DNA of 64,000 nt, taken from Paraspadella gotoi. Its lineage: Eukaryota > Animalia > Chaetognatha. Of this stretch, positions 1 to 64,000 are shown piece after piece. A program made the translations under genes and the position numbers. The notes beneath the pieces are model-generated. The model saw nothing but the letters and a program-made list of their open reading frames with translations, was not told the DNA's origin and ran no database searches. Position 1 is the first letter of the stretch, and the number at the start of each line of letters is the position of its first letter. Where the stretch lies: NCBI GenBank assembly GCA_051294375.1, contig CM119266.1, positions 4,168,931 through 4,232,930 of the forward strand. Reading direction: 5' to 3'.

Positions 1-2
1 AG

Positions 3-161
3 GAGAGGCTGCTCGAGGATCTCGACGGCGTCAGGTCGGAATCCAAGAGGAATTCTCTGGAGATGAAATACAAGTTACCAGGATTCTGTCGGGACGCCCA
101 CGTCACAACGGGATCTCTGCCCGTCAACACTTCCGAGTTTCTTTACGACGGGCAGTTTTGA
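3..161 (+). CDS. 3'-terminal coding fragment of an unidentified upstream gene (…ERLLEDLDGVRSESKRNSLEMKYKLPGFCRDAHVTTGSLPVNTSEFLYDGQF*)
   Basis: Open frame from the window edge to TGA at 159-161, with GC-rich exon-like composition followed by an abrupt switch to AT-rich 3'UTR-like sequence. Family not recognised. Confidence 0.6.
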   Translation, partial: ERLLEDLDGVRSESKRNSLEMKYKLPGFCRDAHVTTGSLPVNTSEFLYDGQF

Positions 162-1902
162 TAAGACAGTACGGGATCGATTTTTAATTATAACGGAAAA
201 AAAAATTACTCATTTATAATTGTATTATTCTTAAATTTATTAATCAAGCGCTAATTTTATGCGGGTGCTTTTTTACCGGTATCTGCTAAAAGTCCTACAG
301 ACAACTTGTAATCGACAAACGACTTATTTTTAAAATTTTTACTCACGTTACATTTACAATTATAGGGTTTTACGCCTTTTTCTTTAGTTAGGTCAGTAGT
401 TATAGCCTTTCAAGAACGCCGCTAATAAGTTTTAGATACATGGTGCTTGTAATGAATACCTTCCATTTCATCTGCAATTGCTCTTGCTAGATTTTCCAGT
501 GATTTCATATTTTTTTGGTTTGTTATAATTTCCGTAGGATTTATGAGAGTTTTCATAATTACCAAAAGTAAATCTCATCCAATGTGCCGCGAGGGTCTCT
601 TTGAACTAATATAATCTTAAAATAACATTGAAAAGAAATTTGCTTGATAAACTTATATAAATCGAGTCTTTTGTCAAAATTTTAAATTCCGATCTTTTTA
701 TTTTCTTTGTGCAGTAGTTTTTTCTTGTTCCCCTTCCCTTACTAATTATTTTCATTCTTTATTGTGATCTTCCGGTGAAAAATTTTCCTGTTAGAACCTG
801 CATTTCTGCATCTTTAATGACTTCCATTAGATCCTTCTATTCGGCATTAATGTCCAGCAGGCATTTGTGGTTTTTAGCTGTGTGTGTCACACGTTTTTGT
901 GTCTGTTTTTTCATCTCGTAATGACTAATTATTTTCAAGTATTTACTGGGATTTTAAAATAGATTTTGTGCGATACCAAAGCTAAACTTTATAGTGAGCC
1001 TTGCGCAGATATTTTTTATTAACAACCGTTTCTATAAAAATTAGCTTACATAAAAATGCTTTATAGATTATTACAGACTATATATACAAAGTTTGGCACA
1101 AAAGGATTAAATTATACAGTATACATTATACGATTTTATGTAACGCATTTACAAAATTCAATTTTTACAATCGTCTTCATACGTACATTTGCAACATTTT
1201 TTTATAGCTGAAAAAGCTGATATTTCAGCTTTGGTAAACCATTTTCGTGGGTTGACATGGTTCTTTCACACGTTGTTTGTAGGTTGTTAGTTTGTACCAT
1301 TTTCATGTTAATGATATTTATTGTTTAATGATTTTAGGTACAATTGGATACGCTAACGTCCTATTTAGTATACGCTCATAACAGCTATTTATTTTACGAA
1401 TATTAATTATTTTCAATGATCTCTGCTGCCTCTGTACTGTTATTTTTAAGTTGTCCATATTTATAGTCGTTACATTTTTCCATCAAAACATCTGCCACGA
1501 ATACAATCACTTTCATTAAAACAAATTAAAGTAATTTAAAATAAATTTGATTTACTATTTTGTTACTATATTAAATGAATATAATTAAATATACGACCGT
1601 AATTACAATTTTTAGTGCTTTAAAACTGAATGAGATCAAAAGGACCTAGTATTTGAAATCATATTGATTTTAGTTTATAATTATAAATTGTCATTTTATT
1701 CTTAATGATCTCAACTTGGTGCTTATTCGCCACGTTATTCTATACTCATATTATATTCGATAATCGATACTTTTGGCCCCAAATTTCGGTTCAATCGGTG
1801 CTCGAATTGTCTGCACAATTCGAACGAGTAAAATTTTTATACAAATTTTTCATCCTTACATCTAAACTTTTTATCTAGTTATGTGATATTGTCAAAAACA
1901 AA

Positions 1903-2624
1903 ATGGTGGACGAAGAGGTTTTACCATTGGATCGACAGAGGGTGTCTCGCCCATCGTCGACGATCAACTCCGTCTCTTCGGACACTCTTCCCGCTCTTCA
2001 CGCAGAATGGAAAAAGCCGATACAGTTCGTCGTCTATCTTCCTCCGCCAGAACTCAACGTCCGTCTCGCCGATCCCGGAAAGTGGGAGGCTTGGCAGGTT
2101 AGCTTGTCCTTGATTCTTGAACAACAATAAAATCAGCATAACAACATCATCATTCCTTTCAACCCAATTTTCCCCAGGAACGAATCGTCTTCATCGAGGA
2201 AGATCTCCATTGGCTCCTCAAGTTGCCCCACGACAAATTCTGGAGCCAAGCCGTCTACGACGAGACTCTCCACAAGTGCCTCGACTCTTACCTCCGCTAC
2301 GCGCCGCGCGGATTCGATCGATCTCTCGATCTAACCGGCGAATTCCTCGAGCGACACAACAACGTTCACAAGCTCGTCTTTCTCGCTTGTCTCCGCATGT
2401 CCACTCACAAAGAATCCAAGGAACATTTCATCACGCCCTCTTTCTTCGGCCACCTCATCTACGATCATTTCATATTCGATGTTCCAAAGTTGATGGACAT
2501 CGCCGTTCTTTATGGAGGCGATAATTTACAGCTCGTGCAGGTGGTTACTAAAGGGGGGGGAATGAAAGGAATTAAAGTTGAGAATTATCTAGTTTAGATT
2601 AGTTTAAAATTATTTACTTTTTTG

Positions 2625-2679
<55 letters not shown>

Positions 2680-5600
2680 ATAATGTCAATAATTCTAATG
2701 AAATTAGTGCAACAAATGTAAAAGGTACCCTCCCATGCATTCAATAAATTTAGTAACTCCCTCAATATCTTTCAATTCTCATATTTTTTTCTCAGAAAAT
2801 GGTGGAAAACATCTTCAAGCAGCAGCCCAAGTATCACGACGACCTCCGCTCCGCCTTCTCCACCCTCATCAACGTCTTCAAGACTCTCAAGGAAAAGTGC
2901 GGCTGCTCTGACGAGACGGCGACTCCGCCGCCGCTGACTCGAGCGGCTCGTCCGACTTCTCCTCTTCAATCTTTGACGGAATCGACGGAATCCGAGTTTC
3001 GCGACGTCGTCCTCTACGTCGCCGACGTCGCCTTCAGCCTTCGAGCTCTCCTTCTCGTCTTTCCTTCCGCTGCCGACGCCCTCTTCGCCCTCGACTTCCA
3101 TTTCAAACTCCCCGCCTTCCACGAGGCCGTCGTCCCGACGCTCCGCGACGCCCACGCCAAACGTCGATGGGCGGATCCCGAACTGCGTGACTTTTTGAGA
3201 GAAAAAGTGAAGGAAGCGAGAATCGCATTCGGCGACATCTTTCATCAATCTTGTCAGACTCATTGCGTTCAGCCGATTCTGTCGATGATGGGAAGCGAAA
3301 ACCCGGATTTTGGGAGAGTCTCCTCTCTAGTCGACGAGTACATTCAGGTTGGAGAGTTGAAGTGATACACAATCACAATATGCAATAATGTTTAAGACAA
3401 TGACATACAGTAGAGCGTTGAAAAATAACAAAATATAACAAATCAAGTGAGGTACATAGCTATTTTAGTGTAATGTAGTCTGTAGAATTCGATGGTGATG
3501 ACCATTTTTTTGTATAATTTTATCTTTCTTGTCGGAAATGACGGTTTTTAATGTATATAAAATTGTTATAAAATAGCAAAACCATTATAAGTTATGATAA
3601 ATCAATTATTAAAATTTTGAATTGTCGCTGAAGAAGACTCGTATGTGAGTCGAAACATGTCCGTTTCACTATGAAATAAAAATCGTTGTTAAATCTCTCT
3701 TCAAACTTTGTTCTAAAATTTTATAACATTTATATGAGCTTTTGAAATATAAAAATAAAGACTTATAAAAATATTTTGGTAAGTTTATTTCTAAATTTTA
3801 TGTTTTATAAAAAGTTAGTTAACTATATTTATTAATAATTATGAGTAAAAATTAGGTTAAAGTTAAAAAATAATAATTTCAAAATTTTTTTCATGGATTT
3901 GCATTCTTTGCAAAAAGTTGATATAAGAAAATATAATTTTTATATTAAAATTGTCATTAAGTTCGTCAAAATTTTAAAAAACTATAATTTTAAGCCAAAA
4001 ATTATGTATATACTCTCTTTTCGTTGTTTTTGAGGTATTAGGAGAAAAACAGTTTTTGTTTAACAACGATTTATTTGACACAGTTTAGTCAGACATGTTT
4101 CGGCTCTTTCACTTAGAGCCTTCATCAGTGAAAGAGCCGAAACATGTCTGATTAAACTGTGTCAAATAAATCGTTGTTAAACAAACTGTTTTTCTCCTAA
4201 AGTCAAAAATTGAAAAATTAAACAAAAATAATACTTTTTAATATTTTTAACCTACTTAATGAAAGAATTTTTTAAAATGGATTATACTTTCTTATATCAA
4301 CTTTTTGTAAGGAATTCAAATCCGGTTTTAAAATTTTAATTTTTTTATTTTTTCACTTTAGCTCATTATTTATTAATAAATATAGCTAACAAACTATTAA
4401 TAAAATATAAAATTTGTAAATAAACCTACCAAAATATTTATATGGGTCTTTATTTTAATATTATGTAAGTTAAATATGGATTTTATAAAATCTTAATAAT
4501 TTGAGTTTCTTATACTCTACAATGTTTGCTCAATTTTAATAGCACCTTATATGCTGCAAAAATCGCCATTTCCGACAAAGAAGATGTAGGATTGAACCAC
4601 GAACCTTCGGGGTCAATCCCATTTTCTTAGTGGCTATCGCCACTCGGGTTCTTAATATATAGATATTCCATTCTTCTCCATAACTATTGTAGCATGTGAA
4701 ATAACCATATGTAAAACATAAGAACACTATAATCGCGTATAGCATTATGTTTCTCTAGTAGATGTCACTGGCATAAATTATTGTAACTTACCAAGTTCAT
4801 TCATTCAACCATTCACAATAGATTCACCTTACCGTTCATCTCACCTTGTTAATGTTTAGTAATTCATTATTGTTTATTATTGAATCTGATATTGTTTATT
4901 AATGTGTCATTAGTATTATGCTTTTGTATTCTTTGTTAATGCATATAGAATATCTATATGCTTTGATTATTTTATTAAGGTCTGTTTTTATTGATGAACA
5001 AAATAAAGACTTTGTTCTGGAAACATTTAATCATTCAAAATAAACATTCGAAGTCAGATACGTAGACGCACGTGGCGCTCCTAGTCTAACCGCCACAAAG
5101 ATGAGACTATACAAAAAAATGGTTATCTTCATCGAATTCTACAGACTTTATTACACTAAAATAGCTATGTAACTCACTTGATTTGTTATATTTCGTTATT
5201 TTTCAACGCCCTAACATAGTCTTAAACACTACGCTACAGTCTTAAACAGTACACTGTTACTACTGTTACTGTTACTGTTACATCGACTGTTACAACTTAA
5301 TCTCTAAATTTCTAATGATAAACCTCAAACAAGGTTATCCAACGTGATCTTTTCTAGGCGCTGACGAGTTGTCTCAATTATCGTGATTTCGTCGTCGCTC
5401 ACGAGTCGAGGTTTTCAGTCGGCGATGATCTTGACCTCTTTACCCAAGTCGCCGGTGAGAATTTGTTAAGGGACGGATTGCTAAATCGAATCGAATTACA
5501 AATGAAATGGATCTCCAAATAATTATATTGCTTCTTCAGCTTCTAAGATAAAGTATAGTATAGTAGCCATTTAACAGAATTCTCATTCATTCGAGTCTTA

Positions 5601-6864
5601 ATATTTAATATTCTAGTAGGAAAAGCGACAAAACTACCATATATCCTTAAGTGCACATCAAATTTATAATACTTTCAAGTTTGAATCGTTCAAATGGTCG
5701 TAATAATAATATAATAATAATAATAATAATCTACCAGGCGCATATTGCGACAAGATGCACATCGACTTTATCATCAACGGATTTAAATCTTCAGTCATGG
5801 AATCCAAAGTCAACGTCCAAACCAAAGACGCCGTCGAACTTCGTCTCTTCAAATCCTCCACGTCTCAAGTCAAGTCACGTGACGACGACCTCATCGACGC
5901 CGTCGCCAAAGCCAATCACGTCGTCAACGTTGATGCGACCGAACCCAAACCCGGCGTCGCCGTCGTCTCCAGGGAAGTCGCCGGCGTCGAACTCGATTCT
6001 CTCATCTCCAACGTCCGCGACATCCTCCCGGATCTCGGCGAGGGCTTCATCGAGGCCGCTCTCGAAGAGTACGGCTACGACTCGGCCGCCGTCGTCGATG
6101 CCGTGCTAGAAGACAGTCTCGGTCCGCGCCTGCGCAATATGGATCGAGCGAACGAGAAACGGAAGCCGTCCAAGCCTCTTCCGCCGCCGAGTTACGAAGA
6201 GACGCGTCGAAACGTCTACGAGGACGCGGGATTCGAGGGTCTCAAAGATTTCCACGTTGGGAAACGCGAGACGGCGAAAAACGTGAAAGCGCTGCTGGAC
6301 GACAAGAAGGATTTGCAGCGGTCGCGCTACGCGGCCTACGGAGACGTCGACGTCGGTAGCGGATCACTCTACGACGAAGAGAAAGTCTACGACGACGAAT
6401 ACGACGATACATACGACGATAATTTGGTCGGAGCCGAAGACGCCGACGACGTCGACGAACTCGGCGACGACACGGGAAGAAAATTCGTGCAGCCAAAAGT
6501 CTTACAGCAGCAGCAGCAGCAGCAGCGTGGAGGACGAGGAGACGACGACGACGACGACGGAGAGGAAGACGAACCGGAAGAAAATCTTGCCCCATGGAAA
6601 AGACCGGGAAACACTTTGGGCATCGAAGATCCCGCCGTTTTGCGAGAAAGGGCGGCGCAGAGACGAGCCGCCCGCGGGGGACGTGGGCGTGGCGGGGGCG
6701 TGACGGGGGGCGGCGGGCCGTCGGTGACCGGAAATCCCAAAGGACAGGGTCAGGATAAATCGACGGAAATTGCGAGGAAGAGAAAAGACGCTCACAAAGC
6801 GAGTCGCGCCAATCATAATCGAAAAAGTCAAGCGGGAAGGAAGCAAGCGAGGGGAATGTTTTAG
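1903..6864 (+). CDS. ASCC2: Activating signal cointegrator 1 complex subunit 2 (CUE-domain protein), 5 exons
   Basis: Exons 1903-2097, 2178-2540, 2796-3347, 5358-5454, 5738-6864, all GT-AG and phase-consistent. Characteristic motifs: DLHWLLKLPHDKFWSQ, LRMSTHKES, FIFDVPKLMD, CUE domain (LISNVRDILPDLGEGFI), YDDEYDDTYD and C-terminal KASRANHNRK…RGMF. Confidence 0.95.
3626..3663 (+). ncRNA. Minimal type-I hammerhead ribozyme motif (Penelope-like element type)
   Basis: cg-CTGAAGA-a-GACTC(gtatgt)GAGTC-GAAA-cat-GTC-cg: CUGANGA and GAAA core, 5-bp stem II, palindromic ACATGT stem III, GUC cleavage triplet. Stem I is only 2 bp. Confidence 0.65.
4038..4200. mobile_element. Near-perfect ~75-bp-stem hairpin: Penelope-like element end (pLTR) with inverted partial duplication
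   Basis: Arms 4038-4113 and 4127-4200 are reverse complements, with a 13-nt loop. Contains a full hammerhead core on the minus strand and its 3' half on the plus strand, followed by an aataaa-containing AT-rich tail shared with the copy at ~3628-3695. Confidence 0.7.
4089..4131 (-). ncRNA. Minimal type-I hammerhead ribozyme motif (Penelope-like element type)
   Basis: Minus strand reads TCA-CTGATGA-a-GGCTCT(aagtgaa)AGAGCC-GAAA-cat-GTC-TGA: intact core, 3-bp stem I (TCA/TGA), 6-bp stem II, palindromic stem III and GUC site. Confidence 0.8.
4583..4652 (-). mobile_element. Degenerate tRNA-derived SINE head (possible)
   Basis: Minus strand …gagtggcgatag…gaaggttcgtggttcaatccta gives A-box-like and B-box-like (GGTTCAATCC) motifs at tRNA spacing; no intact cloverleaf. 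Confidence 0.3.
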
Positions 6865-7210
6865 AATGTCGTATATAAAAAAATGTTGTTAACAGTTTTT
6901 TTGATTTAACCTTTTGATTATTATTCTTTTTTTTTTCTATATTTCGTGTTTAGTCAAAAAAGTATTTTTTTTTTTTACTAATTCCTTCAGCCCCGTCGCG
7001 GCGTCGCACGTTTTAGCGCCAGAAAAAAGCTTGTCACTCATTTTTTTATTTGTTTAAATTCACGATTTAAACTAATTTCACTTCAACCTTTGTGAGCCAA
7101 CGATGAAAATACAATCGACTTTGCGATTTTAAAAACATTTTCTGCGACGACGTTAAAAAAGAAAGAAAACCTTACTATTGTAGCAATTAAATGGGACGAA
7201 GTGCCACACT

Positions 7211-8277
7211 ATGCCATTATTCGGAAAGGGAAAATCGAAAAATCCTCCACCTCTTCCTCGTCCGGATTACGTTCCGCGGGATCCCGAGGATGAGCCTCTC
7301 TACCGCCCTCCGGAGTTGCTCCAGTCCTACTTGGAACCGCCCGTCAACGCCGTCGGCCCCGCGACGAATCTCGGCCCGACGGCGACAAAAATCAACTCGT
7401 CCTCGTCGTTGGTCTTCGCTCAAAACGATTTGTCCTACGAAGCCGACGGAAATCTAGTCGGTTCTCAAATCGTCGGCCTTCATCCCGTCGCTCCATCTGT
7501 CGGCTCTCATCTCGTCGGTCCGCACAAGAATCCGGCCGCGGTTCTTCGACCGAGGTGAGATAGTTTGATTTTTTTTTAATAACAAAAACCATATTAACAT
7601 AATCAACATCAATAGACGTTTACAATAACAACGTAAAAGGACTGAAACAATGTATTAAAGTAAAATGTTGGTTGATTGGAATATTTGTTTTTATTTAACA
7701 ACAAAATTGAGGGGGGTTGCAAAATATGAGTCCTTTATGAAAGTGTAACATGCCAAAACAATTTAGTTCCCCTTCATTTCTTGCAGCTTGTTATAGCAGA
7801 TGGCTATGTTATAAGAAGAGATAGTTTTCCTAAATAATCGGCTTATATAAGTTCAGTGGAGAATAAATGATGAAGACTTGGTAAATGGTAAACCTTCAGG
7901 ATAATAGAATAAGAATTTATCTAAACTTAATCAGAACACGACAATATGCAAATGAGATTGAAATTGAGATGAGATGAAGTTATTTAAAAATTTATCTGAT
8001 ACACTGTAACTCTCATGCATTGTCTATTCCGACTAGGTCTAGAACCCGGAACCTTTGCTTTCGCAGAGCAAGTTTTAGCTTATAGCGCTTATACGTGGCT
8101 TATGTCAAAACAACCTTTTTCAACCTAACAGAGTCGAATATATCAGGAATCCTGAATGCATTAGTCTACCAGCTTGTCCAAAGTCCAAGACAATATAACT
8201 TACTTATTGAATGAATAGATATTGCATAATTGTTACAGTTTTGATTGTTAATATTACTTTAAGAAGCATCCGCGAGC

Positions 8278-8335
<58 letters not shown>

Positions 8336-9821
8336 ATTCGACTCCCCCTTGATCGCAGAACCTCCGGCGCCACGACCTATTTAGACTCTAGTCACGCTCA
8401 ACTGCAGCAGAACCAATCATTGCAAGACAATCAATCGACGCTCAGCGTTAAAGCTAACGACTCGTTCATCATCGAGGGATTCAACGCCCCCTGCCGACGC
8501 GATCCACTCTCCGTCCACAACGCCATCCCCGGCGATGCCCAGCTCCAGCCCCAGCCCCTGCCTCGTTCCCAATTCCAATGGCAATTGCAGAATCCAGCTC
8601 AACGGCCTCCATTCAACATCCGGGCCAAAAGACCCACCGTCGACGCCAACTACAGCGATCCGAAAGACGCTTGCAAATTGAGGCAGATGGCGCCGACGGG
8701 TGGACCATTGACTCATTCCCAGTCGTTTCCTTTGCAATTGGGTGAGTTTTCTTTTCTTTTTTTCTATTGTCTTTATCGGACCTTGTTTTGTCTCGTTTCT
8801 TGGTCTTGTTTTGTCTTGGTTGTTTTTTTTTGCTTGGTTGTTTTTTTTTGCTTGGTTGTTTTTTTTGTCTTGGTTGTTTTTTTCTTGGTTGTTTTGTTTT
8901 GTCTTGGTTTTGTTTTGGTTGAATTGTTTTGTCTTGGTTGATTTTGTTTTGTCCTGTTTTGTTTTGTCCTGTTGTGTTTTGTCCTGTTGTTTTGTTTTGT
9001 CCTGGTTGTTTCGTTTTGTCCTGGTTGTTTCGTTTTGTTCTGGTTGTTTCGTTTTGTCCAGGTTGTTTCTTTTTGTTCGGGTTGTTTCGTTTTGTCCTGC
9101 TTGTTTCGTCCAAACAACATGGTCTGTTCACCTCCCGTGTCCACTAAGGATCCTTCCCCGGCTTCGATGTCGGCGCTGACGGTCTCTTTCGCGCCGGAGC
9201 GGAGAGTCTGACGGTGAGCGATCCTGAGAGCGGAGTCTTCTCTGCCTTTCAATTACAGAATATGGATTGCGACGACGACGAAGAATATGATTATTCCAGT
9301 ACGTTTTATTTATATTTTATTATATACTTCATTTTCAATTTATCATTAACTCTCAAATTTATTCTCGAATATTCTAGAGCCGTACGAACCGCAAATCCTA
9401 CAAGACTTCCTCCGCAAAGTCCGACGCGACGACGAAATCGAAGCCGCTTCCGCCGCCGCTTCCGCCGCTTCCTCGAAATTGGCTTCTCCTCAGAGCCCGT
9501 CCGCCGCTCAACCGATTTCAAACGACGACGACGACGACGACGACAATGACCCCGACGTCTACTGTGATCCTACGAAGGCCTTTGCCGAACCTCCTGATCA
9601 TGCCTCGACCAATAAGGAGACGACAGATCAACGATTAGCCAATCATCTTCCGCGATTCGACGCGGGGTTCAAGGCCGACGGGCGCCCGTCGAATTCGCAA
9701 CGTTTGAGTTTGGGACTTGAATTATCAGGGGCGCAGCCACTCGTCAAATCTGTTGCGCCTTTGCCGACCCTCAAAGAATGTAAGTTAATTTGTGAACGAA
9801 GGAATTTTTCTTTCGGCCGTT

Positions 9822-9887
<66 letters not shown>

Positions 9888-11844
9888 CTCCCCCGTCTGT
9901 ACCTGCGATGAAGATTCTCTCTCCTCGCCGTCGAATTCTTCTCGGTCGCCGAATCCCGTCCGCGGCGTCGAGGATCCTCCAGCGCAGGAAGGTCCCATCG
10001 AGGACTACGAGCAGCCCTGGGATTTCCGGCACCCCAACGGCCTCGTCGGCGTCATGACCTCCGCCATCGAGAACCTCAACGTGTCCGGTCCGACGCCGAC
10101 TGCCCGACCGACGCCCGCTCCTCGCTCGACGCTCGCCAATCCGGATGTGGAAGCGATGAAGGCGACGTCTCCGCCGTCGTCGAGATACTCGACGCCGTCG
10201 GGCGATTCTCAGGCGGGCAACCAAACTTACGAAGAGCCTTGGGACTCGGTTGCCAAGCAACGGGAGATCGAGGAGAGGCTGATGAACAAGAGGGCGCCTA
10301 TCAACGCTTTGCCCGTCGAGGCCAGAGTCAGCCCGCTCGGTAATGGAAAAGGGGAGAGGGCGGGGGAATCGAAGGTATATTGCAAATTTGCAAGGGACGG
10401 GTTGCCTGTCTGACCAGCTCGGTGGGGCGTCTCACCTGTTTTGCTTTGCCAACTTTGCTTTGCCCTGTTGGGATAGTGTGTTCCCCGGCTAATCCATTGG
10501 AATTGGTTGAATGAAGTTGGTGTTGCGATGAATATACCGCCATACCTGGCTATTTTTGACCTTTATTAGTTTTGGCAGTTCAATAATTGTTAGAACTTGA
10601 TAATTAATAAAAGTTCTAAACTTTCCATACTATGTCGTAGGCGGAAGCGACGCGTCCGGCGTTCGAACTTCAACCTCCAGCGAAGCCACCGACGCCGCCT
10701 TCAACTCTCCGGCCAAATTCTCTTCCAACTTTTCCTCCGCTGGTCAAATCGCTCTTCATCCCGTCGCCCAACTCGCCTCCAACTCTGACTCCAACATCTC
10801 CGCTCATTTGACCGGAGTTGAGAAGTCGCACTCGCTCGATCTTCCCTCTGTCTTTTGGGGAAGTGGAGAGAAATCGTCAGGTCGTTGCTCAAGGGATTTT
10901 ATTTAGGACATTCTATAGTTTATTCAGTATTTTTATGATTATTCAAATTAATCAAAGATAAATATTATTTGTAAAACTGAACGATTATTAACCCAAATTA
11001 AATATATAGCTGAAACAATAATCCAAAACTTCTGAGGAGAACGAATAAAAAAAAATTGAAAAATAATCTTAGCTGCTACAATATGCAAATGAAATTAAGA
11101 AACTGAATGACCCAACATAAAAGTTACTCTGCTACTTGATTCATTTTTTAGGCAACGTGCAAGCTCATCCCTTCTACCAGTCTCCTCCGAGTTCCAAGCA
11201 AGTGGGAACTCACCTTCCCGGATTTTTTCCCAGTGGAGCTCAACTCGTTCAAAGTTTCGCCAGCGCGGCTTCGCAGCAGCAGCCGCAGCCATCGTGAGTC
11301 GCTCGTTTCATATAGATTATTAAAAGTATTTGTGCAAAATAAACCTTTCAGTGCTATTAATGCTAATTATACTACAAACTACTATATTAAGCATTTATGG
11401 TTAGAAAACAAATTTAGAAATACCTAATTCAAATACGATAATATGCAAATGAGCTTGATAAGCTCGATATCATTTGAAATACTCCAAAAACTAATATATT
11501 TTAAATTAAGAAATGTGGAGACGCCTGGTTTTCCTGCCTCTCAAACGGGACCTTCGCTTTTAACTCTCTCGACTGAGATTCCCCTCGATCCTTCGCCGAC
11601 GAGAGACTCGAGGCCGACGAAACCGACGTTCGTCGCGACCGACCTTCGCTCCAACAACGACCATCTTCGCTCCTTCGCTAATCCCGTTCTCCTCCAAAAC
11701 AACAACAACAACAACAACAATCACATTGACCAATCGGAGATGAGTAAGAAGGCCTTCGTCTCTGGGTCAGAATCGTCGAAAGTAGGCGAGCCAGTCAAAG
11801 CGCAGGGAGATGGTGAGTTCATCAAGGTATCATTAACCCCTCTT

Positions 11845-11888
<44 letters not shown>

Positions 11889-12684
11889 GTCTCCATACAT
11901 GTCTCTGTATTCGCTAATTATACTTCATAATAAAACTTTTGTAGTCACTGCGCCGAAAGTCTCCGCTCCGGTCGAATACGATCGCCCTACAAATGGTCAG
12001 CCTGTTAAAGTCGAAGGAGAAACGAAGACAGGTTTGTTTATTTGTTTAAAAATTGTTTCAAAACGTAATAAATAATGTTTGTACTACATCCTCCGTCTCC
12101 CCTTCCTAGTTATCTCCTCACGATCTCCGCGAAAACCGCCGAATCTTCATCTGGATCTGGGATGCAGCGCGTTGAACGCCAGAGCCGAGGCGGTCAACCC
12201 GTCGCTCCCGCTGCGTCAGCAAAACTGGTTTCACGGCAGCATCAGCAGGAGCGAAGCGGAGCGGCTGCTCAGCGTTCACAAGGAGGGCAGTTACTTAGTC
12301 AGGCAGAGCGAGAGCAAAAAAGAGGTACTACTAAAAATGCATTTAGGGTTTTAGTATTTAGCAATTGGTTACTTAAATACTTAAATATTTGGTTTTTAAA
12401 CTTTTAATTAAAGGATTATTCGTTGTCGTTGAGAAGCGCGAAAGGATTCATGCACATGAAGATTGTTCGACAAGACGGAAAATATATATTGGGCCAGTTC
12501 AGTCAGGTATAAGTTGAAAGTTTTCACTTTTTATTCCTTTAGATTAATTTAATTTGAGATTTATTTATTTCAGCCTTACAACAGTATCCCGGAAATGATT
12601 CATCATTACTCAAAAAACAAACTCCCAATCAAAGGAGCGACTCATATGTCTCTACTTCATCCGATTAAAGACGATCTACTATAA
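7211..12684 (+). CDS. SH2 domain-containing adaptor of the SHB/SHD/SHE/SHF family, ~13 coding exons
   Basis: Exons 7211-7554, 8359-8741, 9149-9213, 9259-9298, 9378-9779, 9887-10339, 10641-10880, 11152-11293, 11511-11812, 11945-12031, 12110-12324, 12414-12506, 12574-12684 are phase-consistent. N-terminal PPPLPRPDY, YxxP sites (YSDP, YSKPYE, YEQPWD, YEEPWD) and a C-terminal SH2 (PLRQQNWFHGSISRSEAE…SYLVRQSE…DYSLSLRSAKGFMHMKI…YILGQFS…IPEMIHHY…KLPIKGATHMSLLHP). No single paralog assignable. Confidence 0.9.
8028..8100 (-). mobile_element. Degenerate tRNA-derived SINE head (possible)
   Basis: Minus strand …cttgctctgcgaaagcaaaggttccgggttctagacctagtcgg resembles an anticodon arm plus T-arm/B-box. Confidence 0.3.
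8780..9112. repeat. Degenerate T-rich tandem repeat (ttgttt/tgtcctggttg units), intronic
   Basis: Visible periodic repeat; it explains the F/C/V-rich and K/Q/T-rich ORFs in all frames. Confidence 0.85.
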
Positions 12685-13816
12685 TTAATTATTAATCGCC
12701 TCATATCAGCGTTTTGATAATCTTTAGATTTAGACCCCTTTTCTATAAGAAAAAAAATACTGTTGGTTACAAATAGGAGATTAAACGGTTTTTTATGTTA
12801 TTGTTGCTCATTAATAATCGTTGGGTGGAAATTAGTCTTCCAACTGTATATAACAGTGGTATTTAAATCTAGAAACATTTTATCGCTTCTACGGTTGATT
12901 GTGATTTTTTTTAAACGACTAATATATTTTATTATTGCAGTTATTAACCCTTGATACCCATTTTCCATTTGTTTCTATTATAAAATACTCGTTACAATGT
13001 CAGGGTTTTGTTAACTCTGTATCAATACGGCGCTATATTTCATCGTATTTAGTGTTTGATACACATTCGACTTTTTTAGGAGGAAGACTCAAAATTTAGT
13101 CATTCCTCCCAAATCGGCCGCTTGTCAAATTTAAGAAAGAGATACTTTTTAAGGCTTTTTTAGTTTTGGCTACTCTTCGTTATCTATATGCATTTGTTGA
13201 CATTTGTCATGTAATATCCTGCCTATTACGCGTTTGTTATTCTCATTCGATGATGCGTATACGTTTTGCCAAAAAAAGTTAAAAGTTACGAGGAAAAAGT
13301 TTCTCCGTGTTGAACATTCGGCAGACCGTAACTAAAAAATATTTTACAATCATTGGTGCAGCCATTGTATTTCCAATTTACATAATTAGTTTCTTAGTTC
13401 GATCTCATCTTTTCCTAGCGAGAAATCGGTGATGCTTGTTTTTTAGGGCCTGGAGTTTGGAGCTTGTTTTTTTTTTTTTTTTTTTTTTAATATCTACGTA
13501 CGATGCTTGTATTAAATTTTCTCCGACCAATTAAATTTATCCTTAAAATACATAAATTTGTTGAGTTGAATTAGGTCTTCGTTAAAAGCTTCGTACATAC
13601 AAACTTTTTAACATTTTCCACCATCGACATTGGATGTCGATTTCGTTACTTCTCTTTTTCAATGTTTCGATTCGTTAATTATGACCAATTCTTTCTTGAG
13701 TTTTAAGCTTAAAAATAAAAAAAAAACACATAAATGAAAGAAAAGTGAACCGTAAATCGATTTGAATCTCGAAAACAAAGTCAAATATAATAAAATAATA
13801 TAATATAATATTAAAT

Positions 13817-16304
13817 ATGAGCGAATCTGAGAAAGAAGAGCTGGATTCCGAGGAAGAGGATTTGGATTACGTCCCCGAAGGAGGAGAAGATGTCGACGAG
13901 GTGAGGCGGGTGGTGGTGGGGGGTGGAGGAAAAAATATATATAAGTAAATACATAAATAATAAAGGAGTAACAATAAAAGTCACTTCTGGGTCGATCTGT
14001 CCCTTTATCCCATTAACGTTTTGAATGTGCATATTTCGTAAAAAAACAGTAATCTATTTAATTATTTAGTAAATAGGTATTGGGTAATACACTTGGAGAC
14101 GTTTATTGTGTATGTTTAAGTATCAAGCAATCGATGCGACGCGACACCTTTGAAATATCTGTCCTTTGTTCAGCAAAGTCACTCCTTCCTTCTTCAGGCT
14201 TCGGGTGAATCGGAAAAATCTGAAGACGAAGTTGACGACATCGAAGGAGGCAAGAAATTCGTCGCTAAGCCTAAAGTGAGAATCTTATTAAATACAATTT
14301 AAATACTATAATTTGCTGAACTGAAGTTTTAATTTCTGTTAATTTACTTCCATTACAGAAAACTACGAGATCTTCGAAGAAAAACTTGAAGCGAGGTAAG
14401 TCGTGGGGGGAATATGAGTAGGAAATGTTTTGACTATTTCCTACATAATTTAAACTGGTACGTACAATGAATTATGAATTAATGTAACGAATTGATAGGA
14501 AGAACGAGAAGAGGCGTCGTTTACGGCGACGATTCTGAAGAGAGCGAATCGATCGAGGTTCCTTCGAAAAAATCTAAGGCCGAGGTAAGTCGCTTCCTTG
14601 GGGAAAAGTCAGGAGGGAAGATAGCTTATTTTCTTATTTCATTTTATATTGTGAAATGTTCTACTTTCAATCATTTTTCGCTTCCTTCCTTTACGCCCTC
14701 TTTTCCTCCCCTCTCTTTTCCTCCCTTCTCTTTCCTCCCCTCTTTAATCTACCCCCTCCTTTCCTACTCCCTTTCCCTTCTTCCCTCCCACCTACCCTTC
14801 CCCGATCCCCGATCCAGGACGAGTTAAAAGACAAGAAGCGCGTTGATGATTTGTGGGCTTCTTTTCTCTCGGACGTGAAAACGACGAAACCCAAGACATC
14901 AACGCAAAAAGTTCTCGTTCAAAAAGGTAGATTCTTTCTTGCTATTATTAATTTCTAACTTAAACCATGAAATAAATTTTGGACCAAAGATCATTTCACG
15001 CTATATGCCAATCACAGATAATTGCACACTATTTTCCAATCACAGATCATTGCATATCATTCGCCAATCACAGATAATTGCACGTCATTTGTCAATCACA
15101 TATAATTGCATATCATTCGCCAACCTCAAATCATTGCATGCAAATTAGAGATGAATATATATTACATTTCATTAACACATTTATAAATATTTTTTTCCCC
15201 TTAAACTGAAGGGACGAAGATCGAAGTTGAAGGCGGCGACTCATCGAGTTCTGATTTCATCTCCTCAGCGGCGTCAACCTCAGCCACCGCCGCCGCCGCC
15301 GACACATCCTCCTCCAAAACCCCCAACTCGTCGTCCACGACCTCACAAAAAATCACCATCACCAAAGTCTTCGATTTCGCTGGCGAAGAAATTAAAGGTC
15401 TCTCACTCTCTCTCTCTCTCTCTTGTGTCTTTATAACTAAATAATAATTATTGATAAAGTAAGGATATTGATTAATATTCACATTCGTTTGTCGATCTCG
15501 CAGTTACGAAGGAAGTGTCAATAGACTCTGAAGAGGCGAAGGAAGAACTCGCTCGAAGACGAACTCAAAATCCCGAGAAGGAGGCGGAGAAGTCGACGAG
15601 CGATTCCAACGAGAAAAGCGAAAGATCTTCGGCCGACGATTCCAACAGCGCCGTCTCCGCAGCTGGAGCTGCAGTCGCCGCGGAATCGAACGGCAGCAGC
15701 GGCGGCGTCGGCGAAGGAACGTCGACCAAGAAGGGAGACGAGGGAGGAGCGTCTCTCAACAAAAAACCTCCTCTCGCGACGGGCAACTCCACCGTGGATA
15801 AAATCCTCGCTCTCGGGAAGATCAAGTCTGGGACTTCGTCTCCGGGTAGATTATCTCTTTAGGGAGGGGGGGGGTTCAATTAAACCTCTTATTTTTTCAA
15901 AACAGAGAGAGAGAGAGTGGGGGGAGGGGAACCATGAACCATCAAAATGCTTTGACTACATGATCTAAAAATTAAACTGCTTCTCTACTCTTTACCCTTA
16001 ATTCACATTATTATCAGTTATTATTATTACAGTATTACTTATAATATTAATTGAATTAGGCCTACCACCGAAAGGCGGCCTCTCAAACATCATGAATAAA
16101 ATCGGAGGAACGAAGAAGAAGATGAGCGTCTTAGAAAAGACTTCGATCGATTGGAAGAAATTTAAAGAGAAGGAAGGGATCGTCGAGGAGCTCTCATCCT
16201 TCAACAAAGGAAAAGGAGGATATTTGGAGAAGCAAAAGTTTCTGCAACAAACTGATTTCAGACAATACGACCTTGAAAGGAATTTGCGGATGGGCAAACG
16301 GTGA
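13817..16304 (+). CDS. CFDP1: Craniofacial development protein 1 / BCNT (Swc5 homolog), ~8 exons
   Basis: Acidic N-terminus with DLDYVP; KKRVDDLWASFLSDV; KITITKVFDFAGEEIKVTKEV; BCNT-C domain KKKMSVLEKTSIDWKKFKEKEGIVEEL…NKGKGGYLEKQKFLQQTDFRQYDLERNLR. Exons approximately 13817-13900, 14198-14274, 14359-14395, 14499-14585, 14818-14927, 15212-15398, 15504-15845, 16060-16304. Confidence 0.93.
15008..15140. repeat. 28-bp minisatellite, ~5 copies (caatcacagataattgcatatcattcgc), in a CFDP1 intron
   Basis: Direct visual periodicity. Confidence 0.8.
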
Positions 16305-17549
16305 CGAAAAGTCAAACCCGAAGAAGAAAAAAATACATTCTGTGGATTAAATTGTCTTTTTTGTTTGTTTGTTAAAAAACAAGTTCAGAGATTAATATCA
16401 ACGCTGCTTTGACCGTCGTATTTTGTCTGATTTGACAAGTTTTAGATTATTAGTCAATAATTAGATAACGAATTGATTAAATCCAAAAGTAGCTTGTGTC
16501 TTTCAAACGTCGAGCAAACAAAAGTTCTTCGAGCCTGAAAAAGGCGGCATCTCTTAAAACCGATGTGACGTTTATTCACAAATTGTAGCCAAAGACTGTT
16601 TGAAATGTATTTTTTTGTTTTCTAAAAAAAACCTTTTAGTTTGACTTCGATTTGGGCTCAAACTCAGTTGTTTGCTAAATTTTTCATTCTCTTTATTTTT
16701 ATTTTTCCTCTTAATCTTTGCTTTGATAAATATATTTCGAGTAAAACTTATAAAATTTAAAATATACTCTCTTTTAAGGTTTGTATAATTTAATTGTTTC
16801 AATTTTATATGAGAACTTTGTCGGCTTTTCATGGATGATGGACTCTAAATAATTTTTTAATTTTTAAAGTTTGATCTGAAAATTAAATATAATTCGTTAT
16901 GCTTTTGATAACTTTGGCGCGGGCTCATTTTTCAAAAAAATTAATACGTATTTAATAATTATTTCTTAACCGAATTACTGCTCCCCTTTCGTGTTTATTT
17001 TATAAAAATATACATTTTTTAAAATTAATTTTGTATATGGAATTTTACTTAAGGTTTTTAGGGTTATAGTTTGAAATCTAGATAATTCGGCAGTGAGTTT
17101 GAACTTTGGCTAAATTTTTACAGTAGTGATCTCAACGGGGTCGGTTTTTATTCAGTTCGCGCCGCCGCCGCCCCGTCAGCAGCGGCGTCAGCAGCGACAG
17201 CGGCAACGACGGGGCAGACCCAGAAATCCTTGGCAGGAACGGCGGCAGCGGGAAAGCATGTGAGAAGTGTGGGGCAGAGAGAGAGAGAGAAGCGGTAGAA
17301 TTAAAAGCTCGGGGGCGCGAAAGCGACAAGAGACAATAGTATATGATATTCCAAGGCGTGAGTTAGGCACTTGCCTTAAAATCTTTTGTTTTAATATTGT
17401 TCTATTGTTTATCAATTGATTTCTTTGATTTAATTATATAATCCAATATTTTTTAGTTGAAAAAATATCGGTATGAATTCATTAATTACGGAATTGAAGA
17501 TTGGAATATTATGAACTAAATTGATCCTCAGTTGTGACAAAATTGAGAC

Positions 17550-17581
<32 letters not shown>

Positions 17582-17659
17582 AACTTAAATATTTTTGATA
17601 GGCGCTAGAAAATCGTACTAAGGTTTGAACATAGGCAGAGGCGCTTGGGCCGCTGGGCG

Positions 17660-17749
<90 letters not shown>

Positions 17750-18133
17750 CCGTTTATCGTGAAAGGACGAACGAATTGACGAAGAGAGAGAGAGAGAGAG
17801 AGACAACCAAACGACGAGGAGGAGGAGATTTTTCTCGCTTTCGATTTTCGGGTCCAATTTTTTTTTTTTCCATATTTTGACTTTTCTTAGACGGCGCCTT
17901 TTTTTACTCTTTCTCTCTCTCTCTCTCTTTCTCCCAATCTCGATCGCCACACACAGAAACGATCTACCGCCTTGGATCGTCTCATTCTCACTCGTCGATT
18001 ACTTCGTTAACCCCGAGACTTGGCAAATTTCTCCCCCCCCCTCTCTCTCTCTCTCTCAAACAAAAAGAAAAAATCGCCACAAACTCGATCCCACGCTATT
18101 TTTTTCGCTGCTAAGATCACGACGAGGATTGGC

Positions 18134-18173
<40 letters not shown>

Positions 18174-19386
18174 TCGCGGCGGCGCAGTGGCGCCCCGCGG
18201 CGCCCCGCGCGCCATTCCGCTGCACTCGCGCGGCGTCCTGTCAAACGAAAAATTCCCAGTGAGAGAAGAGAAGACGCGTCGCGTACGTCCGGTCCGTTCC
18301 TCCCTCCGTCTGTGCGCCCTTCGGCGTCAACAAGTTACGTCCCGGATCCGGTGACGGTTTTTATTTTTAACGAATGGACTTTTATTCCTACGACACGATC
18401 TCCTATCGTCTGTCAATTTTCGATAAACGTTTTTCGCCGAAAAATTCCTTTCCTTTCATCCGCTTTACGAATGGAGATTAAATCAACTCGAGTGAAAATT
18501 ACTTTATATCCAAATTCCATCACAGATGACAAGATTCACATTTAAAAATTAAAAATACCAAATTAACCACCTCCTAAAACACTAAAAGAATCAGCATTCC
18601 ATTTTCTTTAAAATAACAATTATTTTCTCTTTTAATAAATCCGCGTTATAATTATATAATCGCTCGTTTTAATACGGCGCTTTCTCTTATTTTTCCTTCT
18701 CTTTTTTGTGGTATTAAGTCAGTTTTTTAATTCGGCCGTGAAAACTTGTCGCTGGATTGGTCGATACTTTTTTATTCTCTCCTCTTATTCGTTCCCTTTT
18801 TCCCGACGTGGGTCGATGGCACATTTTGTGTCCCCAAGGAAGGCAGTTGTTGGCCGGGTATAGAACGAAGTAATGAAAGGCAGAGAGAGAGAGAGAGAGA
18901 GAGTTAGTGAGATTGAAAAAGCAGCGGCGATGGCGCCTCCTCGCTCGATGCATCGCGAGCTGCAGGAAACTGGAGAAAGGATGTCATTTAATATTATATA
19001 TAAACAGTAACGTACAAAATAATGTATTTATTTTACTAGTTAGAATAAAGAAAATAGAAGCCTTTTCTTTCCTCTCTCTCTTTCTCTTTATTTTTCCGAG
19101 ACATTGTCTTTCATCGTTCTTTAATAGAATATCTCTCCCCCGGACCTACCGCTCTTTTTACGACCGGCCCGACACCTACCTCCATCACAGCTGCGAGCAA
19201 TCCCGAATCTGTTATTTTGACGCCTTCCCTCGGCTCTACCACTCGCTCTCGCTCTCGCTCGGCCAACCTAAATCGCTATTCATTCGGAAAAAAAAGAGGG
19301 GGGGGAGTGGGAGAGGGGGGAGGTGGTACGATCTCTCGCCCTCCTAAGGCTATGATCCCTTCCTCCCCCAGTTTATCCTCCTATCG

Positions 19387-19450
<64 letters not shown>

Positions 19451-20694
19451 CTCTCTCTCTTCGTTTTCTTTAATTTTGCTCTTCAACGGCCCATCTGTCT
19501 CCGCGGGGCCTCCGGTTTCTCGCCTTTTTCCCTGGCTTCTCCCTCTCTATTTCTCTCTACCTCTCTACTTCTTTCTCTCTCTCTCTCTCTGTGGATGCCC
19601 GAACAATATCTTTCCATCGTGTCCGAAGAGCTCGGGCACTGGGTCCGATTGGTGAGGGACAGAGAACAATGTCCAGCAGGAAATAACTGGGATTGAGGTC
19701 ATAGTCAGGATTTATATTCACAGTGCAAAGATTGGATCCCCAGTCGGGGCGCCTCGGCTCAATCCACCATTTCTTTATTTACTTTCTCCACTGAAATTCG
19801 TCGTTATTTTTTTATTTAAAAAAAAAAACCTTGATCGAAATATATTAAATTACGAAAATTAAAATTGGCGCCCTCCACCCTATAGTTGAACTTGAGACTG
19901 AAGGGTGATATTTTCTGGGAACAACACTTGTGGTAATCAATTATAAGTGACTGGGAGTTTATTTTTTTGTGGGATTAAAAAGTTTTTTTTTCAAATGGTA
20001 TAAAAGCTTCCATCTTATGCCTTCTCTTCCAGTCTATATTTTAAAATTAAAGTTTTAATTTTCATTTAACTTAAAATTTGGAAGGTTATTATTGATTTAA
20101 ATTAGTATGAAATACGCTGTCATGTTACTTATAACGCAAACAATTACTAAAATCACTAAGTTTTTTAAAAATTATTGTTTACATTTTTTTCGTTAGTTTT
20201 AGGTAATTTTTAAAATAAGAAAATGTAAAAACAAATGATTTTACAGCCTTATGGCTTAATCCTAAAATTGTTTTTTCTTGTTCGGTAAAGAAACAAACAT
20301 CTTTTATATGCAATTGTCATATTCGTAGCATAACACATTAAAATCAATGTACAGGAATAACAACATTAGAAAATATTTTAGTAATTAATACTACAATATT
20401 TTGCCACACCTTAAGCTTTTAGCATCTGACGAAAATTCTCAACTTGAACGTAATAGTAATACGTATATTCCTCTAATGGATTCGTCATTAAAATGATGTT
20501 TTTTAACATCGCCGGAAACAATCCTTCACTATCAACGATCTAAGTTATCTTACAAAATAAGAAACATATTTTTCTCCGTGGCAAAGTCATTTTCTTCCCC
20601 ATTTTTTGACTCTCTCTCTCTCTCTCTTTCTTCCAAATAAAACCACTCCCACCTATTTTCCGTTTTGACTCCAGGCAATTTTTGACGTGAACGC

Positions 20695-20708
20695 GCTACC
20701 ATAGCAAC
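20695..20708. promoter_or_regulatory. RFX X-box-like motif (GCTACCATAGCAAC) flanked by CRE-like sites just upstream of ATG 20724
   Basis: Close match to GTTNCCATRGNAAC; tgacgt at ~20683 and tgcgtca at ~20714. Confidence 0.4.
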
Positions 20709-20723
20709 GCGGGTGCGTCAAAG

Positions 20724-23700
20724 ATGACGGAGACCAAAATGGCGTCGACGTTTGTCTCGTTGGACGAAGCGAAAAAGGAATTTCTTGACGTCGTCTCGAG
20801 GTTGAAGCCTTTGCACGTCTCCAAGTTCTTTCAGTGGTTGGAACTACGCATCAACTCTTACAAGCTCAACGGTTACGTTTTACGCGGTATAGTATAGTAT
20901 AACTGTTTTTTGTGAAATGTATTGTCGTCGTTTGGCTTTACCCTAGTTCTGCTGTATTTGTCTACTACTTTACTTGGTTTTTCTTTATTTTTTTCTTTTT
21001 TCTTTTTTCTTTTTTCTTTCTTTCTTTCTTTTTTTCTTTTTGTTCTTTTTTCTTTTTTTCCTTTTTTTATTTTTCTTTTTTTCTTTTTTTCTTTTTTTCT
21101 TTTCCTTTTATTTTCTTTTTTTCTTTTTTTCTTTTTTCTTTTTTTCTTTTTTCTTCTTTTCTTTTTCTTTTTTCTTTTTTTTCTTTCTTTTCTTTTTTTC
21201 TTTTTCTTTTTTTCTTTTTTTCTCTTTTCGTCTTTTTCTCTTTTTTCTCTTTTTTTCTTTTCTTTTCTTTTTTCTCTTTTCTTCTTTTTTCTTTTTTCTT
21301 TTTTTCTTTTTTTCTTTTTTTCTTTTTTTCTTTCTCTCTTATTCTCTTTTTCTCTTCTCTTCTTTCCTTTTCTCTTTCATTTTAAATTCTTCATTTCTTT
21401 CATTATTTCTTCATAGTTGCCATTGTTTCATTCTCCTTCAGTTGCATCCAGCTTCTCTCATTTTTATTGTATCATTTCCTCTTTTTCTCGACCTCTATTC
21501 CCCCTCCCAGCTCCCTCCCCCACTCTGCCTTTTCCCGCCCGATCGAGCGATTTTCACTTTTCCCGCCATTTTCTTTCTTTTCCCTCAGGTTTGCCTTCCT
21601 CGTCGCCCAGCTCAATCGACGTTCCATCTTCCGCGCCCCCTTCCCCGCCCCCCGCCGCCCCGCAAGCCGAAGCCGCCGCTCCCCTTTCCTCCGCCGCCGC
21701 CGCCGCCGCCGTTTCCGCCTCCTCGCCCGCCGCCGCTGCCATCGCCGCCAAATCTTCTTTCGATGCAAATTCTCGGCTCTCGTCGCCTTCGCCACCAACG
21801 CCGCTAAAGATTACAACTACGCCGCCGCCGCTAAAGACCAAAACGCCACCACCGCCGCTAAAGACGCCGTCAACGCCGCCGCCGCCGCCGCCGCCGCCGA
21901 AAACGACGATCGCGACGCCGACTCGCGACGTCGATTCCTTAGTCGTGGAAATTATGGAGCGTCAACAACAGAAGGCGGCGCAACTCCACATTCTGCAAAG
22001 TTCGCCGACGGTCGTCTCCGTTTCTGCAACAACCAAGAATCGGGTATTTATCTCTACATTTAACTTAATCATTATTTAAAACAATCATCTTCAAAAAATG
22101 TATAAAAGAGAAAAAAAATTAATTAAAAGGGCAAAATGAAAAAGAACTTTTCTACGATTTCTTAGAAATAACTTAAATCTTCGTTAAATCTTCGTTTTTC
22201 TTCAGAATGAATCTTGAAGATTATGTTTTCATATATCTTTCTGGACTTATTATAATTATATTTATCCGTAAAATAAAAATATTAAAAAAAAAACAAAAAA
22301 AAAAAAAAAAACAGGTTGATGTTTGATCATTGAATAATTTATTCATTTTTTTTATTTATCCGTATTAATTCATTTAGTCAATCATTCTTTTAATTCCATC
22401 CATCATTCCATTTGTTAATTCTCTCATTCATATATTTCTATTTTTTGGTAAACATAGTGAAAAGAGTCGAAACATGTCCGTTTCAAAAATAAAACTCGTT
22501 GTTTGTAAACAAAAATAAACTTTTTCTCTCTCAATTTTAATTTATTCATTTTTCCCCCTTTCTTTCCTTCTCTCATTCATTCCTTCATTCCTCCATCCCA
22601 TCCCTCCTTCCATCCCTCCATCTCCTCCAAGAATCTCCTCGATCTTCTCGATCACCGCAAACGGCGCCGATTCGACGAAGTCTCCCGTCGATCGATCTCC
22701 AGTCCCGATCTTCGATCTTCGTCGTCGTCGCCATCGTCGTCGTCGTTGGACGGCGTCGCTCCATCGCTCGATCCTCCGGCGACCCTCAACAACAACAACG
22801 ACAACAACAACGACGGTAAAAAGATGGATTTAGAGTCGACGCGAAGGTCGAGAGATCGAGACCGGATCGAGGCACACGCCGTGAACGCTGCTTCTGCCGC
22901 CACCGCAGCCGAAGTTCAGCAGCAGCAACCGCCGCCGCTTCAGCAGCAACCCCATCAGAAACCTTTGGTCGTGCCACACGGAGGGGTTTATCACAACATC
23001 GGGCACACGCAGCAACAGATCCAGCAGTTGCTGCGGCATCAACAGCAGATGCTCGGAAGTCAATCGTTGCTGCAGACGCAATTGCAATATTATCAGGTGA
23101 AGATAAAGATAAAGTGAAAATTTTTTATATCTTATCATTGATAAAGGAAGCCGAGGACTTTATTATTTACTTATAAAATATATATATATATTACACTAAA
23201 TTCAGAACTGCGAGACTTTCACAATTCATATCTTATTGGATATGATGAAATAATGACAAAGTTTTTCTAACAAATTATCACATAATCATCAATAAATCAT
23301 TATGAGTACTAAGCAATATAAATAAACGATTTAAAACCCTAAAATATATTATAAACATTGTAAAAGAACCTTCACTCGACATTTGGAATAATTTACTACA
23401 AGCTGCAAATGAGATTAACGAACATTGTCTATATTCCAGATGCATCAACTCAACCACCTCTACGACCCCGCGGTTCTCTCCACCCCCGCGGCTCTTTCCA
23501 CCCCCGTGCCACTTTCCACCCCCACCATCGTCCCCCCGCCCTTCCCTGCTTTCCTCTCTTCCTCCGTCCCAATCACCTCGTCGCCGCTTATCCGATCCTT
23601 GGCGCCGCCTTCGCTCCTTTTGGCGCCGCCCACGCCGCTGCTCGAGGCGGCGTCCCCGGCGCTAAAGACCAGGGCTTCTCCGGCTCCGCCTTCCATCAGT

Positions 23701-23739
23701 CCGGCCGTCACTTCGTCCTCTGTTACACAAGCGTGAGTA

Positions 23740-23772
<33 letters not shown>

Positions 23773-24928
23773 GATGATGATGATGATGATGATGACTTTA
23801 ATGCCTTGTTTATGAGCGATGAAAGGAATTAATTTGAAACCATTAGCCATCTTAACATACCAAAAAAGTATTAAGAAATATAATTCGGTTAATCATTTTC
23901 TAAAAAAAAAAATTATGAGCCTCTGTATATTACTGTTTACCCAATAATTCAACAATTTTATAACAATAAATATGACAAAACATTAAAAAAATGTTTCTCG
24001 GTTTTATATCTGGTCTTATGGTGAACACAAATCCACCAACCGTTCATCAGCGGCCGTTGGTGAAGAATGCAAGTCATTCACTTCCCAACCCAAAGGTCCG
24101 GTGTTCTCGCCCGGTGGTCGCCTAGCATTTAAGAGGGACCTCGCGACCCGAAACTGCACCGGAATTGGTGGTTTTGAGTAATGGAGCTATCATGAAAAAA
24201 TATAAAAACATTTTACATCTCACTCTTGATTCGCAACTGCTCCTTCAGCGCACTTTGCGCATGCGCTAACTTGTAATATTACTCTTAAAATTTATTTCTC
24301 TTTCCTCCAGTCACGACGCCCCCATCTTCTCCGCCTCTAATAACAACAACAACAACACAACTCCGCTCAATTCCGCTCAACAAAATTTCGCCAAAATGCC
24401 GCAGCTGAAAAAGGAAGTGGACGTCGGAAGCGAAGATTCGCCGGGAGGGAGCCGGTCCGGCGAATCCCCTTCACCGGCACCGGGAAGACGATCCGGCGAT
24501 TGCGGGTCTCCAGCGCCGAGAATCTCCGGACTGGCGATGACGAACGGACACGCGTCGCCGGCGGATTTGGATGCTGCAAAAGACGCTGCTCCGTCGCTGC
24601 TTGCGCGGATGTCGTCGTCACCGAAGCAGACGACGTCGGTGGAACGACGCAACTGCTCGTCCCCTTTCGTCGAAAGGTAATTTTAATTTTGCTTTAATTT
24701 AATTTTTAAATAAATTTGGTACAACTAATATTAAATTATCTGTTTACTTAATAGGTTAAATCCTGTTACATGACCCTGAAAGCCTCTCTCTCGGTCTAGT
24801 TGAATAACTTCGTTACTTTTTAATATACTACTTCAATGAAAACTTACCCATGTCCTGAGGTAGTTCATAAACAGCTATACTGTCTTTATTAGGAATATTA
24901 ATATGATCTGACTGTTCTTTTTTCAAAG

Positions 24929-24961
<33 letters not shown>

Positions 24962-26072
24962 TCCTTACATATTGATCTTCTAAAAGTGATGGGAGGCCCT
25001 TAATCTACCATTGTCGGTTTAAAATCTGGAGACTATAGACCCCATTAATCTAGTTAATTATTATTCGTCTATTATCAAATTAAATTATAGAGTATTACTT
25101 TTTTTTCTCATCAGGTGTGAATCGACGTCGGTTGCTGTAAAAATCGAAAATTTTCAAAACGACTCGATTTACGAGACAAACGCTTCAAAGGTGAGTCTCA
25201 CCAAATCAACGCTGCTTTGAATAATACAAGTTTAATGAAAATACAAGTTATTACGTTTAATTTAATTTAGATTTGTTTGATTTTTTTCTGCTTTAAATGA
25301 ACAGAAAACTGACTGTTATCGTCTCGAATGTTTTTAAATGTTATTTTTTCACGCTTAAACCGAATAATGCATTTCAATCATTCAAACTCATTTGCATATT
25401 CAAATGTGATTTTGCTGAATCAACTTTCAGCCTTAAAGTCTCAGTAAGCAAGATGTCGTCGCGATTAATTCTCCTTTGGATCATTCCTCTTTTTTTGCTT
25501 CGCACATTCAAAAGAAAGTAATGACTGCTGAATTGGTTTTTAGATTAGTTTATTTTAGTTTATAAATATGGTACACACACAAAACAAATAACTAGTCTTA
25601 AACTTCTCACTCTTGAATTTTTATCCATTTTGAAATAAATATTTTTTTTACATACATAAATTCTCATTTCACTGAAAATTAGAATCCAATTTTCTCTAAA
25701 CTATATTTCACTTCAAATTAAGTGCGCAGCAGATAGTAACTCTTTTCCTAAATGAATGGATAATTCTAATGTATCGGACGTACCAATTTTCATTAATTTC
25801 TAAATCGTTAGATGGCGCGTGCCAAAACTCAAGATGGCTGCCGCGAAAATTACTCTCGTATAAACAGAGCGCCTACTACGAATTATCGTCGGGAATCAGA
25901 AGCCTTAAGTGAAAACCAACCGAGCGAAAAAACATTCCGGGTTTCGGCTCAAGAATGCAATGTCGCCGTCTCTCTCTCCCTCTCTCTCACTCTCTCTCTC
26001 TCTGGAATGTTTTACTCCTAAGCGAAGCGCGGAACTTTCTCTCTTCCTCTCTTTTTTTTTTCTTTCTTTTTC

Positions 26073-26114
<42 letters not shown>

Positions 26115-28769
26115 CTTCCCTCGGCTCCCATTGAAAGTAGGATTCTGCCACGACGGCGGAAAGACCATTTCCTTATCGCTTCTCTTTTTTTAGCTGAATC
26201 TTTTTTTCCCTCTCACCCATTTGAATTCTGCGATCCGGCTGAATTCTTCCGCCTTCCAAAACAATCCGTACATGTTACAATAATGTAATTTGCGCGCCAA
26301 AGTTTAGTTCTATCCATTTGATGTGTTTGTCTTACGCCAGTTTAACGAAAATTTATATGGATAAAATTCTCAAGGTGGTATTTATATTTACTCACTGAGA
26401 CTTAAGACTTGCTTAATTATTTCATCGGAAAAATCAACTGTAGTACTAGTAGAAATGAGAATAAATTGTAATCAATTTTAAATTTGGAACGTCTGGTTTT
26501 TGTTTTCATTTTTCCCGTTTCGATTCATCGAACTTGGAACTTTGAGTTTTTTCTCTCTCCGTTCGCTGCTGACGAAGCGATGTGTCTCTCTCTCTCTCTC
26601 TCTCTCGCGCGAATGTTCGAGTGAGAGCGAGTCAGCCGCGTTGGTTTTCCAATGTCCATCGCTCAACTCAATAACAGATACTTGTAGTTGTACACTTTTC
26701 ATTGACTTTCAGCTTTTCAGGCCACTCGATGTCTATCGCTCCCAACTCAAAAGTTTGTTTATGAGTTCCTCACCAGATGCGAGTTTTCTGTTTCCAAATG
26801 ACAGGATCGTCGCGGTGGGTTTTCGTCTCGCAGCGGCAGCCGCTGCGGCGTGGAATACCTAGAACTTGCCCTTTGAACGGAGCGTTGATTACATACGGGG
26901 CAGCTGCGGCTGCCTCAACCTTTCCTCTCGGCTATCGGCCTTACTCAAGTCTCCAGAATTTTGATTGCAGGAGTTATTTTTTTAAGTTGGCGAAATTGAG
27001 CCCCTCTAAAAGTTAAATTAGCTTTAATATTATTCTTTATAGTCAAGTCTCGACTTAATAAAAACAGATAATAACTTGTTTTACCTTCAGGAATAGTTTT
27101 TCTACAAAAAGACGATTACGAGTTTATTTACCCCTGCGTTTCTCAACTACCTTTTTTCTACTGAAGCGAAGTGGGAAGGTATTTCAATTCGTCATGAAAC
27201 AAGCTGAATTATAAAAAGATACCGAAAGTTTAATTGTTATTATTTATACTCAACTCGCCATGCCTTTTCAACCTACCATCATCTTATGTTACAACTTAGT
27301 AGATGTAGTTACGCTACTAAGGCTTCTGCTCGTCCTAGTTTATGTAAGTAGAGCATAATTTAAATATAATTAAGACCACCAAGAAATTACTATCGACTAC
27401 TGATAAAAATATGTGCCTTTAAAATGTTTTAACCTCATTGTTTTTGCTTTAGTTTTAGTAAAATTCTTTTTAAATTTTAAGAATTAAATCATTTTTTAAA
27501 ACTTACAATTTTATACTAAAATAAGTGTTGTCGTGGTAGTTGTTATTGTTGTAGTCACTAAAGCATTAGTATTAATAATACAAATAAAATTAATATTTGC
27601 ATTATTTTTAATTATTCGCTATTCCTCACATCACTTGGCATTAATTCCAGACTATTGCTTCCGCCAACGCTTCAAATGTAATCGCCAATGAGGACAAGGA
27701 TAAAACTCAGTCGGCCACCGATTCGCCGAATGTTTCGCAAGACTTGACGAAATCTCCAACTTCGCCACCTCAAGAAACCGCAAACTCGAATGAGAGAAAA
27801 GATTCCATTCACGGAGAAACTGTAAAAAAAACCGAGGAGACGAAAAAACCAAAGAAACTTCTTCCCCCAACTCGTCCGTCGATCCCTCCGCCGCCGCGAC
27901 CCGCCAAAGCGCCGCCGCCGAGACCGCCGCGACGTCTAGACAGCCAAGAGCTCCTCGATTTGCCCGTCGATTCCGATCCCCGGGGTTTGATAGACGAACC
28001 TATAGATTCGGATGACAAGGTGTCGGACCCCGAATTCTCGGACCCCGAAGTCTTGGACCCGGATGTGGAATCGGACGTGATCGTCGTGAGAAGACCAAAG
28101 AATGACAAACCGACGCCGAATGATAAAAGAGACAGCGGGATCGAAGGCCTCGATTGGGAACCCTCCACGCCACTATCGCCATCTTTCGACGCCGTTGAAG
28201 AGTTTCCAGAGTCTGAAAACCAAAAGGCCCCTCTGTCGCCAACTCTCGATGCCGCTAGAGAGTTTCTGGATACCGCAACATCCGAGATCCGAGTAGTGCC
28301 TCAGTCGCCGAACCTCGAAGCCGGTAGAGACTTTTCAGAGGCTGAAACCACAATGCCGACGTCAGAAAACCGACTAGAATTTAATAGAGAAGTGATGATA
28401 TCGAATCCTAATCTGAGTCGATCTTTGCACGATCTCTCCAGCATCGATAAATCCGAATTCGAGACGGTTAACGAAATAACGAAAAGAGCCAAAGTGGAGC
28501 CTCTGTCCTCGGGGAGATTTCCATTGTCCATTTCCGATTCGGACGATGACGAATCTGATAGAGATGATAACGAAGACGACGATTCCAGCTCAAACGCATC
28601 GTCCGAAAATGAGTTCGAATTTGATAATAATAAAGAATCGGTTTCCGTATCTGCGAATTACTTCTCCCCTTCGGTGTCAAGCCCAAGATACGGACGATCG
28701 GAAATTGGCTCCAGTTTGGCTTCTATTCCAGAAGTCGATGAAGAAAACTTTATTGACGATTCTACCACC

Positions 28770-28800
<31 letters not shown>

Positions 28801-31800
28801 TTTCCGTGGAAGAAGACAGTTTGGAGGGAAGCCGATTTGTGTTAAATAGCCCTGACTTGGGATCAAACGCGCGATTGAGTAAGAGTGAAGAAGTTTTAAA
28901 CGTAGCCAATACACCCTTAGTGCCTTTTCAGTTTGTTGATGTGAAGGATCGTGTATCTAAAACAACAATTATCACGGAAGAGACAGTTGTAGAAGAAACA
29001 TTTAAAACGTCCACTATTTATAATGACCCAGGTTTTAACAAATCTAGCGCCGACCGAAAAGTAGACTCTAATGAAACGACAAAAGAAAGAAAGTATATAA
29101 ATATAAAGAATTCCACCCACAAAAAATTGCCAGAAAACATTGATCTGTCAATAACTCATCCCAAAATAGATGGCACACAAAAAGAACGGTATTTTGAAGG
29201 AACGCTATTGCAAGAAAGAAAAAATAAAACTCACTGTAAAGTTTATTGTCTTGTAAGAGGTACAAAGATGTTAATGTATAAGTTTTCCGCACCACCTATT
29301 CAAACTAAAAATATAGAGCAGCGTAGTGATTTAACTATTGATTTATCTGAAGCAGAATGTGAAATATTTCCCTCTTCTTGTGGTTATCCTGGACTTTTTC
29401 GTCTAAAATTAAATATCGGAGATGAATATTTATTGCAAGCCCGAGATGACATTGAAATGCGTTTCTGGGTTCATAAAATAGGAACAGCAGCAATTATTAA
29501 AAGCATTCGGTCTACAACTAAAGCCATGATGGAGTCTTTACATTATTACATTGAGGATACTATTAAGCATGATTTAGAAAACCGTAATATGTATAAAGCC
29601 TGTATTTCTGAAAAAACAGAAAGTTCAGATAGTCTTTCAGTAAACTCTCTTGAAGATGTTTCCGTCTCGGGGACTAATATTACTCCTGAAAAAGGGGTAA
29701 ATGTTAAAAACCTGATCTCATCCATGGACAAAATATTAAGTAAAGAAAGTGACGAACAATCTTCAACCAAAACTGAACTTGTAGCAGGTGGAAGGGCAGT
29801 TAAGGATAAGATAAAAATGTTTGACAAACTTCTTCCACCTGTCGAAGATAAGTCTTTTTCTTCTGAAAAATTAAATGCAAAGAAGTTTGCTTCAGAATCA
29901 AAAAGTCCTACTGAACCGAGTGTTTTGTCAGAAGACCCAAAAAAACTGAAAGTTGTTATGAAAACTCCCGATGGTAAATCAAAAGTTATGCTAATTACCA
30001 TGAAGAAATCCCCAGAAAATGCTAATGCTAGTAACTTAAATACACATTCCATTGAAACAGAGAGTCCTTCTACTATGCCAATTAATATTTCAGAAGAAAA
30101 TAGTTTAGTAGAAGAAAAAGATAATTCACTAAAAGAAACTGTGAATAAAAAAACTTCTACTGCGACTAGAAAACGAATAATAGTAAAGAAAAAGTCTAAG
30201 AAATATACCAAAAGTAAATCATTGAATGACAACCTCAATGGAATTAAAGCTCCAGAAAGTTTCAAAGAGCCATTTGATAATCAAAGTGATGGGTCTTTTT
30301 CGGTCAGTAAAGAATCAATGGACGATATATCAAGTGAAAATGAAGATAAAAATTTTTCAGAAATTAATCTCAATAATTCTGATGAATCTCTTTCGGTTAA
30401 CAAGGATTCCTTTCATGATAATTCATTTAATGATAAAAATACAAATGAACATTTTAATGATGTGAGTATTAATCAAACGGATAAATCTCTGTCGCTAAGC
30501 AATGATTCATTTTTTAATATTTCAAGTGAGGAAACTCATGCAATTGTCTCTAATATGACGGCTAAAAACACAGAAAATGATAAGGCAGCTGAAAAAACCA
30601 TGACCGATCCCGCAAATTTAATGAAACTAACAGATGACTCTAATTTGGATATTGTAAAAACTGGTAAATATAAGGATAACACTTTTTCAGAAGATACTTC
30701 CCAAATAGTAGATAAAGAGCCTTTTCCAAAAAAGTCTGTTTCATCCACCATCAATTCAACAGAATCAAATGCTGACATTAACTCAAGCCCAAAACATACT
30801 GAATCTGATATATCAATGTCAGAAATGAAAAATTCTAAATCGGTTGAGTTGTTATCTGTTGTTGGTTCAGTTGTTAGGCAAGAATTAGGATATAATAATC
30901 CATCGGATATAGTAGGAGATCTTAATTTTGAACATTCTAAGAAAGAAACAAATGACTCTTCTGATTCTTTAAATGATAAAGGAGCAATTGATTCTGTTAA
31001 AAAGCAACCAAAAAAGGTCGTAGTTATTACTATTAGTAAAAAACCCAAACCTGTTACATCTGAGATTCAGAAGAGCCAAGACTCTTTGAACGTGGCTTAT
31101 GAAGAGGTTGTTCGTGAAGCAAATAAAAGTTTAAAAGAACAAAATCGAAAATGTCAAATTGTGAATGGAATTGATGAACATCAGCATTGTGAAAGTGAAC
31201 ATAAATTTTTAGTTGAAGAAAACTCTGAAGGTAATAGTTTTTCTTTAAATGAAACTAGTGGGTGGCATGACAGTTTAACCCAAAATGATATAACATTATT
31301 TAATAATACTCAGTTTACAACTGATGAATCTTGTAATTTGGAGAATGATACAATTGGTCATCTCGCTGACGTATCGAGTTCTGGTGATGCTTCTTATGAT
31401 GAATCCACCCTTCCAACTCAGTTGTCAGTAGATACTAGCTATACTGAAATAGAACCAACCCTTTCAGAGTTAACCGTTGTGACAGATTTAACAGAGGATT
31501 TGACAGTACATGCCAGTCCAGCAAGTCAACAAATGGATTGGGAAATGGAACCCTCTATGATAAATAACAATAAAAAGGCATCAGATCCGTTATTAACTCC
31601 TTCCAAGGATGAAAAACCCAATTCTCCCAGTAACAAAGCTTTAAGAACTGTATTATACAAATCAAAATCTAAAAATAATGATGTTCACTTTGAAGGATTA
31701 ATCAACCGTAAGCATGAAAAAATTAGTCGGAATAGAAAGTCGCCAAATCGTAGTTGGGAAAGACTTTATGCTGTTTTACATGGCAAGCAGTTAAGATTTT

Positions 31801-34800
31801 ATAAGGATAAAAAAATTGCTCGTACTGACAAAAGGTCTTTGTATAATGATGAGTCTCCTATTGATCTCACAGATGGAAAGTGTGAAAAAGCCACTGATTA
31901 TTCAAAACGAAGGAATGTTCTCCGCCTTTGTTTGCCGGGAGGAGCTGAGTATTTGCTACATTGTGCTGATGAAACTAATATGAAACAATGGCAAAATAAA
32001 ATTATCATTGGTGCTTATCCCACAGCAGTTCTTTTCGATGGTTTTGTTGACACGCAGAGTACTACTGAAAATAACCTTATTGAAAATTTGACTGCTCACT
32101 CGCCTGACTCTTCATTGAATGATATAGAAGAAACTTTAAATCCTTATGATTATAAAAGAAAAGCAGAGGAATCCAGCCATCTCACAGAAAATGCGATTTC
32201 AGAAACTGTTTCAGGAAACAAAGAAATTTCTGATAGTGAAGCCTCTGATAATTGTGTTTTATCGACAAATTCATTTGTATCAAAAAATTCTCTCAGTCTA
32301 TCTACAGAGTCAGAATCAACATTACTACCTTCTTCTCCAAGACAAGATCATGATGACCTTGGAAGTGATCATGCAAATAATGAAATTGATGTGACATCCG
32401 AAAAATTAGAAAAGGAGGTTCTCCAAAAGTCACACCTCAAAGATGCTTCACGCGTATGCGAATTACTTGAGGAAATGAAAAATGACTCCAAGTTTGATCA
32501 AAGAGAAAAATTAGATGAATCAATTGGTTCAGAAATTGAAAGTGAAACTTCGGAACCTTCTGTAAAGAGAAGGTCTAAGGAGAGTAAAGACAGAATGAGC
32601 TTGGTCATTGGAGAAATGAGAAAGTCTCAAATTTTTGAAAGAATGAGAAAAGAATCACTTGGTACAGAAGATGATCAAAATTATGTTCCTTCCTTAGTAG
32701 AAAAGCCAGTCAGACCAATCGTACCTATTAGTGATCTTGCAAAAAACTTAGAAACAAAGCTTTTCAACAGAACAAATTTTCTTGCGCCTGAGGATGATGA
32801 TGAAACTTTTGTGAAAAGAAGAATGTTTACAGAAGAAACTAACTCTGAACTTGAAGTTTTATTAGACAGAAAGCCTACAGTTCCAGAACCTCATGTTTCC
32901 GATCTTGAACAAATTTTGCCCCAGCCATATACCAGCTCTCCTTTTGATGAGAGAAAATTAAATATTTCTTCAGAAATTGATGAAACTGCAAGTTTTGCTG
33001 GAACCAATGACGAATCTATGTATTCAGTAGGTTCAGTTTCTATCTCTGAGGCTGATCTGATTCATGATCCCTATGAAGGGTACTTGAACAGAAAGGTGAA
33101 GTATAAAAGGGCTGACAGAATGTCCGAAGATAGATCCTGGAGAAAAATATTCTGTGTTTTGAAAAATGGTCGTATGCGTATTTATAAAGATAAAAAGAAT
33201 TTCGAAAATAAGCCTAAATCTTATTTGCATCGTGAGAGGCCTATAAATCTTTTAGGAGCAAACTGTCACAGTTATTACATGCCCCACGAAAAAGAACCTA
33301 AAAACGTATTCCGTTTAGAACTTCTAAATGGTGCTGAATATTTATTTGATGCAAATGATGCCGCTGATAGAGATAATTGGGTGCTCAAGCTTAATCAAGC
33401 TATTCAAACCCAGTTGATATCTTTAAAGTATCCAGACTTAAAAGAAGATGAAATCAGTGTTCCTGATGATGCGATTGAGACTATTCCGAATCGACCACCA
33501 CCCGATTGGTTGGATGAATATTTTGAAGGATCTCTAATTAGAAAACAAAAATGGTTATCAGCTTCAAAAATGGCTGACAATAGATCTTGGGAACGCTTGT
33601 TTTGTGTGCTCCAAGGAAATAAAATTGGTTTTTATAAAGATAAAAAAACATTTGAAAAAAATTCCGAAAACACCTATAACAAAGAAACAAAACTCGATCT
33701 AGCTGGTGCTGAGGCAAGGTCCTTACCAAATTTTAGGAAAAAATACTCCTTCACATTACGTTGGCCCGACGGAAGGTTATACATATTTCAATCTAGTGGT
33801 GATGATGAAATGAATTTTTGGATTTACAAACTCAATAATCAGAGTCAAATATTTGATATGGAGCCAGCACCGTCGGTATCTTCCAAGAGAACAAAGAGTG
33901 CAAATTATTTAGACAGTTTGGATGATATTCTTAGTGAAAGAGTTGATGCGCCATCTGTTATGCGAATTGATACTCTGGAAGTTTTATCAACTGTATCGTC
34001 ATCAAAGCGATCTGTAAGAAGTCATAATTCATAATTTTTTTTTATTGATTTAAAAACTTTTACTCTCTTTCGTCTCGTTGTTTTCAATTGTTTTTTATAT
34101 TGGATGTATTTAATTTCTTTTGGTGATAAATTGTAAACAATTGATTGCATGAAATAAAGATATTTTATTTTTTGCCCTTTCTAATCTGACGCTATTTGAT
34201 TTATACTGTCGAGTGAGTTACATTCAAATAAAATTAATGTACCGGAAAGAGTGAAGGAAAAAGAAGGAAAAAAGTAATTAATTGAGAGAAAAGAAAACTA
34301 AAGATTAAGGAAGCAAGAGGGACAAGAGTTAAAAAGGTAAGGAAAAGGAATAAAGAGCTTTATTATAAAGCTAAGGCAAATCAGCTCCAGTCCCAATGAA
34401 GTATTCTTTAACTTCAACTTCAAAACCAGATAAAAATTTGACATTTGATTTACGATTATTGCAACAAATTTTGATTACAAAATTTATTTTAAAGAAAACG
34501 CGTAAATCAGTGATCCAAGGAGAATACGAATTACATCGAAAGGCGTTTCATGCTTATTGTTTGATATATATATATATATATATTGTATTACTGTAATCAA
34601 TTTTGATTTTTATTTATTTATTTTAAGAGCGAATTGGAAAATGGCGCTAGTCGTAAGCGAACGAGGCACAAAGGTCGGCATCGAAAGGAAGATCGCAGAC
34701 GTCGAGAAAAACGACATAAAAATCGTCTAAGGTTAATAAATCTCAATTTTAAAACTTGGTACATACTAATTAAACCAGTTACAGACTAAGACCAAGTAAA

Positions 34801-37800
34801 AGCATTATATTTGACATTTTTTAAGTGTCAAAAATGCCCTATTTGTGTTTTATTTAATATCTGGGCGAACAAAGTGTCGTATCAGTAAATGTACGTATTG
34901 ATTATTAAATTTCGTTTGATTTTTCTTTTCATTATATTCGACACTTCAGAAAAAAAATTTTTTTGGAAAATATTATGAATTTTTGTTTTAAATTTTACAA
35001 ATATTTAGTAAATGATTTAATTAATCTCAAAATAACTCTTTCTTTCCCTTTTGTTTCTCTTTCCCGCTCAATTTTTTTCGCTCTCCTTTTCTCTTCAATA
35101 GAAAATCGTCGTCTTCCCAATCTTCTTCCACTTCGGACGACGCTTCTCCGGACGTGGGCGTGTCTCCCGTCAAGCGAAAATTCAAGATGGCGCCGGCCGA
35201 TGTCTCTCGTGACGTCACTGCGCATGCGGAGGACGATGCACGGGAAAATAACGTGGACTCTTTGAAACTGGTTTCGTCCTGGGAGGGCGCGGTTCTCCCT
35301 TTGGAAAATCAAGGGAAAATTATGAATGAAGACGATGCGGATGAATTTGACGAAGGTGATTGGATTAGATTAGATTAGATCAGATTAGAAAAATGAGATT
35401 AGATTATCAAGTTGTTTCAGTTTTAGATATTTTTATTTCTTATTCATCATTTCTTACCTCTTCGCCTCTTACCATGTTTCTCTCTTCTCTTTTCTTCCCT
35501 CTTCTCTCTTTCATTTCATTTACAATTCCTACAATACATAATTACGTATAATACAATACGTACAATACAATTAATCCCTACTTCCTCTTTCTTTTTTTTC
35601 CTTGCTCTTTCCTTATTATCTTACTTGAATATAATTGTTTTCTATTCCCCGAGTTTTCATCCGTTGTTTTTCACTGAGCGATATTAATTTTATTTTTACA
35701 TATTACCTACAATATTTAAGCCTCAGTTAAATAAAAACCAATTCTTTTAATTACGAAGGCGAGTTGGTGATCACTGAAGATCTTCCTCCGTCCGAAGATC
35801 GATTTTCGGAAGCAGACGACGACGATGACGACGACGATGAAGTCGTTGACGTCGATTCGGTGGACGACGTCGATCCTCGCGACCGGTGAGTCAAATCAAA
35901 TCAATCGATCGATCGAACAATCACGTCAAACCAATCAACCGAATCCACTTTACAATCGGTAAATTCAATTAATCATTCGATCAAATCTGTTGATCAAATT
36001 CTATTCAAATGTATTCGTCAAATAACTACAGAACTCAAGTGAATTAATAATAATGAATGAAACGATCAAATCATCCATCAATCCATCAAGCAAACAAAAC
36101 TGATTTAACAGTTACGTTAATAAATCTATTCAAATCTATAAATCAAGAGCAATTAATTAATCAATACCCGTCCCCTTTCCTTTCAGTTCGCTCATTTTAA
36201 AATTGAACGCGGCGGTGGACGTGGGCGACGCGGGCGCCCTCAGTCGGACTCTCACCACCGTCGACGATCGGAAGTGCATCGTCGAATATTCGTTGGGTCA
36301 CGGAGAGGAAGCGGCTGAGGAGAAATTCGGGGTTCATCGCAAGATGATCGCCAGGTTGAAGGGAGTTGGTTTCGGTTTAGGGGAATCGATATCGGGTCCT
36401 AAGTCATGACTCATGAGGCAAAATAGCTTGGTGGTTATTGAGTGGATAAATTTATTAGTATTAGTGAATGTAATTTCATTACAATGAGAAGAATGAGCTA
36501 AATGAGTTATATTTTTTCCATCCCTCCAATCGATTGTCATTAATCCCCATCAATTGTCCCATGAATTCTTCTCTCGCTTTCCCAATCCATAATCTTCGAT
36601 CTCCAATCACCACTCTTTAATCCCCACCCTTCAATCTCCTATCCCCACTCTTCAATCTCCAATCCCTAATCTTCAATCTCCACTCTTCAATCTCCAATCC
36701 CTAATCTTCTATCTCCAATCCCTAATCTTCGATCTCCAATCCCCACTCTTCAATCTCCAATCCCCACTCTTCAATCTCCAATCCTAATCTTCTATTTCCA
36801 ATCCCTAATCTTCCATATTCAATCCCCACTCTTCAATCTCCAATCCCCAACCTTCAATCTCCAATCCCCACTTGTCAATCTCCAATCCCCACTTGTCATT
36901 CTCCAATCCCCACTCTTCAATCTCCAATCCCTAATTTTCACTCCCTAAATCCCTAAATCCTCACCAGATGGAAGAAAGAAGTTGAAGTGATGAACGCGGT
37001 CAACCCATCGCTCCGAACGCGCTACTACAAAGAACTCACTCGTCGCCGGAAACGACTGGACGCGTCCGACGACGACGCCGACGCAGAAGAGGATCGAGTC
37101 ATGGCGGCGTTGCAGCGGCACCACCGACTCGACCGTCGTCTCGAAGGATCCTTGGAGGCCAATCATCCTCATCATCTCGGCCCGGACGAAGGACTCGAGG
37201 TTTCGCTCGGCGGTGTTGACGGATTTCTCGGCGATTTTGATCTCGACTCGGGATCGGCTAAGATGTACACTCCGGCGCAGAAGAAGGCCATCGTCGAGTA
37301 CGCCGTCCAGTACGGGGAGAGGGCCGCCGCTAAGAAGTTCGGAGTCCACAGGAAGAATATCTACCGGTCGGTTGAAAATATGTTATTTCTCGTTCTTTAC
37401 TAAATCATAAAGGTTAAATAATTTAAATAAATCCTACGTTCACAGTCAGATATTTTGTAAGATTATTTCCAGGTTAATGGCTTGCACCGAGCTAGCTTGG
37501 CCGTCTTGTACTATTCAGTTAAAGCCATTATTATTTTTTTTAAATATTATGTTATTTTAGTTGGAAGCGTAACCACAATTTGATGGCGAAGACGTCGATC
37601 AAGCGTCCGTCAGGCCCGCGCCTTTCCAACGCATCCGAGGTCGACGCCGGACCACATCAACTAGTGGGCGTGGCCACTGTTGACGCCGTCTCCGTCGCCG
37701 GCGGTTGGGTCTTTCCCTCGCCGCTCTCCACCGATTCTTACCCTCCAAGTCAAGACGCGCTCACGATCGAGGTTCTTAAATCTCATCCCGTCGATGACGC

Positions 37801-38599
37801 GCCATCTCGCGGTCATCGTCTCAATTTCTACGCGAATCAGGAATCAGTAGATAATTCTCCGCCGGGCGTCGTCGTCGCCAAAGCGGAGGAGGAATCGAGT
37901 CGCGATCCGATCGATCGACGTCGATCCGAATCGACAAAAGAGCATCGCGTAGGAGGAGGAGGAGGAGGAGGAAATTCGAAACGCTCTTCTTCCTCTTCCT
38001 CCTTCGTCGTTTCCTCTCCGGCGGACACTACCCGCCTCCTCCAGCTCGACTTCAAGAGCGCGCCGCTGCAAACTGCGTCGCTCTGCTCGTCGACGCTCTT
38101 CACGACGCCGGCGTTGATCGCGCGGCCGGTGATGGCGCCGGTGCCGGCCGCCGTCGCCACTACCTTCATCGCGCCGCCAATCGTGGTGCCATCTATGATG
38201 GCATCGTCGGTTTTGGTTTCCTCGTCGTCGATGGCTTTTAAGAAAGAACCCGAGCCGGAAGCGAATCGCGACTCGTCGGGCGGCGACGAGGCAATTTGGG
38301 TGTGCTCGGAGGCGGCGGCGGAAGCGGAGACGCCCTTGTCGACCGAGGCGAAGGAAACCCCTCTTTCGCCTCGGAAGGCATCAATCTCCGACGAAGACTT
38401 TGACACAAAGCAGCCCCCGGATGAGGAGAGCGCGGCGACAAAAACAACGACATCCGGGTCTCCGGATAAGGAGAATAACAAACGATCTAAAGGAGACGCC
38501 GCGTCGCCGGAACATCAACAGCTGCAGCAGACACGCGGCGCGGAGAACGAAACGAGGTCTCGGAAAAGAAAAAGGAAAGGATCCGGAAGAAATCACTAA
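20724..38599 (+). CDS. Putative nuclear DNA-binding protein (~1297 aa) with two Brinker-type (BrkDBD / pogo-like) helix-turn-helix repeats; 12 coding exons
   Basis: Exons 20724-20871, 21589-22043, 22632-23096, 23440-23732, 24311-24676, 25115-25190, 34628-34731, 35102-35355, 35759-35885, 36187-36354, 36968-37366, 37561-38599 join into one open frame. HTH repeats DDRKCIVEYSLGHGEEAAEEKFGVHRKMIARWKK and YTPAQKKAIVEYAVQYGERAAAKKFGVHRKNIYRWKR; several NLS-like basic tracts; poly-Q/P/S regions. The 25190 to 34628 junction is inferred. Confidence 0.7.
20975..21385. repeat. ~400-bp almost pure T/C polypyrimidine tract (intron 1 of the HTH gene)
   Basis: Low-complexity tttc/ttttc runs that generate the F/S/L-rich spurious ORFs. 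Confidence 0.9.
22456..22535 (+). mobile_element. 5'-truncated copy of the Penelope-type hammerhead element (3' half only)
   Basis: agtgaaaagagtcGAAAcatGTCcgtttcaaaaataaaactcgttgtt… matches 3647-3690 and 4127-4200; the CTGANGA half is missing. Confidence 0.6.
24048..24205 (+). mobile_element. SINE-like insertion (possible tRNA-derived head, A-rich tail)
   Basis: GC-rich island in an AT-rich intron with loosely A-box/B-box-like motifs (…ttggtgaagaa…ggtccggtgttctcgccc), ending in gaaaaaatataaaaa. Confidence 0.25.
27651..34034 (+). CDS. 6.4-kb single terminal exon (2127 codons) encoding four beta-spectrin-type PH domains separated by long acidic/Ser-rich linkers
   Basis: Acceptor aattccag at 27650 (phase 0), open to TAA 34034, AATAAA at 34153. 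PH domains at ~29190-29490, 31683-32010, 33069-33410 and 33519-33845, e.g. FEGLINRKHE…RSWERLYAVLHGKQLRFYKDKK…ATDYSKRRNVLRL…GAEYLLHC.DE..M..W, the beta-spectrin PH signature. The ORF-track start at 27744 is TTG, so the true start lies in upstream exon(s). Confidence 0.88.
36585..36960. repeat. ~21-bp minisatellite (ttcaatctccaatccccactc / …ccctaatc), intronic
   Basis: More than 15 visible degenerate copies between the two exons that make up the first HTH repeat. Confidence 0.85.
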
Positions 38600-38693
38600 A
38601 CAACTAACAATGAAAAAAAAATTTTAAAAACTAATATAACTTGAAAAAAAAACAAACAAAAATAACAAAAATAACTAACCGTTCGAATGACAA

Positions 38694-38725
<32 letters not shown>

Positions 38726-39683
38726 TTTGAAGTTTCTGTGATCAAAACAAATTCTCCGTTGCTTTAGCAATACTACTAATGCAATCAACAATTATGTTAC
38801 TAAATTCTAACTTTCTTAGCATGTCTGTGCAATACACTTTTACTCGCAGTATGAGAACGAATTATTTTAAATCAATAGCCAAAAATACAAATTTTTTGCA
38901 TTGGTTTCGTTTTGAAACGTTGCATTATAATAACATCTACACTTCATTCTTTGTTTGTTTGTTTTTAATTCACGTCATCCTTACAAAAATCATTGTTTTA
39001 CACTTACTTCTACAACAGTTTAGCGCATAAAAATTATTCGCCTATTGTATTAACTGCACTCTTAAAAGTAGCTCATTACAATTTCATCGATTGCTGCGCC
39101 AGTATGAATCTAATATACGGTGTCAGACGAGTTGAAATTAATTAACTATTAATTTCTTAGTTTTTAAAAGTTATACAATATACTTACGGATGTAAGCACT
39201 AAGCAGGCTACTTAGTTTTCCAGATATTTAGTCTTTATTGCAAAACAATTACGCCTGGTCGCACGATTAACTACATCCTTCTTATTTATAGTTCACAAGT
39301 TAATATATGTAAATAATTTCGTACTGGATATGGTGTGCTTTATGCGCCGATCTGTTACAAACAAAGAACTACATAATGACTGAGATAATCGACTTTCTAT
39401 TATTCATAGTCTCGTAACTATTCAACTGCTCAAAACCGCGAGCCATTTTAACTCTAATTACAAAGCAATTATTATTATTACTATAAAACAATCTTCCAGT
39501 TGTTTTGTTGACATCCGTTTGAAAATATGCAATGTATCATTCTCTATGATGCCTTACGTATGTTCCTTTAAACACGATGTTATTATTTTGTTTTCATTTT
39601 TTTAGATGGAGAGTTTTAACTATTTCCATGAAAACGTTTAACTTATAGAAATGAGGCCCGTAACTTGAATTCGAAAGGACAAA

Positions 39684-43107
<3,424 letters not shown>

Positions 43108-45415
43108 GTTGCGGGACAGACCTTTGTCCAGAAGTGATCTCTATCTCTCTCATTTTAGGTCCTTGTGATATTTCGGATTTTCAACGGTCGTTAATTTATT
43201 GTTAGTAAAGATATGTTTACCGCGATTTTTATTGAACAAAGGAAAAACTGCTAGGTCGTTACGTAGGAATAATTTTTGTTGCAACCTTTTTTCCCCCCAC
43301 GAGAATTTCTAGTCCTTTATTACATAACGCAGACTGTAGTGCCATTTTGCATGTTCTATTTGTTTTTGTTTATGGTTTCCGTTAGTTGAATTTCCTAATC
43401 TACAGATGCTCACAAAAGATATCTTTTTAGGTAATCGTTCTCAATGAGAATCTAAAGTGCTACCCTCGTATGGCTATGCTTTTTTTTTTATTATAGTAGC
43501 CTGTTTCAAACTGGCTTTTGGATGATATCGTTATATTACCATTTTTTTACAACATATAGGTTTTATTTATTTATTGTAGTATACTTAAACTTTATATAAA
43601 TTGTATTATTTAATTTATATTTTATTTCATGAAATATGTAGATAAAAATATTTTATTTTTGTATTCATTGTGAAACTATATGATAATCTAAAGATTATTA
43701 TTGCTTACTGAATATGTGTTCTAAAGTTTTTTAGATTCATTTTTTATCTTTGCAAAAAAAAAAAATTTCTAGTTTAATTTCCTGATGCTGTAATTATTAG
43801 ATGACTAGATTTACTAACTTTCAGGGATTTTGTTTACAAAATAAGGAAAATTTTCATTTTACTCTTGCACCAATACACACTTCTTTTATAACGTGTATTA
43901 CGGAAAAATCTTTATCGAATGAAACTGTAATAAAAAACTTGTTTTATTTCCGGTCATGAAATATTAGAATTAGAATTTATAAATTCATAAATCGGAAAAA
44001 ATTTCGTTATAAGAAAGTTTATAAGATTTTTTGAAGGGTTATTTTGAATAATGAGGTTAAATTATTTAAATATAGTTCTAATTGGAGTGCCTGACTCTCG
44101 AATCCCGACGATTTCGATGTAAAGAATTCTCTTATCACTTGGCCTTTATTACAACTATCAACGTCAATATAATCAAAAATTATTTTTAAATGATATTCGG
44201 TTTCAAAGTTATCATAGATAAATACGCTAAATCGATCTAGTCACCGTAATTATTTTAACCATTTTGCTTGATAAAACGTTTCGAGGAACCGCGAGCAATG
44301 ATAGGGATCTACAACTTTAGTATTTAATAATAAATTATGAATTAGAGGAAATAGTTTTATACTGACGAAATTGAATCAATTGGTGCCGGTTTCATGAGGT
44401 AGCGATCTATATATTGAAAACTATCAAATGCCTAAATTATTTTATTCATTTAGATTTGTGAAATTTAATTCTACTCACCAATCCTGATACCTTTTGCACG
44501 CCGATATATTTTAATTTACTTTTAGAGAATTTAATGAATTGGTTATGCCTTTTTAACATATTACTGATCAACTGTTATCACTAAATAATTAACTTTTCTT
44601 CGTTGGGCGAATCAAAATTAATTAAGCACGTTTTTATCATCATGAGACTAAAATTTGTTTTGTAGATTCTTGAGAATCCTGAGGCGATAACACGTACAAT
44701 ACTGCTACTTTATTGACTTTTTTTTCAATGATTTTAGATATTGTAGTTAGTCAAAAAAACTTTTTTCTATTTAGAAGTTTTTTAAGTCCTTAATTGCACC
44801 TTTTTTAACCTTTTTTTGATCCTCTTCCTAGTCTTATTGCCGCGATTGCACATTATCTCCGAGAATTCTCTCCGCTTTTAGCAATTCTTTTTCATTTTTA
44901 ACATTGTTATAAAATTTGTTTAAAAATTTTAGCAGCTTTTCTGGAGGAAAACTAGTTGATATGATAGTTTAATTTTATAAGGATTAATCTGTATTTAGTG
45001 AAGAAATGTAACACCGGAAGATGGGACGACATAAGTAAATTTTTGTGAAGCTTTACTCTGGCACTAAATATTCACATATTTTTTTAGCTATAAAATACAA
45101 TTGATTGTGTACATGTACACATTAATGTACTGTTAAACTTAATTTGTCTCATTTTTTTATACTTTGGTTTTTTTGTAGGACTCCTCGAGACCTCAAGCGG
45201 AATTTTGTCGACTTTTCTTAAACAAAGACGCAATCAGGGACCGGGACGTTGCTTTCTTCTGTTTACATTTAGCTCGACCAGATGGTCTCAATCCAAGTAT
45301 TAAAAAAAAAAAGAGTTTTCCTGCAGAAATAAAAACGCGTTCATGTTTTCTTAATGTCTGGGATTGAATTATGGGACATTGGATTCCGATAACTGATAAC
45401 TCGATCTCCTCGACA

Positions 45416-46488
45416 ATGGATCACGAACTCTCCCAGGAACAGATCGATCAATACAAGGAGGCCTTTTCTCTTTTCGACGAAGACGCCGATGGACTCATCA
45501 CCGGCGCCGAGTTGGGTGATGTCATTCGAGCCGTCGGTCAAACCGTGACTGAGGCTGAGATCGATGAAATGATTCTGGGTAAGTTGGGCCTTAAGGGCGA
45601 GTTAAAAGTGAGTTGAGATTTATTGACAATTTTTAGGTTTTGGTGATTGGGCAGTTACTTTGACGACTGTGAAATTGGTACAATCAATGAAAAGAGTATT
45701 AATTCACTCGATAAATAAATGCCTCCTGAGTTTGGACAATGAACATGTTAAGGCAGATTAATGCCTCTATCATCTATCTTTTTTACAATTAAAGCAAGAA
45801 TATGTCTGCTTTTAACCAAGACTCTCTCATACACTAGTTAATTAATTAATTAGTTTATTAATTTTATTGTGGAAAAAAGGATATTTTAATAATGATCATT
45901 TTTTCTCAATTTCTTTCAAAGACGTGGAGGCGCAAACCGGTCAGCAGATGGTGGACTTCGCGTCTTTCTTGACGATGATCGCGAGTCGGACGGACGCACG
46001 CGACACCAAAGCGGAAAACCAAGAGATAATTGAAGCCTTTAAGATATACGATCGACAAAAGAAGGGATATGTTACGGCGCGAGAAATGAGGTTTGATCCT
46101 ATAAGCTGTATTTATCACTTATAATTTGTTTAAAAAACGATATATAAACTAAATTGCTACAATATGTAAATGAGATTAAAGAACTCTATATCATTTGAGT
46201 TATTCTGCTCCATATCTCGTATACAAATACTAATCCAGATATCGTAAAATTCATCAAATGCGAGGAATATACCAAATTACCATACATAAATCCTTTCTAA
46301 TTCTAAATCAAACAAAATTATACAATTTGTTTTGCATTAACTTTTGAATTTTGTTAAGGCATTTGTTGACGACGGTTGGTGAAGCCCTAACCGATGACGA
46401 AGTCGACGAAATGTTTCAAGACGCGGGCGTCAAAAGTGAACAATTTAAAATTAACTACATCAAATTCGTCGAGATCATGACTAAATGA
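45416..46488 (+). CDS. Divergent calmodulin-like / myosin light chain-like EF-hand protein (153 aa), 3 exons
   Basis: Exons 45416-45578, 45922-46090, 46359-46488. [49 protein letters not shown]…[11 protein letters not shown]…[45 protein letters not shown]…[12 protein letters not shown]. An alternative in-frame ATG lies at 45371. Confidence 0.9.
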
Positions 46489-47233
46489 CTTTTTGTTCGG
46501 ATGGATTTTGTATGTTTGTTCTTTTTTCAGTTGTTCATACCATCCCTCTATTTATCCAATTCAATTTGTTTGAAATAGCTTTTCGTGATGGCTTGTATTG
46601 TATTTAGATATTAATCTATAATTTATTGCAAAACTAGATTTGAGCAACAAAATTCGAACGGCAAGGCGGTATATCCTAAATATTTAATAATCTTAATAAT
46701 ATACTCAAATATATACATTTGTATTTTGATATATCACAATTTTCATTTCTCCTAGTCATACATTTGTTTAAATAAACTTTTAAAACTAGTGATTCTTTCT
46801 CCTACACACTTATTTTTAACCAGTCTTTACCGGTTAGTTATTTGTTTTTTTGTTTGCTACCAGTTTTTTTTCGACTGCGCGCATCGACTGTTGCCTCAAC
46901 TCGAACTGCAAGATTTACGTTATCGGATTCGAGATAATAACTCGCCTTTACTAAAGGCTTTTCTTTAGGTTTTAAGTCTCGAAACTCGGAAGAAAACTTT
47001 TCTCTACATAGCAGTTTTTGTTTCGTATTTATCGAAAAAATTTTAATCTGAAACCAAAAATAGGTCATCGTTAATGTCAATCAACTACTACTCGAACAAT
47101 TCGCCCTTGTTTTGATTCTGATAACCAGCTAATATTTTCCAAATGTTAAAAATACTGAATTCCCCGTCTTTTCGAAATATTGTTTTGCGGAGTTATTTCT
47201 TTTTCTAACGTAGTTTTTGTTCTCACAGTTGAA

Positions 47234-47875
47234 ATGACTCAGGGTTTTCTTAAGTTGCTCGTCCTGATATTTATAACGATATTGAGCATGGCGGAAAAAC
47301 CACAAGGACAAGAGCCTGGTAAGTTATTTCTGTTTTTGATAATTAGGGGAATATGTCGTATGGGTTAAAGAATACTAATTCAATTTCATTAAACTTAGTC
47401 GGCGAAGAAGGCTTCCAAAGAGGTCTCACTTCTGAAGAAATTATGAACATGAATTTTGACACAACTGCCGATGATGCGGTTAGAGGGATGACTATAGGTT
47501 AGTAGATATTATATAGTATGTTATACACTGTATAGTATACACTATACGTTATAATTTGGCATTAATTTCAGCCATGTTGGCTTCTTCAAAATTTTGCTGT
47601 AAAAAAATTAACTTTAATTTTAAAATTAACTTAAGTAAACCAAACTTTCTTTCACAATAAACTTTACAATAAACTTTTTAACGAACTCAGATCCATTTTA
47701 AACAGACGAGATCATTGAGAGAGCGAACCAAGGAAGATCAGGTGACCAAGGCGATGGAACTTACCTCGTTGGTGACATAGCAATGACTAAAGAAGATTAC
47801 GATAAACACATGGCCGAATGGGAGAAGCAAAAGGCCGAATTAATTGCAAAGGGGGAAATGCAGCCTGATAAATAA
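47234..47875 (+). CDS. Small secreted protein (117 aa) resembling an isolated astacin/BMP1 pro-peptide, 3 exons
   Basis: Exons 47234-47318, 47399-47497, 47706-47875 (two phase-1 introns): MTQGFLKLLVLIFITILSMAEKPQGQEPVGEEGFQRGLTSEEIMNMNFDTTADDAVRGMTIDEIIERANQGRSGDQGDGTYLVGDIAMTKEDYDKHMAEWEKQKAELIAKGEMQPDK*. Signal-peptide-like N-terminus and AATAAA at ~47896. Confidence 0.75.
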
Positions 47876-48456
47876 TTTTCTGCTAATATTTTGTAATAAA
47901 TAAAACTGTGTCTGTGATCACAAACTAACTTTTATAATTATTAGTTCCTGACGCTTGGTTGTATGGGTTGCCATATCTGGTTTTTTTTATTCTTTTTATT
48001 GTCGTATTAGTATGACAATCAATCATATAATAGTTAATCATACACTTCTACATACTGTTATCCAGAACACTTTCACAAAAAGAAAGACTTACATTAGATT
48101 TTATACGGTCTTCATCTTAAAAAAGAATTAAAAGGCGAAGAAAACTTTTATATAATTATACTTTGTTATAACTTTTGAAACCTTTATTTTCAGTATATTA
48201 AAATAGGAAGATAACAAAAATAGTTAACGTAGCTGTTTTTACACGAGTAAGATTTGATGTGATATCGTGAAATACCTCTATGAATTAACTCAAAAACATT
48301 CAATCCAGCGATGTCAGACGCGTTGTATATCACTCTCATGATAAAACTTTCATGAACTCGTTTTCTGCCTAAAAATTGGTTGAACTGTCGATGACTATTT
48401 ACGATCATTGGATTTCGACAAACGAACGAGATTCGCATTACACCCGAGGTCATCCT

Positions 48457-48579
<123 letters not shown>

Positions 48580-49437
48580 CCCCTCTCCCGACCGACTCGT
48601 TACGGTCCCATGATTTTCGGTGACAGATGGTTTGTATTTTCTTTGTCTCTTTCTCTGTCTCTCTCGCACTCCATTTCCTCGTATACCGTAATCTACAACT
48701 CCCGACAGTGTGAGGCTTGACTCTCAGGCCGACTAATTCAATCGAGGATCCTCCAATTTACGGAGCTTATTGTGTTTGATACCCATTGGCTTTGTAGTAA
48801 GATTTATTCGTGATTATAAAGTGTTTGACGGATACGAAAGAAGACTTATAAACTTGATATCCCGTGCAAGATAAAAAACTTGTATTAAAGTTTTGTAATT
48901 CGTACAACCGATTTTAAATTATTTTTGTTCATTCAAAAACTGAAAGCTGTCCTGCCTAAGACTTTGGACGGGCTCCGGTGGCTTTTTTCTCTTTCTAGTT
49001 TTTCTTATTCGTAAAGCTAACACTTTTTAGTTCTATCTCTTTTATCATATGTAACCTTTTCTCCCTAAATATTCGTCGTCAGAACTCTCCAAAATTTTAA
49101 ATCAACATTCGTGCTATCGCGTCATGCAAAGTCTTGCATAATGCACACAGTCCAATGTTCCTTCGTAAGAAGCGACAATGTTTTATCACTTCTTTGTTCC
49201 GCTTTCGATCCTTGCGGTTCGATCCGCGGTCGCGACCCCATCATTCGCCTTCCCCATCATTTTCCCCCCATTGATTCTCCCCCGACCTTGAAGGCGGCTT
49301 TCCGCCCGCCCGTCCGCCCGCCCGTCCGCTCGCCCGCCGAACGCGCGCGAACACAAAGAACAACAACTCGCGAATTTTTCTCGGCCTCGCGCGACCGCGG
49401 GTCGTAGGAGTCGTATCCCATGGGCAGATGGCGAAGG

Positions 49438-49474
<37 letters not shown>

Positions 49475-49799
49475 AAATGGCGTCGTTAAATCGATCCCGT
49501 CGTAGTGGCCATGTGTTGATTCTTCCTCCAAATCCATCGCGGTCGCTCGGAGAAGGAAATGGAAGGACTGAGCTCAGGGTGAAGGAAAGGGGGTCATATT
49601 GAACGTGGTTTTTTTTTCTTCTATTTCTAGCTTAAGAGTTATTTTTATTTAAATATATAAACCTTTGTCAAAACTATTTTGTCCCTTGTCCCATGCGTAA
49701 TTTAAATTTCTAATTTCTTTAACATGTTAAAATATTCCGAATTTTAATGGTTGAGGCTTAACGCGGGCGGAAATGATAAGATCTGATTGATGCGGAGTG

Positions 49800-49837
<38 letters not shown>

Positions 49838-52800
49838 GATGGTGGTCGCGGAATATGACGGAATCGCTGCGATCAATGACTCCGTCAAAAAGATAAGCAG
49901 TTTGAGTTACGGATCCATCGCGTCGCGTTTTCTCGAAACTTCCGTGATTTCACGTGTGACGTCACTCGGCGCGCGTCTACTTCGTCATCGGCGGTCGTCA
50001 ATGAGGGTGAATCATCCTCTCGCCCCGTGGGGTGAAAAAAAAAATTTAAATGCGCTTTGGTGATTTGAAGGAGAAAGAGAGAGAGAGAGAGAGAGAAGTC
50101 GAGGTATGGGCTTGAATCAATCAGTGCTTGGCTTGAAGAAATTATTTAGAGGACTTGGAAAATCTTTGTTTGAAATTTAGGTGCAGGACACCAACATTAA
50201 TCATACTTAATTAGAAAATCGTAGAAAACCTGAAAAATAGTGCCATTACTTAATATTTATTGGTAACTGAACACTTCATATGTACATATTTTTTTTAGGT
50301 TTTCAACTTCAATTAACATTTTTCTCTGTTAGTGTTAATTATTCTTGCTGTATGAGTTTATCACTCATAATATTTTTTTATTACTCATGAGTATCTTACA
50401 TCTTTTATCTACTAGCTAGTATCTTTAAAGATTCTAATTCTTGTTATAAATATTAAGGTCTTAAAAGTCATTTTCCTTTTACCTCCCTCCACATGTGGTC
50501 CACAGAAACGGTTCCTCCTTTCCTTGCATGCCAGAAATAAAAACCGCGCTAAACAGCATCAGCTGTTGCATGATTGCGGGAAAGGCATTGCGGGTAAGGC
50601 ATTCTTGGGAAAGAGTTCAACGACAGAGAGAGAGAGAGAGTTTCGAGAAGCCGGATTTTAAAAGACACGGAATCTTACGCACGAAACCCAGGAAAAAAAA
50701 TTCAAGTCCGGAAATTGAGCTTCGGGGAAAAAAATTTTATTTGGCGCACGCGAATTGTCGTTGCTGTCTTCGTCATCGGTGTCTAACGATGGCATCTAAA
50801 ACTTAGTGGTGTTTGAGTTGGTCATTGGGCAACAAGCGTCATTGGCTCCCGAAATGGGTAAAAAATAAAAAATAATTATTTTTTATTTTAGTTGGATAAA
50901 AATAAACGACAAAAATTATTGTAAATAAAAAAAAAGCTAAAAATGCTCATTCAGGGCTCGGTAGTCAAGCGATTTCGAGGTTTGCGACGGTTTTTCACCT
51001 TACCATCAGATTCCCCACCCTAATATTGGTATTGTTAGCCTGTCTTTATATTAAACGCCAACTTTATGTTTTTTGAAATTGATCTTTGGTTAAGAGCCGT
51101 CATTGGGCATGATCAATTAAGCAAGATGTGGCGCGCAATCGATCGGAAAATTTCATGTAGTTTTTTTACATTTTTGTCACTACTGTGTGCATTGCACAAT
51201 GCACATTGCACACTGTGCAACCATTTCCCTCGATCGATTTGTTTTTTGTTTCTTCATTTATTCTTTTATTTATTACATTACAAATTTGAATGTTTCACTG
51301 TTAGGTTTTATTTTTTTTCTCTCGGGACTTCAAATCCTTTTGCGAAAACATGCATCTTATCTTCTAAAATATTAAAATGCGCTAATTTTTTTTTCTTTTA
51401 CGATTTCTAATTTGTCATCTCCCAACACGAGTCCGTCCCGATCATGACAAGACGATAAACCTTCGCCAAAGCCTTTTTTCGTTTCTTCAATCCATCTCCT
51501 TTTCCCCTCTCAGCGTTCCCGTTTGAATTTTGTTCTTATGAACCCCATAACTATTTTTCTGTTCCCCCGTCCCCGTCCCCTTCCCCCTTTCCTTCCCCTT
51601 TCCTTCCCCATTTCCATCCCCTTCCCCTTAAGACGGGGTTGAGGTAGGAAATGCAATCCCCCTCTTCGAGCCACGCGACGCAAAAACAAAGAAAAAAAAG
51701 GATCAAGAGGATGGGCGCCTTGCGCGGATTCTCATTCGTCACAGCGAAACCTGCCACGAATGTAACGAGATTTCCCATAAAAAGATGTTACGGATTGAGG
51801 CGCTTGGTTTGGGGATTAAAGGTCCGTTAAAATGGGAGGTGGGGGGATGGATGGAGAAGGGGGTTTCGAGGTGCGGGGGGGGGGGCTAAGTCTCTAGCAA
51901 CGAAGGCGCGTGCGGGGTTTGGAGGAGGAAGGGGAGGCGGGATTCCTTAGGGGGACCGTCCCACGAAGCCTCTGATGGGGTTTGCTTTGCAGAAGGCCAT
52001 TTCTTCGAGGCTCATGGATGCTTTTGACAGGCGAACCGACGACGACGACGACACGACGAAAACAGCATCAGACAAAAAAGTTTGCAGGATGCGACGCGCG
52101 CGTGGGGTAAGTTCGACGGCGGAAGTGGAAAACCGGAACTTACCCTTGATAAAAGAATGACTCGTTTGACGAGGCTTTTCTTCTTTTTTCTTTTGCAATT
52201 TGGTTGAATAGATTTTTTTTTTTAGATCAACTGTGTGCCCTTTCGAATGACCAATAATTGCGGTCAGAACAAAGAAATTCGTCCGTAATCTCCCTTTGCT
52301 TCGTTACGCCTTTGACCGTCGTCGCTCAACTGTCTCTTTGTTGCGATACGCCCCACCTCGGTTAAAGAAGGAAGGTCATTAAAAAATTAATTTAATGATT
52401 AATAATTATTAATAATTATACATATACAGTATGACCCGATTCGCCAAGGTCCACCGGATGGAGTGAATGAAAGATTTAATTGAATGAGTAAAACTAATTC
52501 GATAGGAAAAATTGGGACAAATCCAAAAAATGATGATGATGAAATTGAGAGATATTTGTCTTTGCTATTGTGATTGTCCCTCGTGAATTATGGCATTGTG
52601 TGGCTATAATGGATGGAATAATGGGTCAGGTAAAACAAGTAAACTCGTAACTTTTATGTGTGGGTCATAATGAAGAGAAAAATAATATGTCAGGGATGAT
52701 TAATATAATAATACATGTAATCTTAAAACTGCATACGTCTGTTGTCCATAGTCAGAGCTTCTCAAAATTAAAAAAAGAAAGAAAAAAAAGTTCGACTTCT

Positions 52801-53424
52801 TTGATGGCCCACTTTGAAAGGGGTCACGCCACGCCCTGTTCCAACTGTCGCAAGAGAGGGAAGGCGAAAAGAATGAGGGTCAGACGTCCGCACATTTGAT
52901 TCCCTTTTTTTTCTTCTTTTTTTAATCAAAAGAAAATAATAAAAATCAGGGAAAAAATTACGGAGACCGAAAATCAACGCTCGCGAAATTTATATTTGTT
53001 GTATCAAAGCCACATAGTTGCAACTCATCAAGAATATTAACCAATATCTTTTTGCGTAAAACCTGAAAAAGTCGAATCCGATCGGACGTCGTAAATTTCT
53101 GGAATGATCGGTGGGCGGAACCCGAGACTCATCATTTGGGGCGACGCGTCCTTCTCTCTGATTTACGCTTTTCTTTCTTCGTCTTCTTTCTTTGACATCG
53201 GGTTTTCTTTAAGAACCACACTTGCGAAAAAAGTATATTATGAGATTATTTCTTATCATTATATTGAATATCATAGTACTATTATTATAGTATATACTAA
53301 GTATTTATTGAGATTATTGCGTTATCATTATATTGAATTATCAATAGCTAGCTATCTCACTAAATCCTTGTGAGACGCAACAATGATACCTCAGCTCTAT
53401 TATCGTTTCTAACAATAAACATTT

Positions 53425-53496
<72 letters not shown>

Positions 53497-53628
53497 ACAC
53501 ATACACAAAGACAAAAGGAAGACGCGTCATTTTCTTCCACGCGACGTAATAAAAAAAATAAATTGGGTCCTTCTTTGTCCCGCAAAGATGAGAGCGACGC
53601 CTTCGTAAACCCTAAACACCGTTTAGTG

Positions 53629-53669
<41 letters not shown>

Positions 53670-53679
53670 CTCTCTCTCT

Positions 53680-53714
<35 letters not shown>

Positions 53715-54859
53715 TTTCGCTGCCATCTTTGATTTCGCGTCAATTTCCATCATCGTCTCCTCCACGCCCTCTTCCTCCCCCTCTCCCTCTTTTCCTCCCT
53801 CTCTTCCTCCTCCCTTCTCTTCTTTCCTCTCAATATTCCTCAAATCCAATCCATAACACGTGCCGAGGAGTCGCGAGTCTCCACCATCTGTTCAAGAGTT
53901 TCAGACTTTTTTTCTTTTCTTTTTTCTTTCCTCTTTTGCCTCTTTTGTTTTCAGGAGCAAAGTTCGACCGATGGGATGCCAGATACATTTGGAGATAAAC
54001 AATTATTTATCGATTGTGTTCGAATGATTTATAAATTACAATGAAATCGGTACAACTGAGATTATCAATAAATAAGATATGCCTATTGGCTTTGTTGTTT
54101 TTACTGTTTTTATTTGTCCATCGCAACCCCTCCTACAAAATAAACTCATGACAAGACCTGCAATCTTTTAATAAAAACATAGTCTAATTTTATAACTTCG
54201 AGAATGTTAAATTAATTTAATTTATAAACCAATAGGCAAAAATCAATATTTTCTTTATAAACTTAACAAAAATTACCTAGAAGATTCTTCTCTTTCAACC
54301 ACGCTTGAGATTTTTCACTCGTCGAACTCGCGCGCCCCTCTGGCGATAAAATGAAGCGTCGTTCCTCACGTTGGCCGTAGGGCGACGCCCCGCGGGCTGA
54401 GGGTGAAATTTAGGGGAAAGGGCTGAGGGGCCGATTATTAATCACGCCCCTTTATTTTTTCAATGTGATAATTTTTTTTTCTACAGTGCTGTAGTTGTGG
54501 ATCAAACTTGTGAACGTATAGAACCTGGTGAAAATTTTCAAAAAAGTAATATCCAGGTTTATTAATATTTAAGACCTTGATTTTACCCAGAAAGAAATAA
54601 AGAATTATAGAAAGAAAAAAGACAGACAGAAAGATATTAAGGTATTGATCGTATTGATACGATTGTGCGATTAGTCAATCAATCACAATCAATCGATCAA
54701 TCAATCTGTCGTTGAGTAGCTGACTTAAACAAAGACAAGTTTGACTGGAGACAAAATCGAAAACAAGAGATAAAACAAAGAGGATGAGAGAAGAGAGGAA
54801 ATGAGAAAGAAATAGGAGAGGAAAAACGAAAGTGAGAAGGATAAAGAGAAAATAAAGGA

Positions 54860-56670
54860 GAAAAAACGGAAGAGAGGAAAGGGAGGAAAGGGAAAGAAAG
54901 CGATAGAGAAGAAAGTAATAGAAGACAGGAAAAGAGAGGAATGGAAGAGAGGAAAGGGAGATAGGAAAGAGGGAAAGAAAGCGATAGAGAAGAGAGTAAT
55001 AGGAGACAGGAAAGAGAGAAACGGGGAAGAGAGGAAAGGGAGATAGGAAAGGAGGAAAGAAAGCCGATAGAGAAGAAAGTAATAGAAGACAGGAAAGAGA
55101 GGAATGAAGAGAGGAAAGGGAGATAGAAAGGGAGAAAGAAGCGATAGAGAAGAGAGTAATAGAAGACAGGAAAGAGAGGAATGGAAGAGAGGAAAGGGAG
55201 ATAGGAAAGGCAGGAAGAAAGCGATAGAGAAGAAAGTAATAGAAGACAGGAAAGAGAGGAATGAGAAAGAGGAAAGGGAGATAGGAAAGAGGAAAGAAAC
55301 GATAGAGAAGAGAGTAATAGAAGACAGGAAAGAGAGAAGGAAGAGAGAAAGGAGATAGGAAAGGGAGGAAAGAAGCGATAGAGAAGAAAGTAATAGAAGA
55401 CAGGAAAGGAGGAATAGAAGAGAGGAAAGGGAGATAGGAAAGGGAGAAAGAAACGATAGATGAGAGAGTAATAGAAGACAGGAAAGAGAGAACGAGAAGA
55501 GAGGAAAGGGAGATAGGAAAGGGAGGAAAGAAAAGCGATAGAGAGAAAAGAATAGAAGACAGGAAAGAGAGGAATGAAGAGAGGAAGGGAGATAGGAAGG
55601 GAGTGGAAAAGAAAAGGATAGAGAAGGAGAGTAATAGAAGATAGGAAAAGAGGAATGTGAAGAGAGGAAAGGGAAGATAGGAAAGGGGAGGAAAGAAAGC
55701 GATACGAGAAGAAAGTAATAGAAGACAGGAAAGAGAGGAATGGTAAAAAGAGAAGGAAAGGGAAGATAGGGCAAAGCTATCCATCTTGAGGCTCGGGGCG
55801 GAACCACCGGGGAAAGAAGCGGCCGTGTGCAGTGATAGCTCGTGCATGGCGTTGATATGGCGTACAGGTGTTGTAGTATCCGGGTTTTAAGGGGCGACGG
55901 AATCATCCACGGTGGGGCAGAGCTTCGCAGATGCGTGAGAGATACTATCTTATGAGCGGAGGCTCGTTGCAACTTATTAGCGAATTATGGACATGAGTGC
56001 TGATACGATGGCTGCAGGTCATGTCATACATTGAAATATGGAGAGAGGGAGAATAGACGTATCGTAGGCGGTTAAAATCGTGGCGATAGAAGACTGGCCC
56101 CTGCCGAGTAGTGGGTAGGAATGCAAGATGGTCAGCGTCAGATGCAGTGTAGATGCGGCGAATGTGCGACTCAGCTCTGAGCCATGCTTCTGTCAATGAG
56201 CCGCGTGATGTAGGAGCGGCGGGGGAGAGCAGCATGTGATTCCGAGTCGTCCATCGGCGCTCGCAGGAAAGCTAAATGTCGCCCTTCGCGCCTCTGGTGC
56301 TAACTATTCGATTATGCAGGGGCAGGGAAAGAAAGCGATAGAGAAAGAGAGTAATAGAAGACAGGAAAGAGAGGAATGGAAGAGAAGAAAGGGAGATAGG
56401 AAAGGGAGGAAAGAAAGGCGATAGAGAAGAAAGTAATAGAAGACAGGAAAGAGAGGAATGGAAGAGAGGAAAGGGAGATAGAAGGGAGGAAAGAAAGCCC
56501 GATAGAGAAGAAGAATGAAGACAGGAAGAGAGGATGGAAGAGGAGGAAAGGGAGATAGGAAGGAAGGAAAGAAAGCGATAGAGAGAGAAGTAATAGAAGA
56601 CCAAGGAAAGGAGAGAATGGAAGAGAGGAAAGGGACGATAGGAAAGGGCAGAAAGGAGAAAAAGGAAGAG
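54860..56670. repeat. Purine-rich ~80-bp tandem satellite, interrupted by a unique ~550-bp segment (55775-56322)
   Basis: Unit aaagcgatagagaagaaagtaatagaagacaggaaagagaggaatggaagagaggaaagggagataggaaaggg… recurs at ~80-bp spacing on both sides of the insert. Confidence 0.9.
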
Positions 56671-57945
56671 TCACTTGGAATCGCGATCTCGAGGAAACGT
56701 GAATTTCTGCTTCATGAAATGTTGACTCTCAGACTCTCAGTCAGAGTCTCTTGTTTGTCGATGACTCGTGGCGAAGGATCTCGCGTTGGAATCAGGTGGT
56801 TGGAAGGGATGTTGCAATGGCTGGCGGGGACAGTTTTGGTTTAATGTTCAAAGTTTAACATCATTACGACTATATACTGCTATAATGTTGAGAAAAGATT
56901 ATCTATTCATTTTATAAATTAGCTAGATATTGCCTCCTGAGTCCTGACATTGAACGGGCCAAAGTAGGTTAAGCCCAAGGCTTAGTCGCAATATTTAACA
57001 AGTTAAGTTATCGTCCTCGTTATAATCTGATCAATAATTCATGTTTTTAATAAATTAATGATATCGCGAACGATTGACATTAGTCGAATTTTTTTTTTCG
57101 CGCAAGAAAAAAAATCGATAATTTGGATTCTATTCTTTTTTTGGGGGGGTTCTTACGAAGGAAAACGGATGAAATAATACGGGGAATTGAAAAGCGAGAA
57201 AATTAATCGAACGAAAAACGTTATTTTTTGTTTATATCCAATTGATATTAACTGAATAAGGAACAAAAGAAAAAAAGTAACAGATATTGGATTGATCATT
57301 TGTTTTTACAAGCCTCGTTTCATAGCTTGCGATTCCGCGTGAGGAAGTTTACGAAAGTGTCAGCTTACGTGCATGAAATTGTTATATAAGTTATATCACC
57401 TCTCTGAATTAGCTAAATAAAACAGCTTACTACGCATATTACATATACTAGTAAACATATACATAACATATACCCGTTTTTAAACGTGAGACACGTGAGA
57501 CACCGACCGACACAAAAGCTGCCAAAGAGGTGGAGCTTAAAACTCAAAACTCTTAATTTTTATCACTGGGTCCCCTTAAAACTCAAAACTCAAAACTCAA
57601 AACTCTTAATTTTAGTCTCGCAAATCGAAATCAGTTCATGAATTATGTCGCCCTTTTTCTTCAATTTAAGTTTCGTTATCCCGAAGATAAAAAAAAATGC
57701 TGCGTCTTTTGAAAATTGACGCAAAAACGAGTGAATGATTTAAGATCGACGCTTCGAGCAAGAATCAGTCTCAGTCACCGTCGTCGTTGTTGTTGTCGTC
57801 GTCGTCGTAAGAGTCACGGGTCGTTTCGAGATTTTTCGATGCGATATGAGCATCGAGCAGAAAACTTGATTTAAGAGCCTCGAGAATGGGATCGCGTCTC
57901 ACTCTCCCTCCCCTTTTCCCGTTAATTTTTCATATCTCTCTCTCT

Positions 57946-60900
57946 NNNNNNNNNNNNNNNNNNNNNNNNNTCTCTCTCATCTCATACTCTCTCTCTCTCC
58001 TCTGCTTCTCCTCTCTCTCTCTCTTCTCTCATCTCTCTCTCGTCTCTCTCTCTCTCCTCGTTCTCTCTCCTCTTAAGTTACAAAGTATACAAGTTACAAA
58101 TCTAATTACAGTCCTCCACAGAACAATAATCCTACCTTCTCTTTCTCCCCTTGTTTATCTGTTTTTCTCCAAAGAGAAAGTAACTTAATTCACTTGCCAT
58201 AACGTTAGTCGTATTCGATTTCTGCGCCCAATCAACATTCACGCTTCGGTGCCCTGTTTTTTTTTCTTATTTTCTTTTTTTCTTATTTATTTCCTATTTT
58301 CGGAATTCACAGTCGTCGCCTCTATTCTCTCTTTTTTTTTTTTTCTTTTTTCTTTTTTTTCCTTTATTTTATTTCCTTTTTCGGAAAATTGCGTCGGCCA
58401 TTCAGCTTCACGCTTTCGTCGTTTGAGAATCGCGTCACCGACGTCGATCTCGATTTCCAATCTCCGCCAATCAGAGCGCGACGCCTCGGGTTGACGTTAA
58501 CAAGGCGCCATCCATTCTTAACCATCGGGTGAAAAAAGAGAGGAGAGATAAGGTTAATCAATTTAAGGTTCCAACCAATGATGGGTTTTCAACTTCGGTT
58601 GAGGAAAAATAAAAAGAAATGGAAATAATCACATTACGTCTTATCTTTCTGATTCAGTTGTTCCATTTTTCTTTTCTTGATTGCTAACTTTCCTGCCTTT
58701 TTTTTTTTTTTAGTTCGTTTTTTTCTTTCTTTCTTGATTATTTTTATTTTTAAACTTATTTTTTATATTTTCAGTTTTTGTTTAGTCCACATTGTGACCG
58801 CGTCCCCGACGAGTCAAATTATCACCATGTTTTTAATATCANNNNNNNNNNNNNNNNNNNNNNNNNNNNNNNNNNNNNNNNNNNNNNNNNNNNNNNNNNN
58901 NNNNNNNNNNNNNNNNNNNNNNNNNNNNNNNNNNNNNNNNNNNNNNNNNNNNNNNNNNNNNNNNNNNNNNNNNNNNNNNNNNNNNNNNNNNNNNNNNNNN
59001 NCCCTGGGAACGAGTCCGGTCATGTCTCATGAGACGCTTCTTAAATGGGGCCCTCCACCCCGACCCTGGGAAAGGATGGGTCGATGGACAGAACTTCTTC
59101 CGGAGGAAATCGGAAACGAGGCTGACATTAGATTTTTAATTCTTTAACTTTTGGATAACTCTTGAATGTTATAACTTGTATCATTTAAATGATACAATAA
59201 ACTTTTGAATTTTAACTCCAGTATTGAAACTGTTTTCGTATCCGACTCATTTGCTAATGACCTCATTAGTTAACCCATTACTAATGACCTCATTAATTAA
59301 CTCATTAGTTACCCTTAATAGTCAGAAGATTCTCCGTTTATTTCAGCCACTCTCCTGTGGTTGAAATGTACAATGATTCTCAGAATATTGGCTACAATGT
59401 TTAATTGTAACCAATATCAAATTCCGGCTGAAGCGTGAATTACTTTTCAACGCGTAAACAAAGACTCGTCGATCGAGAAACTCGTACGACGACGATGACT
59501 CGCAATTGTTGCCTCGATGTCTATTGTTGCATCGAAGGCGCCCGAGAGGATTTCGTGTAACCTGTCGCCACTGCCGCTGCTGCTGCTGTCGCTGACGCCG
59601 ATACGGGAATACTGGCGCCAAAGGTGGATTACTAGATTAGTACTGGGTTAGTAGATTACTAGATTACTAGATTAGAACTACTCGTATATTAGTAGATTCA
59701 GGAAAGACAAACGAGTTCTTATCTTAGCTTATATTAGGTTTAATATTAAATACATCGTACAATGTGTGTTTTTTTGTTCAAATTTAAAATTTCTAGCGCC
59801 CNNNNNNNNNNNNNNNNNNNNNNNNNNNNNNNNNNNNNNNNNNNNNNNNNNNNNNNNNNNNNNNNNNNNNNNNNNNNNNNNNNNNNNNNNNNNNNNNNNN
59901 NNNNNNNNNNNNNNNNNNNNNNNNNNNNNNNNNNNNNNNNNNNNNNNNNNNNNNNNNNNNNNNNNNNNNNNNNNNNNNNNNNNNNNNNNNNNNNNNNNNN
60001 NNNNNNNNNNNNNNNNNNNNNNNNNNNNNNNNNNNNNNNNNNNNNNNNNNNNNNNNNNNNNNNNNNNNNNNNNNNNNNNNNNNNNNNNNNNNNNNNNNNN
60101 NNNNNNNNNNNNNNNNNNNNNNNNNNNNNNNNNNNNNNNNNNNNNNNNNNNNNNNNNNNNNNNNNNNNNNNNNNNNNNNNNNNNNNNNNNNNNNNNNNNN
60201 NNNNNNNNNNNNNNNNNNNNNNNNNNNNNNNNNNNNNNNNNNNNNNNNNNNNNNNNNNNNNNNNNNNNNNNNNNNNNNNNNNNNNNNNNNNNNNNNNNNN
60301 NNNNAGGAAGACGATGAATATTCGTGGGAGATTATATGCGGTGTCTCTGTCTCGCGATTGTCAATCTCGTACGTCAGTCTCGTGAAATGAAGGGAGGGAG
60401 AGTGAGTTACAGTCAGACAGAGAGAGAGTTAAAATTTCGAACGACATTCGTCAAAACAATAAAGTGAAAGAGAATCGAATCCCACAGGATTTATTCTCAA
60501 ACTCTTCGTTTCCAAAAATCATTTTCGTCTTTCATTTCGGTCGTCGTTCGTTGTTGCCAAAAAAAGTCTTGACGAGTCGTCATTGTCATCGTCGTCGTCA
60601 TCATCATCGTCGTCGTCTTCCCCATTGACGGAAACTCTTGCCAAAATTTGCCGAATTTCGTTTTGCGACTTCAACATTTATTTCTTACGCTCAGTTTCTT
60701 GACGTGACAAAGTCAAGAAGAAGCCGCTCATGGTTCTTGCCTTTTTATTATCTTATTCTTCGTCTCTGTCTCTATAAAGCTCATTTTATTTTAGTTGGTT
60801 CCTATAAAATCTCGAAATAAGTACAAAAATTTTGGAAATGTTTTCAAAATATATTCTATTATTCTTTCTTTGCTATTATATTTTAAGAGGGATGGAGGTC

Positions 60901-61065
60901 ATAAGCCATAACCCTCCAAAGTCAGAGGACAAAATTACTTATTCATTAAGAGAATACTATATATAAATTTATATTGGTTACAGAAGTTTCTTATTAGCTT
61001 TTTACTGAATATCATTTGGACCGACGGACCAACAGGCCAAAGCAACGAGCACTTCTCCTCTCTCC

Positions 61066-61129
<64 letters not shown>

Positions 61130-61539
61130 TGACTCCAGCGCGCGACTTTCGGTGCAATTACAGTATATACTAATCAGAGTCACATGAAATTAATACCTCC
61201 AAGATCCGAAAGAAATAGAGAACTAATCCCAGCCATAACAACTAACCCAACCACACATATAACAACAATCATTCATCATATACAACATGATTCTCTCNNN
61301 NNNNNNNNNNNNNNNNNNNNNNNNNNNNNNNNNNNNNNNNNNNNNNNNNNNNNNNNNNNNNNNNNNNNNNNNNNNNNNNNNNNNNNNNNNNNNNNNNNNN
61401 NNNNNNNNNNNNNNNNNNNNNNNNNNNNNNNNNNNNNNNNNNNNNNNNNNNNNNNNNNNNNNNNNNNNNNNNNNNNNNNNNNNNNNNNNNNNNNNNNNNN
61501 NNNNNNNNNNNNNNNNNNNNNNNNNNNNNNNNNNNNNNN
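57946..61539. other. Four assembly gaps (N runs at 57946-57970, 58842-59001, 59802-60304, 61298-61539)
   Basis: Literal N bases; two of the gaps abut (CT)/(GA) microsatellites. Confidence 0.99.
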
Positions 61540-62593
61540 GAGAGAGAGAGAGAACGCGATTCCGAACGTTATTCGTCGAAGTCTCATCTTCCTCCGATTT
61601 CTGATTGGTCGAGCCTCGAACGCTGATTGGACGAATCCGACTATCGACGATATAAGTTTGTTTTCTTTTCTTTTCTTTTTTGTTCTGACTTTCGGTGAAG
61701 AGAGAGAACTACCTGTGGCCCTTTTTTTATTGTTGCCAATTTTGGATTCGCAATGAATGGAATTGAGGGACAGATGGAGGAGGAAGAGGAAGAGAAATTG
61801 GCTATTGATACGAACATGAAAAATGAGACCAACTGTTGTAGATTTTGAACTCGTCGGTTGTTGCGTCAAACGCAAGGATCGATTACGAAACAACGACGAC
61901 GACGACGACAACGACGATGACGACTCCGAGGATGACACACAGAAACTAAAAACGGACAGCGATCTTTCGTGTTTGTAAGAATATCTTTAGAAAACCATTT
62001 GTTCTATTTTATTTAACTAAGCCCTGAGATTTATAACTATGACTATGTATTAAAAAAATCCAAAATAAACAAAATGCTGACAGATTTCCGAATATCATTT
62101 AAGTAAACAAGTCCTTTTATTAGATTAAAAATTGCCGAGTCACGTGCAGTTGGGAACGAGAGCGGGCAACGAGCGGGCAGACAGGCTCGCTGTCGATCGG
62201 GCAGGCGAACAAGAGGGTCACTGGGCGGACTGGCGGGCGAACGAGCAGGCGAACGGGCGGCCGGACGAGCGGCTGGACGAACGGCCGGACGCGCAGGCGT
62301 CGGGAAAGAGAGATGGAAGAAAAATCGATGCGAGATCTGGTTGTCGTTGGCGTCGAAAAAATTAGGACTGATTTTGACGAATTAGATATTAGGACTGAAT
62401 TAGACGGTTATGAAATTACTCTTGAGTTTATTAGTGCTGTCTTCAGATTTTTCATTTTTTTGGCCAATTTATCAATGTCATCACTAAAGCGCGTGCCTTT
62501 AAGTCTACGTCATCCCTAATCCTTAAATTTTCTTCTTCTTTTCTGTTTCCATTGCGAATCCGACCGCTTCCCTCTTTCCCTCCAGCGCGTCGA

Positions 62594-62780
62594 TGCCAGG
62601 ACGGCACGTGATTCTAACCTCCCCGTCTCGGAAACCAATCAGAAAGCTCGTTCAACTGTCGCTAGCCAATCAGAGCGTTCCTGCCAGGACGGCACGTGAT
62701 TCTAACCTCCCCCTCCTCGCCAGCCAATCAGAAGGCTCGGTCTTCCCAGTGTCAACCAATCGGAGCGAGTATCACGTGAC
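62594..62780 (+). promoter_or_regulatory. Promoter-like module: 88-bp tandem duplication giving four CCAAT boxes and three CACGTG E-boxes
   Basis: tgccaggacggcacgtgattctaacctcccc at 62594 and 62682; CCAAT at 62635, 62666, 62724, 62756; CACGTG at 62605, 62693, 62773. Confidence 0.6.
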
Positions 62781-62911
62781 GGAGGCTTCCCGGTGAACTC
62801 CTCATGCGAAATAGAGAGAAATAGAGAGAGAGAGTGGGAGAGAGAGGGAGTGTGTGCGCAGCTGCGAGATGCTGCACCAGTGAGTCGCTTTTCGCGGGCG
62901 ATACCCTGTTG

Positions 62912-62958
<47 letters not shown>

Positions 62959-63422
62959 TCTCTTCTTCTCTCTTCTCTTCTCTTCTCTTGTTGCATCTGA
63001 CAATAGATTTTTTCTGGGAGAAGGAAACATTTTTTCTTTTTCTGAATATAAATCTTCAAATTTTGCAATGAAAAATTAATCGCTTTTCTAATTTTTAAAA
63101 TCTCAACTTTATTAATAAACATTCGAGTTTTATACGTCTTCGTCAGGTGCCAATGCATCTGTTAGCCATCTCTCGCTGATGCACTCAGCCGTCATTGCAT
63201 CTGTAACCGTTCTTCGCTTCTGCACCTGAACGCCGTTTAACCTGACCCCTCGCGCCGTCTGTACGACCGCGGTGGGGCGGTGCCCCTTCGCCCCCGGGGG
63301 ATCACGGTCAGCCCGCACGGACCTGACTGAGGCAGAAGCCCGTCTGGCTGCGAGGGTCGGACCTGGCGGCGAAGCCCGAGGGGCAGGGATGACGAAAAGG
63401 CTTCAAGCCGTGATTATGAGAG

Positions 63423-63463
<41 letters not shown>

Positions 63464-63550
63464 GGGCCCTAATTATCTCGGCATCAATTATGAATTACAT
63501 CTAATTTTTGTTTCTGGGCGACGAATGAACTAATGAACTAATGAACTAAG

Positions 63551-63674
63551 GAACGATGAACGAACGATGAACGAACGATGAACGAACGATGAACGAACGA
63601 TGAGCGAACGATGAACGAACGATGAACGAACGATGAGCGAACGATGAACGAACGATGAACGAACGATGAACGAA
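63551..63674. repeat. 11-bp minisatellite (gaacgatgaac)n, ~11 copies, preceded by (atgaacta)3
   Basis: Direct inspection. Confidence 0.9.
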
Positions 63675-64000
63675 TGGCCAATTGATTATCTATTATTCAT
63701 TTATGCTTCTCAAATGAAATTAGTATAATTTTTTTTATGCAAGAGTATTTATTAAATTTTATTATTATTGTTTTGACTGAAATTGTAGTTATTCTTATTA
63801 TCACAAAACAATTTTATTCGTTTTGAGATATATATGCTTTCGGGTTGAAATTGGTAATGTTAATTTGTTATGGATCTTTATGTTAATATATATTTGCATT
63901 AAGTTTGTTATAAAGACTTTTTTCTATTGCAAAGAACAAACGGATAAATCCTTTTACTAAATCAATCGATGCCATTTGTATTTCTTTAAAAAAAGGAAAG

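What the first reader, a model, noticed from the sequence alone, without database searches (positions are those of the whole stretch)
20724..38599. One locus, two incompatible C-termini: Brinker-type HTH transcription factor versus a 4xPH-domain protein inside its intron
Seen: six upstream exons give a 601-aa open frame ending at a phase-0 donor (25190). Two downstream phase-0 acceptors continue this frame. One is 27651, a 6.4-kb terminal exon with four PH domains, a stop and its own AATAAA. The other is 34628, a basic NLS-like exon that runs through five more exons to two HTH repeats; its only ATG (34641) opens a short frame that stops before the donor, so this half needs upstream exons. Inference: either alternative last-exon choice switches one N-terminus between a nuclear DNA-binding protein (~1297 aa) and a membrane/phosphoinositide-binding protein (~2728 aa), comparable to Drosophila lola or mod(mdg4) variable tails, or the PH ORF is a same-strand nested gene with its own promoter at ~25.8-27.2 kb. 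Either arrangement is unusual, and I do not recognise the combination.
Basis: partly seen in the sequence, partly recalled or inferred. Interest (0 to 1): 0.85.

Follow-up and report, generated by a model that had tools for sequence, protein, structure and literature searches.

The report
Four-PH gene nested in transcription-factor intron
A large gene for a protein with four spectrin-type, likely lipid-binding PH domains sits on the same strand inside one intron of a predicted helix-turn-helix transcription factor gene, and transcript contigs splice the two separately, so this is likely an ordinary nested gene rather than one gene with two tails, although the nested protein's build is unusual.

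Summary
The anatomy is real; the headline isoform switch is not supported. One public run holds spliced contigs of this locus. One contig carries host exon 5, a 77-nt piece the size of exon 6, and the 34628 exon in unbroken order, so 25190 splices to 34628. That exon supplies an in-frame ATG (27260) and a hydrophobic 28-residue leader, giving a 2155-aa protein. No contig shows 25190-27651 or 27178-27651, and bin depths leave no room for one, though contigs drop rare forms and this is one sample. So the PH gene is a same-strand nested gene in intron 6 (9437 nt) of a 12-exon, 1297-aa HTH gene that is not shown to be Brinker. Such nesting is well known. Less ordinary is the nested protein: four beta-spectrin-type PH domains, no spectrin repeats, acidic low-complexity linkers, and orthologous fragments at 59-64% identity in two unnamed assemblies. 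It likely works as a PI(4,5)P2-binding cortical scaffold, possibly a membrane-anchored tether. The nested gene's start site and poly(A) site remain unmapped.

The parts
20724..20871 (+). Host coding exon 1 (ATG 20724); a predicted helical 49-aa N-terminal segment with no family found
21589..22043 (+). Host exon 2, Pro/Ala/Thr-rich
22632..23096 (+). Host exon 3, ends in a Gln-rich stretch
   Evidence: Model; record 1 has 928 nt upstream of exon 5, more than exons 3+4 (758 nt), length only
23440..23732 (+). Host exon 4, Pro-rich
   Evidence: Model; length argument as for exon 3
24311..24676 (+). Host exon 5
   Evidence: Contig record 1 and GT..AG joint to exon 6
25115..25190 (+). Host exon 6, phase-0 donor at 25190
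   Evidence: Joint 24674>25113 with 77-nt side; 77-nt gap in record 1 between exon 5 and the 34628 exon
25191..34627 (+). Host intron 6, 9437 nt, holds the nested gene
   Evidence: Skipped in record 1
25801..27000 (+). Candidate promoter or 5' leader region of the nested gene (two CpG-richer patches, a YY1-like motif at 25831; motif name recalled); not shown
   Evidence: no contig links it to the nested exon
27174..27343 (+). Nested gene, first coding exon as far as covered; upstream ATG 27194 (6 codons), in-frame ATG 27260, donor 27343. A good acceptor at 27091 suggests the exon may begin there
   Evidence: Record 3, joint 27343>27651 GT..AG
27260..27343 (+). 28-codon hydrophobic leader, predicted signal peptide or membrane anchor
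   Evidence: Best 19-residue hydropathy 2.27; reached by 1 of 85 non-coding ATG stretches and 55 of 5000 shuffles
27344..27650 (+). Nested gene intron, 307 nt, phase 0
27651..34034 (+). Nested gene large coding exon, 2127 codons plus stop; first Met only at codon 235
   Evidence: covered by records 3, 4, 5
29178..29525 (+). PH1, degenerate: PH fold predicted, lacks the R/K-x-W lipid motif
31428..31600 (+). Conserved non-PH motif before PH2, shared with ortholog fragment P0085
31677..32018 (+). PH2, beta-spectrin type, RSW motif kept
   Evidence: PDB 1btn E 3e-19
33072..33416 (+). PH3, beta-spectrin type, RSW motif kept
33513..33860 (+). PH4, beta-spectrin type, RSW motif kept; 68% identical to P0031
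34153..34158 (+). AATAAA, candidate poly(A) signal of the nested gene (others at 34227, 34349); use not shown
   Evidence: record 5 ends at 34042
34628..34731 (+). Host exon 7, basic NLS-like stretch
   Evidence: Record 1 and joint 34729>35100
35102..35355 (+). Host exon 8
   Evidence: Record 1
35759..35885 (+). Host exon 9, acidic
   Evidence: Joint 35884>36186 at the depth of record 1
36187..36354 (+). Host exon 10, most of HTH repeat 1
   Evidence: no Pfam hit alone; 20 of 32 residues equal to repeat 2, counted by hand
36968..37366 (+). Host exon 11, end of HTH repeat 1 and most of HTH repeat 2
37561..38599 (+). Host exon 12 to stop

Best explanation
Transcript contigs splice the host from 25190 to 34628 and, separately, a 27343 donor to 27651, so the PH gene is likely an independent same-strand gene nested in intron 6 of a predicted HTH transcription factor gene, and its product likely binds membrane phosphoinositides through three intact spectrin-type PH domains. 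Shown: both splice paths, the in-frame ATG at 27260, four PH domains, conservation in relatives. Inferred: the nested gene has its own promoter in 25.8-27.2 kb and ends near 34175; host transcription must read through the nested splice and poly(A) signals and defines the whole 9.4-kb intron; the gene arose from the PH-coding end of a beta-spectrin gene, probably by retroposition or intron loss (6.4 kb of coding DNA without an intron), followed by internal duplication. The 2155-aa protein is predicted to be an acidic, mostly disordered scaffold with Pro-rich SH3-type motifs near the N-terminus, held at PI(4,5)P2-rich membranes by avidity of PH2-4, and perhaps anchored by its hydrophobic leader. 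The host is predicted to be a nuclear DNA-binding protein with two pogo/CENP-B/Brinker-like HTH repeats made by exon duplication (same intron position and phase in both).
For:: record 1 (2826 nt, depth 19.8) holds 24311-24674 at record places 1898-1535, 34627-34729 at 1457-1355 and 35100-35349 at 1354-1105; the 77 places between equal the exon-6 piece. Record 3 (depth 10.6) joins 27343 to 27651, GT..AG. Neither contig breaks at 25190 or 27651. Depth accounting: 14 units left in the bin holding 27651, -5 in the bin holding 34628, 58 in the bin holding 25190 (fits a short spurious piece at 25381, table 5c). The big exon has 234 open codons before its first Met, which ATG 27260 supplies. Coding GC3 0.29 for the PH exon against 0.67 and 0.62 for the two host halves. 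PH2-4 keep the R/K-x-W motif that PMC3344901 (passages) ties to the non-canonical lipid site of beta-spectrin, and each domain is net basic (+4 to +9). Ortholog fragments P0031 (64% over 216 columns) and P0085 (59% over 188) extend beyond the PH domains and pair with PH4 and PH2 at 100/99 support.
Against: One run, one study, contigs only, and the tool calls it RNA by guess (the spliced joints and empty introns argue it is RNA). The 25190>34628 joint is deduced from record coordinates; table 5 does not list it. Record 3 simply begins at 27174, so no start site is shown; a 10/13-pyrimidine acceptor at 27091 hints at a further upstream exon of unknown origin. The poly(A) site is not covered. The GC3 contrast is partly positional (0.54 in the first 600 nt of the PH exon) and may reflect exon length. 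The leader has an internal Arg and no clear charge bias, so anchor versus signal peptide versus neither is open. Monophyly of PH2-4 is neither recovered nor rejected (p-AU 0.216). No lipid binding was tested.
Confidence: 0.8

Rival explanations
1. Nested gene plus a minor or tissue-restricted chimeric isoform: in some cells the host donor 25190 splices to 27651 and makes a 2728-aa protein with the host N-terminus and four PH domains in place of the NLS and HTH repeats.
For: The splice would be in frame. Contigs drop rare variants. Mis-splicing between same-strand pairs is the explanation offered in PMC3814207 (passages); Su(var)3-9/eIF-2gamma share 80 N-terminal residues (PMC4528330, section 8).
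Against: No such joint among the 8 listed; contigs as shallow as 2-3 were kept, yet depth at 27651 is fully explained. The PH exon has its own start exon.
Confidence: 0.1
2. Shared promoter: the PH gene has no promoter of its own; a non-coding host leader exon upstream of 20676 is spliced to the acceptor at 27091, as in CPNE1/RBM12.
For: The 5' end is unresolved; 27091 is a good acceptor; the host ATG exon itself follows an AG at about 20675. FlyBase lists 130 genes sharing a promoter and 5' non-coding exons (PMC4528330, section 8); PMC2568002 (abstract).
Against: No contig or loose end shown at 27091-27173 (34 loose ends were not shown). It needs six coding exons skipped. CpG-richer, promoter-like patches lie just upstream in the intron. 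Exon 6 spliced to 27091 would stop after one codon.
Confidence: 0.08
3. Two or three tandem genes: the HTH exons have their own start near 34.2-34.6 kb and are not joined to exons 1-6.
For: None found beyond the missing row in table 5.
Against: One contig holds exons from both sides of the PH gene; nothing covers 34525-34626; the only ATG of the exon is out of frame.
Confidence: 0.02

Closest known systems
Same-strand intronic nested genes (Drosophila, mammals)
   Same: A protein-coding gene wholly inside one long intron of a host on the same strand, with few introns (one shown). PMC3814207 (passages): 71.27% of fly nested genes are opposite-strand, so about 29% same-strand; multi-exon same-strand ones have a median of one intron. 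PMC11694760 (abstract, introduction, passages): over a tenth of mouse and human genes contain a nested gene, orientations broadly similar. PMC4528330 (section 8): FlyBase does not flag this arrangement.
   Different: Size: 6.47 kb of coding sequence against a fly same-strand median of 817.5 nt; it fills about three quarters of the host intron and is expressed in the same sample as the host.
lola / mod(mdg4) variable 3' exons; Su(var)3-9 / eIF-2gamma shared N-terminus
   Same: A possible in-frame acceptor for a second C-terminus lies downstream of shared exons.
   Different: The joining splice is not seen; the inner unit has its own ATG exon; no BTB domain; the two tails are unrelated rather than paralogous zinc fingers (PMC4528330, passages).
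Beta-spectrin C-terminal PH domain (PF15410; PDB 1btn, 1dro, 1wjm)
   Same: Closest solved and database relatives (PH2 34-44% to named conventional beta-spectrins); R/K-x-W motif kept in PH2-4.
   Different: Four copies, no spectrin repeats or calponin-homology domains, hydrophobic N-terminus, intron-free coding of all four domains.
Brinker and pogo/CENP-B/Pipsqueak-type HTH proteins
   Same: Repeat 2 passes the BrkDBD cut-off; Atlas leads are CENP-B_N and HTH_psq clusters (scores 0.85-0.86 and 0.77, leads only). Some insect Brk proteins have two or three DNA-binding domains (bioRxiv 10.1101/2025.02.07.637038, passages).
   Different: 12 coding exons, HTH repeats in the C-terminal half, no PMDLS- or FKPY-like motif, no Brinker structure hit at E 10, no transposase domain found.
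ER-plasma-membrane tethers with long disordered linkers (Ist2, junctophilin, extended synaptotagmins; recalled, no call)
   Same: Predicted anchor at one end, PI(4,5)P2-binding modules far away, long flexible linker.
   Different: No sequence relationship; the anchor here is only predicted.

Membership tests
Same-strand nested gene | Lies wholly inside one host intron that is spliced out | tested here: met
   Record 1 skips 25191-34627
Same-strand nested gene | Own start codon, no coding sequence shared with the host | tested here: met
   ATG 27260 in exon 27174-27343 spliced to 27651
Same-strand nested gene | Own promoter and transcription start | tested here: inconclusive
   Contig starts at 27174 with nothing joined upstream; contigs cannot show a start
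Same-strand nested gene | Own poly(A) site inside the intron | tested here: inconclusive
   AATAAA at 34153; main cover ends at 34042, a depth-2 trace follows
Alternative last-exon locus (lola/mod(mdg4), Su(var)3-9/eIF-2gamma) | Common 5' coding exons spliced to each alternative tail | tested here: not met
   25190>34628 present, 25190>27651 absent in the one run; rare forms not excluded
Beta-spectrin | Calponin-homology domains and spectrin repeats | tested here: not met
   Only PH families among 3 Pfam hits
Spectrin-type PH domain | PF15410 match and R/K-x-W motif of the non-canonical site | tested here: met
   4 stretches match; motif in 3 of 4 domains
Spectrin-type PH domain | Binds PI(4,5)P2 / Ins(1,4,5)P3 | not testable with these tools
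   Needs a binding assay
Brinker | DNA-binding domain closely similar to fly Brk (over 80% similarity among insect Brk, per the preprint) | tested here: inconclusive
   Repeat 2 only 0.7 bit above the Pfam cut-off (its end lies in the next exon and was not in the query); repeat 1 no hit; no PDB Brinker hit; no direct alignment to Brk made
Brinker | CtBP (PMDLSLG) or Groucho (FKPY) motif (absent in basal insects) | tested here: not met
   0 matches to either pattern in the 1297-aa model
Brinker | Mostly intron-less gene of hexapods | tested here: not met
   12 coding exons; the organism's group was not established
Signal-anchored membrane protein | Uncleaved N-terminal membrane segment with cytosolic C-terminus | tested here: inconclusive
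   Hydrophobicity above chance; no topology predictor available

The most novel reading that the evidence does not exclude
The nested gene encodes a new kind of membrane tether built from a stolen spectrin part: the PH module of beta-spectrin was cut loose from its rod, copied four times along a 2100-residue acidic flexible chain and given an N-terminal membrane anchor, so that it ties an inner membrane to PI(4,5)P2 at the cell surface, a lineage-specific counterpart of Ist2 or junctophilin.
Probability: 0.2. Interest if true: 0.6.

Novelty: new member of a known kind. Interest (0 to 1): 0.3.

Why it matters
As an arrangement it is ordinary, though a demanding case: a co-expressed, intron-bearing 7-kb gene presents an in-frame acceptor and poly(A) signals to its host, which still splices cleanly past them in the one sample seen, a natural test of the mis-splicing idea for same-strand pairs. 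Gene predictors would likely fuse or split these genes. The protein matters more: no other protein seen here had several spectrin-type PH domains spread along a chain without spectrin repeats, and if it is anchored it would be an independently evolved membrane tether.

Tried and rejected
No whole genome is held, so paralogs and the parent beta-spectrin gene could not be sought. No holder on record as RNA was listed; X1 is RNA by guess. X2 and X3 (other organisms) gave only short repeat matches. Only 24250-36550 was laid, so junctions of exons 1-4 and 10-12 rest on the model and on contig length. Word searches for host relatives found none: 0 of 850 candidates for exon 11, 0 of 8 for exon 1; Atlas for exon 1 gave only hits under 0.9; so the host halves could not be shown joined in another species. 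Both metagenome scans for the nested gene failed (0 of 306 and 0 of 67 pattern matches confirmed), so synteny is untested. A full-length ortholog was not found: 29 hits among 7577 candidates were spectrin-domain proteins (28) or a RhoGAP (1). The 151-row tree was a quick, unfinished search with few columns; the 31-row tree left out PH1 and most unnamed rows and does not resolve a donor among conventional beta-spectrins. An FFAT-like motif was looked for with a recalled pattern; only a weak look-alike at residue 178 of the exon turned up, not counted. Literature searches for multi-PH spectrin derivatives (1 and 4 papers listed, listings only) showed none; that is a thin search of an open-access library. 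No earlier notes on this genome or sequence.
Full report
Setting. The window is animal-like DNA with AT-rich introns and GC-richer short exons. Genes on the + strand run: a CUE-domain gene resembling ASCC2 (name recalled; CUE hit), an SH2 adaptor and a BCNT/CFDP1 gene, the locus in question, an inositol-phosphatase gene and an EF-hand gene. No whole genome is held and the organism's group was not established.

Observation. The six upstream exons give 601 codons without a stop and end at a phase-0 donor. The frame from 27651 is open for 2127 codons and has four PH stretches. The six downstream exons complete a 1297-aa protein. The ATG at 34641 stops after 29 residues.

What transcripts show. 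One run, X1, holds 0.72 of the sampled words of 27651-37600; it is RNA only by the tool's guess. Laid on 24250-36550, it gives four GT..AG joints among 8 listed (the other four are repeat-type or depth-2 skips) and leaves intron stretches empty (26716-27126 at depth 0), which is what RNA gives. Record 1 (2826 nt, depth 19.8) carries exon 5, then the 34628 exon, then the 35102 exon. Between exon 5 and the 34628 exon lie 77 record places, the exact size of the exon-6 piece named in the joint 24674>25113. So the host splices 25190 to 34628 over 9437 nt. This joint is deduced, not listed in the table of joints, and 96 pieces were not shown. Records 4 and 5 cover most of the rest of the large exon to 34042. 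Summing the listed records explains the depth in the bins that hold 27651 (14 units left of 3173) and 34628 (-5 of 2034); a chimeric contig of depth 2 with 30 letters a side would add about 60 (and inference). Contigs of depth 2-3 were kept elsewhere in the intron. Limits: one sample, contigs prune rare branches, and contigs cannot show starts or ends.

The nested gene. The exon ending at 27343 has an in-frame ATG at 27260, preceded by an in-frame stop and a six-codon upstream frame. The large exon has no Met until codon 235, so an upstream start is needed, and this exon supplies it: 28 + 2127 = 2155 aa. The leader is hydrophobic: best 19-residue mean 2.27, reached by 1 of 85 ATG-started stop-free stretches of non-coding DNA in the first 43 kb of the window and by 55 of 5000 shuffles. 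Whether it is an anchor or a cleaved signal is open; a secreted PH protein would make little sense, so an anchor is the better guess (inference). Outside the PH domains the chain is rich in S, E, D, K, N, net charge of the exon -103, with Pro-rich motifs near residues 81-94. The true 5' end is unknown; an acceptor at 27091 and CpG-richer patches at 25801-26000 and 26801-27000 suggest a further leader exon. Host exon 6 spliced to 27091 would stop after one codon.

The PH domains. Best solved relatives are beta-spectrin PH domains (E 3e-19 to 4e-16), ahead of ARHGAP ones. [quoted passage not shown] PH1 has lost the loop and motif but folds as a PH domain (pLDDT 85.9, with an alignment of PH domains that favours this; fold hits). 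The four are 27-35% identical to each other. In a 31-row tree PH2-4 fall on the spectrin side against RhoGAP-type domains and outside the beta-heavy group, without a resolved donor; one clade is neither found nor rejected. Of 168 stored proteins with a spectrin-type PH hit, only this one and one named beta-spectrin (P0002, two hits) had two or more. Two unnamed fragments are orthologs: P0031 (64% over 216 columns, through the C-terminal tail) and P0085 (59% over 188, including a non-PH motif). The gene is therefore conserved and very likely functional. Their contigs are 1019 and 643 nt, too short for synteny.

The host. Repeat 2 matches BrkDBD just above the cut-off; the exon with repeat 1 has no hit but shares 20 of 32 residues with repeat 2, and both are cut by a phase-2 intron just before the Trp, pointing to exon duplication. 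There is no CtBP or Groucho motif and no Brinker structure hit. The preprint 10.1101/2025.02.07.637038 (passages) describes brk as a mostly intron-less hexapod gene. Atlas leads point to CENP-B_N and Psq-type HTH (under 0.9). It works like a sequence-specific HTH factor (basic NLS-like exon, Gln/Pro-rich regions; inference) but is not shown to be Brinker.

Comparison and verdict. Same-strand nesting covers about 29% of fly nested genes, typically with no or one intron (PMC3814207, passages), is common in mammals (PMC11694760, abstract, introduction, passages) and is not flagged by FlyBase (PMC4528330, section 8). Interference with host processing is documented (PMC3192792, abstract). Confidence in nesting as the main arrangement is about 0.9 counting the minor-chimera variant; in PI(4,5)P2 binding about 0.6; in a membrane anchor about 0.35. 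Interest 0.3, carried by the protein's architecture and the size of the nested unit. No supplements were read.

Noticed in passing
window 25483-25893, 26278-26514, 34114-34524: Low-depth (about 2-3) contig cover in host intron 6 outside the nested exons; pre-mRNA, DNA traces or minor 5'/3' extensions of the nested gene. The 26278-26514 contig has a 3-nt insertion against the window.
   Followed up: partly
window 1903-6864: CUE-domain gene resembling ASCC2 (name recalled).
   Followed up: partly
window 7211-12685: SH2-domain adaptor gene with Tyr motifs, resembling the SHB/SHD/SHF group (SH2 hit; family recalled).
   Followed up: partly
window 13817-16305: BCNT/CFDP1 gene.
   Followed up: partly
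window 39684-42120: Inositol monophosphatase-family gene, INPP1-like (name recalled).
   Followed up: partly
window 42880-43107: Small GC-rich open exon after a separate leader near 42.5-42.6 kb; no Pfam hit.
   Followed up: partly
window 45416-46490: Three-exon calmodulin-like or myosin-light-chain-like EF-hand gene.
   Followed up: partly
window 47235-47876: Small three-exon gene with a signal-peptide-like start and no Pfam hit for its first two exons; a possible secreted peptide.
   Followed up: partly
window 36582-36931: 21-bp minisatellite, about 17 copies, filling the intron that splits HTH repeat 1.
   Followed up: no
window 54860-56660: Degenerate purine-rich array with a unit of roughly 60-65 bp, interrupted by a non-repetitive island at about 55770-56320 that may be an assembly artefact or insertion.
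   Followed up: no
window 3640-3690, 4050-4200, 22460-22510: A short dispersed element, palindromic at 4050-4200, likely a MITE-like repeat (seen by eye).
   Followed up: no
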